Source of the DNA: a virus | IMG/VR virus record: IMGVR_UViG_3300028393_000022 | Length of the DNA: 64,000 nucleotides | Direction: 5' to 3' (one strand) | Part shown: piece by piece, positions 1-64,000 of the stretch | How positions within the stretch are numbered: position 1 is the first letter of the stretch | How the letters are laid out: each line of letters begins with the position of its first letter | Program-made: the position numbers and the translations under genes | Notes under the pieces: model-generated | Seen by the model: only the letters and a program-made list of their open reading frames with translations | What the model was told of the DNA's origin: nothing | The model's database searches: none

Positions 1-351
1 AACAAGGTGTGGCGGAAGGCTCGGAACAAGAAAAACCAATCAAGAAAAGTGACTGGTTTGACCCAACTGATATGCGTAGCCCAGAAAAGCAAAAGGCTGC
101 TTACTTGAATCACTTAGCTGCTAAGAAAAAGAATAAAAATATCAAAGAACAAGGTGTGGTGGAAGGCGCTCCAGAACTATTGAAGAAAGAAATGCCAACA
201 CATCGTCATGCTGAAAAATTATTAGCACAAAATGGTGTAAGTAAAGACGATCCGGATTATCACCACCATCTTAATAACACAATAAAACATCTTCGTCAGT
301 TTGGTAACATTGATTTGATTAACAAGAGTGACGAGCAAGGTGTGGCGGAAG
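1..351 (+). repeat. Three dispersed ~18-20 bp direct repeats A(A/G)CAAGGTGTGG(C/T)GGAAG
   Basis: Copies at 1-20, 148-167 and 334-351. Confidence 0.85.
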
Positions 352-1148
352 AGTGGAGTAAAAAGTACAAGAGTAGTATCAACTGCTCACACCCAAAAGG
401 TTTCAGTCAGAAGGCTCACTGTGCCGGTAAGAAGAAACACAATGAAGATATGACAATGGAAACAGTATGTCCAGACTGTGGCATGTGCCAAACACATGGC
501 AATGTCATGGAAATCAAAAAAGGTGCCAAAGATAGTAATGGTTATACCAGTTGCTGGTCGGGTTATCATGCCGCAGGTACTAAGAAAAGTGCTACAACTG
601 GCAAGCAGGTAAGAAACTGTGTGCCCAATGAAGACGTAGCAGAAGATCACGAAATACAGATGGCATCAAGCGAATTACAAAGTATTGCCAAGAATGCCGA
701 AGCACTATTACACATGGTTCGTAAGTATAGTGAGCAACAAGGTCTAGATGCTTGGCAACAAAGCAAGATTACCAAAGCCGCAGACTATTTAAATGCTGTG
801 CTACAGGCTGTCAGTGGTGAGCAGACAGAATTAGAAGGTGTAGGCGTTCCATCATACGGCGTAGGCGGTTATCGCAATCGTGGTGATGATGAGAGACACG
901 ATCTAGATGATCCAGAACTACAACAAAATCGTCAAGAAGTCACATCTTACAATATCACCATCAACGGCAAACCTGTCAATCCTAAACCAATCTTTGGACG
1001 TAGTGCTACAATTGCATGGGGTAAGAGACAAGCGGCCGCAGGAATGGATCTTTCTAATGCAGTAATTTCTCCAGTTAGATATGAAGAAAGTGTTGATCCG
1101 TATTTTGAATCTTTAACCAATAAACTAGATCGACTAAAAAAAAAGTAA
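3..1148 (+). CDS. Modular, probably virion head/internal protein (5'-truncated by the window edge) with QGV(A/V)E linker repeats
   Basis: The frame is open from the window edge (CAA GGT GTG...). Short charged modules are separated by QGVAEG, QGVVEG and QGVAEE. It ends in LKKK* on an A9-G slippery run. Confidence 0.6.
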   Translation, partial: QGVAEGSEQEKPIKKSDWFDPTDMRSPEKQKAAYLNHLAAKKKNKNIKEQGVVEGAPELLKKEMPTHRHAEKLLAQNGVSKDDPDYHHHLNNTIKHLRQFGNIDLINKSDEQGVAEEWSKKYKSSINCSHPKGFSQKAHCAGKKKHNEDMTMETVCPDCGMCQTHGNVMEIKKGAKDSNGYTSCWSGYHAAGTKKSATTGKQVRNCVPNEDVAEDHEIQMASSELQSIAKNAEALLHMVRKYSEQQGLDAWQQSKITKAADYLNAVLQAVSGEQTELEGVGVPSYGVGGYRNRGDDERHDLDDPELQQNRQEVTSYNITINGKPVNPKPIFGRSATIAWGKRQAAAGMDLSNAVISPVRYEESVDPYFESLTNKLDRLKKK

Positions 1149-1318
1149 GTGAGCGTCAATTAGAACCAGAGATGGATTTAGACACTTGGAAAGACAACTT
1201 TCAGAAAGCTAATCCAAACAAGTATCGGCAGTTTAAAAATAAGACACCGCAAAAGAAAGACCAAATGGCAACAGCAGCATTGTACGCTGCAAGACAACCT
1301 AAAATTAAAACGAAATGA
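1145..1318 (+). CDS. 57-codon -1 frame ORF: frameshift extension of the upstream protein, or a small protein from ATG 1172
   Basis: Reads VSERQLEPEMDLDTWKDNFQKANPNKYRQFKNKTPQKKDQMATAALYAARQPKIKTK*, directly after A_AAA_AAG. Its stop overlaps the next ATG. Confidence 0.6.
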   Translation, partial: VSERQLEPEMDLDTWKDNFQKANPNKYRQFKNKTPQKKDQMATAALYAARQPKIKTK

Positions 1319-2004
1319 AATTTGCAGAGTTTGATCAATCAGATTACGAAATACACAATCTAACAAAGTTAGATGGTATATTGGTCAGGCTCTGTAAAAT
1401 GCTTATTGATTGTCGAAGGAAAGATCGTGAATATTACGGCATGGTTGCTGCCGCAGTGCTAGACCCAGATAATAATCTAGTTGCCAAAGTTAATTTCCCT
1501 CGTGACGGATTGCGTGTTCATGCCGAACGAGCAGCAATGGAAGCGTATGTTGAGAAGTATGGAGACATTCCAGAAGGCAGTATTATCCTTACTACCCTAA
1601 GTCCATGCAGTGAATTACACGATATAACGGCAGATGATAGATATGGTGAAAGTTGCACCAAACTAATTAATGATTCCATAGTACGCAAAGTATATTGCGG
1701 TTATATGGATCCTAGTCAAGGTGACGACGAACACGAAGAACGTGATTTTACTTTACAAGAAACAAACAATCAAGACATTAGAGAACTTTGCAAAAAGTTT
1801 GCTGACACATTTTTAAAAAATACAAATGAAAACTTTGCAGATGGACGTCATCCTGAAGACAAAGGTGACAGCAAACGACACGGCATCAATACCATGGCCA
1901 GTGTAAGTAGCCTGCGTAAGACTGCTAAACAAGGCGGACGCAAAGGACAACTAGCACATTGGTTAGCTAATATGAAGGCTGGTAGAGCCAAAAAGAACAA
2001 ATAG
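1315..2004 (+). CDS. Zn-dependent cytidine/dCMP/RibD-like deaminase with a basic C-terminal module
   Basis: HAE motif (VHAERAA), SPC with a displaced second Cys, and a RibD-like VYCGYMDP. Confidence 0.75.
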   Translation: MKFAEFDQSDYEIHNLTKLDGILVRLCKMLIDCRRKDREYYGMVAAAVLDPDNNLVAKVNFPRDGLRVHAERAAMEAYVEKYGDIPEGSIILTTLSPCSELHDITADDRYGESCTKLINDSIVRKVYCGYMDPSQGDDEHEERDFTLQETNNQDIRELCKKFADTFLKNTNENFADGRHPEDKGDSKRHGINTMASVSSLRKTAKQGGRKGQLAHWLANMKAGRAKKNK

Positions 2005-2128
2005 TCAAGCGTCGATTTACCTTTAAGCCACATTGGCTGTACTAAGAAAAAACAGGGAAAGTTCATAGTTAGGGGTCCTCGAATGCCCGGTTAACCACTT
2101 GACATGATATTTAACAATAAATATATCC

Positions 2129-2668
2129 ATGTATAACTTTATAAAACAACTACAAGAAGGTAGGGCAATTAAAAAATTAGAGCAGGTAGCCTTGCCCTAT
2201 ACTCGCGATGGCCTGGGTCGTAGTTTGAGTAAAAAAGCAATAGATTATCATTATGGTAAGTTATACAAGGGTTATGTAGATAGATTTAATGCTGGAGAGG
2301 GTGATCCAGACTTTAATGAAGCGGGCGCTTTCCTACACAGCATTTATTTTCCACAACTACAATCACCAAAAGGATCAAATGAGCCCGCTGGTAAATCTCT
2401 AGAATTTATCAATCAACATTTTAAAAGTTTTGATAAGTTTAAAGAAAAGTTTGAAAAGACTGCTATGGGCATACAGGGCAGCGGTTGGGCCTATCTTGCC
2501 CGGAACGGTGAGATTAAAACCATTGCCAATCACCAAATTAAAAATGATATTGTACTGCTGATAGATTGGTGGGAACATGCCATGTACGATTATCAAGCCG
2601 ATAAAAAAGGATATTTGAATAATCAGTGGAAAATTATAAATTGGAATATTATAGACGCTCGTTTGTAA
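2129..2668 (+). CDS. sod: Fe/Mn superoxide dismutase
   Basis: LPY, DYHYGK, AFLHSIYF, GSGWAYL and DWWEHA metal-ligand motifs. TAAATA at 2118-2123 upstream. Confidence 0.9.
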   Translation: MYNFIKQLQEGRAIKKLEQVALPYTRDGLGRSLSKKAIDYHYGKLYKGYVDRFNAGEGDPDFNEAGAFLHSIYFPQLQSPKGSNEPAGKSLEFINQHFKSFDKFKEKFEKTAMGIQGSGWAYLARNGEIKTIANHQIKNDIVLLIDWWEHAMYDYQADKKGYLNNQWKIINWNIIDARL

Positions 2669-3400
2669 TTAAGGAATTTCTCTGTTAAACTTCCATCCGT
2701 TTAACAAAAATTCTGATATTTTATCAGCAGGAACCATTTTAATAGGTATTCCTAGTTCGTCATTATGCATTCGGCGGCGGCCTTTGTTTGCATTACCAAT
2801 CTTTAATTTAGAATCATCTGATTGGGGATGGCTATGTCCTAACTTTGATTTAGAAATATTTTCACAATGTTGTCTAGTGCGGGGAGGTTTTGGTTTACCT
2901 TTAAGAATTTTAGACATATTTGCACGATATTCTTCGCTAGGAGTACCAAACTTTCTACCACGGTTCGCTCCTATCTGAACGCCTGTTGTACCTTTATTCC
3001 ACGGAATTTTGCCTTTCTGATTTTCTGAACGCATTTTACAAAATTCATTAGACATTTTTCTTCCTCTATTTGCGTCTCCAATTTTTTGTTTAGTAGCATC
3101 GGATAAAATATGCCCAACAGGTAATCCACCACCGTCCCCTACTTCGGGTTTTAAATTTGCCCACTCATCACTATCTACAATATTCCATAGGTTACTATAG
3201 TATTTTCCCCAATATTCAACCATTGCCGGATATTGACATTCTTTGAGTATTTCTGTAGTATAGTGTTTACCGTGCTTCTTTAGATGTAGTTTCCAATACT
3301 TGCCAGATCCAGGATACTTATGCGGATCTTTTGCTACAGTTTTGCCAAGGTATTTAAGCCCAGTTATTGTGTGGGTCTTTACATAGAGATAAGTAATCAT
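2669..3400 (-). CDS. Free-standing GIY-YIG homing endonuclease with NUMOD3-like repeats
   Basis: N-terminal YLYVK...KYLGKT and YPGSG. Repeated KIGDANRG, KIGNANKG and PWNKG DNA-binding motifs. Antisense to its neighbours. Confidence 0.85.
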   Translation of the reverse strand: MITYLYVKTHTITGLKYLGKTVAKDPHKYPGSGKYWKLHLKKHGKHYTTEILKECQYPAMVEYWGKYYSNLWNIVDSDEWANLKPEVGDGGGLPVGHILSDATKQKIGDANRGRKMSNEFCKMRSENQKGKIPWNKGTTGVQIGANRGRKFGTPSEEYRANMSKILKGKPKPPRTRQHCENISKSKLGHSHPQSDDSKLKIGNANKGRRRMHNDELGIPIKMVPADKISEFLLNGWKFNREIP

Positions 3401-3484
3401 GCTGGTAGTTCCTTTTAAATATTATACTATTAGAGCCAGTGGATCTTGCCGGATCGCGATTGGCACCTTTATTTATCAAAATAT

Positions 3485-3513
3485 TTGACACACTTACTTG
3501 TTTTGTATATACT
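3485..3513 (+). promoter_or_regulatory. Sigma70-type promoter
   Basis: TTGACA-17bp-TATACT. Confidence 0.8.
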
Positions 3514-3535
3514 ATTATTTTAATAAAGGAATTTT

Positions 3536-3805
3536 ATGAGTAAATCGTTTGGAGCACCTGAACAGGCCAAAATTAAACAAATCATTGCAGAAGGAGTTAC
3601 TGTATTATCTGAAATACAATCTCTTACTGAAGGTCTCAACGAAACTATTGCCGCAGTTGCCGAAGAATTGGAAGTCAAACCCAGTGTTATCCGCAAGGCA
3701 ATTAAAATTGCACAAAAGGATCAGTGGGATCAAGTATTCCGTGAATTTGACGATTTGGAAACTATTGTTGATATCGCAGGACACGCTAACCGACGCGAAG
3801 ATTAA
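3536..3805 (+). CDS. Small helical DNA-binding protein (T4 DsbA/GapR-like)
   Basis: 89 aa coiled coil with AEELEVKPSVIRKAIKIA pattern. SD AAGGA upstream. Confidence 0.5.
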   Translation: MSKSFGAPEQAKIKQIIAEGVTVLSEIQSLTEGLNETIAAVAEELEVKPSVIRKAIKIAQKDQWDQVFREFDDLETIVDIAGHANRRED

Positions 3806-4098
3806 TGCTTGAAATATTTAAACCAACATTAGAATGGATCAAAGATGACTTTAAATCTAACAGAGTTCGCTTTGCTATTGAGCTGCTTGCTTGGGCTATT
3901 AGTGTTGGTTGCAGTATTACTATGGCGGTCACAGTCCCTAATCCACCGCTTCTTACTCTTTATCCCATTTGGATCATTGGCTGTGCTATGTACGGTTGGG
4001 CTAGCTGGACTAGGAAATCTTTTGGCATGTTGGCTAACTATCTACTGCTAGTATCAATTGACAGCATAGGGCTGATCAGGATGCTAAATAATTTATAA
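3805..4098 (+). CDS. Small membrane protein
   Basis: About three hydrophobic segments; TAATG-coupled to the upstream gene. Confidence 0.6.
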   Translation: MLEIFKPTLEWIKDDFKSNRVRFAIELLAWAISVGCSITMAVTVPNPPLLTLYPIWIIGCAMYGWASWTRKSFGMLANYLLLVSIDSIGLIRMLNNL

Positions 4099-4102
4099 GT
4101 AT

Positions 4103-4161
4103 GGTACGATCAGCCACAAATGATCACAAGAACGGTCAGTGAGCCATAAATCACGAGGAGG
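4103..4161 (+). promoter_or_regulatory. Tandem stem-loops (loop GCCAYAAA) abutting the polymerase SD; candidate translational operator
   Basis: GATCA-GCCACAAA-TGATC at 4108-4125 and GTGA-GCCATAAA-TCAC at 4139-4154, followed by GAGGAGG. Confidence 0.55.
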
Positions 4162-4167
4162 AAAATT

Positions 4168-6840
4168 ATGAGCTATGTCGATGCCATGTGGGATCGCGAT
4201 AAGGACATTGTACATGTCGTTGAGCGAGATCCAAAGAAAGGCAGAATCTTTCAGGAGTTCCCTGCAAGATACACGTTTTATTACCCGGATCAACGGGGCA
4301 AATATAAATCAATCTATGGTGAAAACCTAAACAAAGTTGTCACAAGAAGTTTTAAAGACTTCCAGAAAGAACAACGAATCCACAGCAATCACAAGTTATA
4401 TGAATCCGATATTAACACGGTATTCAAGACGCTTGAGGAAAACTATCTCAATCACGAACCGCCAAAACTAAATGTAGCGTTTTTCGACATTGAGGTGGAC
4501 TTTGATCCAGAACGTGGCTATAGCACTCCCGAAGATGCTTTCATGCCAATTACCAGTATCGCAGTTCACCTACAATGGTTAGACACATTGGTTTGTTTTG
4601 CAGTACCGCCAAAGACATTGACCATGGCACAGGCACAAGAATTGATTAAGGATTTTCCCAATACAATACTGTTCGAAACTGAAGCAGAAATGTTAGATGC
4701 ATTTTTGGATATTATCCAAGATGCGGATATCCTAAGTGGATGGAATAGTGAAGGTTATGATATTCCATACACCGTTAATCGTGTCACTAAAGCACTAAGT
4801 AAAGAAGACACTCGAAGATTTTGTCTATGGGGTCAATTTCCTAAGAAGAGGGAGTACGAAAAGTATGGAAAAGCGGCTGTTACTTATGACCTGGTTGGTC
4901 GTGTTCATCTGGACAGTCTCGAGCTGTACCGCAAATATACATACGAAGAACGCCATACCTACAGGCTGGATGCCATTGGAGAAATGGAGGTAGGGGAGAC
5001 CAAGACGCAGTACGAAGGTACATTGGATCAACTTTACAATAATGATTTCCGTAAGTTTATCGAATACAACAGGCAGGATACTGCATTGTTGGACAAGCTA
5101 GATAAGAAATTAAAGTTCTTAGATCTAGCCAACACACTGGCACACGAATGTACTGTATTGCTACAAACTACAATGGGTGCTGTGGCTGTGACCGAACAGG
5201 CCATTGTAAATGAAGCACATCATCGTGGTTTAATTGTTCCCAATCGTGCCAAGCGTGATGAGGAAGCAAACAATCAAGCCGCAGGTGCTTATGTTGCATA
5301 TCCTAAAAAAGGTCTTCATGACTGGATCGGATCTATTGACATTAACTCACTATATCCAAGTGCAATTCGTGCCCTAAACATGGGTCCAGAGACTATTGTT
5401 GGACAGTTGAGACAGGACAGAACAGACCAATACATCCAAGAGCAGATGTTGGTGCATAAGAAGTCTTTTGCGGCAGCTTGGGAAGGCATATTTGGTAGCC
5501 TTGAGTACGAAGCAGTCATGCGGCGAGATAAAGCCTGGGAAATTACCATCGACTGGGAAAACGGTGAAAGTGATATTATGAGTGCAGCCGAATGTTATAG
5601 ACTAATATTCGAAAGCAATCAACCATGGATGCTCAGTGCCAATGGTACAATCTTTACCTACGAGCATGAAGGTATTATTCCGGGCTTGCTAAAGCGTTGG
5701 TATGCCGAACGTAAGGACATGCAGAAAAAACTAAAGGCCTGTATCGACGCTGGCAATAAGATTGAAGAAGAGTATTGGGACAAACGTCAGTTGGTTAAGA
5801 AAATTAACCTGAACAGTTTGTACGGTGCTATTCTTAACGCTGGTTGCCGATTCTTCGACAAACGTATCGGACAATCAACCACTCTAGTCGGTAGGCAAAT
5901 TGCCAAACACATGGCAGGCAAAGTAAATGAAATGATTACTGGCGAGTTTGATCACGTTGGTAAAAGTATTATCTACGGTGATACTGACTCATGTTATTTC
6001 TCTGCATACAATACACTAAAGACTGATATCCAAAAGAAATTGATTCCTTGGGACAAAGATGTTGTAGTGCAGTTGTATGATACCATTGCAGACAATGTCA
6101 ATGCAACTTTTCCAGACTTTATGTTAGATGCTTTTCACTGCCCTAAGAGTAGAGGTGAGGTTATTAAAGGTGGTCGTGAAATTGTTGCTATCAAAGGCCT
6201 GTTTATTACCAAGAAACGTTATGCTGTATTGTATTACGATAAAGATGGTAAGAGACAAGATGTAAACGGTAAGCCCGGTAAGATCAAGGCCATGGGATTA
6301 GATTTGAAACGCAGTGATACTCCAGAATTTATGCAAAAGTTTTTGGAAGAAGTATTAACCAAAGTTCTAAATAATGCTCAAGAAGAAGAAATTCTCGAAA
6401 TGATTACAGAATTTAGAACTGAGTTTAAGGCAAGACCTGGTTGGGAAAAAGGCAGTCCAAAACGTGCCAACAACATTGCTGAGTATCAAAAGAAAGAAGA
6501 AAAACAAGGCAAGGCCAATATGCCAGGACATGTCCGTGCCAGCATCAATTGGAATACGCTCAAACGTATGAATGGCGACAAGTACAGCATGGGCATTGTT
6601 GATGGTATGAAGGTCATTGTCTGTAAAGTCAAAGACAATCCATTAGGTTATACCAGTATTGCATATCCAGTAGATGAGATGCGATTGCCTAAATGGTTCC
6701 AAGATCTGCCATTCGATCATTCAGAAATGGAAACTACAATTATCAATAATAAACTTGATAACTTAATCGGTGTGTTGGAATGGGACTTAGAATCCACGAC
6801 ACAAAATAACACGTTCGGCAGTTTGTTCAGCTTTGACTAA
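4168..6840 (+). CDS. gp43: Family B DNA polymerase (T4 gp43-like)
   Basis: Exonuclease motifs FFDIEVD, GWNSEGYD and YNRQD. Polymerase motifs DINSLYPS, KINLNSLYG, YGDTDS and KKRY. Confidence 0.97.
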   Translation: MSYVDAMWDRDKDIVHVVERDPKKGRIFQEFPARYTFYYPDQRGKYKSIYGENLNKVVTRSFKDFQKEQRIHSNHKLYESDINTVFKTLEENYLNHEPPKLNVAFFDIEVDFDPERGYSTPEDAFMPITSIAVHLQWLDTLVCFAVPPKTLTMAQAQELIKDFPNTILFETEAEMLDAFLDIIQDADILSGWNSEGYDIPYTVNRVTKALSKEDTRRFCLWGQFPKKREYEKYGKAAVTYDLVGRVHLDSLELYRKYTYEERHTYRLDAIGEMEVGETKTQYEGTLDQLYNNDFRKFIEYNRQDTALLDKLDKKLKFLDLANTLAHECTVLLQTTMGAVAVTEQAIVNEAHHRGLIVPNRAKRDEEANNQAAGAYVAYPKKGLHDWIGSIDINSLYPSAIRALNMGPETIVGQLRQDRTDQYIQEQMLVHKKSFAAAWEGIFGSLEYEAVMRRDKAWEITIDWENGESDIMSAAECYRLIFESNQPWMLSANGTIFTYEHEGIIPGLLKRWYAERKDMQKKLKACIDAGNKIEEEYWDKRQLVKKINLNSLYGAILNAGCRFFDKRIGQSTTLVGRQIAKHMAGKVNEMITGEFDHVGKSIIYGDTDSCYFSAYNTLKTDIQKKLIPWDKDVVVQLYDTIADNVNATFPDFMLDAFHCPKSRGEVIKGGREIVAIKGLFITKKRYAVLYYDKDGKRQDVNGKPGKIKAMGLDLKRSDTPEFMQKFLEEVLTKVLNNAQEEEILEMITEFRTEFKARPGWEKGSPKRANNIAEYQKKEEKQGKANMPGHVRASINWNTLKRMNGDKYSMGIVDGMKVIVCKVKDNPLGYTSIAYPVDEMRLPKWFQDLPFDHSEMETTIINNKLDNLIGVLEWDLESTTQNNTFGSLFSFD

Positions 6841-6848
6841 AATATTTG

Positions 6849-6877
6849 TTGACAAACTACCTAAATCTAAATAAACT
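6849..6877 (+). promoter_or_regulatory. Sigma70-type promoter with an embedded TAAATA late element
   Basis: TTGACA-17bp-TAAACT; TAAATA at 6868-6873. Confidence 0.55.
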
Positions 6878-6895
6878 ATACAAAAGGATATTAAC

Positions 6896-7630
6896 ATGAA
6901 AGACATCTTACAAGACATCGTGAGTCATACTCACAACCTAGGCTTCCTGAACATTGTAAAAATTACAGGCGACGAAAGTTCTACAAAAATTGACTCAATG
7001 GCAGACGACAGAACTGTTGTTATGTTCGGAGAGGCAACTAATCCACAGCCAGAGATGGTCGGTGTGTTTGGCATGCCACAACTCAACAAATTGAAATACA
7101 ATTTGGAATGTCCTGAATACAAAGAGGACGCTAAGATTGAGTTGATGACTGCTGATCGCAACGGTGAAACTATTCCAGTTGGTCTTCACTTTGAAAATGC
7201 GGCAGGCGACTTTAAGAACGATTACCGTTTTATGAATAGTGAAATCATCAACGAAAAACTTAAGACTACCAAGTTCCGTGGTGTTAAGTGGGATGTTGAA
7301 GTTATTCCTACACAAAGTAGCGTACAGCGTTTTAGTTTCCAAGCGGCAGCTAACAGCGAACACGCAACTTTCCTTGCTAAGACAGACGGCGACAAGTTGA
7401 AATTTACTTTTGGTGATGCTAGCAGCCACGGTGGTGAGTTTATCTTTGCCACAGGTGTCACAGGCAACTTAAACAAAGGTTGGACTTGGCCAGTTGCTCC
7501 CATCTTGAGCATCTTGAAAATTGCAGATGTTAATAACACAACAATGAGCTTGTCTAATGAAGGTGCATTGCAAATTACATTAGACAGCGGCATTGCTACT
7601 TACAAGTACATCATTCCTGCACAGACATAA
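6896..7630 (+). CDS. Probable DNA sliding clamp (gp45/PCNA-like)
   Basis: 244 aa, acidic, alternating beta/alpha pattern, PCNA-like C-terminal YKYIIPA. Lies directly after the polymerase. Confidence 0.6.
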   Translation: MKDILQDIVSHTHNLGFLNIVKITGDESSTKIDSMADDRTVVMFGEATNPQPEMVGVFGMPQLNKLKYNLECPEYKEDAKIELMTADRNGETIPVGLHFENAAGDFKNDYRFMNSEIINEKLKTTKFRGVKWDVEVIPTQSSVQRFSFQAAANSEHATFLAKTDGDKLKFTFGDASSHGGEFIFATGVTGNLNKGWTWPVAPILSILKIADVNNTTMSLSNEGALQITLDSGIATYKYIIPAQT

Positions 7631-7632
7631 TA

Positions 7633-9264
7633 ATGACACAACAAGTTAACCTAACCCCACTACAGAAGGATTATGCTGTATATCTTCCGGCCATCAGCTC
7701 GTTCTACAGCACCTATATTGCTAAACAGCGTTTAGAAAAGTTCATTGCCGACGATCGTATTCCCGCTGGATTTGATCGCGGAATCGAAGGTATGAACTTT
7801 CTAAATCCTGAACAGGGATACTTTACCTACAAATATGGTTTGTATTCAGCAGGTCACGCACAGTTGGATCTACAAAAGAGTCTTGTACAAGAATCCATGA
7901 TCCAACAACGTGATCGCAACAACACAATGATTCTAGGTGACTCCGGTGGATACCAGATCGGTAAGGGTGTTCTTAAATTTGATTGGTTAGACTTTGAAGG
8001 CAAGGAAGCTACAAAGACTCGTCAAAAGATTCTAGAGTGGTTGGAAGTGACTGCCGACTGGTCTATGATGCTGGACGTTCCAACATGGGCTTGCGATCAT
8101 ATTCACAGTCCTAAAACAGGATTGAAAACATTTGAGGACTGCTTAGACAAGACACGTTTTAATAATGATTACTTCCTAATGAATCGTTTAGGACAGACCA
8201 AATGGCTCAACGTTCTACAAGGCGGTGATTGGGAGACTGCCGAGAAGTGGTATGACGGTGTAAAAGAATTTAGCGACCCTAAAGGCAAGTATGCAGGGCG
8301 CGAAGCAGAAGGTTGGGCCTTTGGTGGTGCCAACATGTGTAAAATGGATATTACTCTCAAGCGTTTAATGACATTGAGAGAAGATGGTTTGCTGAAGGGC
8401 AAAAACTGGATCCACTTCTTGGGTACAGCGCAACTTGACTGGAGTTGCTACTTAACATTAATCCAAAGACAAATCAGGAAACACATCAATGAAGAAATTA
8501 CCATATCTTTTGACTGCGCCTCACCGTTTATCGCAACCGCGCACGGACTTGTCTACACCAACGCACAGCACACGCCAAAAAGGTGGAGTGTTATTATGGA
8601 CAAAGCCCCAGACAACAAAGCACTGTCAGGAAGCGATATCCCGTTCCCCTTCGAATCGTCAATTGGTCGAAGACTGACAATGACAGACATTGCCTATTAT
8701 AATCTAGGCGAACGTAAAACTGATAAAGAATTAGGTAGTGTTAAGTTTGATCACTTAAATCCAGATCACTATCATGTTGTTCCTCGCTTAAACAAATTAG
8801 GTAAGATTCCAAACAAAACATCATGGGATAGTTTTGCCTATGCTCTAATGATGGGTCATAATGTTGAATGTCACATTGTTGCTGTACAACGTGCTCAACA
8901 ATTAATGGACATTGAAATTGCCAAAGTTAAAGGTCGACTATCTTGGAAGCATTGGAAGAAGGTCAAAGGTTCTGATATGAGTGATGAGTATAGTGATTGG
9001 GTTCCTCGAAATATTCTATACTTCAGTAGCCTAATTGAAGATCTGTTTAATACAAAGACTAAATCGGAAGCATTTGAATTAATCGAACAAGCTAGCCCAT
9101 TCTTGCGTAGTTTGGAAGGTGCTCGATTACAAGGTGGTCCAAAACAGAACACATTCGGTTCATTGTTTAGTTTTGAAGAAGTCACCAAGTCTGAAGAAGT
9201 CGATTTAGAAAATCCAGATGATGATCAATTACGAGCATTAGAAGAAGGCAGTTTAGGAGAATAA
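7633..9264 (+). CDS. dpdA: tRNA-guanine-transglycosylase-fold protein (DpdA-like DNA 7-deazaguanine insertase)
   Basis: TGT motifs GDSGGYQIG, MMLDVP, NVLQG, IHFLG and SFDCASP. Clustered with QueE and QueD-fold genes. Confidence 0.75.
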   Translation: MTQQVNLTPLQKDYAVYLPAISSFYSTYIAKQRLEKFIADDRIPAGFDRGIEGMNFLNPEQGYFTYKYGLYSAGHAQLDLQKSLVQESMIQQRDRNNTMILGDSGGYQIGKGVLKFDWLDFEGKEATKTRQKILEWLEVTADWSMMLDVPTWACDHIHSPKTGLKTFEDCLDKTRFNNDYFLMNRLGQTKWLNVLQGGDWETAEKWYDGVKEFSDPKGKYAGREAEGWAFGGANMCKMDITLKRLMTLREDGLLKGKNWIHFLGTAQLDWSCYLTLIQRQIRKHINEEITISFDCASPFIATAHGLVYTNAQHTPKRWSVIMDKAPDNKALSGSDIPFPFESSIGRRLTMTDIAYYNLGERKTDKELGSVKFDHLNPDHYHVVPRLNKLGKIPNKTSWDSFAYALMMGHNVECHIVAVQRAQQLMDIEIAKVKGRLSWKHWKKVKGSDMSDEYSDWVPRNILYFSSLIEDLFNTKTKSEAFELIEQASPFLRSLEGARLQGGPKQNTFGSLFSFEEVTKSEEVDLENPDDDQLRALEEGSLGE

Positions 9265-9265
9265 C

Positions 9266-9514
9266 ATGGCAACACGTAAAAAGAAAACTGATAAAATTGT
9301 ATTAGAGATGCCCGGTACTATCGGAGGTGCAAAGATTGTATTTACAGAACCTACTGTAGTAAAGGGCAATCACTTAACAGTGACTACACACCCGGATGGT
9401 CGTACAGAACTAGAGTGGGATGACGATGCTTTGTTAGCAGAAGTCCGAGCAGCATTAGCTAGTGTAGAAGCTAAACCAAAACGTAAAACAAAGGTGAAAA
9501 AAGATGGCAACTAA
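9266..9514 (+). CDS. Hypothetical protein with basic termini
   Basis: ORF with SD AGGAG, tightly packed. Confidence 0.6.
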   Translation: MATRKKKTDKIVLEMPGTIGGAKIVFTEPTVVKGNHLTVTTHPDGRTELEWDDDALLAEVRAALASVEAKPKRKTKVKKDGN

Positions 9515-9716
9515 AAAATCAGCAGTAAAAAAGATCAGTGACAAACTGATCAAAGTGAGTGAATCATTTACTGTTAATATGTATGACAACGGTTATATGA
9601 TTGAAATTAGTGGACGTAAATCAGAAGATGATTGGGGCACTGCTAAAATTATGGTTAACACGATTGACGAGCTAGTAGAGCTTATCAAAGAAGCCAGCGA
9701 GATGGAAAGAGATTAA
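9504..9716 (+). CDS. Hypothetical protein
   Basis: Overlaps the upstream gene; SD AAGGTG. Confidence 0.6.
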   Translation: MATKKSAVKKISDKLIKVSESFTVNMYDNGYMIEISGRKSEDDWGTAKIMVNTIDELVELIKEASEMERD

Positions 9717-9741
9717 TTATACCAAATGGTTAATTAAGCTA

Positions 9742-9770
9742 TTGACTCATTCTATAAAATCTGCTATACT
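9742..9770 (+). promoter_or_regulatory. Sigma70-type promoter (extended -10)
   Basis: TTGACT-17bp-TATACT with TGn. Confidence 0.75.
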
Positions 9771-9776
9771 TAATTT

Positions 9777-10289
9777 ATGAAACGCGATTACACAACCGGC
9801 GAAGCTGACAATATCCAGTTCTTTATTGGGAAGGAAGTTGAGCACACTCCTGCTTTTGGAAAGATGACCCTGTTTATAACAGGAGTACATCCTGTAGAAG
9901 AAATTGCCCTAAACTTAAATGGCGCAGAACATATTTTCTTTGGTGCTAATCATAGTTTTAATCCACAGAACAATTTGGATTGGCAACGCTGGGAAACTAT
10001 GATTGAATTCTTTTTACGCAAAGAATATCTGTGTAGTTTAGACATTCCAATGAGTGCTGTGGAAGAATTTAACGAAAACGGTCTGAACGAATACGATAAT
10101 TTTATTCCGCAGATCCGTGTTCCAATTCCTTACATTAAACTTTGGAATTATAACACAATGATTAAAATCGATGACAAAGATTTTAAAGCAACTAATCCAG
10201 GTGTATGGTCTCATAGACTACACGATCTTAAAGACCGCAGTAAATTTACTGATTGGTCTCAATACAAAAACGACAAGGTATTAAAATGA
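9777..10289 (+). CDS. Hypothetical protein in the deazaguanine cluster
   Basis: 170 aa globular-looking ORF (EVEHTPA, FGANHSF, NPGVW); function not recognised. Confidence 0.65.
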   Translation: MKRDYTTGEADNIQFFIGKEVEHTPAFGKMTLFITGVHPVEEIALNLNGAEHIFFGANHSFNPQNNLDWQRWETMIEFFLRKEYLCSLDIPMSAVEEFNENGLNEYDNFIPQIRVPIPYIKLWNYNTMIKIDDKDFKATNPGVWSHRLHDLKDRSKFTDWSQYKNDKVLK

Positions 10290-10462
10290 TTAATTCTAAA
10301 ATTACAAAAACAGCAGCTCAAACTTCTAACGAAGAACGACTGTTTAAATTGCTTGAGGGCATTGACTGGAAATTATGGGAAATCTATAATATGATGAAAG
10401 ACAATCTTCCAGAGAAGCCAAAGACCGTTAAAAAAACTACCGCAAAGAAGTCTGAAGAATGA
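10286..10462 (+). CDS. Small hypothetical protein
   Basis: ATGA overlaps on both sides; start reassigned to ATG 10286. Confidence 0.55.
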   Translation: MINSKITKTAAQTSNEERLFKLLEGIDWKLWEIYNMMKDNLPEKPKTVKKTTAKKSEE

Positions 10463-10851
10463 TCGATCTTAATATGATTTGGGTTACCTTTCGTAAGGAA
10501 GGCATCCATTGCTACCCAGCAGCGGCTACTGATCCTGCACTTGCAACAGGTGATGAGTACGATGTTAGTTTCCTTGGAACACCGCATCGTCATATTTTCC
10601 ATTTTAAAGTTTACATTCAGGTGTTTCACGACGATCGTGATATTGAATTTATCCAGTTTAAGCGTTGGCTTGAAAAGTGCTACAGCGACGGCACCTTAGA
10701 GCTCAATCACAAATCCTGTGAAATGATTAGTCATGATCTCCATGATATTATTTCGGCAAGATATCCAAGTCGAGAGATTTGGATTGATGTTAGTGAAGAC
10801 GGCGAGAATGGCTGCTTCATTAAATTTCCTTCAACAAACCCTTTAATTTAA
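10459..10851 (+). CDS. T-fold QueD/PTPS paralog (DpdL-like)
   Basis: His-rich LGTPHRHIF (LxxxHRHxF), SCEM and VSEDGENG, consistent with a QueD-fold protein. Confidence 0.65.
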   Translation: MIDLNMIWVTFRKEGIHCYPAAATDPALATGDEYDVSFLGTPHRHIFHFKVYIQVFHDDRDIEFIQFKRWLEKCYSDGTLELNHKSCEMISHDLHDIISARYPSREIWIDVSEDGENGCFIKFPSTNPLI

Positions 10852-10864
10852 AAGGTATTTTAAA

Positions 10865-11107
10865 ATGGCTCAGCCAAATTATATTCAAAAGACTCTTCAA
10901 ATGAAGCCCGAAGTGACTAAGATTTTCGATGACCTCGATGCTTGGTTGGATCATTGCAGATTTAACCTGCTTCCGTTTTTTCCATCGGATTTGTATCGCT
11001 CGCAAGAGTATCGCTACTTTGCCAATCGTGGAAAACCACGTGAGGGCTACAAGGGCAAAAATCCTCGCTACGAAAATCGAAACAATGGCGAACGTTTTTC
11101 TCGTTGA
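10865..11107 (+). CDS. Hypothetical protein
   Basis: 80 aa ORF with SD AAGG. Confidence 0.6.
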   Translation: MAQPNYIQKTLQMKPEVTKIFDDLDAWLDHCRFNLLPFFPSDLYRSQEYRYFANRGKPREGYKGKNPRYENRNNGERFSR

Positions 11108-11135
11108 TCTGGAATCAGTTGAGACAAGGTTATAA
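11085..11135 (+). pseudogene. Orphan 5' stub of the glycosyltransferase gene (MANVFLVDLESVETRL*)
   Basis: Aligns with the glycosyltransferase N-terminus MTVYIVDLEKLETRY; separated from it by the HNH gene. Confidence 0.75.
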
Positions 11136-11211
11136 TTTTTCTATAATGTATCGTTTCTTAAATGGAGTTGTCTGATAACTCGCCGCCCATCTAGCAGACG
11201 ATACAGAAAAA

Positions 11212-12027
11212 TTATGCTCGGCAATCTTTTACCTTACACAGTTTCTTAAACTCCCAGAAGCCCCTTAAATGGGGCTTCGTTATATCAAGTGATGTTCCTA
11301 TTCCCTGTGTTTTACAAAACTCAATTCGATTGCCTTTTACTATAATAATATTGCCAGTCGGCGATGTTGCTTCCCATACATAGGCATTATAGTTTTGTTC
11401 GGCAAATGAATCTCGTTTAGGGCGTCTACGATTAGATTCTATAGATTTAATTTTTCCTTCTTTTAATCCTGCCTGCCTAACAGACTCTACCCAATCTTTT
11501 CCAAAGTTATTAATAAGTAAATGCCGTATAGTATATTGTGCATGGCCGGTTTTTTCGGCAGTAGTTTTAACAGTCTTATATATTTCAAACAATGATTTAA
11601 TAGTAGCAACATAAGTTTGGTGATCATCATAACCAATTTTCTGTGCTATAGAATCTAAATGCTTGGCTTTAACTTTGGGACAACTCATTGAGTTTGGCAG
11701 ACCAATAGTTAGTTCCCTAATAGTCTGATATTGTCGGGCTGTTAGATTCCGTTGAGTTCCAGGTTTTGCCATCTTAAAAGCATCAACGGCTCTAATCATT
11801 TTAGACCTAAATACTCCAGAAGTCATCCTTACTAACAGTAAGTGGCATATATAATGTTCTCGAGCAGTTAGTGAAACAAGATTATTTTGAGCATTAGATC
11901 CGCCTAAACATTTTGGAAGTATATGATGTTTTTCAAAATATCCAGAAGGAGCATTACTAATACGATGATTGATAATGTTGTAATACCAACGATGATACTT
12001 ATTGACGATAAAGTTGTTATGACCCAT
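11212..12027 (-). CDS. Free-standing HNH homing endonuclease
   Basis: EKHHILPKCLGGSN...NLVSLTAREHYICHLLL. TAAATA at 12033-12038 on the minus strand upstream. Confidence 0.88.
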   Translation of the reverse strand: MGHNNFIVNKYHRWYYNIINHRISNAPSGYFEKHHILPKCLGGSNAQNNLVSLTAREHYICHLLLVRMTSGVFRSKMIRAVDAFKMAKPGTQRNLTARQYQTIRELTIGLPNSMSCPKVKAKHLDSIAQKIGYDDHQTYVATIKSLFEIYKTVKTTAEKTGHAQYTIRHLLINNFGKDWVESVRQAGLKEGKIKSIESNRRRPKRDSFAEQNYNAYVWEATSPTGNIIIVKGNRIEFCKTQGIGTSLDITKPHLRGFWEFKKLCKVKDCRA

Positions 12028-12058
12028 ACGATTATTTATCCATTCGATAGAAAAATAT

Positions 12059-12087
12059 TTGACTTTAAGAAAACTAAGTTGTATAAT
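12059..12087 (+). promoter_or_regulatory. Sigma70-type promoter for the glycosyltransferase
   Basis: TTGACT-17bp-TATAAT followed by SD AGGAGA. Confidence 0.8.
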
Positions 12088-12105
12088 GTAGCATAGGAGA
12101 AATAA

Positions 12106-13203
12106 ATGACTGTATATATTGTAGATTTAGAAAAATTAGAAACTCGCTATACTAAACAATGGGCCAGTCATGTGCCTAAGTTAATAACACAACACGGGCA
12201 CGAAGTGGTAATCATTAGTGGTCCAGATGATATTCCATCTATTCCAACTCCTGGAATGTTTTTAAACTTTTCTGCTACCAATGTATACAAAGCAGTTCAA
12301 GTAGAAAAAATCAGCAGATTATTTTGCGAAGGTAAAATTAAAGACGGTGATTATTTTCTCTTTACCGATGCCTGGCATCCCGGTGTTATCAATCTAAAAT
12401 ACATGATTGACTTGTTAGGTATTAACGCAAAAATTGGAGGTCTTTGGCACGCGGGATCTTACGATAAATGGGACGGATTAGGACGCTTAGTTGGTAATAA
12501 ACCTTGGGTTAGAAATGCTGAAAAAAGTTTCTTCCATGCGTTTGATTACAACTACTTTGCCACAGACTTTCACATCAAAATGTTCTATACAAATTTACTA
12601 AATGATTATCCTACAGAGAATCCTTGGTATAGCGAACATTTAGAAGAAATTCTAAACGGTGAAGAGCCAAAGATTGTACGCACAGGTTGGCCTATGGAAT
12701 ATATGTCTAACACATTAACTCCATACAAGGGAATGCCTAAACGTGATCTTATCTTGTTCCCGCATCGTATTGCACCCGAAAAGCAGGTCGAAATTTTCCG
12801 TGATTTAGCCACACAGCTGCCGCAATACGAATTTGTTGTTTGTCAGGATCAACAATTGGATAAACATGAATATCACAAGTTGTTAGGTCGTGCTAAGATT
12901 GTTTTCAGTGCCAATTTACAGGAAACACTTGGTATCAGTTGTTATGAAGGTGCATTGGTAGATGCCATTCCTATGGTACCAGATCGATTATCATACAGTG
13001 AAATGTATTACGACGGATTTAAATATCCTAGCGAATGGACTGACAGTTATGCAGCGTATGAGGCATTTCGTCCAGCACTGTGTCATAAAATTATACAGTA
13101 TATGACCAATCATGAACAATTTGTATATCAGGTTCGTAAGCAGGCAACTAATTTAACAGAAAAGTTTTTTAGTGCAGATAAGTTATTGGAGAATATTAAA
13201 TGA
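12106..13203 (+). CDS. GT-B fold glycosyltransferase (GT4-like), probably acting on DNA
   Basis: FPHRIAPEKQ and QETLGISCYEG (E-x7-E donor-binding motif), PDRLSYSE. Confidence 0.8.
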   Translation: MTVYIVDLEKLETRYTKQWASHVPKLITQHGHEVVIISGPDDIPSIPTPGMFLNFSATNVYKAVQVEKISRLFCEGKIKDGDYFLFTDAWHPGVINLKYMIDLLGINAKIGGLWHAGSYDKWDGLGRLVGNKPWVRNAEKSFFHAFDYNYFATDFHIKMFYTNLLNDYPTENPWYSEHLEEILNGEEPKIVRTGWPMEYMSNTLTPYKGMPKRDLILFPHRIAPEKQVEIFRDLATQLPQYEFVVCQDQQLDKHEYHKLLGRAKIVFSANLQETLGISCYEGALVDAIPMVPDRLSYSEMYYDGFKYPSEWTDSYAAYEAFRPALCHKIIQYMTNHEQFVYQVRKQATNLTEKFFSADKLLENIK

Positions 13204-13658
13204 AATGGTTTTTAAATTTTCTAGAACGTGTTGGTCGTAAACGTATTGTAATGGATAGACAAGAAAATGAACCTTACCTCGAACGCTACTATATTTTTCT
13301 TAAGGATCGAAAGCATTTCCCCTTTAATGTGTTCATTCACAAGTTTCTTAAGTCAGACCCCGATGATGTGCATGATCATCCATGGCCTTACGCTACGGTA
13401 ATCTTAAAAGGTGGATACTACGAATGGAATCCAATCTTTGATGATGCAGGAAAGAAGATTGCAGAAACATGTACATGGCGCGGACCAGGTCACTTCCGTA
13501 TTTGTAGCGCCACTAGCTATCATCGTATTGAGCTCGATCCCACAATAACAGCCTGGACCATGTTTATGCCGGGTCCTCAGAAACGTGAATGGGGATTCCT
13601 TGTCAATAACAAATGGGTACATAACGACACCTACTTAACAGAAAAAGCAAAAAAATGA
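13200..13658 (+). CDS. Cupin-fold protein
   Basis: HDHPW...GGYYE and SYHRIEL metal-binding cupin pattern. Confidence 0.65.
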   Translation: MKWFLNFLERVGRKRIVMDRQENEPYLERYYIFLKDRKHFPFNVFIHKFLKSDPDDVHDHPWPYATVILKGGYYEWNPIFDDAGKKIAETCTWRGPGHFRICSATSYHRIELDPTITAWTMFMPGPQKREWGFLVNNKWVHNDTYLTEKAKK

Positions 13659-13930
13659 ATAGTAAAGAAAAAGAAATCCTTGATATTACACAAGAAGAAT
13701 GTGCAGAGGTAATTGTTGCTATTAGTAAAATTAGTCGCTTTGGCCTGGATAATGTTAAGCCTAGCAAACCTAAAACCAATAGAGAACATCTAGCAGAAGA
13801 ATTAGGAGATCTACAGGCAATGATTGACCTATGTATTAAATTTAACCTAGTAGATAGCGAGCAAGTTAGTATTGCCGCAGATAACAAGATTGCTAAACTA
13901 AAGCAATGGTCAAGTATCTTTACTGATTAA
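13655..13930 (+). CDS. MazG-like nucleotide pyrophosphohydrolase
   Basis: EECAE...EELGDL acidic helical motifs. Confidence 0.75.
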   Translation: MNSKEKEILDITQEECAEVIVAISKISRFGLDNVKPSKPKTNREHLAEELGDLQAMIDLCIKFNLVDSEQVSIAADNKIAKLKQWSSIFTD

Positions 13931-14774
13931 ATTTAGTAATCAGTTGATCCGATAAGTCCATACAAGCCATCATTTTACATGGGGCAGGAACTTTAGGTAA
14001 ATCAAGAGAACCGTCCCATATATTACCTAATTGAAGATTATTACAACTACTACCGCTTACCCAACCTCGATGAGAAATGACTAATTTCTCAATTCCTACG
14101 TTGCACAGCATTCCTGTATAAGATGGATTTGTTTGAATCTTTTCTTCAAATCGTTCTGCAAAAGTAGTTTCTTGATGATGTTGATTTTCTTGTACAAGTT
14201 CTTCTCCGCGCATAATTCTTAGTTGCTGATCAGTATAATTATACATGCCCATAGATTGTTCAGCTTCGCGGTATAGTACATTCTTTGAAACAACAATTTC
14301 AAATTCTGTTTCTATGTCTAAGGCACGTTTTAAATCTTCACTAAAATAATCAGGTCGCATAGGTACCATAACATTAACATGTTTATTAGATTTACCAAAT
14401 GCTTGTAATATGAAACGTATGAGATTAGGATTTTGCCAATAGTGATATGTTAAATTTAATGAATCAATATGTGGCTCAATTGCCCACCAGTCTAACCAAA
14501 GTTTGCCACCGTTGGTTGTTAGATTAATATTGCCGCCACGTTCTTTACATAACTTTAACATCATGGGAAAGTCAAACATATCTAAAGGTTCGCCACCGTC
14601 GAATGTCCAATCAATTTTTCTACCTAGAGAATCGTAATGGTCTATAAGTTGGGTAGTGACTTGAACATAATCTAATATACCTTTAGGTAGTTCTCCTCCC
14701 CAAAACTTAGTTGGGCAATAACTACAACCTGCTGTACAATAATCATGCAACATCCAATTAATCTGTGTTCTCAT
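13920..14774 (-). CDS. Radical SAM protein with a C-terminal Cys cluster (SPASM/twitch-like)
   Basis: CTAGCSYC, GGEPL, TTNG, C-terminal C...C...C-x4-C. Start reassigned to ATG 14774. Confidence 0.85.
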   Translation of the reverse strand: MRTQINWMLHDYCTAGCSYCPTKFWGGELPKGILDYVQVTTQLIDHYDSLGRKIDWTFDGGEPLDMFDFPMMLKLCKERGGNINLTTNGGKLWLDWWAIEPHIDSLNLTYHYWQNPNLIRFILQAFGKSNKHVNVMVPMRPDYFSEDLKRALDIETEFEIVVSKNVLYREAEQSMGMYNYTDQQLRIMRGEELVQENQHHQETTFAERFEEKIQTNPSYTGMLCNVGIEKLVISHRGWVSGSSCNNLQLGNIWDGSLDLPKVPAPCKMMACMDLSDQLITKFNQ

Positions 14775-14849
14775 ATTTTTTACCTTTTTGCTTGACAAAT
14801 CTAAATAAAAGTGTACAATTACTTATCATACCAATAAAGGTCATTATTA

Positions 14850-15713
14850 ATGAGCAAAATTAAAGTATCCGAATTATTTTACTCCATTCAAGGAGAAGGA
14901 CGTTTTATGGGCGTCCCTAGTGTGTTTCTAAGAACATACGGCTGCAACTTTACCTGTCGGGGGTTTGGTATGCCGCGAGGTGAACTAAGCACAGAAGCAG
15001 ACAAAGTTGCAGTGATGCATGCCATGCATCCATTTAAAGACTATAAAGAACTACCACTAGTAGGCACAGGTTGCGACAGTTATGCAAGCTGGCATCCAGA
15101 CTTTAAAGAATTAAGTCCGATGGTAGAAGTCGACGGACTTGCAAAGAACATTGTAGGCATATTGCCATTTGGTGAATGGCGTGATGAACATTTGGTTATT
15201 ACAGGTGGAGAGCCCTTGTTAGGTTGGCAACGTGCATATCCAGAATTGCTAGATCAACCTTGTATGCAGAACTTAAAAGAAATTACTTTTGAGACCAACG
15301 GTACAATGCGACTGACCAAAGACTTTAGACAATATCTACTTAATTGGACATTGGGCAGTAAGTCCAGAGGTAAGGATGCACTTACATTCTCTATCAGTGC
15401 TAAACTGCCGTCTAGTGGTGAGCCGTGGGAGGATGCCATTAAGCCAGAAGTGGTATTAGCATATGAGGATGTTGGACACGCATACCTTAAATTTGTTGTA
15501 GCAACAGAACAAGACATTGAAGATGCATTAAAGGCAATGCAACAATATCGCGATGCTGGATTTAAAGGCAATGTATATCTAATGCCAGTTGGCGGTGTTG
15601 AAAGTGTATACAGCCTAAATAATAAAACAGTTGCATTGGCTGCAATGAAACACGGTCTCCGTTATAGTGATCGCTTGCAGGTGCCGTTGTTTAAGAATGA
15701 GTGGGGTACTTAA
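14850..15713 (+). CDS. queE: 7-carboxy-7-deazaguanine synthase QueE
   Basis: ELFYSIQGEG, VFLRTYGCNFTC...CDS, ITGGEPLL, ETNGT, YLMP, DRLQV. TTGACA-16bp-TACAAT at 14792-14819 upstream. Confidence 0.88.
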   Translation: MSKIKVSELFYSIQGEGRFMGVPSVFLRTYGCNFTCRGFGMPRGELSTEADKVAVMHAMHPFKDYKELPLVGTGCDSYASWHPDFKELSPMVEVDGLAKNIVGILPFGEWRDEHLVITGGEPLLGWQRAYPELLDQPCMQNLKEITFETNGTMRLTKDFRQYLLNWTLGSKSRGKDALTFSISAKLPSSGEPWEDAIKPEVVLAYEDVGHAYLKFVVATEQDIEDALKAMQQYRDAGFKGNVYLMPVGGVESVYSLNNKTVALAAMKHGLRYSDRLQVPLFKNEWGT

Positions 15714-15714
15714 T

Positions 15715-16140
15715 ATGAATAAATTTTTAAAGAAACTATTCGGAATAGATAAAATTGAAGCAGAGGCCGTAGAAGCTGTTCGAACAAAAATTGAAGCAGA
15801 AGCGGCTGCTGAATCTGCCAGAGAAGCTGCTCGAGTAGTAAGTCTGTCTCCAAAAGAGATTGCTACAGAAAAGAAAGAGCCTTGGGTAGCTGTATTAGAT
15901 ACTCATGTCAATAAAGACAACATTAAAAACGGATTCTTTGAACTTGACTGGAACGAGTACTTTGTGTTACAATTAAGGGAAGCTGGATACAAAGGTGATT
16001 CAGAAGAAGCTGTTGTAGATGCTTGGTTTGGAGAACTTTGCAGAAATGTTGGCAACGAAGCAGGTGTTAATATGAATCAGCGTGGTGCTGGATATATTAA
16101 TGTAAATAATTTAGGCGATGGAAGAACTGAGGTTTCTTAA
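15715..16140 (+). CDS. Hypothetical phage protein
   Basis: Start reassigned to ATG 15715; GFFELDWN motif. Confidence 0.65.
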   Translation: MNKFLKKLFGIDKIEAEAVEAVRTKIEAEAAAESAREAARVVSLSPKEIATEKKEPWVAVLDTHVNKDNIKNGFFELDWNEYFVLQLREAGYKGDSEEAVVDAWFGELCRNVGNEAGVNMNQRGAGYINVNNLGDGRTEVS

Positions 16141-17132
16141 TGAGCAAAACGTATATTCTCGTAGATACTGCAAATACATTTTTTAGAGCTAGGCACGTTA
16201 TTCGTGGTACTTTAGATGACAAAGTAGGAATGAGTATTTCAACTGTACTCAGCAGTGTGAGAAAAGCATGGCGTGAATTTAATGGTAGCCATGTGGTGTT
16301 CTTCTTAGAGGGACGTAGCTGGCGTAAGGACTTTTATGCTCCATATAAACGACAACGCACAGAAGCTCGTGCGGCACAAAGCCCACGTGAAGCAGAAGAA
16401 GATCGTGTATTTTGGGAAACGTTTGATCAGTTTAAAGATTTTATCAATACTAAAACAAACTGCACAGTCCTGCAACACCCCAACTTGGAAGCTGATGATT
16501 TAATTGCAGGTTGGATACAGAGTCATACAGAAGACACGCACGTGATCATTAGTACAGATGGCGACTTTGCACAATTGATTGCACCTAACGTGAAACAATA
16601 TAATGGTGTAATGCAGATTACAACTACACATGAAGGGTACTTCGATGAAAAAGGTAAGCGTGTCGTTGATAAGAAAACTATGTTGCCAAAGCCCGAACCG
16701 GACCCAACTTGGCTACTCTTTGAGAAGTGTATGCGTGGCGATACCTCTGACAACATCTTTTCTGCCTATCCGGGAGTGCGTGAAAAAGGCACAAAAAATA
16801 AGATTGGTCTCCGTGAAGCCTTCGCTGACAGAAACTCAAAAGGATATTCTTGGAACAATATGATGTTGCAGAAGTGGACCGACCATGAAGGCGTCGAACA
16901 TAGAGTAATTGACGACTATACTCGAAATGTTAAACTGTGCGATCTTACTGCACAGCCAGATGATGTAAAAGTACAAATGGCAGAGACTATCGCTGCCGCA
17001 ATTACCGCAGAAAAGAACATTCCGCAAGTGGGTGTCCGTTTGCTAAAGTACTGTGCCGAATATGATCTGCCAAAAATTAGCGAACAGATTACAACTTATG
17101 CAGAACCACTCAATGCAAGATATACAGCATAA
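16140..17132 (+). CDS. rnh: 5'-3' exonuclease / T4-type RNase H (FEN family)
   Basis: LVDTAN, SWRK, YKRQR, EADD, STDGD and GDTSDNI. Confidence 0.9.
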   Translation: MSKTYILVDTANTFFRARHVIRGTLDDKVGMSISTVLSSVRKAWREFNGSHVVFFLEGRSWRKDFYAPYKRQRTEARAAQSPREAEEDRVFWETFDQFKDFINTKTNCTVLQHPNLEADDLIAGWIQSHTEDTHVIISTDGDFAQLIAPNVKQYNGVMQITTTHEGYFDEKGKRVVDKKTMLPKPEPDPTWLLFEKCMRGDTSDNIFSAYPGVREKGTKNKIGLREAFADRNSKGYSWNNMMLQKWTDHEGVEHRVIDDYTRNVKLCDLTAQPDDVKVQMAETIAAAITAEKNIPQVGVRLLKYCAEYDLPKISEQITTYAEPLNARYTA

Positions 17133-17142
17133 AGGAGATACT

Positions 17143-17628
17143 ATGAACTTTATATCCAAAACAGTAATACCCAACAAAGAATGGATCATCGAGGGGCAAG
17201 GTGAAAAGATCGGCTCCGTTGCAAAACTCAAAAAAGGCTATGAATTTTTTAGGCATGGTCAAAGACTAGGCGTTAAAGATTTGAAAGAACTTACCAAACA
17301 GTTCGGCGATAATCTTTTTACAGAAAAGAAGATTCCTAAATTTGAGATTGAACCGCTTACACATAGAATTTACGACTTTCCTTGTAGCTCAAAGCCGTTT
17401 GAAGCAGTGTATAATGTTAAGAAAAAACTGCCGCTATTTGCCAAAAGTGCAAAAAGTAAAAGTCAATACTGTGCTGGTTACTATGTAATTAAATTCCGTA
17501 AAGGATGGGTTAAGAGTTTTTGCCCAAAGTTAATTACATTAGAACGCTATCCGTTTAGCGGTCCTTATAAAACAGAAGCAGAAATGAAAACTGTTTTAAA
17601 TACCGTAAATAAAAATGAAACAACTTAA
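17143..17628 (+). CDS. Hypothetical phage protein
   Basis: Start reassigned to ATG 17143 after SD AAGGAG. Confidence 0.65.
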   Translation: MNFISKTVIPNKEWIIEGQGEKIGSVAKLKKGYEFFRHGQRLGVKDLKELTKQFGDNLFTEKKIPKFEIEPLTHRIYDFPCSSKPFEAVYNVKKKLPLFAKSAKSKSQYCAGYYVIKFRKGWVKSFCPKLITLERYPFSGPYKTEAEMKTVLNTVNKNETT

Positions 17629-17839
17629 CACACTGCCTATAGAAGATTTCTTAGATAAGGCCAGGATTGCTAGAAAAAGTAATCAAAAATCGCTAACACT
17701 GACTCCAAAAGAATTTACAGATCTAGCCGATAGCATTAGTACGGTTATGACTAGGTTGTCCGGAAATCTTGATCAAACATTGAGTGATAATCAGTTGCCC
17801 GATGTTATTACTGTCAAAATGGACGGTGGCAAATTCTAA
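17615..17839 (+). CDS. Hypothetical protein
   Basis: Overlapping, co-oriented ORF ending MDGGKF. Confidence 0.6.
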   Translation: MKQLNTLPIEDFLDKARIARKSNQKSLTLTPKEFTDLADSISTVMTRLSGNLDQTLSDNQLPDVITVKMDGGKF

Positions 17840-17881
17840 ATAACCTGCTAAATATATACGCACTTTTCGGAGAACGTATAT

Positions 17882-18181
17882 ATGAGCAGACCAAAACCCA
17901 AAGTTTTATTGGAAATAACAAACAAGAAGTCTTACAAAACTGATCAAGTTTTGGAATCTGATGCCATTTGGGCAGTGTTTTATCAAGATAAACCGATTAA
18001 TTTAAAAACCACCAGTGTAGTTGCACAGCAGTTGGGTCCAAAGTATAAAAAAGTTAGTTTCTCAAATAGCGGCCATGCGTTTAATCTATCAGAAAAACTA
18101 AACAAACTTTTCAGTACTACAGACTTTTCAGTGTATAAACTAACCACTGGCGACAAAGTCGCAGATGAATCCCAAGTATGA
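17882..18181 (+). CDS. Hypothetical phage protein
   Basis: MSRPKP N-terminus; TAAATA at 17849-17854 and SD GGAG upstream. Confidence 0.65.
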   Translation: MSRPKPKVLLEITNKKSYKTDQVLESDAIWAVFYQDKPINLKTTSVVAQQLGPKYKKVSFSNSGHAFNLSEKLNKLFSTTDFSVYKLTTGDKVADESQV

Positions 18182-18554
18182 AATAACCAAAGCTGTTCTA
18201 GAAAGTCTAGGATTACCTGCTGACGAGAAACGGGTCAAAAAAACAATTCCAACTTGGTGGCAAAATCCAAGAAGCAAAGACACCGGCGGACTCCGCTTAA
18301 CAGATCAAGGCTTTGAGTGCCTTAAAAAAGCCGATATCAAAAGCTACGAAGTCAAATTTGACGAGCCTATTGTCTATACAAATCAATTGGCCATTTGGAT
18401 AGACCAGAACATAGACTGTCCGTTTTATATTACTAAAAAAGCCATACACGTATTCAGTGAAAAAATGGCTGTCCAATTAGTGTTGTTTTCTGGCAACATT
18501 GCCAAATTTCATAGAGCACGAAAAAGATTTGCAGAAAAAGACAAAAACTCTTGA
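18165..18554 (+). CDS. Hypothetical protein
   Basis: Co-oriented overlapping ORF (GGLRLTDQG). Confidence 0.6.
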   Translation: MNPKYEITKAVLESLGLPADEKRVKKTIPTWWQNPRSKDTGGLRLTDQGFECLKKADIKSYEVKFDEPIVYTNQLAIWIDQNIDCPFYITKKAIHVFSEKMAVQLVLFSGNIAKFHRARKRFAEKDKNS

Positions 18555-18579
18555 CAATATAGGAAAAGTTTGCTATAAT
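18551..18579 (+). promoter_or_regulatory. Consensus sigma70 promoter
   Basis: TTGACA-17bp-TATAAT with TGn extension. Confidence 0.9.
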
Positions 18580-18629
18580 TAACATACTGTAAAACATACA
18601 GCTCCACAGTTTTTTAAAGAAAGCACTTT

Positions 18630-19712
18630 ATGTCAAAAGAGATGTCAGCAAATCGTACAGTTAGCCCAAACGAAGCTAAAGCCGCAATCCGCAAATGTAT
18701 GAAAAAACAACGCCCTGTTTTTATGTGGGGCCCTCCCGGTATTGGTAAATCCGATATTGTTAAACAGCTCGGTGCTGAACAAGATCGTAATGTGATTGAT
18801 GTTCGATTGAGTCTTTGGGAACCTACTGATATCAAAGGTATTCCATTTTACAATGCCAATCTGGGTACAATGAGCTGGGCTCCTCCGCTCGAGTTTCCTC
18901 AAGATCCAGAAGATACTTCCATCCTGTTCTTAGATGAATTGAACAGTGCGGCTCCTGCAACACAGGCAGCGGCTTATCAGTTGATCCTAAACCGTCGTGT
19001 TGGTACATATGTTTTGCCAAAAGGTGTAACAATTGTTGCCGCTGGTAACCGTGAAGCAGACAAAGGCGTTACTTATCGTATGCCTGCTCCGTTGGCTAAC
19101 CGTTTCCTGCACGTTGAACTCCGTAGCGATTTTGAAGACTGGCATACTTGGGCTGTAAGCAATCGCATCCATGAACAGGTTGTTGGTTATTTGGGTTTTG
19201 CCAAGCAAGACTTGTATGACTTTGATCCAAAGAGCACCAGCAAGGCATTTGCTACACCACGTAGCTGGAGTTTTGTTAGTGAATTGGTGGAAGAAGATGA
19301 CGTCTCCGATAGCACTTTGACTGATTTGATTGCAGGTGCAGTCGGTGAAGGTTTGGCAGTTAAGTTTATGGCACACCGCAAGGTAGCAAAACAAATGCCT
19401 AAGCCAGAAGACATTTTGTCTGGCAAAGTTAAGAAGACTGAGATTAAAGAAATCTCCGCTATGTATTCTTTGACAATTAGCCTGTGCTACGAGCTCCAAG
19501 AAGCTGATCGCAAGAAGGCTAAGGATTGGGATATTATGGCAGACAACTTCTTTGGCTACATGATGGATAATTTCCCAACCGAATTGGTTGTCATGGGTGC
19601 TAAGGTTGCGTTAACTAACTATCAATTGCCGTTTGATGCTAGCAAGTTGAAGAACTTTGACAAGTTCCACGACAAATACGGTAAGTACATTATCCAAGCA
19701 ATGGAAGGTTAA
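18630..19712 (+). CDS. MoxR-like AAA+ ATPase
   Basis: Walker A GPPGIGKS, Walker B LFLDE, AAGN, LANRF and TPRSW. Confidence 0.9.
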   Translation: MSKEMSANRTVSPNEAKAAIRKCMKKQRPVFMWGPPGIGKSDIVKQLGAEQDRNVIDVRLSLWEPTDIKGIPFYNANLGTMSWAPPLEFPQDPEDTSILFLDELNSAAPATQAAAYQLILNRRVGTYVLPKGVTIVAAGNREADKGVTYRMPAPLANRFLHVELRSDFEDWHTWAVSNRIHEQVVGYLGFAKQDLYDFDPKSTSKAFATPRSWSFVSELVEEDDVSDSTLTDLIAGAVGEGLAVKFMAHRKVAKQMPKPEDILSGKVKKTEIKEISAMYSLTISLCYELQEADRKKAKDWDIMADNFFGYMMDNFPTELVVMGAKVALTNYQLPFDASKLKNFDKFHDKYGKYIIQAMEG

Positions 19713-19716
19713 AATT

Positions 19717-19738
19717 GGACCCTACGGGGTCCTTTTTT
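19717..19738 (+). terminator. Rho-independent terminator
   Basis: GGACCC-TACG-GGGTCC followed by T6. Confidence 0.9.
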
Positions 19739-19740
19739 AC

Positions 19741-19769
19741 TTGCTCTTTGAACTAAATGAGTGTATAAT
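19741..19769 (+). promoter_or_regulatory. Sigma70-type promoter
   Basis: TTGCTC-17bp-TATAAT. Confidence 0.65.
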
Positions 19770-19793
19770 TAATTATTGTAATAAGGAGTTTAT

Positions 19794-21053
19794 ATGTCTA
19801 GTGTAATGAAAGCAGAAAAAACAAAAAAGCAAGATTGGGTCGGTAAGGAATTTACTGCCGCTGAGAAAGCTAAAATTCTTGACAAGCTGATTACAGCCCG
19901 TGTGGGTCTGTTGCTTCGTCATCCATTCTTTGGCAACTTGGCAACCCGTATGAAGCTGATTGATGCATCTGACTGGTGCCATACACTGGCAACAGATGGT
20001 CGCAATTTTTACTTCAATTATGGTTTTGTAAATAAGCTCACTCCTAAAGAAGCAGAGTTTGGTTTTGCACACGAAGTCTTACATAATGTGTTTGATCACA
20101 TGGGACGCCGTGATGGACGAGATCCTCAGTTGTCAAACATTGCCGCTGACTATGCTACTAACCAAATCCTTAAAGATGAACGAATTGGTACGGTGCCAAG
20201 TTTTATTAAAATCTTTCAGGATGACAAATATCGTGGCAAGAGCTATGAAGAAATTTATAATGACCTTTACGAGAAAGCCGAAAAGATCGATCTCAGTGAT
20301 CTAGGTGAATTGTTGGACGAACATTTAGACGGTGAAGGCGATGGAGATAGTGACGGAGAAGACGGTGATGAAAAAGAAGGCAAAGGTCGTCCTAAACTGA
20401 CTGCTGAAGAAAAGAAGCAGATCCGTGATGAGATCAAAGAAGCTATGGTGGCGGCCGCTCAGGCAGCAGGTGCAGGCAAAGTGCCAGCAGGCGTCCAACG
20501 TATGATCAAAGACTTCACTGAGCCTAAAATGGATTGGCGTCAGCTGTTGCGTATGAATATACAAAGTATTCTTAAGAGCAACTTCAGCTTCAGCCGCCCT
20601 AACCGCAAGTCACAGCACTGCGGCGCTATCTTGCCAGGCATGATGAACGAAGAAACTATTGATGTATCTGTGGCAATTGACATGTCAGGTTCTATTAGCG
20701 ATGCAATGGCTAAAGACTTTATCAGTGAAGTTAAAGGCATCATGGACGAGTACCAGGACTTTAAATTGGACTTGTTCTGCTTTGATACAGAAGTATATAA
20801 CTATGCTCAATTTACAGCTGATAATGCTGACGAGATTATGAGCTATGAATGTAAGGGCGGTGGCGGTACTGACTTTGATGCTTGCTATGAATTTATGAAG
20901 GCAGAAGGTATTGAGCCAAAACGTTTCATTATGTTTACAGACGGTTATCCTTGCGGTAGTTGGGGCGACGAAGATTACTGCGAAAGCCTGTTTGTAATTC
21001 ACGGTAACGAATCTATCGTTTCTCCGTTCGGTCAGACAGCCTATTATAAATAA
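19794..21053 (+). CDS. HExxH metallopeptidase-like plus VWA domain protein (AAA+ partner)
   Basis: ATDG, AHEVLH, acidic linker, MIDAS DMSGS, GGGTDF and FTDG. Confidence 0.85.
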   Translation: MSSVMKAEKTKKQDWVGKEFTAAEKAKILDKLITARVGLLLRHPFFGNLATRMKLIDASDWCHTLATDGRNFYFNYGFVNKLTPKEAEFGFAHEVLHNVFDHMGRRDGRDPQLSNIAADYATNQILKDERIGTVPSFIKIFQDDKYRGKSYEEIYNDLYEKAEKIDLSDLGELLDEHLDGEGDGDSDGEDGDEKEGKGRPKLTAEEKKQIRDEIKEAMVAAAQAAGAGKVPAGVQRMIKDFTEPKMDWRQLLRMNIQSILKSNFSFSRPNRKSQHCGAILPGMMNEETIDVSVAIDMSGSISDAMAKDFISEVKGIMDEYQDFKLDLFCFDTEVYNYAQFTADNADEIMSYECKGGGGTDFDACYEFMKAEGIEPKRFIMFTDGYPCGSWGDEDYCESLFVIHGNESIVSPFGQTAYYK

Positions 21054-21065
21054 AGTAGGTACATT

Positions 21066-21356
21066 ATGTCGCTAAATAGAGGGACAGTTAATGCGTTAGG
21101 TGTGCTAGGATTTAGGAAGGTTCCTTTTATCCCAGCACACTTTTCCAAACTCTCTATTGATCATAGGATAGATATCAAGGCTATAGAACACTGGATCGAA
21201 TATAACTTAAACAGTAGATATTCAATTAAGATGAACTATAAACTTGATTATGCTAGGAAAGTCATAGAAGTCACAGAAATTGGCTTAGAGGATCCTAAAG
21301 AACTAACTATGTTATCACTAGGGTGCCAATACTTACATAAGAAAAAGGAATTTTAA
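21066..21356 (+). CDS. Hypothetical protein
   Basis: Perfect TATAAATA at 21045-21052 upstream. Confidence 0.6.
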   Translation: MSLNRGTVNALGVLGFRKVPFIPAHFSKLSIDHRIDIKAIEHWIEYNLNSRYSIKMNYKLDYARKVIEVTEIGLEDPKELTMLSLGCQYLHKKKEF

Positions 21357-21357
21357 A

Positions 21358-21597
21358 ATGGAAAATCAAGAACAAGCACAAATGGAAGCTCCAGCAGTCG
21401 GCGGAGAGACTCCAGCACCTGCACCGGAACTAACAATCACCGATTTGGCAAATCTTCGCTCAATCGTAGATGTTGCAGTTCGTCGTGGTGCGTTTGGTGC
21501 ATCAGAAGTTTCAGCGGTTGGTGCCGCTTTTGATAGATTAAACACATTCTTGAATGTTGTTAATCCACCTAAAGCAGATACACCTCCAGCACAATAA
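21358..21597 (+). CDS. Hypothetical phage protein
   Basis: SD AAGGA; helical core IVDVAVRRGAF. Confidence 0.65.
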   Translation: MENQEQAQMEAPAVGGETPAPAPELTITDLANLRSIVDVAVRRGAFGASEVSAVGAAFDRLNTFLNVVNPPKADTPPAQ

Positions 21598-21609
21598 AAG
21601 GAGAATCGC

Positions 21610-22233
21610 ATGGCTAAAGATACAAAACATGTGGGAAAAATGAAGAACAACTCTGCAAGGGTTGCGGTAGCATATAGGACTATACCTGGCGATGCAAGTA
21701 GCGCATTGGTTATTGGAACTAACGGATTGGGAGATGCTTATCACGATTCGCTAATGCAATTAATTGATAGTGAGACTGGGCAACAAGCAAATGAATTGGC
21801 CGATGTACTGGCTACTCGTAGATTTCCAGACGGGACTGTGATGCTTCAGTGGTTGCACAGTAATGGACATTTGAAAAAAGTTCCTACAACTCTTGTATTA
21901 ATGACGCCAAATGCTCAAACTGCAATTCCATTGAATGAAGTTAATCAAATGATTGCAGAACAAAAGGGTGTTAGTATTGATGAACTAGCAGTATCTGAAG
22001 AAGGGGCTGAACCGGTTAAGAAACCGACTGCTCGAAAAACAGAAGAAATTATCATTGATGACACACCTACACCAGTTGCAGTTGCTCCGATTGTTAATGA
22101 AGCACCGGTAACTGCATCAGATCTCCGATCAATGGCTGATAAACTTTCTAAGCAGGCAGCAGAAATGCGCCGTAAGGCAGATGAAATGGCTCCGCCTGTT
22201 AAGAAAGCCAAGGCAACAAAAGCTGAGGCTTAA
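21610..22233 (+). CDS. Hypothetical phage protein
   Basis: SD AAGGAG; low-complexity and coiled-coil C-terminus. Confidence 0.7.
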   Translation: MAKDTKHVGKMKNNSARVAVAYRTIPGDASSALVIGTNGLGDAYHDSLMQLIDSETGQQANELADVLATRRFPDGTVMLQWLHSNGHLKKVPTTLVLMTPNAQTAIPLNEVNQMIAEQKGVSIDELAVSEEGAEPVKKPTARKTEEIIIDDTPTPVAVAPIVNEAPVTASDLRSMADKLSKQAAEMRRKADEMAPPVKKAKATKAEA

Positions 22234-22297
22234 TGGTTGACAACTCAATCACATCAGGGCGTAATGCCCTGATCTCACCTTAGAAAGAATACAACAG

Positions 22298-23176
22298 ATG
22301 ACTCATCCAGAATTTGCTTATCTTAACGCTTTAAAAGATATTTTAGAAACAGGCGAACATCGGCCAGACCGCACCGGCGTGGGAACTATCAGTAAATTTG
22401 GTATGCAAATGCGATTTGATTTACAGCAAGGGTTTCCAGCAGTTACTACCAAGAAGCTAGCATGGAATGCAATGCTTTCAGAACTAATTTGGTTCATTAG
22501 TGGTAGCGGTGATGAACGTAGGCTCAAAGAAATCTTATTTGACAATGCCAATAGCGAAAAGAAAACTATTTGGTCCGATAATGCAGAAGCTGCATATTGG
22601 AAACCAAAGGCTAAATTTAAAGGTGACTTAGGTCGTGTATATGGCGTACAATGGCGTACATGGCGTGCGCCGGTGTTTGGTGCAAATCGAATGGGCGTTA
22701 AGCACATTGATCAATTACAAAATTTAATTAACGGATTAAAAGATGATCCGTACGGTCGCAGACATATTATTTCAGCATGGAATCCTGGTGAACTTGATAT
22801 GATGTCTTTGCCGCCTTGTCATATGATGGCTCAGTTTTATGTTAGCAATGGCAAACTGAGTTGCCAGATGTATCAACGTAGTGCTGATATGTTTCTTGGA
22901 GTGCCTTTTAACATCGCTAGTTATGCACTATTCACGCATATGGTAGCAAGGACTGTTGGATTAGATGTAGGTGAACTGATTATTACATTAGGTGACGCAC
23001 ACATTTATGAAAATCATGTGGAGCAGGTTAAGGAACAGCTTACAAGAGAACCATTGCCTCTACCAAAATTAATGTTTGATTCTGATGTAACTGATCTAAC
23101 TAAAATGACAATGGATCATATTTGGCTAGATGGATATACTAGCCACGATGCTATCAAAGCACCTATGGCAGTTTAA
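22298..23176 (+). CDS. thyA: Thymidylate synthase
   Basis: DRTGVGT, LGRVYGVQWR, RRHIISAWNP, LPPCH, YQRSADMFLGVPFN and GDAHIY. Confidence 0.97.
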   Translation: MTHPEFAYLNALKDILETGEHRPDRTGVGTISKFGMQMRFDLQQGFPAVTTKKLAWNAMLSELIWFISGSGDERRLKEILFDNANSEKKTIWSDNAEAAYWKPKAKFKGDLGRVYGVQWRTWRAPVFGANRMGVKHIDQLQNLINGLKDDPYGRRHIISAWNPGELDMMSLPPCHMMAQFYVSNGKLSCQMYQRSADMFLGVPFNIASYALFTHMVARTVGLDVGELIITLGDAHIYENHVEQVKEQLTREPLPLPKLMFDSDVTDLTKMTMDHIWLDGYTSHDAIKAPMAV

Positions 23177-24453
23177 ACTTTAACTTCTATAACACCAAAG
23201 CCTTGGAGATGATTTTCCAAGGCTTTTCCAATGATTGCATGAGGTGAATCCGAAGAGGTAATAGATGCACAGGCATAACCTGGATAATCACTAGTCATTA
23301 AAAGATCACCCTTACTAATAAACCCATAAACTTTGCACGGAACACGGCCTTTTAAGGCAATATAGGGGTGAGTTTCGTCGTTTCCGGCGTCGGAATTCAT
23401 CATATAGGCAGGGTTTTTAGACACTATGCCAGCTACCGCAGTATCGCCTGCAGATGTAGAAATAGTTACTTCTTTATCGCCGCCGATTACTAAAACGGTT
23501 CCGGGTTCATATACATCATCTGCTTCATAACGCTCTGCCAAATCTGCATACAGTGCCGATGATGCTATGGTATTTAAAATTCCGCTACTGGGATTGAAAT
23601 TAATTTTAGGACTTATGTAGACATCATTAGTTAATGTATTGATAAATGGCACATAAAATGTAGCATTAGTTCCAGTAATTGACGCAGAAATTCCATTGGT
23701 AGCTGTGGCAGTATCTGCATGAATAGCCCTTAAAGATTCTGCCGCTGTTCCCCAAAAGTATTTGTCTTTGGCTAAACCAGTGACTTCCTTCCTGGATGAC
23801 CCTGTTATCGGATCTGCTCCTTCTAATGTTATACCTGCTTTAATTTCCGTAAATACATCTGTCCTAGCGGGATACGTCGGTGCATCACCTGACACTTCTG
23901 TATAATTTGCCAATGCATATCCTTCAGCTGATGCAATGGCAACAATTTCGTTATCAGGTCCTATAATTGCTTTAATATTATATACAGGAAGTGCTGATGC
24001 TGCATCGTACTCAAAATCTCCTCTCCATTGGGCTTTTATGTCCGAACCAGAAGGAGGACCAATTAAAATATAATCAGTTCCATTCCATATTTTTAATTGC
24101 TGTGAAAGGGTGTCGTACCAGATATCTCCAGTAACTGATTCAGCAGGAGCCATATCACTGATACTCGAAACTGCCAACCTTCTAAATTTTGCAAGAGTAG
24201 TGCCGCTTGCTTCAGCATAGCACACATTTAACGCATTATTTGTTGGGTTATACCAGATCTGTCCTAGTATAGGATTTAACGGTGCAGTAGTGTTTGAAAA
24301 ATTTTCTAATAATTTTAAGAAATTCTCGTTTTGAACTTGACCATACCCGCTATAGTTTTTACCTACAAATGTTAAATCAGTAGTTTGGTCAATTGCAGCA
24401 TCCTGGACTGCTGTAATAACAGTTCCGTTTGTTTTAGATAGAATATATGACAT
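23173..24453 (-). CDS. Tail fibre/spike protein with a C-terminal intramolecular-chaperone-like domain
   Basis: Shared N-terminal anchor (GKNYSGYG...ENFLKLLENF...GQIWY); C-terminal YADLAERY...GRVPCKV. Confidence 0.7.
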   Translation of the reverse strand: MSYILSKTNGTVITAVQDAAIDQTTDLTFVGKNYSGYGQVQNENFLKLLENFSNTTAPLNPILGQIWYNPTNNALNVCYAEASGTTLAKFRRLAVSSISDMAPAESVTGDIWYDTLSQQLKIWNGTDYILIGPPSGSDIKAQWRGDFEYDAASALPVYNIKAIIGPDNEIVAIASAEGYALANYTEVSGDAPTYPARTDVFTEIKAGITLEGADPITGSSRKEVTGLAKDKYFWGTAAESLRAIHADTATATNGISASITGTNATFYVPFINTLTNDVYISPKINFNPSSGILNTIASSALYADLAERYEADDVYEPGTVLVIGGDKEVTISTSAGDTAVAGIVSKNPAYMMNSDAGNDETHPYIALKGRVPCKVYGFISKGDLLMTSDYPGYACASITSSDSPHAIIGKALENHLQGFGVIEVKV

Positions 24454-24465
24454 TATTAAAAATCC

Positions 24466-25530
24466 TTAAAGCACAATGTTGGTATTAGTAGATGCTGCCC
24501 ACAACCAACAAACAGAAGGCCCTACAATAGCAGTAATTGTAGATGTCCAAGAATAAGAGTAGTTATTGAACGGTTCCCACCAATTAGGTCCGTACAGATT
24601 ATTCAATACAAATTTTCTAACAGATATTTCATCGTTGTATGCGCAAACTACTGATACTTGAGAACCTAAAAAATAGGTTGCAGTTGAAAACATCTTTGAA
24701 AGACTGTTGGCAATAGAAATATTAGCATCATTGTATGCCTTAAGATTAGAATTTCCTAATCCAAAAGTACTTGTTGTCATAGTTGCAGTATATATACCGA
24801 ACTGAGTTATAGGATAATATGCTGTTAAATCCTTACGTGTTCCTTCAATTTGTTCAGAATTAACTTTTAATTTTCCGCCTAGATACACATCTCTTATAAC
24901 ATTCAAATCTGTTAACAGTGTAACCCCATTAGCAATATATGTAGATTGCCCTTGACGTGATGTTCCTGCAAGGTAGATTGTAGAAGACGACGCCTCCATT
25001 AAAAAAGAAGCAGTAGTAATAATACCAACATAGCTTCCATATGAGTTTATTAATGCAACTTTTTGTGCAACTTTTGTATAATCATCTCTAATAGGAGATG
25101 AAGGAGGAAGAATTCCAATTTTACCCAACAGAGAAGAAGTTGCTGGTCCTACTAAATTATAACTTGCACCATTCCACACTCTTAACTGACTATTAACTGT
25201 ATCATACCAAAAATCACCTGTACTGGTAGTAACAGGTTGTGTTCCACTTACATGAGATCCATATGTAGGTTGAAAAGATGTACCATCATAAACTTTTAAT
25301 CGTTTTGCAGTTTTATCAAACCACATTTGACCAATTTGCGGACTTCTAGGTTGTTCAGTATTGGGAGATGCAAAACTAGTTAAAAGTCTAATTAAGTTGG
25401 TATTGTAGTATTCACCGTAGTTATTTACATTTTTACCTATTAGATCTAAGCTAGTAGAGAAACTATCAACTTCGCCAATTGCAATAGTTGATAAAACTGT
25501 TCCGTCATTGTTGTATATAGTGTAGGCCAT
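24466..25530 (-). CDS. Tail fibre-like virion protein
   Basis: Same N-terminal anchor domain (DLIGKN...GQMWFD...GDFWYD). Confidence 0.65.
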   Translation of the reverse strand: MAYTIYNNDGTVLSTIAIGEVDSFSTSLDLIGKNVNNYGEYYNTNLIRLLTSFASPNTEQPRSPQIGQMWFDKTAKRLKVYDGTSFQPTYGSHVSGTQPVTTSTGDFWYDTVNSQLRVWNGASYNLVGPATSSLLGKIGILPPSSPIRDDYTKVAQKVALINSYGSYVGIITTASFLMEASSSTIYLAGTSRQGQSTYIANGVTLLTDLNVIRDVYLGGKLKVNSEQIEGTRKDLTAYYPITQFGIYTATMTTSTFGLGNSNLKAYNDANISIANSLSKMFSTATYFLGSQVSVVCAYNDEISVRKFVLNNLYGPNWWEPFNNYSYSWTSTITAIVGPSVCWLWAASTNTNIVL

Positions 25531-25531
25531 T

Positions 25532-27295
25532 TTATGTTTTTATGAGATAGAAGATTGGAAATCCATTTGTTCCAGACACGGTAGCAGTTGTTAAATTAGG
25601 AATTCTAAAAAATCCGGCAGTAGCTGTACCATAATTATTGTGAACAAGATTAAACAGACTTGTATAATTTGACGAAGTGTGCTGTGAGCCATCACATAAC
25701 AAATATCCTATCTGGGTAGATGTTACTGAAGGAATTATCATGCCTGTTTGTATTAAATTAGGATATACATCAGATAAAAAATTAGGCTTTGAAATACTAT
25801 TCAAAGATGTATTAGTATCAATTGAATCTAACACCATTAATGTCTGAGTGGGCGTAGTAGTCGATGTGCTAACTAAATCAGATATAAGACTTCTATGAGC
25901 AGTTGCCGTAAAGACAACGTTATTTGTTCCGTTAAACAATCCCTGGCCCGAATCTAAACATGCGGTTACTACGCCAGTTATACTAAGTTTTCTAGCAGTT
26001 TCTAATGTAGTAGCGGTAGTAACGCTTCCATAAATCTTAACATATGTGCTCGAGCTACCAATATTAGCCACGTAGATATTTTCAAAAGGCTTAGATGATG
26101 TTCCTATGCTCCTAGTTAAATTTGCAGGAATAATATCGCCAACTGTCACTGCCGACCCTGTAGAAATTTCAGATACTCCATGGATATTTAAATCACCGGC
26201 TATTGAGGTGTTTCCAGAAATTGCTGCCGATCCTGTAAGGGTAAGACCAACAGTTGCATTAGTCGGAGCTACAATTCTTAAATTATCTTTAACAATCGCA
26301 GAGCCATAACTAACAAATGTTCTAACTGTAGATTCACTGACAAATGAAGTTAATGTATTAATGTATACTGTTCCATTAGATCCGTCAAATTTTATGTAGG
26401 AGCTATTATACACTCCTATTTTTAATGAAGAACTAGCAGATGCGTAATTAAAAACAGCACCGGAAGAAGTGGTATAAATTTGAATCTCTTTACCATTTGT
26501 TCGTTTAACAAATAGTCCTGTGTTAGATTCTATTACAAGCGAGCCGTAGTGTGTTTGTCTGCTAGAAGTTGGAATTCTATTTTTTAAAATTTCACTGGCT
26601 AAAATAACTACACCTTTTGATATTTCCAGTGCGCTAGCCCTATCGGCTAGGCCGCCATATTTTGCGGAAACTTTTGTAGTAAGATTAATGCCTGGATTTA
26701 AATTAGAGAACCCGCTAATAACTGTCCTTGGTGTAAAACTATTATAAGCAATGATTTCAACAACATGCCCGTTTACCCAATTTAATATTACGGGGTAAGT
26801 TTCTCCAGTATTGCTTATTAAATTTACACTTTCACTACCTGTTTTACTATCACCGGTAGATACATTTGGACCTACTAATGTCCATTCATTTCCGTATCTA
26901 ATTTTAAGTTGGGTATTACCTGTATCAACCCACATATCCCCATCTAAAAGAGTTTGGCTGTATTGTATGCTAGGATCGTTCGACTGCTGATATATACCGG
27001 TTGCACTGGGCCAACGGGCACTTGTTGATGCACCGTTATTAATTCTTAGTATTTTTCTGCTAGGATCACTAGTATCATACCATAATTGTCCCTCTATAGG
27101 ACTTGTAGGAGGATTTGGACTGGCAAAGTTTTCTAATAATTTTACAAAGTTTTGTGCAATAGCTTGACCGTAGGCCACATATCCAGGTCCTACCAAATCT
27201 AAACTAGTATCATATGTATTTCTAACAGGACCAGTAACAGAAATTGTATTAGTTTTGCTAGGATCAGAAAAATTTAATGTATATGATAACGCCAT
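25532..27295 (-). CDS. Tail fibre protein with a C-terminal collar-like domain
   Basis: N-terminal anchor; C-terminal GYLLCDG...LF...YG...FRIPNL collar motif. Confidence 0.75.
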   Translation of the reverse strand: MALSYTLNFSDPSKTNTISVTGPVRNTYDTSLDLVGPGYVAYGQAIAQNFVKLLENFASPNPPTSPIEGQLWYDTSDPSRKILRINNGASTSARWPSATGIYQQSNDPSIQYSQTLLDGDMWVDTGNTQLKIRYGNEWTLVGPNVSTGDSKTGSESVNLISNTGETYPVILNWVNGHVVEIIAYNSFTPRTVISGFSNLNPGINLTTKVSAKYGGLADRASALEISKGVVILASEILKNRIPTSSRQTHYGSLVIESNTGLFVKRTNGKEIQIYTTSSGAVFNYASASSSLKIGVYNSSYIKFDGSNGTVYINTLTSFVSESTVRTFVSYGSAIVKDNLRIVAPTNATVGLTLTGSAAISGNTSIAGDLNIHGVSEISTGSAVTVGDIIPANLTRSIGTSSKPFENIYVANIGSSSTYVKIYGSVTTATTLETARKLSITGVVTACLDSGQGLFNGTNNVVFTATAHRSLISDLVSTSTTTPTQTLMVLDSIDTNTSLNSISKPNFLSDVYPNLIQTGMIIPSVTSTQIGYLLCDGSQHTSSNYTSLFNLVHNNYGTATAGFFRIPNLTTATVSGTNGFPIFYLIKT

Positions 27296-27297
27296 GA

Positions 27298-27963
27298 TTA
27301 GTTCCCAGAATTAGTTAAACTCTGAATTCGAATTGTGTAATCAATTTGAATCAATCTGTTCAAACTTTTTTGTACAGGGTGAAAAATTACATGAGTTAAT
27401 AGCATTCCGGTATTTGGGCCCTCGGTGCTAAAAGATTTTAAACCCAACTCATCAAATACATAAGCCCCGTCTGAATTAGTAGAATTATCAAACGCTGCTT
27501 GATCGCTCGGTTCTCCAAAATCTAATAAGCAACTTACCAGAACATCCGTATATGCAACGCCGGCCACATGCCTAGTTTCCATAAAATTTCTTGCAGGGTC
27601 TAGAGAATATGATTGTCGAGCATCAACGGTCTTGTAATAAGTTTGGTTATATAATGCTGCAATGTTACCAACGGTGTTGGGAGTTAGATATGTAATGATG
27701 CCAGTAGGATCTATACGTGTTCCGCCGTTGCCGAATACCATTTCGGCAATTGGTCCTTCTCCTCTATTTGCAACACTTTGTGCAAGGGCAATACTAAAAT
27801 TTTCATAATGTATAGCATTTCTTTTGTCAATGAATACTTCTTTAGTTTCAGGATCGTAGATTTTAATATGGCCCTGAATACTAACACCACTTTTTTCATT
27901 TGGTTTAGATTGGGGTGCCGGATTAGAATCTTTTGGTAAATTACTCATATTTTTATCTTCCAT
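27298..27963 (-). CDS. Putative virion structural protein
   Basis: Beta-rich (GHIKI...NAIH...FDELGL...HPVQKS); TAAATA at 27969-27974 on the minus strand upstream. Confidence 0.6.
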   Translation of the reverse strand: MEDKNMSNLPKDSNPAPQSKPNEKSGVSIQGHIKIYDPETKEVFIDKRNAIHYENFSIALAQSVANRGEGPIAEMVFGNGGTRIDPTGIITYLTPNTVGNIAALYNQTYYKTVDARQSYSLDPARNFMETRHVAGVAYTDVLVSCLLDFGEPSDQAAFDNSTNSDGAYVFDELGLKSFSTEGPNTGMLLTHVIFHPVQKSLNRLIQIDYTIRIQSLTNSGN

Positions 27964-27995
27964 AATGATATTTATCCATATAATTTATTAGCATG

Positions 27996-29657
27996 TTATC
28001 TTCCATAACGGTAAATCTTAGGTCTAGGCCAAGTCTGTCCTTGGGTAGGTCGATTGCCTAAATTTATTTTAGGTCCAATTTGTCCAAAAATTTGGCGTTC
28101 TTTATAAAAATAGAGATATCTATTTTCCGATCCTTGAAGATCGGTATAATCAGTTGCGCCGCCAGTTCCTGCTGTAATTTGATTTTTTGTAGAGTGGGAT
28201 TGTATATATGTAGATATTTGACTTTGTTTCATTGTAGGCCAGGTTTCAGCAACGCAGGCAACCACACCTGCGACCTGAGGACTAGCCATGGATGTTCCAG
28301 ATTTTTTAGAAATATAATACGCAGTATTTCTAACATCATTTGAGAATGCGTTAATGGTTGAATTTACAGAACTCATTATATAACTACCGGGAGCATAAAG
28401 ATCTACCCTAGGGCCGCAGTTACTAAACGATGCCTTAGCTTCATTAACAGTTGATCCGACACATCCTACGCAAATTGCACCAAGTACTGCTGTAATTGAT
28501 CCACGCAAATAATAATATATAAAGGACCCAACGGCAAAATAATTATTGTAATCATCAGTAACAGTTGCGCTGTAATTGCTTACCTTGCTAAACTGATTTC
28601 CGGCGGCGCCTACAACTATTACTCCGGCGGCCATAAGATCAATTAAATCTTGTTCTATTGAAGTATTCCTTACTGAAGGATACGCATAACCACCAGTATT
28701 GTATATTCCGTAGTTACTTAATTGCAAACTTGTAAATGGACCATTTATAATTGTTCCATTTATTCTAACAGAAGTAATTGAAGTAATTGCAACTTTTCCA
28801 GTTAATCCGTAACTGTGATTTGTAACGGTTGGATTTTTAATACCAGTTATTGGGTTGGGCAATTTATTTTGATGCCACACTTTGACGTAGTCGATGAAAT
28901 AAATTGTAGATGCACTAGGACTGCTTGCATACGGACTTATATTATATATATTAGCATCATGGGCCCAACCTTGTGTATTGCCTGCTGTAATTCCAGCAAC
29001 GTGTGTTCCGTGATCGTTATCGGTTGTTCTGTCTGAATATCCATCTCCATTAGTATCGGGATAAGTTGGATCAACATAGGGAGTATAGATATATGTACCC
29101 GCAGATCCTCCAGTAACTGTAGGATTTAAATTGAACCAATTATACTGAACTACTCTAGATCCTCCTGTACCATCATTATTGACTGCAAACTCGGGGTGAT
29201 TAGGATTCATATGCCCGTCTACTATGACAACATCTACATTTTTACCGCTAGCAGTTACATTAATTTCTCCAGTGACTGATGACACAGCACCGTTAGATCC
29301 CCAACTAGGTCGAGTTGCTCCCTCGACTGATCTTAATAATCCCCAATTTTTGTAATTATCTGCAACTGAATTGGATTTATTCCAGTATATACTTACTTCT
29401 GTCCAGCTTGGACTTAAAATTAATCCCTGTTCTTTAATTGATAGATCGACTTCTAGAACCCTAGGATCATGTCTAATCTGATTGGCTTCTTCTTCAGTTA
29501 ACAAATAATGTGTATTTCTGCTAACTGGTCGTCTATTGAAAACTTCGACTGCTCTATCAGGAATATATAAATTTCCACCAGGAGTTTCCATATCCTCATA
29601 GAATGAGTCTAAGTCCTCATGCTTGTGTAAAGTTACAACATATTCGCAAGTTTCCAT
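27996..29657 (-). CDS. Subtilisin-like S8 serine protease
   Basis: Catalytic motifs VIVDG, HGTHVAG and GTSMASPQVAG; AAGN oxyanion hole. Confidence 0.92.
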   Translation of the reverse strand: METCEYVVTLHKHEDLDSFYEDMETPGGNLYIPDRAVEVFNRRPVSRNTHYLLTEEEANQIRHDPRVLEVDLSIKEQGLILSPSWTEVSIYWNKSNSVADNYKNWGLLRSVEGATRPSWGSNGAVSSVTGEINVTASGKNVDVVIVDGHMNPNHPEFAVNNDGTGGSRVVQYNWFNLNPTVTGGSAGTYIYTPYVDPTYPDTNGDGYSDRTTDNDHGTHVAGITAGNTQGWAHDANIYNISPYASSPSASTIYFIDYVKVWHQNKLPNPITGIKNPTVTNHSYGLTGKVAITSITSVRINGTIINGPFTSLQLSNYGIYNTGGYAYPSVRNTSIEQDLIDLMAAGVIVVGAAGNQFSKVSNYSATVTDDYNNYFAVGSFIYYYLRGSITAVLGAICVGCVGSTVNEAKASFSNCGPRVDLYAPGSYIMSSVNSTINAFSNDVRNTAYYISKKSGTSMASPQVAGVVACVAETWPTMKQSQISTYIQSHSTKNQITAGTGGATDYTDLQGSENRYLYFYKERQIFGQIGPKINLGNRPTQGQTWPRPKIYRYGR

Positions 29658-29658
29658 A

Positions 29659-30510
29659 TTAGGCTTCCAATTGTAATAAGTTTAATGTTACAGTTATAAC
29701 TCTTGAAGAGATGTCTTTATTGGTAACTGCCAAATATATAGTAGATGTAGTGACAGTATCATTATTAAATCCGACAACTCCCGGAGTAATTAATTGTGTT
29801 AATGCAGTAGCGGTAGTAATAACTTCTGCAATAACGCCAGCGCCCGGTAACGGATCATTACCTTCTGATCTAGCAGCATCGGCAGTTCTACTAGCAGCAT
29901 CGGTGTATATTCTAACCCATGCAGGATAGTTAGTAACAACTTTTGACAATAGATAAGACTTGTATCCAGATGCTTGACAATTTCCAGTTTGATTTGTAGC
30001 TAAACTTGATCCAGTGATTGCTGCAACCGACGACCTCGATGATAATCCTATACCCGTTCCAACAGTAAACGGTCTCCACATATTAGTACTTGTGCTCCAT
30101 ACCAGGGCCTGACCATTAGTCGGGCGTACTGTTGTTGTATCGACATCGATAAATGAATCAATGCTGGTTGCAGTATAAGGAGCAGGACTTCCAATTAAAG
30201 ACAAATAGTTGCCCGTTGTCGAAACGGCGGCCAGTGTGATCCAGGTAGTAGTATAATTTGCATTTGTAAGTTTTGATAAAACTTGTCCAGCAATACCGCC
30301 TGTTGGCACCCCAATACCGTCAATTCCATTAACTCCATTAGTACCGGTATTTCCCTTGGGTCCTTTAAATCCATCATTGGTTAAATCAGTTTTAAGCTGA
30401 GTTTTAAAAGTTTGATAAGTAAGTCGTTTCGTAAGTTTATTGTCAACTACAACAAACGTTGTTAGATCTGTTGCGACAGCAATAGTTGGTAATAGCGTAA
30501 TATTTGGCAT
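29659..30510 (-). CDS. Virion fibre protein with a short collagen-like stretch
   Basis: GFKGPKGNTGTNGVNGIDG; Thr-rich. Confidence 0.6.
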   Translation of the reverse strand: MPNITLLPTIAVATDLTTFVVVDNKLTKRLTYQTFKTQLKTDLTNDGFKGPKGNTGTNGVNGIDGIGVPTGGIAGQVLSKLTNANYTTTWITLAAVSTTGNYLSLIGSPAPYTATSIDSFIDVDTTTVRPTNGQALVWSTSTNMWRPFTVGTGIGLSSRSSVAAITGSSLATNQTGNCQASGYKSYLLSKVVTNYPAWVRIYTDAASRTADAARSEGNDPLPGAGVIAEVITTATALTQLITPGVVGFNNDTVTTSTIYLAVTNKDISSRVITVTLNLLQLEA

Positions 30511-30511
30511 T

Positions 30512-33500
30512 TTAATATCCTTGTAAAGGTTCTCCGTTTTCGTCTGTTAGCGCATTGCTTTCTTCAGTTAGCATGTTATCTCCACCATAGAAATATATAT
30601 TAGGTAAGTCAGCTGTTCTAAAACGTAAGAATGTAGCCTGTGTTCCTGTACTTGATAACAATGAAGTCGAAGCAGTATCTTCCCAGAACTCGCCTTGTCT
30701 TTGTACTATTGTAATCCTTGTACCTGCTTTTATTTCTTCAGCAATATTTAATGTAATTTTTGTCGGTTCAATAAAAGTTAATGGCCATGCTATAGTAATT
30801 GCATCTGCAAAGCCAACACCCCAACCATTAAATAGATCATTATGTCCTGAATAAACAACTATATATCGGTGTCCGCTAGCATCCTGCATAATCCATCCCG
30901 GTTGTATCTTCATTGTTTCTGTAGTTTCATGAAACACCCAACCTGATCCATACTGTATATGGCCACCATTTACCATTTCAGTAACTAGTACAGTCTTTGG
31001 CATATTAATACTAAATTCTGGAGGATATACTATTGTACTTTCTGGAGAATTATAATAAGATATAGATTTATCATGTACTTCTAAAGAAGTCTTTCTCAGT
31101 CTGCGTCCTCCATAATAAACTTCAACTTGATCAACTGCATTAGCTAAGTTGGATAGTATAATTCCTGCTCCAACGCTAGTGGTTGTATTAACTGAAAAAG
31201 TAGCGGTGTTGCCTATTGTACTAATAATATATGTAGTAGCAGTCGACGTAGGAATGTGTTGTACTAAATTACGATACACTGTAGGAATAGATTGCCTAAC
31301 ACTTTGATCGATAACCTTTGTACCAATATCCGAGAACAATGCAGGACCTGTGCCCAATGTGCTTCTTCTCAACTGACTTAACACATTTCCATCTTTTTCC
31401 AAATATTCGATACGCTCGCCATCGATATAAACAACACCTGGTAAGTTTAATCCAGGATTAGGTTCTAGTAAGTGGTCTCCATCTTCAACAAATACTCTAT
31501 CACTATCATATGTCAATGGCTCTGTTAGAGCTGTGCTAAAATATTTTGATATGCGGTGAAAATCTTGTCTATTGAACATATCATTGAACAGTCTAAATCC
31601 TAAAATTTTATCATCAAAGGTCGGAGGATTTACTGTAACTATCACTATGTCGTCGGTTAATCCCACGTCAATAAATTCTGACAATTCAATAGTCTTATAA
31701 TCATCGAGTAACATGTAATCATAACCACCAATTAATGGTTTGTTGTTAACAGTTACCCATGTATAGCTTTCATTGATTGCTGGAAGTGTTAATGTAAATT
31801 TTCTAGAGTAATTTCCTTTGAATCGTTCTGTTCTAATCAGCATATTATCGTGATTGGTAAAAGTGGTTACCTTAATAGTAGCATCAGAGATAGGCGATGA
31901 AAAATACAATGTATCGCCTGCAACCGTGTATTCGTAATCCACCATTGGAGTGATTGCAATAGCATCGCCAGTTCTGATTGTTGGTACTAAGATTGTTATA
32001 GTTTCATTAATTACATTAACTGCGAAATCATATCCCGGACGCAATTCTTTTCCATTTAGGTATACTTTGACATTGTCTAAACTATATGTGCTCGGACGAG
32101 AGTTTTTAGGATCAATTGCAAATGTTGTAATTCCAGATCGAATTTTATAGTAAGTCGCCCACGGAGGAAGCATTCTGTATCTTCCTGTTGAAGTTATTTT
32201 CTCAACAATTATTTCTTCACTTAGTGGTTCAATAATAGTTGGAGGCATCGCTAGTATCATACTAGTGATCGAAGAAGAAGAAGAAGAAACTGTATTAAAT
32301 TGTTCATATACTCTGTTAAAAACAGGATATACCGCATCAAAGAACCATGCTTCGAATGTATAAGATCCTGAATTTAATCCATAAATTTTTACAGAAGCTC
32401 GATTGTTAACTAGGCTAACTGGTTCCAAAGTATATCCATAATTATATCCTGGAAGGAGTAGAGGAACCGGATGTCCGTTTGCAAGAACATAAACACTCTT
32501 GACATCGTCTATCATCAATAAACTAGATACCATTGCAGTGCCTGTACCTTCAATTGTAGAAATGTCAACTGCTATAAAACTACTATCCATTTTAACATCA
32601 GATCCCACAGTGATGAAAGTATATCCAATTTTTGTTATAGCCAGTTGTGCAGGAACAATAATTTCATTTCCAAAAATAGCATACTGAGTAGATGAACTAA
32701 ATGCACCTTCGTTGTCCACTCTGGTATAAGTTATTCCATTTGCATACACTAAAAATCCAGCAGGAGTTGCTGGAACATAAGTTAGTTTGGCTCTAGTAGG
32801 AACATTAGTAATTGCAGTAAACACACCAGATTGTACCAACGGAGAAGAAGGAGTTCCCACAGTATAGACATTAATTCCTAGAGAGTCTCTTACATAGCCT
32901 GGAACACATTCTTCTGGTGCGTGACTATCTATTTCATTTAAGAAATTATTACCATCAATTCTAATATCTTCTGCTTTGTATCCATTAAAATTATCTTGTA
33001 TATAGGAACCACTAATTAAAGAATCTAAATTACTATATTCAGTATTATAACTATAAAATTCTATTTCAGTAAAATCATATAATTTAACATCTACAGTCCC
33101 AGATAAAATTGCACCGGTTGCATTTTGTACAGATACAATTGATCTATTATAACCGTCAACTGAATTTGTTACACTATACCACACTGTATCAGTACTTGTT
33201 GACAATACTTCAGTAGAGTTTAGATACACAGAAGCACGGGCGGTCTGCTCAACAGTAGCAAGGATATTTACAACCAAATGTGTACTGCTATCAAAAGTAG
33301 TAACTGTGTGATCAATTAATTTATTTTTGCTATTAACATAGCTCACATTTTCACTTAATAGATCAAAATATGGAAAACGGCCACTGAGTGGCATGAGCGG
33401 GAGAACAGTTGCCGTGCTGCTTAAAGTAAATTGAGATTTAAATTGAATTTGATTAGTTGTAGCTGCTTCAACATATGCAAATTGATTATATCCAGGGTCC

Positions 33501-36500
33501 AAACTACCAGCAATGCTACCATACGACTTAAGGGGGCCGCTCAGGTACATATTAGGAGGAATACTATATCCCATTCCCGGGTTGGTAACTTGTATAATTG
33601 TGGCAGTATTTCCATCAAATAGCGGAACAGCAGTAGCTTGAATGCCGCCAGGAAAATCTGGAGGGGCAATTATTACTGAAACTGAAGGAATATCTGTGTA
33701 GGTATTAACTACAGGTCTGCTTCCTCTAACAAAGTATATAGTTTCAATTCCATATCCGGCAAGACTGTTTACGCCGTAAATTTTAACTCGATCTCCTTTT
33801 GAAATTGCAGTACGGAAAGGATCTTTAGTTTCTATAGTTATAGTAGAACCTTTGGCGGTACCAGTAGACCAAGCATAAAAAATTTGTGTATCGACTCGAT
33901 CTAATGTACTTATATACACGATACCATCTTTGCGTTCTGGAAGTGGACGGTTCACACCTGTAACTACAGTTCCAGGTTTAAAAATTTGATTATATGTTGA
34001 GGTACCAGCAAATCCAATTGATTGTCCTGGAAAAATTCCGTCAATAGATGCTACAGAAAAAGCCTGGGTGGGGAAATATAAATCTTGGAGTAATTGTGTT
34101 TTAGTATAAGAACTAAGAGTATCTCCCCAGGGCGCAGAGTCAAACCCTGTGCCAGTGCTATCCCAGTTAGGTGTTTGTTCAAACTTTAATCCTTGGATTT
34201 GTGTTCCGGAATATTCAATGCCGTCCATTAGCAACGGTAATTCTTTACCTGGCATCAAATCTGTGGGATTATACATTTTGTTAATTCTATCTACAGCATT
34301 ATATAGGTCAATATTTTTGTTATAGGTAATTTTAAAAACTTGTTCAAAATTAGGAATCTGATTTAAAAATACAAATTTGGCATAATGTCTAATATTATCG
34401 GGCAAGTTATTAGGCGTAATAGTATTAAAGTATTTGTATCGGTGATCGATCATTCTTTCACCTTCCCAGGAATTTCTAGGGAATGCTGCGGGAATATTGA
34501 TACCATCTTTTTCAACTTTTATCTGATAATATTCAATTGTATAATCAGCACTATATACCAATTTTCCATCTACTAAAGGTGTAATTGTTTTTTTATCCGG
34601 GCTAGCAAGCCAAGTTAATGTAAATTTGTTGGTTGTTCCGTCGCATAAAAATTCATCAGTCACTGTTAGATCGATTAAGTCACCCGATGAAGAAGTTCTA
34701 TCAAACTTAATACCAATAAGATTTTTTCTTGTATTAATGTTATCCATTATTACAGATACCCTTGCTACATCAATGACAGAACCACCGCCTACAATAGTTG
34801 CAAGAGGAGTAGCAGTGTACCCGCTTCCTGGGTTGGTTACAATTACTTTATAAACTTTTCCATTTCTAATGTACGCTTCAGCTTCGGCACCTGATCCAGA
34901 ATCTCCAGGAGCCGTGGTAATTACGACCGTGGGTCTTTCACTATATCCCGATCCGGTGTATCCTACTTCAATTGAACCAACAAATAATTTATAATTATCG
35001 TTCCAATTTTTCCATGGATAATTCATTAATATAGGATCGCCAACATTGACAGTTGTTAAAGAATTAGTCAAAGTATTAACATATGCAGGTAAATCAAAAT
35101 CTGTAATGTTAAGGTTAAAGCCTTCAGATGTTTGACCGTCAACATGACTATATATTGAAGTATAACTACGTATCTTGGTATGATAAGGTTTTACTTCTTT
35201 TATATATTCTTCAAAGTAAGATTCATTGTTTAATTTATAAACAGACGGCTGATCCAGTGATCCTATATTATTTGACACATTAATAAAAGAAGTTTTAAAT
35301 GCCCAGTCTAATAATTTTTGTTCCGTTAGTGCAAATTTAACCGCAGCAAAAAAGAATAAGTTCCAATTAACTTTTAAATCATTAATAAAAATATTATTTT
35401 TTAATGCTAAAAGAATATAGTACAGTTCTTGATCAGGAATTTGATTATACGGAGTTTCTTCAATTGATGCTGCATCATATAGATATTTTCCCTTTGTATA
35501 ATCCCACAACGTGTCAAGCAGTTGAATTGTTCCTAGTTCTCTATATATTATGTCGTATAATGGAATATAATTTCCTAATCCATTAACTTTCTTTAATATA
35601 GCATACCGACCATCGCCTATATTTTTAACTTTGACATACTCGCCGTCGGTAATTGACGTTAACGAACCCAATTCAGATAGATTAGAAATAGTATAGGTCA
35701 AACTTTTATACGAATCAAATTCAGAACTTACCCAATCAACTGCTGTCCAAAATTTTGTAGTGTCGTATTTTTGTGTTTGAGTTTTTATCCAAGTACGAAA
35801 CACATAATCAAAAGTGTGTTTAGACCACTTACCGTTAATATCAGAATTAGTTTGAACAATAACAGTATGAGGCCGTACTGTTGTTTGAACATTAATATCA
35901 GTATATCCACTACCTGGATTAATGATTGTTACAGAAATAACTCGACCTTGCGTATCAATAGTTGTTGTTATCTCAGCAGGCGTTAAAGATGAAGAAATAA
36001 TATTAATTTTAGGAGCAATACTATAACCAAAACCAGGATTTGTTATGATTACATTTTTTACTTTTCCATTTTCTGCATAACATTCTAATTCTGCTTGAAC
36101 ATATCTAACTGTATAGATTTCGTTTAATGCATCTAAGTCTTCGACTATTTGATCATATTCGTATGAATATAGTGCAGGAAGTTCTTCTTTTTTATTAAGA
36201 TTTTCAAAAGAATAATTTCCCACTATTCTATTTTTTACAAATACTGAATTTATAAAAGAAATTAAATTTCGTAATGCAGCAAGTCTGTCTTTAAAGAATG
36301 TTTGCTGAGGACGGATTCCGATTCCGTATCTATTTCTATATGTAAGATTTGTACTAGGAACAACATTACCCAAAGAATCATGTCCTAATAAACTGTCAAA
36401 TAATTTTTTCTCAAGTAATGTATTAGGAACATTCGTGTGATCTCCTTCGTTTAATAATAACCATTCAGTATGTTTGGGAATTATTGAATTTGCATCAGTC

Positions 36501-39500
36501 GAAATACTGGCATTGATTCTATTCCCAACTAACATAGATTGCACATTGGCAAATGCAACAGCATTAGGCGATATTATTTCTATAAACTTTAATCCATTAG
36601 CTGTTGGATCTGCAATATAGCTAGCAACTTGATAACTGCTTAATCTTCTATTATTGTTAGGTAATGTTAATTTATTCTTTACCCAGAAATAATAAACATT
36701 CTCAAAGGAACCAGTGACATTGTTAAACACTTGTTTAACAGAAATAATACTATTATCGGGATACTTAGGTTGACCGCTGATACCTTTTGTTAGTCCGTTA
36801 TTTGTGTCAGCTACTGCGGCCCACTCACTAGGTAACATATCAGATTTTACCCATTCATAGACATCAATAGTAGCTCCTGGGAACATACGTCCCCAATTAT
36901 TTTTTCTAAATATTTCGTTGCCTTGCTCGTACCACATATATTTGGCAGTACTTAAATCCCACCACAGGTCTCCAATATGTTCATCTAACCAGTTTGTCTC
37001 ATTATTAACAATAGTGCTGGCTAAACCGATAGAGTAGGTAGCAGGATCAAATGCTGCTTTATATTTTAATTCTTGTTCAGCAATGCCGGCAATCTTGCCT
37101 TTTACAGGATCAACAACATCGAGGTAATTGACAATTTCTTCTTTTAAAGTATCAATTAGTGCAACACGGTTAATTGATGAAACATCGACTGTATCTTCTT
37201 GTTCTCTTAATATTTTCCAACTACCGCTAGTAATATCAATCTTATTGAAGATATATAATTTAGATTCGTCAGATATCAAAGGCGATGCCGAGTATTGTTG
37301 ACTAGTCGGAGCTCCAATAATAACTTCATGATTAGTTGCTACAACAGAATTTCCATATCTGCTGCCTTTTAAAATAACGGTATCATTTAATTCATCTGCC
37401 TGGATAAAATAATTTCCTATTTTATTATAAACATAAACTGTTCCTGCATCTTCAACAGATTCAAAAAACTTGGTAGAATCGCCGTCAAATGTTGTTTGTC
37501 CAACATTGATAGATGCATCATAAACTTGTTTTTTACTTCTATTTTTACCCAATGCACTAATTGCAATAGTAAGTTCGTCTTTACTGATAGAAATAGAATG
37601 ACCAAATTTTAAATCATTGGTAGGTAAGGGGTTGCTAATAATTTGATTTAAGACATACATTCCGTTAGTCAATGTGTAAATTACAACTTTTCCGTACGGG
37701 TCATTAGTAGACTTTGTTTCAGGGGCTGATATTAGTAAATATTTTTTTGACTCTGAAAAAGCAATATCGTATCCAAATTTAGAATTAACACCGAACGGTG
37801 AGTTAATTGTTTGCGTATGTGTTAAATTAATATCAAATAATTGAACAACGCCTGTTGATGTAAAATACCCAGGCGCACTAATTGCAATAGTTGTGCCGTT
37901 GAGTGTTCCTGCAACTTTATATCCCCATTGGTTTCCAGCAGACAATGAAATAGATGAAGTTGATACAACCAGAGGTACTGTATTGGTTAAAGTAAATCCC
38001 TTGACAGTTGCAGTAGTCACATTAGTAATTGTATTTGTTATAGCAGTGATTTTATAAGCATACACTGATCCAGGGCCATTAAAGGATGCGGTACCAGGGG
38101 CACTAACTAGCATTGTAGTGGAGCCGGTGGATACTTGATTAATATATATAGAATGGCCAAATCTAGAATTAGCAGCAGTATCGGCAGTCGTACCGTAAGG
38201 ATTTACCAATACTAAATCAACATTAATTACACCAAATTCTTCGTCTCTACTGTTTATCTTAACTAAACCTTCCTTGACAAAAGATTTAATTTCTCCAGAT
38301 CCCGTACTTAAAATTACGGTACCAGTTCCGATTGTTGTAGACCTAACAAAAGTAGCGTCCGGCGCACCGGCAATATATAATTTTTTATTAATGTCGTACT
38401 GTAATGAATATCCAAATTGTGTAGAGCTAGTACTACTACAATATTGTTTACTGCTGCTATTTAAAATGTAATCGTATTGTCGAGACCACACATTATTAAT
38501 TTTATTGTAGACTTTAATTCGGCCCCAATTAAATGCATTCTCAAGTCTCCATCCCGGAGCTGATACCAACATAACATCACTGTTATCATTGGCATATATA
38601 GAAGAACCAAATTGTTGTCCTAGGGAGGCGGTAGACGCTGCATTAACGGTAGGTGAATAATTTTTAATTTTTTCATAAACTTGCCATTTACCATCAATAC
38701 CAGTATCAATCCAGACTTTGTCTCCCGAGTTTAATTTCAACAAATCTGTAATAGTGCTCAGTTCATCGAGATTGTTGTACCTGGCGCTGCTAAATGTGAA
38801 TAAAGAACCATAGTTTAATAGTTCTGCATTTTCAATAGTAGTTAGAGTAGAAGATACTGTAAATTGATTTAATTCAGATATTGAAGTAACAACATATACT
38901 CCATTAACTTGTTGATTAAATCTGACTATAGAAACAATATCTCCTGCTGTTAGATTATGATAACTGTCTGTAACAAATGTAATTTCGCTACCAGGGGCGC
39001 TAACATAAACACCTGTTATCTCTGCTAATTGTTTTACGTATCTATAAACTGTCCAATCACCATTTTCTAAAAAGCCTAACCATATGGTATCGCCTTCTTT
39101 TAAGATATGGTTATTTGCAATATCTAATAAACTATTTTTATTATAAGCCGTTGATGTAATGTCATCTAATCGAACATATCCTGCGGTTGTTAATTTTAAA
39201 TTATTATCTTCCCATGTTCCTTTATAGGAATCAAATGTATTTGAAGGAACATAATTATTAGGTGTTAGTAGCAAAGAAGCCGATGTTACATAGTTAACCA
39301 AAGGAGCAGTAACAGTCGGAATGCTGTCAGTAAATTTAACGATATAGGGATTTTCTAGAGCAGTGCCCTCTGTTAAAGGAAATTCAATTTCATTAAATGA
39401 GTTGTAGCTCCCATACTGACCTACTCTAAATGCCCATTCTTCTTTAAAGGTAATATTCCCTTTATTTGTATTTTGAGCAGCCTTTGATAACTTATCAAGT

Positions 39501-42500
39501 GCGTTTTTTGTTCCTTTATCTTTAATAAATCCTTGATAGAATTTATACTGACTTATAGAATTAGTAAAAATATTATCCAGGTATGTCCTAGGAGTATATC
39601 CTGTAAGATGTTGTGCCAACCGCTGCTGACCAAAATCAAAGTTATCAATATCTAAACTGTAAAAGTCTTCAAATTGATTAATTTTATAATCAAAGTTAGG
39701 CAGCAATTGGGGGATTGGCTTGCTCGCCAATTGATCCCACTCTGTAAAATTAAATGTAGGGCTTGCAGATACTTTGGCCAACGCTTCGTAATATCTGCCA
39801 TTATATCGAACAACTGTGCCGGGTAAGTAAGTTCCAGAAGCGGACCAATCTATGATTTTAACATTATCAAAAACAAATCCCGGACTAAACAAATCACCAT
39901 TCCAATTTTTAGTCCTAAATCCTGATAATTTAATTCTTTGCTGTTTATATCCAGTCTCTACATCATATATAATGTCGTTAAACATTGTATAATTTTTAAA
40001 GACCATGGCATGCTCTTTTTGTACAGAATTAATAGTAGCAAAGAAAAGACCTTCATTGGGATCAGTAGTTTTAATTATGCAAACTGTATCTTCCCTAGAC
40101 ATAGTAAAGCTATTAATAGGATATGGTTTTCCATCTGCTTTTAAAAGACTGTATTCGTACTTGCTGGAATTAATATCATCTGCTACTGAATTAGGGAAAC
40201 TATATTTGATATAATTTGCAAAAGGACTTAATGTAATTAAATTGTTTTCGGCCCAATTTTGAGTTGTCCAATACAAAAATTCTTTACCTGTAAATTTCCA
40301 ATTTAACATTTCGTTTAAATCGGTACTGAACTCATCAAATATAAATCCTTCAGCTTCAAGGTACGCACCGTATCCAACAATTATATTATATACTTCTTGT
40401 ACTGTGGATAATTCAGTGCCGTAAGGGATTTGTGTTATAGTTTTCTCAAAAGAAGATGCTAGTTTTGCTTCGGCGCCTCCTACAATAGGTAATCCGGGCA
40501 AAGGAACATACAATGTAGGATCAAATGTGGATTCAGCAACATGTCCTACTTTAACTCTGTAAAACTTATTGCCGTATCTAATAAGTTGACCTTGCTTATA
40601 ATATCTAGTAGTGGGTCCAGATGCACTTGTTAAATCAACAGAACTTAATCCAGAATTTCCATTGTTAACAACATTTGACCAATCTGAAAATTCTTCTGAT
40701 ACGCCGCCCACTTTTACTGCACCTGTTGCGGCATTTGAGATAGGGTTAAAAATTTTAAAATATGGATTAGCTACATCATATCCTTTAATTACAAAATTAC
40801 CGTTAGATCTTTGAACAATGATACCAGAAATTCTAGCAGTTTTAATAGGATTGCTTACATTTAATATTAAAGAATAATCTTCAGGAGGCAAAACTACACC
40901 AGGACTAGTTGATGCAGGATCAATAGAATCAATTGTAATTTGTAATTTTTCCTTGCTAGCAAACCCGCCTAGCTTGTGGAAAAGATTAGATTCTAAGTAA
41001 GTAAGATCTTGTTTTAATACATTGATATAGTTTTGATCTTTCTGATTACCTTTCTCAATAACATAAGATCCATAACCTGCAATCATAGAATCTGCATCGC
41101 CTTCAATGACCAGCTTTCTAGGATCTAAATAAAGACCAGTGGTAGTGTAAGTTACCTGGCCCAATGGGTTAATGGTTGTTCTACTGGTGTCATATAACGT
41201 AGAACAAAAATTTGTAGGGTCTAATAAGGCGGCAGTAGATATCAATGCAAACGGCCAAGCACTACTATTTCTCCATGCATTTTCAGCCGGACCCATATCA
41301 CCAAATTTCCAACTGGCAAGTTTGTCTTGATAGTTACTTGCCGATACTAAAAACAACTCTGGGCTCTTTAAATTCCCCAATGCATCTACAGGAATAATAT
41401 TACTTAACCCTTGACGAACATAATTTGTATCAAAAGTGCCAGTACTTGCGTTATAACCAAGTTCAATATCTGACCACATGACCGTATTGGCAGAGGTATA
41501 TGGAGCCGGTCCATATATATTCTCCCACCAAATTGGTTTGGTTGTTAAACCTAACATTTCCCACGGTCTAATATCAGGACGCTGGGTATCATAAAAATAT
41601 CTAAATAAATTCTTAGAGGTACCAGTCACTTCGCTATTAAACCATTTGTCGATACTACCTTTAAAATTCCAGGTCTTTGAATTACCAGAATCAAATGTAG
41701 AATTGGTCTTTACATCAACGTTGTTTATACCTGCCCATCTAGAAAAATCACTAATAAGGATGCTGTTTAAATCTTCAACAGAATATTTTGTATTTCTAAA
41801 TGCGCCAGGTTGTATTGCAATAATATCAAATAATTTACTGTTGTATTGAACTTTAATATTATTAAAAATTCGTTGTTCAAATTCAAGAATAATAGCATCT
41901 CTATAATCGCCGTAGGCTTTTATGATACTACCGTCATGCCCTTTAATACATAATGTAGGAACAACATAAGAGGTATCTGTATAAATTTCAGGTACTGTTG
42001 CAGGATATAGTCCCAATTTACTAGGGGTAGGAGGTACATAACTTCCCAGTGTATTTGGATAACAATTAATAGATATAACGTCATTAACTAATAAATCTGT
42101 TAAGAAAATAACCGATCCATTAATATAACTAAATGTATAATCTACTCCATATGATTGCTGGACATTGTTCAAATAAACATTAACTGCTTTAAAACTTAAT
42201 CTAGTCAGATCAAATTCAAATCCTATAGGATATTCAACATTGTTAATATCTCGAACAGTAAATGTTCTAACTGTTTTGTTTTGACCATAACCTAACATAT
42301 CAGAACGCTGATACATTGATTTAATATCTTTGGCTCGATTTAAATTAGTTAAAATAGAATCCACTGCATCAATGGGAGATGCTTGGTTGTCAATTGCAAT
42401 TAATGATCTTAAAAAATTCATTTTAAACTGACTATAATGATCGCCAGCTTGTCTAATTGCATCAACTAAATTATGTTCTTTCTTGCCAAGAAATATTTGT

Positions 42501-44485
42501 GCAAACGAAATAGGATTTGCATTAACTATTAATCGAGTCCCGTTCTTAGTATAGTTAACTAAATCTCTTAAATTTGAACCAGTATATGCAGGAATCTTAC
42601 TTACCATTGATGACAAATGATCACCTAGTTCACTAAGTGTCATACTAGAAAATGTGCCATTCAATGGGTTATTAGTTAAACCAATAGGCGTTTCATAATA
42701 ACCATTTAGATTAGGTTGTTGTGTTGTAAAAACTTTTATTACTATGACATCATTAATATATAATGTATCAGTAGTAATTGTAATTTCAGCCGAAGTTGCA
42801 CTAATAATAGATGACAGTTTTTTACCGTTTTTATAAACTTCCACGGTCAGATCAGTAGTAACAATGGGTTTATCTAAACAAGTTAAAGTCAGTGTATTTG
42901 TTTGTTCAGCAATTGTCTGAATCTCAATAATAGGAATCTGATAGTCAGATGCCTCTACCCATACATTAATTAATTCATTATCTAATTTTAAATAGGTAAC
43001 TGCTGCGGATATAGTAGTGCTTGCATTATTAGAAATAACAGAGATAGTGTCTGTCATAAAATAATTTTTAAATAGATAACTTCCTAATCCAATGCTATTT
43101 TGGTATTTTAAAGAAAATTTCAAAACTTTATCATATACAGTACCCAATTCATAACCAAATAATTTAGTACCCGTAAAGTTATTAATTTCTAAAGATTTAG
43201 TAAAACTTGTTCCGTCAGCCGTGAATAAATCAAATAACGGAGGCTGATTTACTTTGTCGTGTTGTTGTGCGTATATCCATTTAATATTAGTAGCATCAAA
43301 GTACCAGCTTGTCCCATAAAATTCGTTTCCAGAATTGATACTAATTGAATTATGATCAGAAGGAATCGCATCTGCTGCAGGAATAAGACGTAATAATGGG
43401 ATTTCTCCTGCGGAGTTTATATCTATCTCAAAAATTCTACCCCTTACAGCATCATTTAGATCGGCATTAAAAATTACCCTATTTCCTTTTTGCAACAATG
43501 TACCGTCAACATAGAATCCAGGACTGCCGTCAACTTCAACAAATGCATCTCTAACAGAATTATCAATAACATCTATATTTTGATTACCAACTTTTCCAAA
43601 ATTATATAATTGTAAATTTGGTCTAAATTCAACAATAGGACGTTTTGCTCGAGCCCCCAATGGATATAATGCAGGAACATTATTAATATTAGCAGTAGCT
43701 TCGATAATATCTCTATGGAACCATCGATTGTATCGAGACCATGGATTTAGATCTTTACTAGCTCGATTAATAGTAATATAATCGGGTTCAACGGGCAATC
43801 GCTTGTCTCCACCTGCATCAAATGGATAATTATCAAAATTAATACTATCAAATGTTTCGTCAAAACCTGTTGCTATTCTTGCCGACGAAGTTAATAATGA
43901 AAAATCAATTAGTTTAATAGATTGTCCGACTCCCTCTACAATATATTCTACATTTGATATAGAAATTTTCATACCGTTGCTTAAAGGATAACCGTTGCTC
44001 ATAATATAAGACGGAGATCCAATAATATCATTTATATTGTCAGACTTTAAAAAAATAACGGTAGGGCCGACAGGAAGCCAATAATAGCTAGTATAGTTGA
44101 CTAGTTTATCCCAGTCAATTAACGGATCATAAGAATAAAATTTAGATTTTAATAAGGTGTCGAGATTATTTGTTTTGCTACCTTGTATTCCCAATTCATT
44201 AATTAAATCATTATATGCAACAGCATCAGTAATATTTCCTAATTGATCTTTAAAAACTATTGCTGGCTCTAAACTATAATTTTTTCTCAAAGGGGATGAA
44301 TCTTCGAGATAAGAATCCACCGCTGGACGATAATTGGGGGTAATTTTTGAACCAATATATCCATCAACCCGCTCAACTTGAGGCGTTTGAATAAGTTGAT
44401 CGATAGTGCTAGATAAAAACTTAGAGTTTTTATCTGTCCTTATATACTCTGGTAATAAATTAACTGATTTCTTAATATCCGCCAT
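30512..44485 (-). CDS. Giant (4657 aa) baseplate wedge/virion structural protein
   Basis: Uninterrupted ORF after the gp6-like gene. FG-GAP-like repeats (FGYSL, FGHSI, YGNSV), NPGSGY repeats and VKPYHTKIR. Confidence 0.7.
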   Translation of the reverse strand: MADIKKSVNLLPEYIRTDKNSKFLSSTIDQLIQTPQVERVDGYIGSKITPNYRPAVDSYLEDSSPLRKNYSLEPAIVFKDQLGNITDAVAYNDLINELGIQGSKTNNLDTLLKSKFYSYDPLIDWDKLVNYTSYYWLPVGPTVIFLKSDNINDIIGSPSYIMSNGYPLSNGMKISISNVEYIVEGVGQSIKLIDFSLLTSSARIATGFDETFDSINFDNYPFDAGGDKRLPVEPDYITINRASKDLNPWSRYNRWFHRDIIEATANINNVPALYPLGARAKRPIVEFRPNLQLYNFGKVGNQNIDVIDNSVRDAFVEVDGSPGFYVDGTLLQKGNRVIFNADLNDAVRGRIFEIDINSAGEIPLLRLIPAADAIPSDHNSISINSGNEFYGTSWYFDATNIKWIYAQQHDKVNQPPLFDLFTADGTSFTKSLEINNFTGTKLFGYELGTVYDKVLKFSLKYQNSIGLGSYLFKNYFMTDTISVISNNASTTISAAVTYLKLDNELINVWVEASDYQIPIIEIQTIAEQTNTLTLTCLDKPIVTTDLTVEVYKNGKKLSSIISATSAEITITTDTLYINDVIVIKVFTTQQPNLNGYYETPIGLTNNPLNGTFSSMTLSELGDHLSSMVSKIPAYTGSNLRDLVNYTKNGTRLIVNANPISFAQIFLGKKEHNLVDAIRQAGDHYSQFKMNFLRSLIAIDNQASPIDAVDSILTNLNRAKDIKSMYQRSDMLGYGQNKTVRTFTVRDINNVEYPIGFEFDLTRLSFKAVNVYLNNVQQSYGVDYTFSYINGSVIFLTDLLVNDVISINCYPNTLGSYVPPTPSKLGLYPATVPEIYTDTSYVVPTLCIKGHDGSIIKAYGDYRDAIILEFEQRIFNNIKVQYNSKLFDIIAIQPGAFRNTKYSVEDLNSILISDFSRWAGINNVDVKTNSTFDSGNSKTWNFKGSIDKWFNSEVTGTSKNLFRYFYDTQRPDIRPWEMLGLTTKPIWWENIYGPAPYTSANTVMWSDIELGYNASTGTFDTNYVRQGLSNIIPVDALGNLKSPELFLVSASNYQDKLASWKFGDMGPAENAWRNSSAWPFALISTAALLDPTNFCSTLYDTSRTTINPLGQVTYTTTGLYLDPRKLVIEGDADSMIAGYGSYVIEKGNQKDQNYINVLKQDLTYLESNLFHKLGGFASKEKLQITIDSIDPASTSPGVVLPPEDYSLILNVSNPIKTARISGIIVQRSNGNFVIKGYDVANPYFKIFNPISNAATGAVKVGGVSEEFSDWSNVVNNGNSGLSSVDLTSASGPTTRYYKQGQLIRYGNKFYRVKVGHVAESTFDPTLYVPLPGLPIVGGAEAKLASSFEKTITQIPYGTELSTVQEVYNIIVGYGAYLEAEGFIFDEFSTDLNEMLNWKFTGKEFLYWTTQNWAENNLITLSPFANYIKYSFPNSVADDINSSKYEYSLLKADGKPYPINSFTMSREDTVCIIKTTDPNEGLFFATINSVQKEHAMVFKNYTMFNDIIYDVETGYKQQRIKLSGFRTKNWNGDLFSPGFVFDNVKIIDWSASGTYLPGTVVRYNGRYYEALAKVSASPTFNFTEWDQLASKPIPQLLPNFDYKINQFEDFYSLDIDNFDFGQQRLAQHLTGYTPRTYLDNIFTNSISQYKFYQGFIKDKGTKNALDKLSKAAQNTNKGNITFKEEWAFRVGQYGSYNSFNEIEFPLTEGTALENPYIVKFTDSIPTVTAPLVNYVTSASLLLTPNNYVPSNTFDSYKGTWEDNNLKLTTAGYVRLDDITSTAYNKNSLLDIANNHILKEGDTIWLGFLENGDWTVYRYVKQLAEITGVYVSAPGSEITFVTDSYHNLTAGDIVSIVRFNQQVNGVYVVTSISELNQFTVSSTLTTIENAELLNYGSLFTFSSARYNNLDELSTITDLLKLNSGDKVWIDTGIDGKWQVYEKIKNYSPTVNAASTASLGQQFGSSIYANDNSDVMLVSAPGWRLENAFNWGRIKVYNKINNVWSRQYDYILNSSSKQYCSSTSSTQFGYSLQYDINKKLYIAGAPDATFVRSTTIGTGTVILSTGSGEIKSFVKEGLVKINSRDEEFGVINVDLVLVNPYGTTADTAANSRFGHSIYINQVSTGSTTMLVSAPGTASFNGPGSVYAYKITAITNTITNVTTATVKGFTLTNTVPLVVSTSSISLSAGNQWGYKVAGTLNGTTIAISAPGYFTSTGVVQLFDINLTHTQTINSPFGVNSKFGYDIAFSESKKYLLISAPETKSTNDPYGKVVIYTLTNGMYVLNQIISNPLPTNDLKFGHSISISKDELTIAISALGKNRSKKQVYDASINVGQTTFDGDSTKFFESVEDAGTVYVYNKIGNYFIQADELNDTVILKGSRYGNSVVATNHEVIIGAPTSQQYSASPLISDESKLYIFNKIDITSGSWKILREQEDTVDVSSINRVALIDTLKEEIVNYLDVVDPVKGKIAGIAEQELKYKAAFDPATYSIGLASTIVNNETNWLDEHIGDLWWDLSTAKYMWYEQGNEIFRKNNWGRMFPGATIDVYEWVKSDMLPSEWAAVADTNNGLTKGISGQPKYPDNSIISVKQVFNNVTGSFENVYYFWVKNKLTLPNNNRRLSSYQVASYIADPTANGLKFIEIISPNAVAFANVQSMLVGNRINASISTDANSIIPKHTEWLLLNEGDHTNVPNTLLEKKLFDSLLGHDSLGNVVPSTNLTYRNRYGIGIRPQQTFFKDRLAALRNLISFINSVFVKNRIVGNYSFENLNKKEELPALYSYEYDQIVEDLDALNEIYTVRYVQAELECYAENGKVKNVIITNPGFGYSIAPKINIISSSLTPAEITTTIDTQGRVISVTIINPGSGYTDINVQTTVRPHTVIVQTNSDINGKWSKHTFDYVFRTWIKTQTQKYDTTKFWTAVDWVSSEFDSYKSLTYTISNLSELGSLTSITDGEYVKVKNIGDGRYAILKKVNGLGNYIPLYDIIYRELGTIQLLDTLWDYTKGKYLYDAASIEETPYNQIPDQELYYILLALKNNIFINDLKVNWNLFFFAAVKFALTEQKLLDWAFKTSFINVSNNIGSLDQPSVYKLNNESYFEEYIKEVKPYHTKIRSYTSIYSHVDGQTSEGFNLNITDFDLPAYVNTLTNSLTTVNVGDPILMNYPWKNWNDNYKLFVGSIEVGYTGSGYSERPTVVITTAPGDSGSGAEAEAYIRNGKVYKVIVTNPGSGYTATPLATIVGGGSVIDVARVSVIMDNINTRKNLIGIKFDRTSSSGDLIDLTVTDEFLCDGTTNKFTLTWLASPDKKTITPLVDGKLVYSADYTIEYYQIKVEKDGINIPAAFPRNSWEGERMIDHRYKYFNTITPNNLPDNIRHYAKFVFLNQIPNFEQVFKITYNKNIDLYNAVDRINKMYNPTDLMPGKELPLLMDGIEYSGTQIQGLKFEQTPNWDSTGTGFDSAPWGDTLSSYTKTQLLQDLYFPTQAFSVASIDGIFPGQSIGFAGTSTYNQIFKPGTVVTGVNRPLPERKDGIVYISTLDRVDTQIFYAWSTGTAKGSTITIETKDPFRTAISKGDRVKIYGVNSLAGYGIETIYFVRGSRPVVNTYTDIPSVSVIIAPPDFPGGIQATAVPLFDGNTATIIQVTNPGMGYSIPPNMYLSGPLKSYGSIAGSLDPGYNQFAYVEAATTNQIQFKSQFTLSSTATVLPLMPLSGRFPYFDLLSENVSYVNSKNKLIDHTVTTFDSSTHLVVNILATVEQTARASVYLNSTEVLSTSTDTVWYSVTNSVDGYNRSIVSVQNATGAILSGTVDVKLYDFTEIEFYSYNTEYSNLDSLISGSYIQDNFNGYKAEDIRIDGNNFLNEIDSHAPEECVPGYVRDSLGINVYTVGTPSSPLVQSGVFTAITNVPTRAKLTYVPATPAGFLVYANGITYTRVDNEGAFSSSTQYAIFGNEIIVPAQLAITKIGYTFITVGSDVKMDSSFIAVDISTIEGTGTAMVSSLLMIDDVKSVYVLANGHPVPLLLPGYNYGYTLEPVSLVNNRASVKIYGLNSGSYTFEAWFFDAVYPVFNRVYEQFNTVSSSSSSITSMILAMPPTIIEPLSEEIIVEKITSTGRYRMLPPWATYYKIRSGITTFAIDPKNSRPSTYSLDNVKVYLNGKELRPGYDFAVNVINETITILVPTIRTGDAIAITPMVDYEYTVAGDTLYFSSPISDATIKVTTFTNHDNMLIRTERFKGNYSRKFTLTLPAINESYTWVTVNNKPLIGGYDYMLLDDYKTIELSEFIDVGLTDDIVIVTVNPPTFDDKILGFRLFNDMFNRQDFHRISKYFSTALTEPLTYDSDRVFVEDGDHLLEPNPGLNLPGVVYIDGERIEYLEKDGNVLSQLRRSTLGTGPALFSDIGTKVIDQSVRQSIPTVYRNLVQHIPTSTATTYIISTIGNTATFSVNTTTSVGAGIILSNLANAVDQVEVYYGGRRLRKTSLEVHDKSISYYNSPESTIVYPPEFSINMPKTVLVTEMVNGGHIQYGSGWVFHETTETMKIQPGWIMQDASGHRYIVVYSGHNDLFNGWGVGFADAITIAWPLTFIEPTKITLNIAEEIKAGTRITIVQRQGEFWEDTASTSLLSSTGTQATFLRFRTADLPNIYFYGGDNMLTEESNALTDENGEPLQGY

Positions 44486-44486
44486 G

Positions 44487-47400
44487 TTAGGTTCCGCTAG
44501 TAGTTACGATTGTTGATGTTGCTTTTAATTGAGATGCTGTGATAGCATCAATGATTTCTATATCTGCAATTTCGGCACCACTAATAAAAATTTCGTTAGA
44601 TTGAGCAGCTACTTCATATAGACTGCCAAAACTACCAATGCTTTTAGGAGTGATAACAAAATTAGTTATGTCCGGAGATAATTGATTCATTACATAAGTT
44701 GATAATTCGCTAAAGTAGAAAGATTGGCCAAATTCCCAATTTTCTAATGCAAAGAATTCATTAATAGCTGATAAAATTCTAGTCTTTAAGTCATTGCTAG
44801 TAGTAGGCCTATCAGAATTTCTTACAGCCTTGAATTTTGCCTGCAGACTCGATGATGCTTGTCTGCCAAATAATACTTTGTATTTTACTGAATGAAAAAT
44901 AATCTCATCACTAATGGCTTTAATTGGTTCTAAGTAATTAGAATAATTTTGTTCTAAACTATAGCTTGTAGGCGCAAGAGGTTCTGTAGGAAGATTTCCT
45001 GCTAACCAACTTCTAATCTCAGTGTCATATCCTGTAGTCAAAACATATATATCTATAATGTTTGACTTACTGGGATCAATTCGCCTTTCATAACCGCTAT
45101 TATGAACATATTGAAATTTTAAATTAGAGCGGCCAGGTCTTGCAAAATACTGATCAGTATATATCAATGTTGCAGTAGTCTTGGACCAGTACTTAACTAT
45201 ATTAAGTGACGGATTGTAAAAATAAAATAAATCACCATCATTTACATCTGCAGTATTATATGTAGAGAAAAAATTGTTTTCAGTATCAAGAGGTACAATA
45301 CCAGTCGTTAAATCGTAACGTAGTCCATCGCTTCTACGTTTAAAATATACAAAGTTTTTTTTAAATCCTGTAGCAGGATCAATAAAATTAGGATTAACAA
45401 TGGTATTAAAAGAATCAGGATCTTCTATTTGTCCTGTATTATTATAATCGTAAAAACTAACTTTAATTTTCTTAGGGTTAACATACCCATCAGCTTCGAT
45501 TACAGGGTTGTCTATTTGCCACGAATAGTCAGATACTAGTTTACTTGAATAGTTATTTCCTGCTAACCAGTTATTTGATACTTTTCTAAAAACAATTTTT
45601 GTGTTTGTATTAATATAATAATCACCATTGCTACCAATGATAGAAGTTGGATTTGTTGTATCTGAAAACCAAGATTTAGTCGATTCAGGTTCGGTGTTAA
45701 TAGATAATACACTGATTTTATCTTTAATAACTTTGTTAGTAACAAAATCATAATTTACAGATGTGTTGTCAACATAAAAAGCTGTTTCAGCATTACTTTC
45801 AAATATAAAATTTAAATTCCTGTATCTTACTTTGTAATTTTTTCCTGTCCATACAAATGCAATAATCCAACTGGCGTCTGTGCCAGCATCGTCTACATTG
45901 CCCTGATTGATTAAATTAAAGGAACTAATTAAATCTAAGTTAGAATTTAAAATTATTTCCCACGATCTTGATTGCGCAGATATTGTTAAACCAAAATTTC
46001 TTTGACTCATACAAAGATTTGCAATTTCATTTTCTATAGAATAATTTAATACATGGGCATATGTGGGAATGACTTCTACAGGAATTGCTCCCTGGGGAAC
46101 ACGACTTGCAAAAATAACAGGACCAGTTCCGTCATCGAGTGCTCCTGCACCGCTATTACTACCATCACCTATAACTTGATACACCATAGACCAAATATAG
46201 TCTCGACCACCTGTTGGAATAATACCAGACGACGGAATTGTTATAAGCGCATTGTCTGCATCAAAATATTTTCCGGTAGTGGGATTAAATTTAACCAATG
46301 CTCCAGGGGTTAAGTATCTTAAATTTTGTTCTGAATAGGCTCCCACTGCCAATGCACCGTATGCATTAGTAAAATAACCTCTACTCTGTCCAGGAGTTTT
46401 ATTAACTTCATTCCAAGTTAACAATAAAGAAGAAAGTTCAGGATTTGTAAAATTTGCTATATAAAAAGATTTTATGCTGTTAGATAAGACTACCGGAGCA
46501 AGTTGATTTTTAATAACTGCTAATACTTGATTTCTACTAGTAAATTCAAATTCAAAATATTCTTCTGATGATTCTTGATATAAGATACCGTCTGTTGCAA
46601 AAATATTAGTGCTACTATATCCGCCTGTTACATCAGAAAGATCAAAATATTTGCTCAGGCCGCTGCTAACTCTATTAACACTTTTAATTTTTAAAATGTC
46701 TGTGCCAGCTTTTAATGGAGCAATATTATAATCTTCCCCCGTAATCATTCTATTTTGTAGATAGTAAGATTGAGGAGCATTAGTTTGAATACTGGCGTTT
46801 GTTTCAGGTCCTGAACTATTACCAACAGTATATTGCAAGCTAAGTGTCATACTCAATGTATGAGGTTGATTTGCTGCATTTACATACGGTACTTGGATAA
46901 GAATACCGCTCATCTGTTCTGGCTTAATTACATATGTCTTTCCGTTACTCTGGCGATAAAATAATCGAAAATTACCTTTAGGTAGGTCGCCAAATACACC
47001 GTCGGCAAAGTTTAAATCTATTTGATCATTTTCTCTAGGAGTGACTGCATAGATGGTTCTTAGATCATTACTAAGACTGTTATAAATGACATTGTTAGTT
47101 CCGGATATTGTAGGAATATTGGTCCATAATGTAGAAAAGTTTCCATTCTTATCTAGTTGCCATAACCATACATCAGTATCATTGATGTCCGGGGTATTGA
47201 TTCCTACAATTTCATTTGGTACAGGATGATCTAAACTAAACTGGGCCATACTAATAGAGCCCTGTTTGAACATTGTAAAGAATCCTGTATCTGCACTGCC
47301 AGATCCCTGATTATCATTTTTGTAAATTATGCTAAATTTACCTGCAGGCTTAGGTGCAGATTCATAAACGTATGTTTTGCCTGCAAAGGTACACGAAGGT

Positions 47401-48032
47401 ACTTCAAAACTCATGTTGATACCGTTAACAGCTTTATTATAACTGAATAACGGTACATCAATCGTCGAGCTGTTAAGGTCATATTGTTCAGTTAATATGC
47501 CATCAATAGTAGTCCTGTCAGAAGGGACACCGAAATTAGAACTCATAGCAGAGTTCATAATGTTAATAAATTGCTGATACCAGTTTGAGTTAGTAGGATC
47601 GTTCCACCCTATTGTGGTATTAGCTAAGTTAGTACCGTTAGAATCAATCACACTATCAGTGGTAGAAACAGCAGTTACTTTTAAGAACCCATGTGCAGGG
47701 GTATTCCTTTTAGGGTGATAACTGATCAATTGTGCTAGACGTAGAATACTATCGCGGCGCTGGGCAGTTTCTAAGAAGTTTTCTCGGGCGTTTAGATCAA
47801 TACGGAAACTTAGGTTCTGTCCCAAATATGCAATTAGATCAATAAGGGCAACATATTCGCTGCTGTCAATAAAGTCGTTGAAATCTTCAGGATAATTTTC
47901 CTGAAGATATTGAATCATTGTTCTTCTTAATGTCTCAAAATCATAGCTTTTGAAGTCAGCATTGCGGAAAGATTGATAAATCTTTTTCCAATCTTCGCCG
48001 ACTAGTAATTGGGTGTTAGTTGAAGGAATCAT
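44487..48032 (-). CDS. Baseplate wedge subunit (T4 gp6-like)
   Basis: DF+SYDFETLR, ENFLETA+RRDSILRLA, QNRMITGEDY; follows the gp25-like gene. Confidence 0.8.
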   Translation of the reverse strand: MIPSTNTQLLVGEDWKKIYQSFRNADFKSYDFETLRRTMIQYLQENYPEDFNDFIDSSEYVALIDLIAYLGQNLSFRIDLNARENFLETAQRRDSILRLAQLISYHPKRNTPAHGFLKVTAVSTTDSVIDSNGTNLANTTIGWNDPTNSNWYQQFINIMNSAMSSNFGVPSDRTTIDGILTEQYDLNSSTIDVPLFSYNKAVNGINMSFEVPSCTFAGKTYVYESAPKPAGKFSIIYKNDNQGSGSADTGFFTMFKQGSISMAQFSLDHPVPNEIVGINTPDINDTDVWLWQLDKNGNFSTLWTNIPTISGTNNVIYNSLSNDLRTIYAVTPRENDQIDLNFADGVFGDLPKGNFRLFYRQSNGKTYVIKPEQMSGILIQVPYVNAANQPHTLSMTLSLQYTVGNSSGPETNASIQTNAPQSYYLQNRMITGEDYNIAPLKAGTDILKIKSVNRVSSGLSKYFDLSDVTGGYSSTNIFATDGILYQESSEEYFEFEFTSRNQVLAVIKNQLAPVVLSNSIKSFYIANFTNPELSSLLLTWNEVNKTPGQSRGYFTNAYGALAVGAYSEQNLRYLTPGALVKFNPTTGKYFDADNALITIPSSGIIPTGGRDYIWSMVYQVIGDGSNSGAGALDDGTGPVIFASRVPQGAIPVEVIPTYAHVLNYSIENEIANLCMSQRNFGLTISAQSRSWEIILNSNLDLISSFNLINQGNVDDAGTDASWIIAFVWTGKNYKVRYRNLNFIFESNAETAFYVDNTSVNYDFVTNKVIKDKISVLSINTEPESTKSWFSDTTNPTSIIGSNGDYYINTNTKIVFRKVSNNWLAGNNYSSKLVSDYSWQIDNPVIEADGYVNPKKIKVSFYDYNNTGQIEDPDSFNTIVNPNFIDPATGFKKNFVYFKRRSDGLRYDLTTGIVPLDTENNFFSTYNTADVNDGDLFYFYNPSLNIVKYWSKTTATLIYTDQYFARPGRSNLKFQYVHNSGYERRIDPSKSNIIDIYVLTTGYDTEIRSWLAGNLPTEPLAPTSYSLEQNYSNYLEPIKAISDEIIFHSVKYKVLFGRQASSSLQAKFKAVRNSDRPTTSNDLKTRILSAINEFFALENWEFGQSFYFSELSTYVMNQLSPDITNFVITPKSIGSFGSLYEVAAQSNEIFISGAEIADIEIIDAITASQLKATSTIVTTSGT

Positions 48033-48077
48033 AATTCTGCTCTATACCATATTTATTAAAAAAATTAACCGCATATA

Positions 48078-48515
48078 TTATTGTAGTACTAGGCCAATTT
48101 TCTGGTCAAAGGCCATTCGTAATGTTGAGGATTGGTCTGTATTTTTCATCGACAATGCAACTTCAATAAGGTATCCTTGTGGATATTCTGTAATTTGAAT
48201 TTGTGTGGGATATACTCTAGGATCTAGATTACATATATCTTCAACATCCTTAGTTAATGCCATCTTAATCTGAGGAGTAAGAGGTTCCATTAATACATCC
48301 CAAACAATACTACCAAAGCTAGGGTTCATTACACGCTGACCTTTACGTGTATTAAAATGGTTAAGGATGTTTTGTTTAATTAAGTCAAAGTCATATAACT
48401 TAGAGGATCTATTGTCAGGATCGACGGTACTGAACCCTTTGTAATAATGAGTTAATACGTCAGTATGCTGGCTGCTGTAGTTCTGAACATTAATTTCTAA
48501 ATTCTTGTATGGCAT
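48078..48515 (-). CDS. Baseplate wedge gp25-like protein
   Basis: IKQNILNHFNTRKGQRVMNPSFGS...DPRV. Confidence 0.85.
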   Translation of the reverse strand: MPYKNLEINVQNYSSQHTDVLTHYYKGFSTVDPDNRSSKLYDFDLIKQNILNHFNTRKGQRVMNPSFGSIVWDVLMEPLTPQIKMALTKDVEDICNLDPRVYPTQIQITEYPQGYLIEVALSMKNTDQSSTLRMAFDQKIGLVLQ

Positions 48516-48522
48516 GGTATAT

Positions 48523-50847
48523 TTATTTTCCTGCAGAACCAGTTTTTACAGGGTTGCCGCTGCCATCAGAGACAATGCCACCTGAGCCTGAACTTACAAC
48601 ATTTCCTTTTAATTGTCCCAAGAAACATTCATAATAGCCTTGCTTCTTAGCATGAATATCTGGAGTACAGAATCCTACTGCTTTATAACCTTCTTCAAAA
48701 TAATCAGGTCCAGGATTTGTATTCAATGTTTTTAATCTAGGATGTGTTAAGAAATAGATAACAACAATCTGTCCAGCTAGAGCCGGATCATTGACTAGTT
48801 CTGGGTTATCAACCAATGCCGTTGGGCTACTTACTAGACCTTTTTCATATAACAACTTGCTAAACTTAGTGTAGTTAGCGCGGCCGGTTAGACCAATATA
48901 TCCGCGACCGATATACTTTAAGCCGTCGCCTGGCTGTGTATTGCCAAGTCCTTTACCCTTAGCTGTATTGTATCCATATAGGAATTCAGGTAAGCTATTG
49001 CCAGGGTTACCTGCATATTTCTGAGCTAATTCTTTGTCACCTTTAAACACACTAGGGAATACTTGTAGCAATCTATCTGCTTGGTAGTTAAAGTTTTCTA
49101 CAACCAACTTCCATAAACTTTCTCCTCCGGCAACACCCAACATTGTAGCAATTTGATAAGGATTAGTTATTCCTAATTTTGCACAAGCATCTTTGATTGC
49201 TTTAATACCTGCTTGACATTGAGGTAAGTTAATCTCTTTTGACCTAGTCGGATCGCAAGTACCTGGTTGTATTTCAGGTTGGTTAGCAGGTTCTTGAGTT
49301 CCGCTTGCCGGATTTGGAGGAACACCCTGAGCACTTCTATCAGCTAATGTTACATCAGTTGCAGCAGAACTAAATTTTGTAGGATTAACGTTTTCATGTT
49401 GTGGCCAAGGTTCGTGTGTTGGAACACGTTGCATAATTGTTTTAATAGTTCCGGTATTGTAAAACTTGCCATCGCTCCATCCATACGGAACTTGTTTATC
49501 AGGTAAACTATTGATTGTTAAATGTGCAGGGGTAGAGGCTGCAGAAGCAGTTGCAGGAGCTGCTGCACTAGGACCGTTTAGATGAATATTTGAACCCGAT
49601 ACTAATATATTACCGTTAGCTCCTAGATTCATTACGCCGCCAGTGCCTATGTTAATATTGCTGTTACTTGCCAAATTAATAGTAGCGGCCGCGGATAGTT
49701 TTATATCACTAGCCACATCAAGATCAAAGCTGCCACCTGTAGTCAATTTAATTGAATCTCCTACAGTTTCGTCTTTCGTTCCTCTAATTGCAACCTTTTG
49801 GTCAGCATCTACAATAAGATATTGATAACCTCCAACGTTAGTTTCCATATTCTTGCCAGCACGCATATGAATATTCCTACCAGCTTCAATATTAACATCA
49901 CGATCTGCTCTAAAGTTAAAATCTGCCTCAGTATGAATGCTAACGCTATCGGCTGCATAGATATCAATCTTGCCGGCACTAGTCATTTCAATCCACGACG
50001 TACCTTTGCTATTACCTATATAGATTAAGTCATGACTATTATGTAAAAGAATTTGATGACCTGTTCTAGTTCTTAATCTAACCAACTCATTCTGTCCGTT
50101 TACATCGCCGTCATCCATTACAAAACTACTGCCGCCCAGTCTACTAACTGGTGCTCTAGAATTTTCTTCATAACCTAACTTACCACGTTTTGCACCTGGA
50201 CTGTCGTCAAGAGGGCCAGGTGTGCTAATACCAAATACTCCGCTAGGTACTTCTCGACGAGCACTACTAGACGTAACACCTCGAACAGTATCTAACAATA
50301 ATCCCTGTTGTACTAATCTATCAGCAAAAGGATGTACAGGTTTAGCAAATCTCTCAACATTAGGGTTATCTAACTTTTTAGATCCTTTGTGAAACTCTGC
50401 AACTGGCAAATAATCTGTACCATATTTTCTTCGTTGTTCTTCTGTGACAGCAACTTGTTTGCTAGCAGCAATACCGGGTACCATATGATTCTGAAATACA
50501 TCATGTACACATCCCATGAAGAATCCCTGATTAGGATCTCCATCAATAAAGATAACCATTACTGTTGTACCAATGTCTGGGGGAATAGCCCAAAAACCAT
50601 AACTCTTTTGTACATCGTTAAAGTCGCTACTATTAGTGCCTTCGTGTCTAATAGAAGTATTTCCAGCAAAGGGACTTAGATATCGAACAACATAAGTTTC
50701 ACCCTGCGATTGTGTAGAACTCGGCATCCCTTTTATCAATGCAACTTCTATACTGCCCATGTAGGTAGGGTCAAGGTGGTTTGTTACTTCCGCTAGAAAC
50801 GGTCCAGGTGAAGGTAACTTAGCCGTTTGTCTTTTTTCAAAACCCAT
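48523..50847 (-). CDS. Baseplate hub/spike (gp5/VgrG-like) with a C-terminal GH19 lysozyme-like domain
   Basis: OB-fold region DPTYMG...PPDIG, RTRTGHQ, beta-helix repeats, GH19 motif YIGRGYIGLTGRANY. Confidence 0.8.
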   Translation of the reverse strand: MGFEKRQTAKLPSPGPFLAEVTNHLDPTYMGSIEVALIKGMPSSTQSQGETYVVRYLSPFAGNTSIRHEGTNSSDFNDVQKSYGFWAIPPDIGTTVMVIFIDGDPNQGFFMGCVHDVFQNHMVPGIAASKQVAVTEEQRRKYGTDYLPVAEFHKGSKKLDNPNVERFAKPVHPFADRLVQQGLLLDTVRGVTSSSARREVPSGVFGISTPGPLDDSPGAKRGKLGYEENSRAPVSRLGGSSFVMDDGDVNGQNELVRLRTRTGHQILLHNSHDLIYIGNSKGTSWIEMTSAGKIDIYAADSVSIHTEADFNFRADRDVNIEAGRNIHMRAGKNMETNVGGYQYLIVDADQKVAIRGTKDETVGDSIKLTTGGSFDLDVASDIKLSAAATINLASNSNINIGTGGVMNLGANGNILVSGSNIHLNGPSAAAPATASAASTPAHLTINSLPDKQVPYGWSDGKFYNTGTIKTIMQRVPTHEPWPQHENVNPTKFSSAATDVTLADRSAQGVPPNPASGTQEPANQPEIQPGTCDPTRSKEINLPQCQAGIKAIKDACAKLGITNPYQIATMLGVAGGESLWKLVVENFNYQADRLLQVFPSVFKGDKELAQKYAGNPGNSLPEFLYGYNTAKGKGLGNTQPGDGLKYIGRGYIGLTGRANYTKFSKLLYEKGLVSSPTALVDNPELVNDPALAGQIVVIYFLTHPRLKTLNTNPGPDYFEEGYKAVGFCTPDIHAKKQGYYECFLGQLKGNVVSSGSGGIVSDGSGNPVKTGSAGK

Positions 50848-50850
50848 ATT

Positions 50851-53800
50851 TTATCCTAAATTAAATTTTCCATTAACTAATTTGTCTAAGGGACTATTAC
50901 CCAAAGAATTACTGCCAAATTTAGCAGTTACAGATCCTATTACGTTTTGATCTATCACCGGTAGTTTACCAGTTAATTGTGCTATTTGAGCGTTAGCAGT
51001 TCCTAATTTATCTTTTATAGAATTTACATCAATCGAATTAAACTGCCCTGGTATGTTTGAGAAAGGATTTATCTGCGATGTTGGAATATTATTCAATGCC
51101 GCAGTTAATGATTCTGTAGGAATTAAATTAGAAGACAATTCTTTAACGCTACTAACTCCATACAAGTTAGCAAGGCCTGTGACACCTCTCTTGGCCGCTA
51201 CTTCTTTAACATAGGCATTATCGACTATAGGAGCAGGTGCTGTTGTATAAGGTGTTGTTGGAGGTAAGTTTTTAATTTTGCTAGGTGGCAAGTAATCAAC
51301 AACTACTCCTGCTGCTGCCGCTTGATTTAAATTAACACCTTCTGGTAGATTAGATCCAAAGCTGCCAATTTGATCAAGAGATTTACTTTGGAAGACATTA
51401 CCTAAGCCTGATAGCTTAGACGGGTCGAGCCCTACTTGAGCAGCAATGGCTTTAGGATCAGCAGGAGTACCTGCAAAAGAAGATATTTTACTACCAATAT
51501 CTTTAATTAAGTTTCCTGCTCCGGCACCTATACCGTTAACAATGCCAACGGCTGATGTTCCTAGTTCTTTTCCTGCACCTATAACACTGCTAACTGTATC
51601 TGATGCAAGTTTTGAGGGATCAATATTGGCACCAAATTTAATTCCTAATGCTGTGGGATCACTAACTGCTTTATCTAATTTAAGAGTAGCTCCTTCTCCT
51701 ATACCAGAACCTTTATTTGACTTATTAAGTGCTGTCGCAATCGAGCCACCTAATATAGTAGCTGCTATCGCACCAACTGCACTCTTTGCAGGAATAGTTT
51801 TAGATAATACCCCTGTTGCCGCAGCAATAAGAGCAACTGATCCAAGACCAGTTTGATTAATATTGCCTAATCCGGAAGAACTTAATCTAATGTTAGAGGC
51901 AATATCAGAGGGCAATGCTTGGCCTATTACAGAAGAACCTGATAGTAATTCGCCAGTCTTAGAAACTCGGCCGGGATTTTGCATTAGTAATGCACCGACT
52001 GTGCCGCCTAGGCCGCCGCTTGCTGCCGTAAAATTACTCAACTGCCCAGGTAGGCCAGGGCTAGGCAATCCTCGATCAAGCTGTTCCATTGCAGTGCTTG
52101 AATCTAAACGTTGGCTAGGATTAAATGCTCGAGTAGTATCAGGTACTACTCTGTTCAAATTGTTTGGTAAAGTTATTATTACATCTGCAGGATCGCTTGG
52201 CTGAATATTTAAATCTAATATCTGTCCAGGTTTTCTTATAATTTCTAAACGTTGTTTAAAGACTCCGTCTTTAAACATGTTAGTAGCTTTGATAATTTGA
52301 TACACTCCGCTGAAGGGGATTAATTTAGGATCAAATTGCATTATTCCTGTTTCAGGATCTATATCAACTGGGTTTCTAAAATTAATTCTAATTAATACTT
52401 CACCCTGTAAGTGGTCAACTTCACCTTCTTTGGTGTTGCCTCGGCCATCGGGTGTTGTATTAAAATTTCCGGTGCCGCCTGTTGCTATATAAAACGGATC
52501 TCCAAGAATTTCCATTTCACCAGTAATCATGCTGGCTTTAGAATTAGTAATTGCCTCGTGCATTTTTTTAGCAAGAGTTCCGTAAGGATCATTTAACGGT
52601 TGACCTGCTTGGCCGCCCTGTGACTGAACCGGAGTTGGTTCTACTTTACTGGGAGGTGTGGGAACTTGTTGCTGTTTTTGAGTATCAGTGGGCGTTCCAC
52701 TTGATTGTTTAGTTACAACATTATCACTTGGGCCGGCACCAGTTTTAGATGACGGAGTATCTTTATTACCAAACGATGCAGGAACTGCTTCAAAGAATAA
52801 TGTATTAAAATTTAATTTAAAATTTATTATATCAACATTTTTGCCAGTGTATATATAGTTGTATTCTCTATTACAAAGTTTAGTTAATTTCTTATCGTCA
52901 ATTTGTTCTTGACCATAAGTCGGAATCCTGGTGTAATGTAGCTTATACTCGGTGACTACATAGGTAAAATTCTGAAATGGTTTTTTACTTGTTTCATCAA
53001 TTGCATCTAGATTAGTTACCTCAATCCTAATCATAAAGTACTTAACCATTCCAAACTCGTCGATGTTTTTCTTTACATCTTTTAAAATATTTCTAACATA
53101 TTCACTATCTCTGATCACAGAAGTAATAGCTTCATGAATATTCATACCTTCTGCAAATTGTACTACTGTTTTACCGGGGGTGTATTTTATTGCTTCGGGT
53201 TCTTTGGCTTGTTTTTCAGCACTAGGTTGAGTACTACCTTCTTTTTTATACGCAGTTGCTTTCTCAGTAGTTCCTGGGTCAGCCATTTTGTATAAGGCGT
53301 TGTCTTTTAAAATTTCTAATAATTTTGATTCGCCAATTTTATTTTCAGGAGTATCTTTCCATCCTTCTTTTTCATCTCGGCTAGGAAACTTAATAGCATA
53401 TATATTGTGTTTATTACCTAAAGAAACTTCTTTGCCGTCTTTATCTGACTTAGAAACTTGTTCGTTGACATTTTTAATCATGTCGTTAAGGATTTCTTTA
53501 ACTGTAGTTCCCGACATCTTAATGGGTTTCTTAACGACATTAGGTTCTCCGAAAGCACGCTCATTAAACGGAACCGCACTACACTTATATCTAGTTCCCT
53601 TTTCAGTAATATCAACTTCGAGATTAGTCAAACCAATAGGAAAATATCGTTCTGTCTTTTCAATTTTTTCTGGATCACCAAACTCTGATAAGTCATCATC
53701 CGGGTATCCCCAGAATTCCATTTTTAAAACAAAGCTGGCTTGTAGATAAGAAGGATATCCAGCCGCAACTGAAGCAAAATGCAATGCTTCTATAAATCCA

Positions 53801-54393
53801 TTAACACTGTAAGGTTCGATGACATCAAATTTAATCTGAGTAGGCAGCGTAGCACCACCATTTTCGCTAAAAGCCATCAATGTTTCTATTTCAACGTTTT
53901 CAATAAACATATCAAAGCGGCCGGGGCTTTCAGAATTAAATCCGTTTAATAATTCACTACCGTAATTTTTTAACGGAACACTCTTTTGTTCATCAGTTAA
54001 ATCAATACGGCGAGGGTCTCTAGCAGCATAATCAGACCTTGATTTTTGTGTTATTTCATCTGGAGTTGCTAAAGTAGCAGCATCACTACGCATAATTGCA
54101 TCACCTTTGCCTCCAGATTTTAAAATAACCAAATCTAATTCACTTGTTCTATAGGCTTTAGGATCTTTTAAATAATTCTTTTTTAATCCAGCAAGAGTAA
54201 AACTATAAGTTACTGACCTATAAGAATTTAACGCATTGGATTGACCGGAGGCAGCAACTTTAATCTTGCCATCCATATCAGCAGCAGAATCACCGTTGGG
54301 ATTCTTTTTAGGATCGTCTGTTTTTCTTTCTAACTCGTCGGAGTACCAGTTGTCATCATACCCGCCTTGATCGCCCATTGCTGTAACAGCCAT
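50851..54393 (-). CDS. Baseplate hub/tail protein (gp27-like N-terminus with a Gly/Ala-rich extension)
   Basis: Position; ILGDPFY...FSGVYQI...FKQRLEIIR pattern. Confidence 0.6.
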   Translation of the reverse strand: MAVTAMGDQGGYDDNWYSDELERKTDDPKKNPNGDSAADMDGKIKVAASGQSNALNSYRSVTYSFTLAGLKKNYLKDPKAYRTSELDLVILKSGGKGDAIMRSDAATLATPDEITQKSRSDYAARDPRRIDLTDEQKSVPLKNYGSELLNGFNSESPGRFDMFIENVEIETLMAFSENGGATLPTQIKFDVIEPYSVNGFIEALHFASVAAGYPSYLQASFVLKMEFWGYPDDDLSEFGDPEKIEKTERYFPIGLTNLEVDITEKGTRYKCSAVPFNERAFGEPNVVKKPIKMSGTTVKEILNDMIKNVNEQVSKSDKDGKEVSLGNKHNIYAIKFPSRDEKEGWKDTPENKIGESKLLEILKDNALYKMADPGTTEKATAYKKEGSTQPSAEKQAKEPEAIKYTPGKTVVQFAEGMNIHEAITSVIRDSEYVRNILKDVKKNIDEFGMVKYFMIRIEVTNLDAIDETSKKPFQNFTYVVTEYKLHYTRIPTYGQEQIDDKKLTKLCNREYNYIYTGKNVDIINFKLNFNTLFFEAVPASFGNKDTPSSKTGAGPSDNVVTKQSSGTPTDTQKQQQVPTPPSKVEPTPVQSQGGQAGQPLNDPYGTLAKKMHEAITNSKASMITGEMEILGDPFYIATGGTGNFNTTPDGRGNTKEGEVDHLQGEVLIRINFRNPVDIDPETGIMQFDPKLIPFSGVYQIIKATNMFKDGVFKQRLEIIRKPGQILDLNIQPSDPADVIITLPNNLNRVVPDTTRAFNPSQRLDSSTAMEQLDRGLPSPGLPGQLSNFTAASGGLGGTVGALLMQNPGRVSKTGELLSGSSVIGQALPSDIASNIRLSSSGLGNINQTGLGSVALIAAATGVLSKTIPAKSAVGAIAATILGGSIATALNKSNKGSGIGEGATLKLDKAVSDPTALGIKFGANIDPSKLASDTVSSVIGAGKELGTSAVGIVNGIGAGAGNLIKDIGSKISSFAGTPADPKAIAAQVGLDPSKLSGLGNVFQSKSLDQIGSFGSNLPEGVNLNQAAAAGVVVDYLPPSKIKNLPPTTPYTTAPAPIVDNAYVKEVAAKRGVTGLANLYGVSSVKELSSNLIPTESLTAALNNIPTSQINPFSNIPGQFNSIDVNSIKDKLGTANAQIAQLTGKLPVIDQNVIGSVTAKFGSNSLGNSPLDKLVNGKFNLG

Positions 54394-54394
54394 A

Positions 54395-54697
54395 TTACAC
54401 TACTCCTAGCACTCGTTGCAATGTTGTTTCTTTAGGTAGGTAAATTTTAACACCTGCTACCAGATCAAATACAGGATCTTTAATTACAGATCTGTTTCTA
54501 ACTGCAAACACCCACCATAACTTATGGTCTTTATATAAATCATAAGCTAACAAATCAGGACGATGTTCGTAAGTAGCAGTCACTTGAAATAAAATGTCGT
54601 CACGTTCTTTAGGAATATCTCTAAAATTAATAACATCAAGATAGTTGTTTACAATCGAAGTGTTATAATACGGACTTGTTTTTGTATATATTGTCAT
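54395..54697 (-). CDS. Baseplate wedge gp53/LysM-like protein
   Basis: RPDLLAYDLY...LWWVFAVRN...GVKIYLP. Confidence 0.75.
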   Translation of the reverse strand: MTIYTKTSPYYNTSIVNNYLDVINFRDIPKERDDILFQVTATYEHRPDLLAYDLYKDHKLWWVFAVRNRSVIKDPVFDLVAGVKIYLPKETTLQRVLGVV

Positions 54698-55587
54698 TAT
54701 AGATATCCTCGATTTCTAAACGAGCCTTCATTATATTCTGATACTGAAAATTGTTGCATTTCGTTTCTGCTGTACATAGGTATGCAGGTTAAATTAAACG
54801 TAGACATTGCAGGAACAGCAGTAGTTTCATATAATGGAGTTTGATCAGATCCTCCAAGGGCTGCTCCTGGATTAATTGTAAAATAATCAACAGTATTAGG
54901 TAATTCAACTCTAAAACTAGATATAGCAACTGGTATATTATGAAACATCATATCCCCGTGAGCATATAATCTACAAACAGGAGGAGGGGCACCTGCGTCG
55001 GGGTCGGTACCAAATCGCATCCTTGTAAGAGATTTTAATAAATGCATTGTACAGATATACATATCTGCATCGTCTGCATTTTCTACAGAGAATTGACCAG
55101 CAATTGATATTGATCCAATACTACTTTTTTGATAAAAGTTAATTGCAAAGTTAGAATGCAGAGGTTGTTGTCCAGAATAATCTGCTTTGGCTTCATAACT
55201 AATAGTAGGAGTATAAGGAAATATAATTCCTCCAGCATTAAAAATTGCGTTATTTGGACCAGCTAGCATCGGAGTAATATATTTTGGAGGAACTAGGATT
55301 CTTGCTCGTAAATCTTTACTTTTATCGCCGGGGCCCATGCCTTTAAAATTAACTCGGGCGCGAGGTGGAACTTTTAATTTAGCACCAGCTGGTACACCAG
55401 GTACTGTTCTCTCGCCCAATGGATTATCAATTCGTCGAGGATCTGTTGCTGCAAATGCAGCAGAACTTTGGCCGGCTCCGGCATTACTAACAATATTTCC
55501 AGGGTTAGCATATTTGGCAGCAGTAGCTATTTCAGATGCAGGAATATTAGCTATAACATTTCCTTGTTCATCATATTGGATGGGCAT
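54697..55587 (-). CDS. Tail tube initiator/baseplate protein (gp48/gp54-like)
   Basis: IIFPYTP...GAPPPVCRL pattern; position at the start of the operon. Confidence 0.55.
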   Translation of the reverse strand: MPIQYDEQGNVIANIPASEIATAAKYANPGNIVSNAGAGQSSAAFAATDPRRIDNPLGERTVPGVPAGAKLKVPPRARVNFKGMGPGDKSKDLRARILVPPKYITPMLAGPNNAIFNAGGIIFPYTPTISYEAKADYSGQQPLHSNFAINFYQKSSIGSISIAGQFSVENADDADMYICTMHLLKSLTRMRFGTDPDAGAPPPVCRLYAHGDMMFHNIPVAISSFRVELPNTVDYFTINPGAALGGSDQTPLYETTAVPAMSTFNLTCIPMYSRNEMQQFSVSEYNEGSFRNRGYL

Positions 55588-55642
55588 TCTATAATTCCTC
55601 GTATAGTATATTTAACCAATAAATAAAACGCTCTTATAATGG

Positions 55643-55672
55643 TTGACATTGCCATTCCTACAATGCTATAAT
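55643..55672 (+). promoter_or_regulatory. Sigma70-type promoter
   Basis: TTGACA-18bp-TATAAT. Confidence 0.75.
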
Positions 55673-55696
55673 GTCTTAACAAGGATAATAATAACA

Positions 55697-56608
55697 ATGA
55701 CCGTAAGTTTAATTCCCACAGGAAGAAAAGTAAAATACCTAAACAATAGAGATTTATTAGCAGAAATTCATAGGAGCAAGTGTTCTTTTTCAAGTTTTCT
55801 AAAACCAGAATACAGCCAACATGACATAATTCTAACCAATTTGGATAAAATTAACATTAGAACTATTGCAGATGCCAAAAGAGCACAGGCCAAAAGGATA
55901 GGCATTGCAGCATTTGCAGCCGCAAGGGCAACAGGTGATAAAAAAGTTAGATTAATTGAGTGTACACCTGATTACACTACAGTTGCTAAAACAGATATTG
56001 TCATTCGAATTATGACATTCGATCATATTCCGCTAGCACCGGGTCGTAAAAAGACTGTCAAAAGTACAGCAGACGGGCACGATAAAGTAAACTTTCCTCC
56101 ATTCCAGCATTGGAAATTTGATGATGCTGGAGAATTAACGTGCGTAGGTAAGAGTCATTGGAAAGGTCCTTTAGACACGGGACATTTTTCTAAAGATCAC
56201 GGTCGAATCACTGAAAATTTAGGTAAGATGTATATCAAACTAAGCGAACGATATGCACAACGTAGCAACTGGCGTGGTTATACCTATGTGGAGGAAATGC
56301 GGGGGCAAGCAATTTTACAGTTATCACAAATTGGTCTACAGTTTGATGAATCTAAATCTGAAAATCCTTTTGCCTATTACACAGCCGCAGTGACCAATAG
56401 CTTTACTCGTGTACTGAATATTGAAAAGAAAAATCAAAATATTCGTGATGACATGCTTGAAACACACGGACTAACTCCAAGTCTTACAAGACAAAACCAA
56501 CAAGAGTATGCAGAGGAGAATGCTCGCCAAGCTGAATTGTATAAAAACTTCCGTATGCCTAAGAGTGAGGAAGATGCAATTGATGATTCTGAAGAAACTA
56601 ATCTTTGA
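55697..56608 (+). CDS. gp55: Late-transcription sigma factor (T4 gp55-like)
   Basis: YLNNRDLL...NWRGYTY.EEM...FDESKSENPFAYYT...EKK; lies upstream of gp47/gp46 as in T4-like phages. Confidence 0.8.
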   Translation: MTVSLIPTGRKVKYLNNRDLLAEIHRSKCSFSSFLKPEYSQHDIILTNLDKINIRTIADAKRAQAKRIGIAAFAAARATGDKKVRLIECTPDYTTVAKTDIVIRIMTFDHIPLAPGRKKTVKSTADGHDKVNFPPFQHWKFDDAGELTCVGKSHWKGPLDTGHFSKDHGRITENLGKMYIKLSERYAQRSNWRGYTYVEEMRGQAILQLSQIGLQFDESKSENPFAYYTAAVTNSFTRVLNIEKKNQNIRDDMLETHGLTPSLTRQNQQEYAEENARQAELYKNFRMPKSEEDAIDDSEETNL

Positions 56609-56652
56609 CTTTGCTCAATCTAGAATGTAAACTGTTAGTAGGAGAATAACTT

Positions 56653-57666
56653 ATGAACCTTTTTAAGAAGGTAGCAGTCTTTACAGATCTGCACGTCGGC
56701 CTTAAATCAAATTCAACGACCCATTTAAGAGACTGTGAAGAATTTGTAGATTGGTTTATCGAACAAGCAAAAGAAAATAACTGCGAGACTTGCATTTTTA
56801 TGGGTGATTGGAGTCACAATAGGAATAGTCTCAATCTTGTCACTCTCAATACATCACTGACTTTATTAGAAAAGTTAGGTCAAGGGTTTGAAAAGTTCTA
56901 TTGGTTTCCAGGTAATCACGATTTGTTCTATAAAGACAAGCGTGATATCCATAGCAGTGCGTTCGGACGTCATGTCCCCGGTGTGACTGTTGTCGAGGGT
57001 GTAACAACTATTGACGGAGTCACGCTTGTTCCGTGGCTAGTAGGAGATGAGTGGAAATCGATGAAGACACTTGACAGCAAATATGTGTTTGGGCATTTTG
57101 AATTGCCCTTATTCTACATGAACGCCATGGTACAAATGCCCGACCACGGTGAGCTTAAAGCTGCTGACTTTGGAAAACCAGAGTACGTATTCAGCGGACA
57201 CTTTCATAAACGACAAAGCAAAGGCAACGTACATTACATTGGTAATGCATTTCCACATAACTTTGCCGATACATGGGATGATGATCGCGGCATGATGACA
57301 CTCGAGTGGGGTGGTAAGCCAGAATATATCAATTGGGATAATGCTCCTAAGTACAGAACTATTAAACTTAGCGAATTAATTGATAAAAAAGATGAAATTA
57401 TGAAGTCAAAGATGCACTTTAAAGTGAATCTAGACATTGATATTAGCTATGAAGAAGCAAACTTTATTAAAGAAACGTTTGTTGCTGACTATGACATCCG
57501 TGAAATTAGTCTCATTCAGGATAAAACTAACCTGGACGGAACTATTGATGATAACCCAGATGCTACATTTGAAAGTGTTGATCAGATTGTATCCGAACAA
57601 TTGATCAACATTGAATCTGAACAGTTTGATAAAAACGTGCTACTTACCATCTATAATAATCTATGA
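56653..57666 (+). CDS. gp47: Recombination nuclease subunit (gp47/SbcD/Mre11)
   Basis: TDLH, MGD, GNHD, GHFE and SGHFH. TTGACT-17bp-TAAACT at 56605-56633 upstream. Confidence 0.92.
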   Translation: MNLFKKVAVFTDLHVGLKSNSTTHLRDCEEFVDWFIEQAKENNCETCIFMGDWSHNRNSLNLVTLNTSLTLLEKLGQGFEKFYWFPGNHDLFYKDKRDIHSSAFGRHVPGVTVVEGVTTIDGVTLVPWLVGDEWKSMKTLDSKYVFGHFELPLFYMNAMVQMPDHGELKAADFGKPEYVFSGHFHKRQSKGNVHYIGNAFPHNFADTWDDDRGMMTLEWGGKPEYINWDNAPKYRTIKLSELIDKKDEIMKSKMHFKVNLDIDISYEEANFIKETFVADYDIREISLIQDKTNLDGTIDDNPDATFESVDQIVSEQLINIESEQFDKNVLLTIYNNL

Positions 57667-59447
57667 GCTTTAACATCAAGACAATCACAGTTAAGAACTT
57701 TCTTAGCGTGGGAAATCAGACACAGGCTGTTGATTTTGACAAGCAACATCTAACATTGGTACTGGGATCTAACTTAGATCTAGGCGGTGACGACACAGGA
57801 TCGCGCAATGGTACCGGCAAAACTACAATGATCAATGCATTGAGTTATGCATTGTACGGGCAAGCCCTTACTAATATTAAAAAAGAAAATTTAATTAACA
57901 AGACCAATGGCAAATCCATGTTGGTCACAGTTGAGTTTGAGAAGAATGGCGTCATTTATCGTATCGAGCGGGGTCGCAAACCTAATGTTCTTAAATTATA
58001 TGTCAACGATCAGGAGTTAAAATCTAAAGATTCAGAGGATGATAGCCAAGGCGATAGCCGTGAAACACAGAAAGCAATCGAGCAGATGCTGGAAATGAGT
58101 CACACTATGTTCAAGCACTTGGTTGCACTGAACACTTACACTGAGCCGTTCCTATCTATGAAGGCTGCGGAGCAGCGTGAAGTTATTGAACAACTATTGG
58201 GTATTACTTTACTAAGTGAAAAAGCAGAAGCACTTAAAACATTAATCAAAGAAAGCAAAGATTCTATACAGATTGAGACAGTTAGAATTGATGCTGTTAA
58301 AGGTGCAAATGAAAATGTGCAAAAAAGTATCGATAGTTTGCACTTAAAAAGTTCAGCATGGGAAAATAAGCACGACAGCGAACTAGAAAATCTAGGTCGT
58401 GCCATTGTTAATCTTGAAGCTGTTGATATTGAAGCAGAGTTATCAGCACATATTGCATTGCAACAGTGGACAGAGAACAATAATAAGCTACGCGACCTAA
58501 CTAGACAACGTGCAACATTGGAATCTGCTGTAGGGCAAGCTGAAAAGACTCTTAAGAAATATAAAACAGAGTTAGAAAGCCTTGGAAATAAAAAGTGTCA
58601 TGCTTGCGAGCAAGAACTTCACGACCACAAGCACGAAGAAATGACTGCTACTGCTACGCAGCATTACGACGAAGCCTATGAATACTGGCAGAAGATGCGG
58701 GCACAACTTAAACAGATAACAGAAGAAATTGCTGCTGTTGGTGAGTTGCCACACAAACCTTCTACTTACTATGATACAGAAGCAGAAGCGTTGGGTCATA
58801 AAAATAATCTTGCCAGTTTAGAAAGATCATTAGACGCAAAGGTTGTAGAAGCCAATCCTTATAATGAGCAGATCGAAGAATTGAAAAAGACTGCGATCCA
58901 AGAAATCAACTGGGGCACTGTTAATTCACTAACTAAGCTAAAAGATCATCAGGAATTCTTGCACAAACTGCTGACAAACAAAGATAGTTTTATCCGTAAA
59001 AAGATTATCGATCAAAACTTGAGCTACTTGAACAAGAGATTGAGCTACTATATTGATAAACTGGGTTTGCCGCATCGTGTTATTTTTCAAAATGATCTAA
59101 GTGTTGAGATTACGCAGTTAGGACAAGATTTAGATTTTGATAATTTAAGTCGTGGTGAGAGAAACAGATTAATTTTATCTATGAGTTTTGCTTTCCGAGA
59201 TGTTTGGGAAGGATTATATCAAAGCATGAACTTATTGTTCATCGATGAGCTTGTAGATGCTGGCATGGATACAGCGGGGGTGGAATCTGCACTGGCTGTA
59301 TTGAAAAAAATGGCCAGAGAGAGAAATAAGAATATATACTTAATATCGCATAAAGACGAATTAGTGGGCAGAGTTAATAATGTACTTAGAGTTATTAAAG
59401 AAAACGGTTTTACCAGTTACTCAAACGATGTAGACTATGTCGAATGA
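57663..59447 (+). CDS. gp46: Recombination ATPase subunit (gp46/SbcC/Rad50)
   Basis: NGTGKT, Zn-hook CHAC, LSRGE, LLFIDE and ISH. Confidence 0.94.
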   Translation: MSFNIKTITVKNFLSVGNQTQAVDFDKQHLTLVLGSNLDLGGDDTGSRNGTGKTTMINALSYALYGQALTNIKKENLINKTNGKSMLVTVEFEKNGVIYRIERGRKPNVLKLYVNDQELKSKDSEDDSQGDSRETQKAIEQMLEMSHTMFKHLVALNTYTEPFLSMKAAEQREVIEQLLGITLLSEKAEALKTLIKESKDSIQIETVRIDAVKGANENVQKSIDSLHLKSSAWENKHDSELENLGRAIVNLEAVDIEAELSAHIALQQWTENNNKLRDLTRQRATLESAVGQAEKTLKKYKTELESLGNKKCHACEQELHDHKHEEMTATATQHYDEAYEYWQKMRAQLKQITEEIAAVGELPHKPSTYYDTEAEALGHKNNLASLERSLDAKVVEANPYNEQIEELKKTAIQEINWGTVNSLTKLKDHQEFLHKLLTNKDSFIRKKIIDQNLSYLNKRLSYYIDKLGLPHRVIFQNDLSVEITQLGQDLDFDNLSRGERNRLILSMSFAFRDVWEGLYQSMNLLFIDELVDAGMDTAGVESALAVLKKMARERNKNIYLISHKDELVGRVNNVLRVIKENGFTSYSNDVDYVE

Positions 59448-59742
59448 AGAGATAAACAAGTATAAGGAACTGTATAGTCAACTGATTAGTGAATTAGTTG
59501 GCTTGCATAATACCCATGCTTCGTTTGTTAGGAATGTTGGTAGAGATACCGGCAATGCTTGTAGGAGACATCTGAGAGCAATATCAAATATTGCCACTGA
59601 ATTAAAAAGACAGGGGCAAAAAGTTGGAAAAGAAAGCACAGCTAATAGAAGAGCTGAGAAGAAAGCTGCAATAGCAGAACAAGCAAGGCTTAACGCTATA
59701 CCAAAAAAACGAGGCCGTAAGCCAAAAGGAACTATAAAATGA
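59437..59742 (+). CDS. Basic Hc1-like protein with an AT-hook-like tail
   Basis: Similar to the downstream Hc1-like protein; C-terminal KKRGRKPK. Confidence 0.55.
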   Translation: MSNEEINKYKELYSQLISELVGLHNTHASFVRNVGRDTGNACRRHLRAISNIATELKRQGQKVGKESTANRRAEKKAAIAEQARLNAIPKKRGRKPKGTIK

Positions 59743-59936
59743 ATGATACTAATACACAATTACAAGCAACCTTTGCAGAATTCTTAGCTGAAGATGCAAA
59801 ATTTACAGGTGGTAACTCTGCCGCTGGCACACGCTCACGCAAGGCTCTAGCAGAGTTAAGCAAGTTAGTTAAAGCCCGCCGTAACGAAATCACTGCCGAG
59901 AAGAATGCTCGCAAGGAAGCCAAGGCAACAAAATAA
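59739..59936 (+). CDS. Histone H1-like (Hc1 family) protein
   Basis: KFTGGNSAAGTRSRKALAELSKLVKARRNEI. Confidence 0.7.
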   Translation: MNDTNTQLQATFAEFLAEDAKFTGGNSAAGTRSRKALAELSKLVKARRNEITAEKNARKEAKATK

Positions 59937-59939
59937 TCA

Positions 59940-60368
59940 ATGACTTGGACCTACAAAGGCTCTATAGTTAACGAACTTCCTGAAGATTGTATCGGTTATG
60001 TTTACTGCATAACCAATATAACCTCAGGACGCCAATACATTGGCAAAAAATTAGCAAAATTCTCTAAAACGACCTACAAGACGATCACGTTGAAGAACGG
60101 CACAAAAAAGAAAAAGAAGATTCGAAGCAAAATCGACAGCGACTGGCAGGAATATTACGGGTCCAGTCCTAATTTAACAGCAGATATCAACACCCTAGGC
60201 AAAGACAACTTCTCTCGCGAAATACTATACTATTGTAAATCCAAAGCAGAAACATCTTACATTGAGGCCCGCGAACAATTCGACCGCAAAGTATTAGAAT
60301 CCGACGATTACTATAACGGACATATCCAAGTCCGTGTCCATGGCTCTCACATAAAATCTAAAATTTAA
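59940..60368 (+). CDS. Single-domain GIY-YIG nuclease
   Basis: GYVYCITN...QYIGKK, YYGSS, FSREIL, E...YYN. Confidence 0.85.
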   Translation: MTWTYKGSIVNELPEDCIGYVYCITNITSGRQYIGKKLAKFSKTTYKTITLKNGTKKKKKIRSKIDSDWQEYYGSSPNLTADINTLGKDNFSREILYYCKSKAETSYIEAREQFDRKVLESDDYYNGHIQVRVHGSHIKSKI

Positions 60369-60374
60369 TCTAAC

Positions 60375-60760
60375 ACCAAAGGTTGGCGGGCCAGTTTGTA
60401 ATACCGCTGTGGAAAAACTGGGGAATAACCAGACACGTAACATGATGATGCACTCCCGTGGGTATATCCCACCAGCCTGAAAAATTGGTCGCGAGTCTAA
60501 GAGCACGAACCCTACGCTCAACGCATTGTCATAGTATGAATGTTAGCATACGAAAAACCGTGCTATAAACACTTAGACACTAGGAACGAGGTCTAAGACG
60601 CATTATGCGAGTCGATGTAGGTTGGGAAAGATCAGAGCCCATTAGCATTACGGTAAAAACACCTATTTCCAATGTCTCGGCCTGTGATAACTCACATGAA
60701 GACAAAAAGCGGAACCGCTCAAAACGGTTCCGTCTGACCAAAATAATCTACATGAATTTA
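60375..60760 (+). ncRNA. Candidate large structured non-coding RNA (family not recognised)
   Basis: Dense nested and long-range complementary segments in a relatively GC-rich intergenic region (see findings). Confidence 0.5.
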
Positions 60761-60834
60761 AAAAGCTTCGCTGAAACAATTGCTTCAAGTAAGAGCGTAA
60801 GCGATTACGAAGAAGCAAATGAGCGTCAGCTCAT

Positions 60835-60842
60835 TATAAATA
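60835..60842 (+). promoter_or_regulatory. T4-type late promoter TATAAATA
   Basis: Exact match, 30 nt upstream of ATG 60872. The TAAATA core also precedes late genes at 2118, 21047, and on the minus strand at 27969, 48050, 48520 and 55609. Confidence 0.75.
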
Positions 60843-60871
60843 AAAGAAACAACTTCTTAGGAAATCCCTTT

Positions 60872-61489
60872 ATGCGTATCACTGAATTAATAATTGAAAA
60901 CAATCAAATAGATGAAATATCTCTTAAAGGTATCGGTCAAGGTCTAAGCAAGGCTGCTGATGCAGTTGGAGGTGCTGTTGGTGGCGTGCAAGGACAATGG
61001 GCTGGAATGCAAAATGTATATAATCAAAAAAGAGATAGAGTGGCGGCTGTAGCTCAAAGAAATGCAGAACAAGCAGGTGGTTATAAAAAGCCCGCCGCAC
61101 CAGTTGTAGCACCTACTCCAATAGCCGCTGTTCCTCCTACTGCACCAGCAGCTAATGCGGTGCCTAACAGTGGAACAATGTCAATTAATGGCAACAAATT
61201 AGATCCTAAGAATCCAGCTGATGCTAAAATAATTGCTCAGATACAGGCACAAGATGCACATAATGCTACCCAACAGGCTGCTCCACAACCAAGTGCAACT
61301 GCGGCACCGAGTGCCCCTCCTCGTCGTCTTGTAGGTCCAAAGGGAGTAGCCGCTGTTGAAAAAGCATACAAATCTTTACCAGATCCGCAACGTAGTCAAG
61401 CAAGACAAAGCATTGCAGCGATTGACGCAGGAGTTAAAGAAAGTTTGACTGTTGGTTATAAAAGTAATTTTCTAGGTCTAGTAATTTAA
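60872..61489 (+). CDS. Ala/Pro/Gln-rich late protein (possible internal head protein)
   Basis: Start reassigned to ATG 60872 (MRITELIIENNQIDE) after the late promoter and SD AGGA. Confidence 0.65.
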   Translation: MRITELIIENNQIDEISLKGIGQGLSKAADAVGGAVGGVQGQWAGMQNVYNQKRDRVAAVAQRNAEQAGGYKKPAAPVVAPTPIAAVPPTAPAANAVPNSGTMSINGNKLDPKNPADAKIIAQIQAQDAHNATQQAAPQPSATAAPSAPPRRLVGPKGVAAVEKAYKSLPDPQRSQARQSIAAIDAGVKESLTVGYKSNFLGLVI

Positions 61490-61716
61490 AAGAACGGCAT
61501 CTGCGTTTCTTTGGTCATTTCTAAATTACCTTCAATAATCTTAGTAAGCAGTTCTCTATCTTCAGGCGATAATAAAAATGCCTCTGAGAAACTTAGACCA
61601 CCTCTCATATACCAAGCGAATCTAAAAAGTTCTTCTTTTAAGGCTTTTGTATCAGTCTCGTATTCTTTTATGAGCTTATTGATACCATTAGTATCAAGAT
61701 ACAAAAGCCTTATACG
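61486..61716 (-). CDS. Tail assembly chaperone C-terminal extension (gpT-like), reached by -1 frameshift
   Basis: Only a TTG start with no SD; in the -1 frame from T_TTT_TTC at 61722-61716. Confidence 0.65.
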   Translation of the reverse strand, partial: RIRLLYLDTNGINKLIKEYETDTKALKEELFRFAWYMRGGLSFSEAFLLSPEDRELLTKIIEGNLEMTKETQMPFF

Positions 61717-62582
61717 AAAAAAGTTGCAGGATCAAATACTAATGGAACGTCAATTGTTTCACCAGTGATGCCATTTGCCCTCATTTCGTCAGTAACTTGA
61801 ACAGTAATTGGTTTTAAAGAATTTATTTCTCGCAATTGTTCAATGTGATTTTGAACAATATTAAAAATATCTTTGTCGGCATTGTCAATAAATTCTTTAA
61901 TGTGCCTTGGATCTTCAGTGCCGCCGTTAGTTGAATCTATTTTGTAAATGCTTTTCTCAACTATACCAATGGTAACATCTGATAGCTTGCTAAAACTTTC
62001 TTTAAATGCAGCAATTTTGTCAGCTTCACTCATTGCAGCATCGTTGGCAATTTGCAAAATCTTTTGAGTTTCAAATGTTTTTACAGCACTTTCACTGATC
62101 TGCTTGTAGTTCAAAGGACGAACATACACAGTTAGATCTTGACTTACCTGTACAGCACTTTCCCAGGTAATGTTTTGCATTAACGAATCCATTATGGTAC
62201 GTAGATCCGTTGTGTATTCCATTTCAATATCTTCTCCAAACGTAATAGGAGTTGTCATCTTTTCACCATAGGTTGCCAATCGAATTGCAATTAACAACAC
62301 ATCTAAATCGATACTGGGCACCATCCATGCATTTTTAATATTTGGAATACAATGTTGGATAACATCTACAACGGCCTGCCCGCTCATTACAGCATCTGGA
62401 ACTTTAAGCATTAGTTCGTCTTTGGCAGTCATGGAAAACACGGGTAGTTCTCCATTTTCAGACATTTCTAAACTGCCTGCTGGCCAAAATTGTCCATTGC
62501 TGGGCAAACGAATGTAGATTTTTGGTTGCCTCATGAAAGAAGCAAGCGGGTTTGGTTGTATGTTGGTTAGGTTAGCTACCAT
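61710..62582 (-). CDS. Baseplate hub assembly/tail assembly chaperone (gp26-like)
   Basis: LPS.G...MTAKDE...D.D.LLIAIRLATYGE; adjacent to the tape measure gene. Confidence 0.7.
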   Translation of the reverse strand: MVANLTNIQPNPLASFMRQPKIYIRLPSNGQFWPAGSLEMSENGELPVFSMTAKDELMLKVPDAVMSGQAVVDVIQHCIPNIKNAWMVPSIDLDVLLIAIRLATYGEKMTTPITFGEDIEMEYTTDLRTIMDSLMQNITWESAVQVSQDLTVYVRPLNYKQISESAVKTFETQKILQIANDAAMSEADKIAAFKESFSKLSDVTIGIVEKSIYKIDSTNGGTEDPRHIKEFIDNADKDIFNIVQNHIEQLREINSLKPITVQVTDEMRANGITGETIDVPLVFDPATFFV

Positions 62583-62654
62583 AATTTTATCTCCGATAAA
62601 TAAACAATGCGATTAGACCATATATTTATCTACGCAGATAACCACTAAAAAACA

Positions 62655-64000
62655 ATGGCAGAAGTCACCGGATCAATAGGCAGCGAAGAAGTAGTACTGA
62701 ATAATGCGGCTACTGAAGCTACGCTACGGCTGATACTTCAAGCATCTCTTGCAACTACCAAAGCACAAAAAGAAGCTATTAAAGAGCTGGCAACTAAATC
62801 AGGACTAGATCCTAAGATAGTTGAGCAGATGAATACCAATGCTAAACAGTCTTCGGGAATGTTTAGCAACTTATCCACAGTAGGTTGGCAAACTGCTGAT
62901 AAGATTCGAACATTGGACAGAAGCATTTCTCCGTTGGTTGATAATTTAACCAAAGGTACTGCTACTCTAGGAAATGTGTTTGGTGCGTTTGAAGCAATGC
63001 CCGGAATACTGGGTGTATTTGCCACAGCACTAAAACGTGTTTCTGATTTTCAAGACGAAAATATGAAGATGTACCAGCAGGTAAGTACATCTGGTGTTAA
63101 TTTTGGTGGTAGTTTGACGCAATTGCGTCAAGCTGCTCTCAGCACTTATATGACATTAGATCAGTTTTCTAGCATGATGAAAAACAACGGTGAAGTGTTT
63201 GCCAAGATGGGCGGCACCGTTAATCAAGGTGCTAAATCGTTTGTTAAGGCCAGCAACACTTTGTTAAGCAGTGACGCAGGTAATAATTTAAGAGCATTGG
63301 GCTACACTACTGAAGAAGTTAATCAAGGAATGTTAAATTACATTTCATTGACAGGTGGTCGTAATAGACAAGAGATGCAGGACACTGCTGCTCTTACCAA
63401 AGGTACTACACTGTATCTAGAAGAATTAGATCAGCTGGCTCAAATTACAGGCAAGAGCAGAGAAGAGCAGCAAAAGAAATTAAAAGAAGAAATGGAAGAA
63501 GCAGAATTCCAACTGTTCCTTGCAAGCAAATCAAAAGAAGAACGTGAATTAATTGAACAGAACGTTAAGCGAGCTACATCATTATATGGAAAAGGCGGTG
63601 CAGATATTGCCAAAGCCAGTGCAATGGGTGTTGCAGTACAGGGAGAAGCAGGTAAAAAATTAACTGCACTTAGCGGACAAACAGCCGATTCTATAAAAAG
63701 AGATCTAGATCTAAGACGTACCTACGGTGCAAAGAGTCAAGAAGTTCAAGATAACGAAATTAAAGGCAGACAATCTAATGCTAGAGATCTAGGCAGACTC
63801 GCTGGAGCAGTGGGCTCGTACAGTGGTGTGCTAAAAGGCAACGAAGATGCAGTTAAACTGGCTGCAAAAGATAGAATTGCAGGCGAGCAAGCAATTAAAG
63901 AACAATATTCTGAAGCTGCTAAAGAAACAGCAGAAAGAAAAGAATCTGAAGCAAAAGATGCGGCAAAATCTCAACAAGCTATTCAAGAGTTTGGCCAAGC
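62655..64000 (+). CDS. Tape measure protein (runs off the 3' edge of the window)
   Basis: Frame from ATG 62655 (MAEVTGSIGSEEVVLNNAATEATL...) is Ala/Gln/Lys-rich and helical. It is absent from the ORF track, consistent with no stop inside the window. Confidence 0.75.
   Translation, partial: MAEVTGSIGSEEVVLNNAATEATLRLILQASLATTKAQKEAIKELATKSGLDPKIVEQMNTNAKQSSGMFSNLSTVGWQTADKIRTLDRSISPLVDNLTKGTATLGNVFGAFEAMPGILGVFATALKRVSDFQDENMKMYQQVSTSGVNFGGSLTQLRQAALSTYMTLDQFSSMMKNNGEVFAKMGGTVNQGAKSFVKASNTLLSSDAGNNLRALGYTTEEVNQGMLNYISLTGGRNRQEMQDTAALTKGTTLYLEELDQLAQITGKSREEQQKKLKEEMEEAEFQLFLASKSKEERELIEQNVKRATSLYGKGGADIAKASAMGVAVQGEAGKKLTALSGQTADSIKRDLDLRRTYGAKSQEVQDNEIKGRQSNARDLGRLAGAVGSYSGVLKGNEDAVKLAAKDRIAGEQAIKEQYSEAAKETAERKESEAKDAAKSQQAIQEFGQ

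Follow-up and report, generated by a model that had tools for sequence, protein, structure and literature searches.

We consider it likely that a giant phage couples DNA modification to replication through three proteins, a T4/RB69-type DNA polymerase, a sliding clamp of predicted PCNA fold and a candidate DpdA transglycosylase that carries a clamp-docking-type peptide resembling the polymerase tail. The transglycosylase probably docks on the clamp and modifies DNA while it is being copied; there are no binding data, and DNA as the substrate, the moment of action with respect to the fork and the nature of the base are inferred as well. The case rests on observations of folds, catalytic motifs and gene context, on the disorder of the linker, and on the conservation, specificity and polymerase-tail co-variation of the peptide. 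DpdA enzymes and clamp-client peptides are each known, and an earlier note on this DNA knew of no description of their coupling; a literature search likewise found no paper on it. Each part of that note's reading that was open to computation held up.

The window analysed here is a stretch of 64,000 nt from IMGVR_UViG_3300028393_000022, a record of 119 kb that covers about 33% of the genome (Table 1).

Table 1. Features of the polymerase–clamp–transglycosylase region and two pathway genes, with positions in the window
Feature	Position	Strand	Basis
Family B replicative DNA polymerase PolB, T4/RB69 gp43 type, 890 aa	4168..6840	+	Pfam, PHROG, thumb alignment
PolB extreme C-terminal peptide QNNTFGSLFSFD	6802..6837	+	Translation; position equivalent to T4-type gp43 clamp-binding tails
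PCNA-fold sliding clamp protomer (predicted), 244 aa, two domains	6896..7630	+	AF2, Foldseek, VIA-align
TGT-fold, DpdA-like transglycosylase, 543 aa	7633..9264	+	AF2, Foldseek, VIA-align, hhalign
DSGGYQ motif, residues 103-108, equivalent to TGT DSGGFQ with catalytic Asp	7939..7956	+	Alignment
FDCASPF, residues 292-298, equivalent to TGT nucleophile-Asp motif MFDCVMPT	8506..8526	+	Alignment
Disordered linker with peptide, residues 499-520	9127..9192	+	Only model segment with pLDDT <50
Clamp-docking-type peptide QNTFGSLFSFE, residues 505-515, PIP-box-like QxxFxxLF (no binding data)	9145..9177	+	Translation, conservation
Second conserved element, acidic helix DLENPDDDQLRALEE	9202..9246	+	Homologue conservation; model helix 531-542
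DpdL-like QueD paralogue (proposed CDG decarboxylase), LGTPHRHIF motif	10459..10851	+	Similarity to phiST DpdL
QueE-like radical SAM enzyme, 7-carboxy-7-deazaguanine synthase type	14850..15713	+	PHROG, NCBIfam

Polymerase, clamp and transglycosylase genes

PolB, the 244-aa gene and the 543-aa gene follow one another directly, in the order that the earlier note had given. PolB matches the Pfam families DNA_pol_B (5.5e-39) and DNA_pol_B_exo1 (5.4e-18) and the DNA polymerase family phrog_262 (2e-198), and its thumb can be aligned with residues 731-850 of RB69 gp43 and also with T4 gp43.

That the gene between PolB and the TGT-fold gene encodes a clamp had been proposed before and is borne out by structure prediction. 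The AF2 model of the protomer (pLDDT 92.8, pTM 0.88) has PCNA for all of its top Foldseek matches (E 9e-12, TM 0.69) and aligns with PCNA from end to end over 225 of its 244 residues (VIA-align Z 18.7, rmsd 3.2 Å). By its modelled fold the product is a PCNA-type clamp; a trimeric ring is inferred from the two-domain protomer, only the monomer having been modelled. In sequence libraries its sole match is phrog_12062, of ‘unknown function’. Homologues were found as 174 ORFs over about 180 related loci, with the PolB-clamp-transglycosylase order preserved and the clamp gene flanked by both putative client genes in more than 150 of them. An RFC-like clamp loader (PF13177 match) is present in all four large relatives searched, and none was found in the 119-kb record of this virus, which holds only some 33% of the genome. 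Mass spectrometry has found the homologue of the related phage PA5oct in virions, and it is annotated as a ‘structural protein’.

The 543-aa protein (AF2 model, pLDDT 90.3) is a TGT by predicted fold: its top 50 Foldseek matches all belong to this superfamily (E 1.7e-6, prob 1.0), and VIA-align superimposes 306 residues, within model residues 12-463, on TGT (Z 18.8, rmsd 4.6 Å). At the sequence level, hhalign against E. coli Tgt (prob 89.7%, E 1.9e-6) pairs DSGGYQ, LDVPT, VLQGG and FDCASPF with TDSGGFQ, FDECT, IIQGS and MFDCVMPT, respectively. D103, S104 and G106 of the first motif and D294 of the last are invariant among 76 family members. The protein has no Pfam, PHROG, NCBIfam, PADLOC or PDB sequence match, none of the 76 members reaches a match to Pfam TGT (PF01702), and the PADLOC Dpd models match neither the protein nor its bacterial relatives. 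Bacterial TGTs have a CxCxxC...H zinc site; judged by a sequence check only, the CxCxxC motif is absent here.

Similarity to DpdA3 of phage phiST is limited, with an hhalign prob of 84% (E 7.6e-6) for the family over just 83 columns and a Foldseek E of 1.2e-3 for the model against phiST M4SLA5. The nearest named viral structures are a ‘tRNA guanine transglycosylase’ of Achromobacter phage Motura (E 2.7e-11) and a protein of Vibrio phage nt-1 (E 1.3e-9). The term ‘DpdA-like’, used in the earlier note, holds for fold, catalytic motifs and gene context, but has no clear footing as a claim to belong, by sequence, to one of the named DpdA subfamilies. We regard the protein as the candidate DpdA of this phage group, with DNA inferred as its substrate and no activity data; DpdA3 and DpdL of other phages showed no activity when expressed in E. 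coli (PMC10516641).

The shared peptide in this genome and in relatives

PolB ends in QNNTFGSLFSFD and the 543-aa protein contains QNTFGSLFSFE, so that, as previously noticed, the nine residues NTFGSLFSF are identical in both. In their wider setting, positions 6742-6843 translate to ...STTQNNTFGSLFSFD followed by the PolB stop codon, and positions 9085-9240 to ...GGPKQNTFGSLFSFEEVTKSEEVDLENPDDDQLRAL... in the transglycosylase tail. The FGSLFSF core is encoded by TTCGGCAGTTTGTTCAGCTTT in one gene and by TTCGGTTCATTGTTTAGTTTT in the other. Four of the seven core codons thus differ synonymously, in agreement with the differing codons first reported, so that a recent copy at the DNA level is ruled out. 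Six-frame scans of the 64-kb window and of the 119-kb record recover the motif in the PolB and 543-aa genes only.

A point against the docking reading is that the motif is absent from the FEN/RNase H-like exonuclease and the gp55-like late sigma factor of the window, although T4 or eukaryotic counterparts of these two proteins are clamp clients.

In the transglycosylase, a folded catalytic body extends from residue 1 to about 496 and is followed by the disordered linker, whose low pLDDT around the peptide is what would be expected of a short linear motif. The canonical PIP consensus reads Q-x-x-[LIM]-x-x-[FY]-[FY]. Q-N-T-F-G-S-L-F fits it at Q1 and F8, has F at position 4 and L instead of an aromatic residue at position 7, and comes closer to the T4-type L-D-F-L-F pattern.

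The peptide is conserved in homologues, as the earlier reading had required: N-x-F-x-x-L-F-x-hydrophobic-D/E is kept over 157 related loci. Within these, the polymerase and transglycosylase peptides have between 2 and 9 of 10 aligned residues in common, mostly 4 to 7, and the 9 of 10 found here is the extreme of a family-wide likeness, seen in this genome alone. The strict motif occurs in the tails of 44% of the nearer family representatives, as against 0.5% of body windows and 1.7% of shuffled tails. In a relative that is 93% complete (448 ORFs), only PolB and the transglycosylase carry it. Examples of co-variation across clades are found at the very ends of the proteins: immediately before the stop codon, polymerase and transglycosylase read NNTDLFDW and NNNDLFGW in Vibrio phage 2.275.O, DDLFDF and NNLFDFS in L086, and STFFEF and LSLFEF in L087.

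Peptides from the same genome score higher against each other than cross-pairs do (permutation p 4e-4 with 13 clusters formed at 55% identity, and p < 5e-5 with 23 formed at 70%), although this test is inflated by shared ancestry. The co-variation that the earlier note had asked about is accordingly found across clades (p 4e-4), but not as residue-by-residue tracking among close relatives, in which one polymerase tail, NTFGKLFSFD, occurs with three different transglycosylase variants. Much of the signal hence reflects a shared core and not strict co-variation. Family members without the peptide lie in non-replicative, integrase or QueC/QueD contexts, and three motif-less members, which serve as a negative control, lie in non-replicative contexts with neither PolB nor the clamp nearby.

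Pathway context and rival explanations

Two further genes of the window point to 7-deazaguanine metabolism. The DpdL-like product is 31% identical to phiST DpdL CGPG_00067 (E 7e-14) and contains LxxxHRHxF, the DpdL signature (PMC10516641). The QueE-like product matches phrog_2076, ‘QueE-like’ (4.7e-51), and partially the NCBIfam QueE models (6.7e-15). In relatives, the transglycosylase homologue is adjoined by FolE, QueC, QueE or QueF; FolE and QueD are both found in five of five large relatives, in none of which a six-frame PF01702 search found a canonical TGT. FolE, QueD and QueC were not found in the 119-kb record, that is, in about 33% of the genome. Synthesis of the base would fall to FolE, QueD, QueE and DpdL, and a pathway set without QueC makes dCDG- or dDG-type bases the likely scaffold, an inference as to base identity. 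Support for base exchange in DNA is indirect only: DNA of the relative PA5oct withstands several restriction enzymes, which led the authors of that work to infer that G is modified (PMC12191111).

Could the likeness of the two peptides be without function, a relic of an old polymerase-gene capture or a chance low-complexity resemblance? The peptides are short, and nine of ten identities are reached in this genome only. Still, the core has been retained in a variable, disordered tail although identity between the catalytic bodies has fallen to about 30%, the strict motif is far more frequent than in shuffled tails, the codons differ, and loss of the motif coincides exactly with loss of the replication context. 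This explanation, already disfavoured, has very little left to recommend it. That the peptide instead binds another common partner, such as the clamp loader, a single-strand binding protein, the helicase or a packaging or localisation factor, and so recruits both enzymes together is also unlikely, if less remote. It cannot be dismissed in the absence of binding data, the virion-borne PA5oct homologue makes unexpected roles of the clamp possible, and the transglycosylase has a second conserved acidic element without a known partner. Nevertheless, PolB belongs to the T4/RB69 type of polymerase, the C-terminal tail of which is an established clamp ligand (PMC2988020), the motif follows the phi-x-x-L-F pattern seen in the T4-type tail ASLDFLFG, and it is the clamp gene that sits between both client genes in locus after locus.

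A different doubt accepts clamp docking and concerns the chemistry: the protein might be a replication-coupled DNA glycosylase or repair enzyme, for which PCNA-bound UNG2 would be a comparable case, or a tRNA transglycosylase with a moonlighting tail. There are no substrate data, the canonical zinc motif is missing, the protein scores too low for every TGT and DpdA sequence model, and jumbo phages often encode tRNAs. Against this, both transglycosylase catalytic Asp motifs are retained, tight linkage of the gene to FolE, QueC, QueE and DpdL genes recurs in many lineages, relatives with the base-synthesis pathway have no other gene of the TGT superfamily, and a clamp tether would make no sense for a tRNA enzyme. 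We judge this alternative improbable, to about the same degree as that of another partner, and prefer a clamp-docked DNA transglycosylase.

Known systems and proposed mechanism

The closest parallel to such a clamp-docked transglycosylase is offered by the clients of T4/RB69 gp45. The clamp-binding tails of T4 gp43, gp55 and gp33 closely resemble one another and can be exchanged, and one remains functional at an internal position (PMC2988020). As there, unrelated proteins of one phage bear similar hydrophobic-acidic peptides on flexible linkers, and PolB is the same type of polymerase, with a tail resembling the RB32 gp43 end ASLDFLFG. Unlike there, the putative second client would exchange bases in DNA, and no such enzyme is known as a client of gp45; the peptide is missing from this phage's gp55-like sigma factor; and structure searches place the clamp closer to PCNA than to any protein named gp45.

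In eukaryotes, DNMT1 and UNG2 are DNA-modifying and base-removing enzymes, respectively, that are tethered to PCNA via PIP-box-type motifs (QxxLxxFF). The likeness lies in a short clamp-binding-type peptide that couples an enzyme to replication, here QNTFGSLF with binding inferred; the enzymes are not homologous, and chemistry, organisms and purpose differ, the purpose in this phage being, as we see it, anti-restriction hypermodification of the viral genome.

phiST DpdA3 and DpdL share with the present system the TGT-superfamily fold and the linkage of FolE, QueD, QueE and DpdL without QueC. However, phiST DpdA3 has 259 aa and lacks both the DSGG[FY]Q motif and a peptide-bearing tail. In DpdA3-type phages all G is replaced, with an efficiency that has been left unexplained (PMC10516641), and a processivity tether could account for such complete replacement; a clamp link is not mentioned for DpdA3/DpdL in that paper. 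The homologue in Vibrio phage 2.275.O was not counted among DpdA in 2019. Bacterial DpdA forms the Dpd restriction-modification system together with its partner ATPase DpdB (PMC10164549). As in the reading proposed here, a TGT fold goes together with insertion of 7-deazaguanine into DNA and with dependence on a partner that handles DNA, but in this phage the candidate for that role is a sliding clamp and not DpdB. To view the clamp as a functional replacement of DpdB is speculation.

In the most likely mechanism, the transglycosylase peptide would fit into the client-binding pocket of the clamp, and clamps loaded during replication would keep the enzyme on new duplex DNA, where it might slide and exchange guanine for 7-deazaguanine processively. 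One trimeric clamp could bear polymerase and transglycosylase simultaneously in a ‘tool-belt’ manner. The fuller version, in which the tether makes exchange processive and replication-coupled and stands in for DpdB, and the acidic helix provides a further replisome contact, is quite possible, though somewhat less likely than not. If true, it would supply the missing explanation of how a ‘post-replicative’ transglycosylase can exchange much or even the whole of the guanine in a phage genome. The helix, of the pattern DLENPDDDxLRxLEE, is present in 96 of 175 homologues from the fetched loci and is unique within this genome.

A peptide shared by the polymerase and the transglycosylase

The polymerase and the TGT-fold transglycosylase of this phage share a short peptide, a finding that is real, specific and conserved. 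By translation, PolB ends in QNNTFGSLFSFD, and QNTFGSLFSFE occupies residues 505-515 of the transglycosylase, with the acidic C-terminus 28 residues further on. As the earlier note had claimed, the two have nine identical residues in common (NTFGSLFSF). The DNA of the core reads TTCGGCAGTTTGTTCAGCTTT in one of the two genes and TTCGGTTCATTGTTTAGTTTT in the other; the identity is therefore kept at the protein level, and recent gene conversion as its source is ruled out by the differing codons. Six-frame scans of both the window and the whole 119-kb virus record, an estimated ~33% of a jumbo-phage genome, confine the motif to these two genes. The only low-confidence stretch of the transglycosylase model, residues 499-520 (pLDDT <50), contains the peptide, as for a short linear motif. 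A second conserved element, an acidic helix, follows the peptide (see the table of coordinates) and is found nowhere else in this genome.

Conservation of the peptide in transglycosylase homologues, the absence of which would have counted as refutation in the earlier note, is supported by 157 loci with both genes. Here, the polymerases end in the pattern N-T-F-x-x-L-F-x-F-E/D and the transglycosylases carry N-x-F-x-x-L-F-D/E-hydrophobic-E/D, which is internal (at least 15 residues from the end) in 138 loci and no more than 3 residues from the end in 18. The 9/10 identities in the window are the extreme of a distribution spanning 2 to 9. In the nearer half of 109 full-length family representatives, 44% of tails have the strict motif; its frequency in body windows and in shuffled tails is 0.5% and 1.7%, respectively. 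A positional entropy profile of the tails was rejected as evidence: the tails had been anchored by a regex that presets the L-F columns, which makes the profile circular.

A relative that is 93% complete (331.6 kb) has 448 ORFs of at least 70 aa, of which only PolB and the transglycosylase bear the strict motif in their tails. Three motif-less family members reside in other settings, with neither PolB nor clamp nearby: one is downstream of QueD and QueC and followed by an unknown 518-aa gene, and two lie in integrase-bearing islands, adjoining unknown 512-573-aa genes. The genes around motif-less TGT-like members in bacterial or integrative-element contexts (loci L184, L185 and L186), none of which has a PADLOC match, may constitute an undescribed cellular module for deazaguanine modification of DNA.

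Co-variation of the two peptides, a check suggested in the earlier note, is seen across clades, with two caveats. In distant clades, polymerase tail and transglycosylase peptide change together: the former ends NNTDLFDW and the latter NNNDLFGW in Vibrio phage 2.275.O, with DDLFDF and NNLFDFS at the ends of the two proteins in relative L086 and STFFEF and LSLFEF in L087. The polymerase of L088 ends LFDSLFG and its transglycosylase has SVFDAMFE; in PA5oct, the polymerase ends HFDSLFGW and the transglycosylase, EST35_0316, has NSFNSLFDV. Peptide pairs score higher within their own genome than across genomes (permutation p 4e-4 for 13 clusters at 55% identity; p <5e-5 for 23 clusters at 70% identity), yet shared ancestry inflates the signal in this test, and the variable positions of the two peptides do not track each other among close relatives.

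Folds of the clamp and the transglycosylase

PolB matches DNA_pol_B and phrog_262, and its thumb domain aligns to residues 731-850 of RB69 gp43 and also to T4 gp43, leaving ~55 residues beyond the aligned thumb vs 53 in RB69. The 244-aa product of the next gene has no Pfam match, hits only phrog_12062 ('unknown function'), and its profile retrieved no clamp from the PDB sequences. Its confident model (30 homologues, pLDDT 92.8) is a PCNA fold end to end (Foldseek E 9e-12, TM 0.69; VIA-align Z 18.7, rmsd 3.2 A over 225 of 244 residues), bearing out the suggestion that a clamp gene lies between PolB and the transglycosylase gene. The order PolB, clamp, transglycosylase is kept in nearly all loci. 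Four of four large relatives encode an RFC-like clamp loader; none was found in the 119-kb record, which is too partial to conclude from. The conserved pair of a MoxR-type AAA+ ATPase and a DUF2201 metallopeptidase/VWA protein is not a clamp loader.

Given the PCNA-like fold, the GenBank labels of the clamp homologues in PA5oct and Phosso are misleading. In Phosso, the clamp homologue (prob 100%) adjoins a PolB ending TTFNDLFTF, and the transglycosylase, which ends EGLF, is located elsewhere in the genome; the 'virion structural protein' just upstream of it was rejected as a clamp (hhalign prob 0.1%). In some relatives (PA5oct, L090), the PolB gene is interrupted by an intein or homing endonuclease.

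Coordinates of the features discussed (window unless another locus is named)
Feature	Locus	Coordinates	Strand	Remarks
NUMOD3 endonuclease		2669-3400	minus	
PolB		4168-6840		890 aa
Clamp gene		6896-7630		244 aa
Transglycosylase gene		7633-9264		543 aa
Acidic helix		9202-9246		DLENPDDDQLRALEE; in 96/175 homologues
DpdL-like QueD paralogue		10459-10851		31% identity, E 7e-14, to phiST DpdL; LGTPHRHIF motif
HNH homing endonuclease		11212-12027	minus	phrog_655, 3e-32
Three genes between DpdL-like and QueE-like genes		12106-13658, 13920-14798		
QueE-like gene		14850-15713		phrog_2076, 4.7e-51; NCBIfam QueE matches partial
MoxR-type AAA+ ATPase (phrog_1297), then DUF2201 protein		18630-21053		
4657-aa ORF		30512-44485	minus	
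gp55-like late sigma factor		55643-56608		321 aa; phrog_12791, 7.6e-84; ends ...DDSEETNL
Clamp homologue EST35_0314	L001 (PA5oct)	4912-5658		GenBank: 'structural protein (ESI-MS/MS)'
Clamp homologue	L207 (Phosso)	2455-3195		GenBank: 'DNA polymerase III sliding clamp beta'
Phosphoribosyltransferase (PF00156)	L091	7981-8430		
Phosphoribosyltransferase (PF00156)	L092	2846-3301		
Phosphoribosyltransferase (PF00156)	L093	2313-2837		
Context of motif-less TGT-like member	L184	6920-10977		
Context of motif-less TGT-like member	L185	6283-9335		
Context of motif-less TGT-like member	L186	5587-8430		

The 543-aa protein matched nothing in Pfam, PHROGs, NCBIfam, PADLOC or the PDB sequences, either as a single sequence or as a 76-sequence profile, and is linked to TGT through fold comparison and hhalign only. 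All of the top 50 Foldseek hits of its model (76 homologues, pLDDT 90.3) are tRNA-guanine transglycosylases; VIA-align gives Z 18.8 over 306 residues, and profile comparison with E. coli Tgt a prob of 89.7% (E 1.9e-6), pairing GDSGGYQ with TDSGGFQ, LDVPT with FDECT, VLQGG with IIQGS and SFDCASPF with MFDCVMPT. The family numbers ~870 representatives at 50% identity (E up to 0.001). In 76 of its members, D103, S104, G106 and D294 are invariant; we take these to be the general-base Asp, substrate-binding residues and nucleophile Asp of TGT. Counting against the proposal, no CxCxxC zinc motif is visible in the sequence. With phiST DpdA3 (259 aa) there is only a weak, partial match, so membership of DpdA3 is not claimed; among named viral models, the closest are the transglycosylase of Achromobacter phage Motura and a protein of Vibrio phage nt-1. 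The earlier label 'DpdA-like' therefore stands by fold, catalytic motifs and gene context, but without a named subfamily.

The 7-deazaguanine gene context

The window also holds a QueE-like gene and a DpdL-like QueD paralogue whose product has the LxxxHRHxF signature; taken with the lack of QueC in relatives, the two suggest a base of the dDG or dCDG type. No FolE, QueC or QueD turned up in searches of the 119-kb record. This absence of upstream pathway genes, like that of a clamp loader, is listed against the proposal, though ~33% of a genome is too partial to conclude from. The transglycosylase homologue is neighboured by QueE in PA5oct, by QueF, QueC and FolE in Vibrio phage 2.275.O, which a 2019 listing gives with synthesis genes and without DpdA, and by FolE, QueC and a QueE-like gene in metagenomic relatives. 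Five of five large relatives (65-93% complete) have FolE and QueD, and no convincing QueC and no canonical TGT were found in them; this leaves the TGT-fold protein as the sole candidate transglycosylase in these genomes. From the resistance of PA5oct DNA to several restriction enzymes, the authors of that study inferred a modified G (PMC12191111), and a system that makes deazaguanine and incorporates it is listed for this phage by Iyer and colleagues (PMC7824862).

Between the DpdL-like and QueE-like genes lie a 365-aa gene without assignment, a cysteine-dioxygenase-like cupin (phrog_4786) and, on the minus strand, a second radical SAM gene that weakly matches viperin and QueE; this set may further decorate the base. 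The HNH homing endonuclease is an opposite-strand insertion within this modification cluster; a NUMOD3 endonuclease lies upstream of PolB. In several distant relatives, a phosphoribosyltransferase near the transglycosylase and FolE genes might convert free deazaguanine base to nucleotide, hinting at an alternative or additional route.

Putative docking on the sliding clamp

The analysis establishes folds, motifs, context, conservation and specificity; their most economical explanation, which we consider likely, is docking of the transglycosylase on the phage clamp via its tail peptide and action on freshly replicated DNA. Binding, substrate and timing are inferred, and there are no binding data. 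The docked enzyme would act on just-replicated DNA still carrying clamps, and such a tether would make base exchange replication-coupled and processive. PCNA-bound DNMT1 and UNG2 offer a eukaryotic parallel. RB69 gp45 has been crystallized with the last 11 residues of its polymerase, and T4-type clamp-binding tails are interchangeable, one functioning even when internal (PMC2988020). RB32 gp43, which ends ASLDFLFG, has the phi-x-x-L-F pattern in common with the peptide of this phage.

Several observations count against docking. The PIP-like pattern has Leu at position 7, and the motif is missing from this phage's FEN/RNase H-like exonuclease and gp55-like late sigma factor; T4 gp55, by contrast, has a hydrophobic clamp-binding tail.

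The current picture of 7-deazaguanine modification in phages, given in a 2023 paper on DpdA that makes no mention of a clamp (PMC10516641), is of a post-replicative event carried out by free DpdA enzymes; complete G replacement in some phages is left unexplained there. Searches of the literature on DpdA, deazaguanine or hypermodification with sliding clamp, PCNA or replisome found no description of a coupling, in agreement with the earlier note that none was known for DpdA. Both the DpdA-like enzyme and the clamp-client peptide are of known kinds, and no new kind of system is involved. Their combination provides a concrete, testable mechanism of replication-coupled, processive base exchange and, if true, would extend the list of sliding-clamp clients to an enzyme of DNA hypermodification. 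Two families without annotation gain a function from this analysis: the ~870-cluster transglycosylase family and phrog_12062, the members of which carry the labels 'unknown' or 'structural protein'. A direct test is possible in PA5oct, a relative in culture, and escape of phage DNA from restriction and modification-sensing nucleases bears on host range.

Elsewhere in the window, a single 4657-aa ORF, flanked by same-strand ORFs of 1181, 774 and 1180 aa, presumably encodes a giant virion or tail-fibre protein.

What the first reader, a model, noticed from the sequence alone, without database searches (positions are those of the whole stretch)
60375..60760. Unrecognised ~400-nt multi-domain structured element directly downstream of a bare GIY-YIG nuclease
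Seen: this is the largest non-coding gap in a compact window and it is full of pairings. AGGTTGG 60380-86 pairs with CCAGCCT 60472-78 and encloses GTGGG-TATAT-CCCAC. AGCACG 60502-07 pairs with CGTGCT 60559-64 and encloses GTATG/CATAC. CTTAGAC 60572-78 pairs with GTCTAAG 60591-97. CGCA-TTA-TGCG forms a small hairpin. Long-range ATGTAG 60615-20/CTACAT 60748-53 and TCAGA 60632-36/TCTGA 60733-37 enclose TGTGA-TAAC-TCACA and CGGAACCG 60710-17/CGGTTCCG 60725-32. GTCTAAGA and GCGAGTC each occur twice. It does not resemble tRNA, tmRNA, RNase P or group I/II intron cores. Inference: a large phage ncRNA, possibly forming a ribonucleoprotein with the adjacent 142-aa nuclease, which lacks its own DNA-recognition domain. 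A replication-origin transcript is the alternative.
Basis: partly seen in the sequence, partly recalled or inferred. Interest (0 to 1): 0.75.

Follow-up and report, generated by a model that had tools for sequence, protein, structure and literature searches.

The report
Twin-box structured phage RNA gene
The gene-free stretch behind a small nuclease gene of this uncultured T4-like phage encodes a real, intricately folded non-coding RNA of about 390-470 bases; it is an uncatalogued relative of the orphan Polynucleobacter-1 motif, it carries the same short word twice, and its job is still unknown.

Summary
The observation largely holds. Window 60379-60757 (+ strand) is a structured RNA, and a conserved hairpin tail extends it to about 60835. 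No Rfam family matches it, even at E<=10. Its invariant core was found in at least 120 IMG/VR phage stretches. In 90-92 distinct relatives, seven of the tested helices keep pairing through compensatory changes, with many G-U and few A-C pairs, so the + strand is the functional one.

Close relatives carry a different body at the same site: 24 of 24 tested begin with Rfam Polynucleobacter-1 (RF01718). Both bodies share a 3' module: box 1, a hairpin, GTCTGAC, box 2. The two boxes hold the same 7-10 nt word and change together. No complementary partner was found.

The nuclease-RNP idea is not supported. The link to the GIY-YIG gene coincides with a fixed gene order (gp46, GIY, RNA, gp26). Cultured phages have the nuclease without the RNA. 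One contig has the RNA without the nuclease. Inserts can separate the two.

Function is unknown. My best guess is an RNA acting in its own right whose twin boxes are read by a two-site partner.

This scan has described the same family before on other DNA (49 notes in at least 43 genomes).

The parts
59940..60368 (+). 142-aa stand-alone GIY-YIG nuclease gene (SegE-type catalytic domain only); neighbour of the RNA, not shown to be its partner
   Evidence: Pfam PF19835, 1.3e-32 over the whole profile. The AlphaFold model (pLDDT 90.9) best resembles the I-TevI catalytic domain (1mk0 and 1ln0, probability 0.93-0.96). It is a homolog of P-SSM2 PSSM2_218.
60379..60757 (+). Body of the structured RNA, from AAGGTTGGCGGG to the end of box 2
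   Evidence: Conserved from end to end in 92 distinct IMG/VR loci. Helices covary. No Rfam match.
60385..60436 (+). 5' hairpins: P1 60385-89/60404-08; P2 60409-11/60434-36, which encloses P2a 60417-20/60430-33
   Evidence: P1 is 99% canonical with GC, AU and CG types. P2 is 100% canonical with UA and AU types. Slid controls are mostly far lower.
60442..60532 (+). Long-range helix P3 60442-50/60524-32. It encloses an insert (60452-60520) that includes hairpin 60458-62/60468-72 and is found only in this window's closest relatives
   Evidence: P3 is 88% canonical with 5 of 9 pairs compensatory. The insert is absent from the family consensus. The hairpin covaries among the 5 closest relatives.
60534..60610 (+). 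P4 60534-38/60547-51; the 5' arm of the pseudoknot 60557-61; P5 60570-78/60591-97 with the invariant loop ACTAGGAACGA; P6 60598-602/60606-10
   Evidence: P4 is 94% canonical and P5 91%, each with 4 compensatory pairs. Mutual information singles out columns 60559/60647 and 60560/60646, with types GC/AU and UA/CG/GC.
60611..60666 (+). Near-invariant core GTCGAYGTAGGTTGGGAAAGRTCAGAGCCC: P7 60614-16/60631-33; P8 60617-22/60661-66; P9 60623-26/60638-41; the 3' arm of the pseudoknot 60650-54
   Evidence: The core pattern was found in at least 120 viral stretches. P7 is 100% paired with 2 of 3 pairs compensatory. P8 and P9 are invariant, because the sequences were collected with that motif.
60689..60701 (+). 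Box 1, AACTCACATGAAG (variable core 60694-60700)
   Evidence: The same word as box 2 in 43 of 46 distinct combinations.
60710..60738 (+). Hairpin P11 60710-17/60725-32, followed by the invariant GTCTGAC 60732-38
   Evidence: 98% paired, with G-U and compensatory variants. The scan flagged it as a minus-strand terminator look-alike, but no minus-strand gene reads into it.
60745..60757 (+). Box 2, AATCTACATGAAT (variable core 60750-60756). Similarity to relatives that carry the other RNA body resumes just after it
   Evidence: Its left flank is the best duplex partner of 60613-22 in 79 of 90 loci.
60764..60835 (+). Conserved tail shared by both RNA bodies: mini-hairpin AGC-TTC-GCT 60764-72; hairpin 60780-86/60812-18 with loop GAGCGTAAGCGA; hairpin P14 60818-24/60829-35
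   Evidence: 86-95% identical to loci with the other body. P14 is 92% canonical with 7 of 7 pairs compensatory. The stems of the first two hairpins change in step across loci, as seen by eye.
60835..60874 (+). T4-type late promoter TATAAATA 60835-42, AGGAAA 60859-64, and ATG 60872 of the next gene (to 61489). Not part of the RNA
   Evidence: Read directly from the sequence. In relatives TATAAATA lies about 30 nt before the first ORF after the gap.

Best explanation
Window 60379-60757, probably with the hairpin tail to about 60835, is the gene for a large pseudoknotted non-coding RNA read from the + strand. It most likely forms the 3' end of the gp47-gp46-GIY transcript.

It belongs to a widespread family of uncultured T4-like phages that has at least two interchangeable bodies. 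Only the first 140 nt of the other body is catalogued, as Rfam Polynucleobacter-1. Both bodies end in one common module: box 1, spacer, hairpin, G-T-C/G-TGAC, box 2, then a three-hairpin tail.

Inferred, not shown: the RNA acts in its own right rather than as a guide for the neighbouring nuclease. Each box sits at the end of a helix and exposes the same unpaired A-U-R-A-N-N word, and the two words are read by a single partner with two equal sites, either a dimeric protein or a nucleic acid that is not encoded nearby.
For: The RNA is real:
- No ORF is conserved in the gap in about 70 relatives.
- The full-length element is conserved in 92 distinct loci.
- Seven helices are 88-100% canonical with compensatory changes, while slid controls are mostly far lower.
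- In the 3' domain the counting tool gives 87.5% paired against 27-46% when slid, and 9 pairs changed on both sides against 4.1 in shuffles (0 of 500 shuffles reach it).
- G-U pairs are frequent and A-C pairs rare, which points to the + strand.

Family membership:
- The core motif occurs in at least 120 viral stretches.
- 24 of 24 tested loci with the other body hit RF01718 at 80-121 bits, 5-45 nt after the GIY stop.
- The shared 3' module is visible in both bodies. It is the only part that profile searches align between them, with best E 4e-6.

Twin boxes:
- 43 of 46 distinct box pairs are identical.
- 19 of 22 departures from the consensus occur in both boxes.
- Shuffled partners reach at most 23 identical pairs.

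Not a guide.
Against: - No transcript data exist for this phage or its relatives, so the RNA ends and its expression are inferred.
- Relatedness inflates covariation counts, and the core helices P8 and P9 are invariant by the way the sequences were collected.
- A purely cis role at the end of the operon would fit the position equally well.
- The RNA is adjacent to the GIY gene in all but one locus, so a functional tie cannot be excluded.
Confidence: 0.5

Rival explanations
1. Ribonucleoprotein with the adjacent GIY-YIG nuclease. The RNA supplies the target recognition that the 142-aa catalytic-domain-only protein lacks, and the boxes act as guide and self-site.
For: - The protein is a bare catalytic domain.
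- A GIY homolog ends 150-600 nt upstream of the RNA core in every locus with enough upstream DNA except L121.
- In one lineage the RNA starts at the GIY stop codon.
- The boxes behave like a programmable word.
Against: - Five cultured phages have the nuclease gene with no gap behind it.
- L121 has the RNA without the gene.
- Inserts of 270-300 nt separate the two in about 10% of loci.
- The same GIY lineage carries two unalignable bodies.
- The gene order is fixed, so adjacency may be inherited.
- The complement of the box is not enriched in 1.06 Mb of flanking DNA.
Confidence: 0.1
2. Replication-origin primer transcript, working like ColE1 RNA II. The folded RNA stays on the DNA because box 1 in the RNA anneals to the template strand opposite box 2. 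This needs only that the two boxes be identical. The tail hairpins on the displaced strand then load helicase or primase.
For: - The boxes covary by identity and no complementary partner is found.
- The element lies in a non-coding position between an early operon and late genes.
Against: - The local GC skew follows gene direction only.
- Nothing ties T4-like origins to such an RNA.
- About 330 nt of conserved pseudoknotted structure upstream of the boxes is unexplained by priming alone.
- All support is by analogy.
Confidence: 0.1
3. A cis-acting end of the operon. The structured 3' UTR stabilises, terminates or processes the gp47-gp46-GIY transcript and insulates it from the late promoter or from the converging gp26 gene.
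For: - The element always lies at the 3' end of a + strand gene block.
- It is followed by TATAAATA or by a converging gene.
- The hairpin tail is conserved.
Against: - 390-470 nt with at least 10 helices, pseudoknots and long invariant unpaired runs is far more than a terminator or a stabiliser needs.
- L121 has the RNA after an ordinary terminator and about 300 nt of spacer, so it does not sit at the end of a gene there.
Confidence: 0.17
4. A ribozyme or an intron-like element. The boxes mark two equivalent cleavage or joining sites that release or circularise the hairpin segment between them.
For: - The size, pseudoknots and invariant unpaired nucleotides resemble large catalytic RNAs.
- The two boxes flank a 55-68 nt segment at a tightly kept distance.
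Against: - No match to group I or group II introns, RNase P or any self-cleaving family in Rfam.
- No split host gene.
- No guide complementary to the boxes.
Confidence: 0.08
5. A decayed coding region or a chance set of hairpins.
For: - The fold energy is only 1.6 sd below shuffles.
- In this window a frame is open from 60605 into the next gene.
Against: - That frame is closed in relatives.
- The frame from the box 1 ATG is not kept (36/27/29).
- Conservation shows no codon pattern.
- Helices covary.
Confidence: 0.02

Closest known systems
Polynucleobacter-1 RNA motif (Rfam RF01718; Weinberg et al. 2010, Genome Biol 11:R31, PMC2864571)
   Same: - It occupies the same genomic slot. The paper's supplement says most examples lie downstream of GOS11034 genes resembling P-SSM2 PSSM2_218, which is the GIY-YIG family found here.
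- 24 of 24 tested close relatives of this locus carry it where this window has its own body.
- The loci with that motif continue into the same box 1, hairpin, box 2 and tail module.
- Its function is unknown too.
   Different: - The Rfam model does not hit this window even at E<=10, nor 20 other loci of this body type at the gathering score.
- BLAST cannot align the two bodies.
- The Rfam family covers 141 nt, whereas the element here is 390-470 nt.
- The 2010 paper found no example in a sequenced phage.
Large ornate bacterial and phage RNAs (GOLLD RF01998, ROOL RF03087, HEARO RF02033, OLE, raiA)
   Same: Several hundred nucleotides long, with many helices, pseudoknots and invariant unpaired nucleotides. 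They are found in phages or mobile DNA, and the biochemical role was unknown when they were discovered.
   Different: None of these models matches. No tRNA genes lie nearby. The twin boxes have no counterpart in those families, as far as I know.
Guide RNAs of transposon nucleases (TnpB reRNA, IscB omega RNA)
   Same: A structured RNA is encoded directly behind or beside a small nuclease gene and carries a short variable word next to a conserved scaffold.
   Different: - The nuclease here is GIY-YIG, not RuvC or HNH.
- There are no transposon ends.
- The word occurs twice inside the element rather than once at its edge.
- Gene and RNA occur apart.
- No target was found.
Group I introns carrying GIY-YIG homing endonuclease genes (T4 td with I-TevI)
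   Same: A T4-like phage in which a GIY-YIG ORF lies next to about 400 nt of folded RNA.
   Different: No interrupted host gene. Only 3 nt separate the previous gene from the GIY start. There is no intron core match in Rfam. The GIY gene is fixed in all 76 relatives with enough sequence rather than sporadic.
ColE1 RNA II primer (from my own knowledge)
   Same: A long folded transcript in which an upstream RNA segment must match a downstream DNA segment. In the DNA this appears as a direct repeat.
   Different: This is an analogy only. No origin evidence was found here.

Membership tests
Polynucleobacter-1 RNA (RF01718) | Match to the Rfam covariance model at or above the gathering score of 37 bits | tested here: not met
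   No hit in the window at the gathering score or at E<=10 within 59400-61600. No hit at the gathering score in 20 loci of the same body type. Positive control: 24 of 24 loci of the other body score 80-121 bits.
Polynucleobacter-1 RNA (RF01718) | Position downstream of a GOS11034 / PSSM2_218-like gene | tested here: met
   The upstream 142-aa protein matches P-SSM2 PSSM2_218 by tblastn. The wording is in the paper's supplement.
Twin-box phage RNA (this scan's working name; not a published family) | 3' module: box 1, spacer, hairpin, GTSTGAC, box 2 with the same 7-10 nt word, then a hairpin tail | tested here: met
   Window 60689-60701, 60710-38, 60745-57 and 60764-60835. The module is present in 121 of 121 loci of this body type and in the Polynucleobacter-1 loci. 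Profile hits between the bodies align only this module.
Twin-box phage RNA | Body-specific core GTAGGTNGGGAAAGNNNAGAGCCC and 5' start AAGGTTGGCGGGCCAG | tested here: met
   Window 60617-60640 and 60379-60394. Shared by 92 distinct full-length relatives.
GIY-YIG nuclease superfamily (the neighbouring gene) | GIY-YIG catalytic domain with conserved Tyr, Arg, Glu and Asn positions, and the matching fold | tested here: met
   PF19835, 1.3e-32. Y22, Y33, G35, R93, E94 and N126 are invariant in 43 homologs. The model resembles the I-TevI catalytic domain.
Modular GIY-YIG homing endonucleases (Seg, I-TevI type) | A C-terminal DNA-binding domain and sporadic, mobile distribution | tested here: not met
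   The protein is 142 aa, the profile covers residues 3-129, and there is no second domain. The gene is present in all 76 gp46-anchored relatives with enough sequence.
Group I intron | Conserved catalytic core, and insertion in a host gene with flanking exons | tested here: not met
   No Rfam hit at E<=10. The flanking genes are intact and differ between loci.
RNA-guided nuclease systems (omega RNA type) | Obligate pairing of nuclease gene and RNA, and a guide complementary to a target | tested here: not met
   Gene without RNA. RNA without gene. No enriched complement of the box. Binding itself cannot be tested with these tools.

The most novel reading that the evidence does not exclude
The twin boxes are a programmable address that needs only to match itself. 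For example, box 1 in the RNA could anneal to the DNA of box 2 to anchor an R-loop that primes replication or recruits the neighbouring nickase. Alternatively, a polymerase could switch templates between the boxes. Either would be a new RNA-directed mechanism in T4-like phages.
Probability: 0.12. Interest if true: 0.9.

Novelty: new variant of a known kind. Interest (0 to 1): 0.66.

Why it matters
Large, intricately folded RNAs of unknown function are rare, and several that were solved proved to be catalysts or parts of new machines. This one is common in uncultured freshwater and marine T4-like phages. The orphan Rfam motif Polynucleobacter-1 turns out to be only the first third of one of its bodies, and the motif can now be placed firmly in phage genomes. 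The two boxes change together without any visible pairing partner, a pattern that ordinary RNA folding does not explain. They give a direct handle for experiments: change one box, both boxes, or swap them.

Tried and rejected
- Rfam at the gathering score and at E<=10: nothing.
- tRNA and tmRNA scan: none.
- BLAST of the region, and of the next gene's protein, against cultured phages: no match.
- Fold energy alone: not significant.
- Minus-strand terminator reading of 60732-60710: rejected. It is helix P11 of the + strand RNA, and no minus-strand gene feeds it.
- Pairing of box 1 with box 2 through the CAUG palindrome: broken in the variants.
- Reverse complement or a third copy of the box: none nearby, and none enriched in 1.06 Mb of flanks.
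- Wobble-tolerant duplex search: box 1 has no consistent partner. Only the left flank of box 2 finds 60613-22.
- A mini-ORF from the box 1 ATG to the TGA of GTCTGAC: the frame is not kept.
- Covariation of the boxes with the Polynucleobacter-1 hairpin: none.
- An empty site lacking the GIY-RNA cassette: all 76 gp46 relatives with enough sequence carry the gene.
- GC-skew sign of an origin: none.
- Sequence and profile search of the nuclease against solved structures: nothing. Only the fold search gave I-TevI.
- The 93-aa ORF inserted in L027: no PHROG match.
- I built no covariance model, because nhmmer and Rfam already answered the membership questions.

Full report
SETTING. The window is part of a 119-kb IMG/VR virus record. 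The genes around the finding are T4-like. They are gp47-like 56653-57666, gp46-like 57663-59447, a 101-aa ORF, a 65-aa Hc1-like protein 59739-59936, and a 142-aa GIY-YIG protein 59940-60368. After the gap come a + strand gene ending at 61489 and a gp26-like baseplate gene on the minus strand at 61710-62582. The frame that is open from ATG 60605 is probably spurious upstream of 60872. A T4-type late promoter TATAAATA (60835-42), AGGAAA (60859-64) and ATG 60872 precede the real gene. In relatives the first ORF after the gap starts about 30 nt behind TATAAATA. The gene-free stretch is therefore 60369-60871.

I collected 80 IMG/VR loci with GIY homologs of 69-96% identity. Almost all with enough sequence have an ORF-free gap of about 430-500 nt behind the gene. 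The gaps fall into two sequence types that BLAST cannot align. The type in this window is shared with L003, L015, L036 and L067, and with L014 and L027, where it follows an insert of about 270 nt. The 58 loci of the major type start with Rfam Polynucleobacter-1. All 24 that I tested score 80-121 bits, 5-45 nt after the GIY stop.

A 24-nt pattern from this window's invariant core (GTAGGTNGGGAAAGNNNAGAGCCC) then found at least 120 further viral stretches and three MAG contigs. None of 20 such loci has any Rfam hit.

STRUCTURE. I aligned 90-92 distinct full-length copies, from the GIY stop to box 2. The following helices are 88-100% canonical and keep pairing through changes on both sides, while slid controls are mostly far lower:
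- P1 60385-89/60404-08
- P2 60409-11/60434-36
- P3 60442-50/60524-32 (5 of 9 pairs compensatory)
- P4 60534-38/60547-51 (4 of 5)
- P5 60570-78/60591-97 (4 of 6)
- P7 60614-16/60631-33 (GAC/GTC, GAT/ATC, GTG/CAC, GCA/TGC)
- P14 60818-24/60829-35 (7 of 7)

P6 60598-602/60606-10 shows GC, AU, CG and UA types. P11 60710-17/60725-32 is 98% paired with G-U and compensatory variants.

For the 3' domain, the counting tool on alignment A1 gives 87.5% paired cells against 27-46% when the partner is slid. Nine pairs change on both sides against 4.1 in shuffles, and none of 500 shuffles reaches that.

Mutual information adds a pseudoknot between 60557-61 and 60650-54. P8 (GTAGGT/ACCTAT) crosses P7.

G-U pairs are common and A-C pairs rare, so the + strand folds, in the same sense as the GIY gene.

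AGGTTGG/CCAGCCT lies partly in an insert (60452-60520) found only in the closest relatives. ATGTAG/CTACAT is an alternative to P8.

THE TWIN BOXES. Box 1 (60689-60701, AACTCACATGAAG) and box 2 (60745-60757, AATCTACATGAAT) flank P11 and the invariant GTCTGAC, and lie 55-68 nt apart. All 121 loci of this body type have them.

Among 46 distinct box combinations, 43 share the same 7-nt core. Of the 22 that depart from ACATGAA, 19 show the same departure in both boxes (ACATAAT, ACATGAT, GCATAAA, ACGTGAA, GTATGAA, ACAGGAA, ACATGAG, and the unrelated ATCATCAAGT and GTTAATGTAA). In 10,000 shuffles of partners the mean number of identical pairs is 14.7 and the maximum is 23.

The Polynucleobacter-1 loci end in the same module with other words (AGATAAT, GAATAAT, GGATGAT, AGATGAAG, AGATGAG, GCATAAT). 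Profile searches between the two bodies align only this module, with best E 4e-6. Across both bodies the core reads R-N-A-U-R-A-N.

I found no partner for the boxes:
- Pairing of box 1 with box 2 breaks in the variants.
- There is no reverse complement or third copy nearby or in 1.06 Mb of flanks.
- There is no conserved reading frame.
- Only the left flank of box 2 finds a partner. It pairs with the invariant 60613-22 in 79 of 90 loci and so competes with P8.

Each box therefore looks like the end of a helix followed by the same unpaired word.

THE TAIL. Similarity to loci with the other body resumes at about 60766 and is 86-95% up to the late promoter. That stretch holds three hairpins whose stems change in step across loci. 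They are a mini-hairpin around CTTCG (60764-72), a hairpin with loop GAGCGnnAGCGA (60780-86/60812-18), and P14. This tail probably belongs to the RNA, which would then be about 460 nt long.

RELATION TO THE NUCLEASE. The protein is a catalytic GIY-YIG domain only (PF19835, 1.3e-32). Its model has pLDDT 90.9 and is nearest to the I-TevI catalytic domain.

A GIY homolog ends 150-600 nt upstream of the core in every locus with enough upstream DNA except one. But the whole neighbourhood is fixed:
- gp46 lies upstream in 90 of 91 loci, and gp26 lies downstream in 69 of 76.
- All 76 gp46-anchored relatives with enough sequence have the GIY gene.

Adjacency can therefore be inherited rather than functional. 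Several observations argue against an obligate pair:
- Melnitz, P-SSM2, P-HM2, phiN3 and ACP17 have the gene with no gap behind it.
- L121 has the RNA after a terminator and before the terminase genes, with no GIY, gp46 or gp26.
- About 10% of loci carry an insert between gene and RNA.
- The GIY lineage of this window carries either body, with break points at the stop codon and at box 2.

COMPARISON WITH WHAT IS KNOWN. Weinberg et al. (2010) described Polynucleobacter-1 as a 141-nt motif from freshwater and estuary samples. [quoted passage not shown] It is the only paper in the library that names the motif. The present element shares the slot and the 3' module with that motif but fails its covariance model. 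I therefore class it as a new variant of that known kind, not as a member. No group I intron, omega RNA, GOLLD, ROOL or HEARO features are met.

EARLIER NOTES OF THIS SCAN. I consulted these for content only after reaching the conclusions above. They describe the same family on other DNA, with 49 notes in at least 43 genomes, under the nickname 'twin-box phage RNA'. I use their nickname. My counts are my own.

VERDICT. This is a real RNA gene of an uncatalogued body type, related to Polynucleobacter-1. Its function is unknown. The twin boxes are the most interesting and least explained feature. A dedicated nuclease-guide role is unlikely.

Noticed in passing
window 59739-59936 (+): A 65-aa protein matches Pfam Hc1, the chlamydial histone H1-like protein (4e-13). 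It is conserved between gp46 and the GIY gene in many relatives.
   Followed up: partly
window 30512-44485 (-): A single 4657-aa ORF lies in the late gene block, flanked by ORFs of 1181 aa and 283 aa.
   Followed up: no
L121:6690-7170 (IMGVR_UViG_3300025671_010108): The same RNA, with boxes ATCATCAAGT, sits in a different setting. It follows a terminator and about 300 nt of spacer. It lies upstream of TATAAATA, an 82-aa ORF and the small and large terminase genes. An HNH gene lies 1.5 kb upstream, and there is no GIY, gp46 or gp26.
   Followed up: partly
L014:3430-3690 and L027:3428-3706: An insert of about 270 nt lies between the GIY stop and the RNA start. In L027 it holds a 93-aa ORF with no PHROG match. 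About eight further loci have similar extra length.
   Followed up: partly
L285, L286, L287 (MAG contigs of 72.8, 335 and 153 kb): The RNA core motif occurs on contigs filed under Crocinitomicaceae and Ca. Neomarinimicrobiota MAGs. These are probably phage contigs binned with bacteria.
   Followed up: no
loci L086-L150, 4-6 nt before the GIY ATG: In the GIY lineage that is about 55% identical to this window's protein, a conserved GGTAAGTA precedes the start codon. Its meaning is unknown; it may be the end of the upstream gene.
   Followed up: no
window 60605-60871: Only in this window does the frame of the next gene stay open back through the 3' domain of the RNA to ATG 60605. Gene callers would probably over-extend the gene to 294 aa.
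   Followed up: yes
window 60491-60502 and 60591-60613: GCGAGTCTAAGA in the lineage-specific insert repeats words from helices P5 and P6 (GTCTAAGA, GCGAGTC). The insert may have arisen by a local duplication.
   Followed up: no
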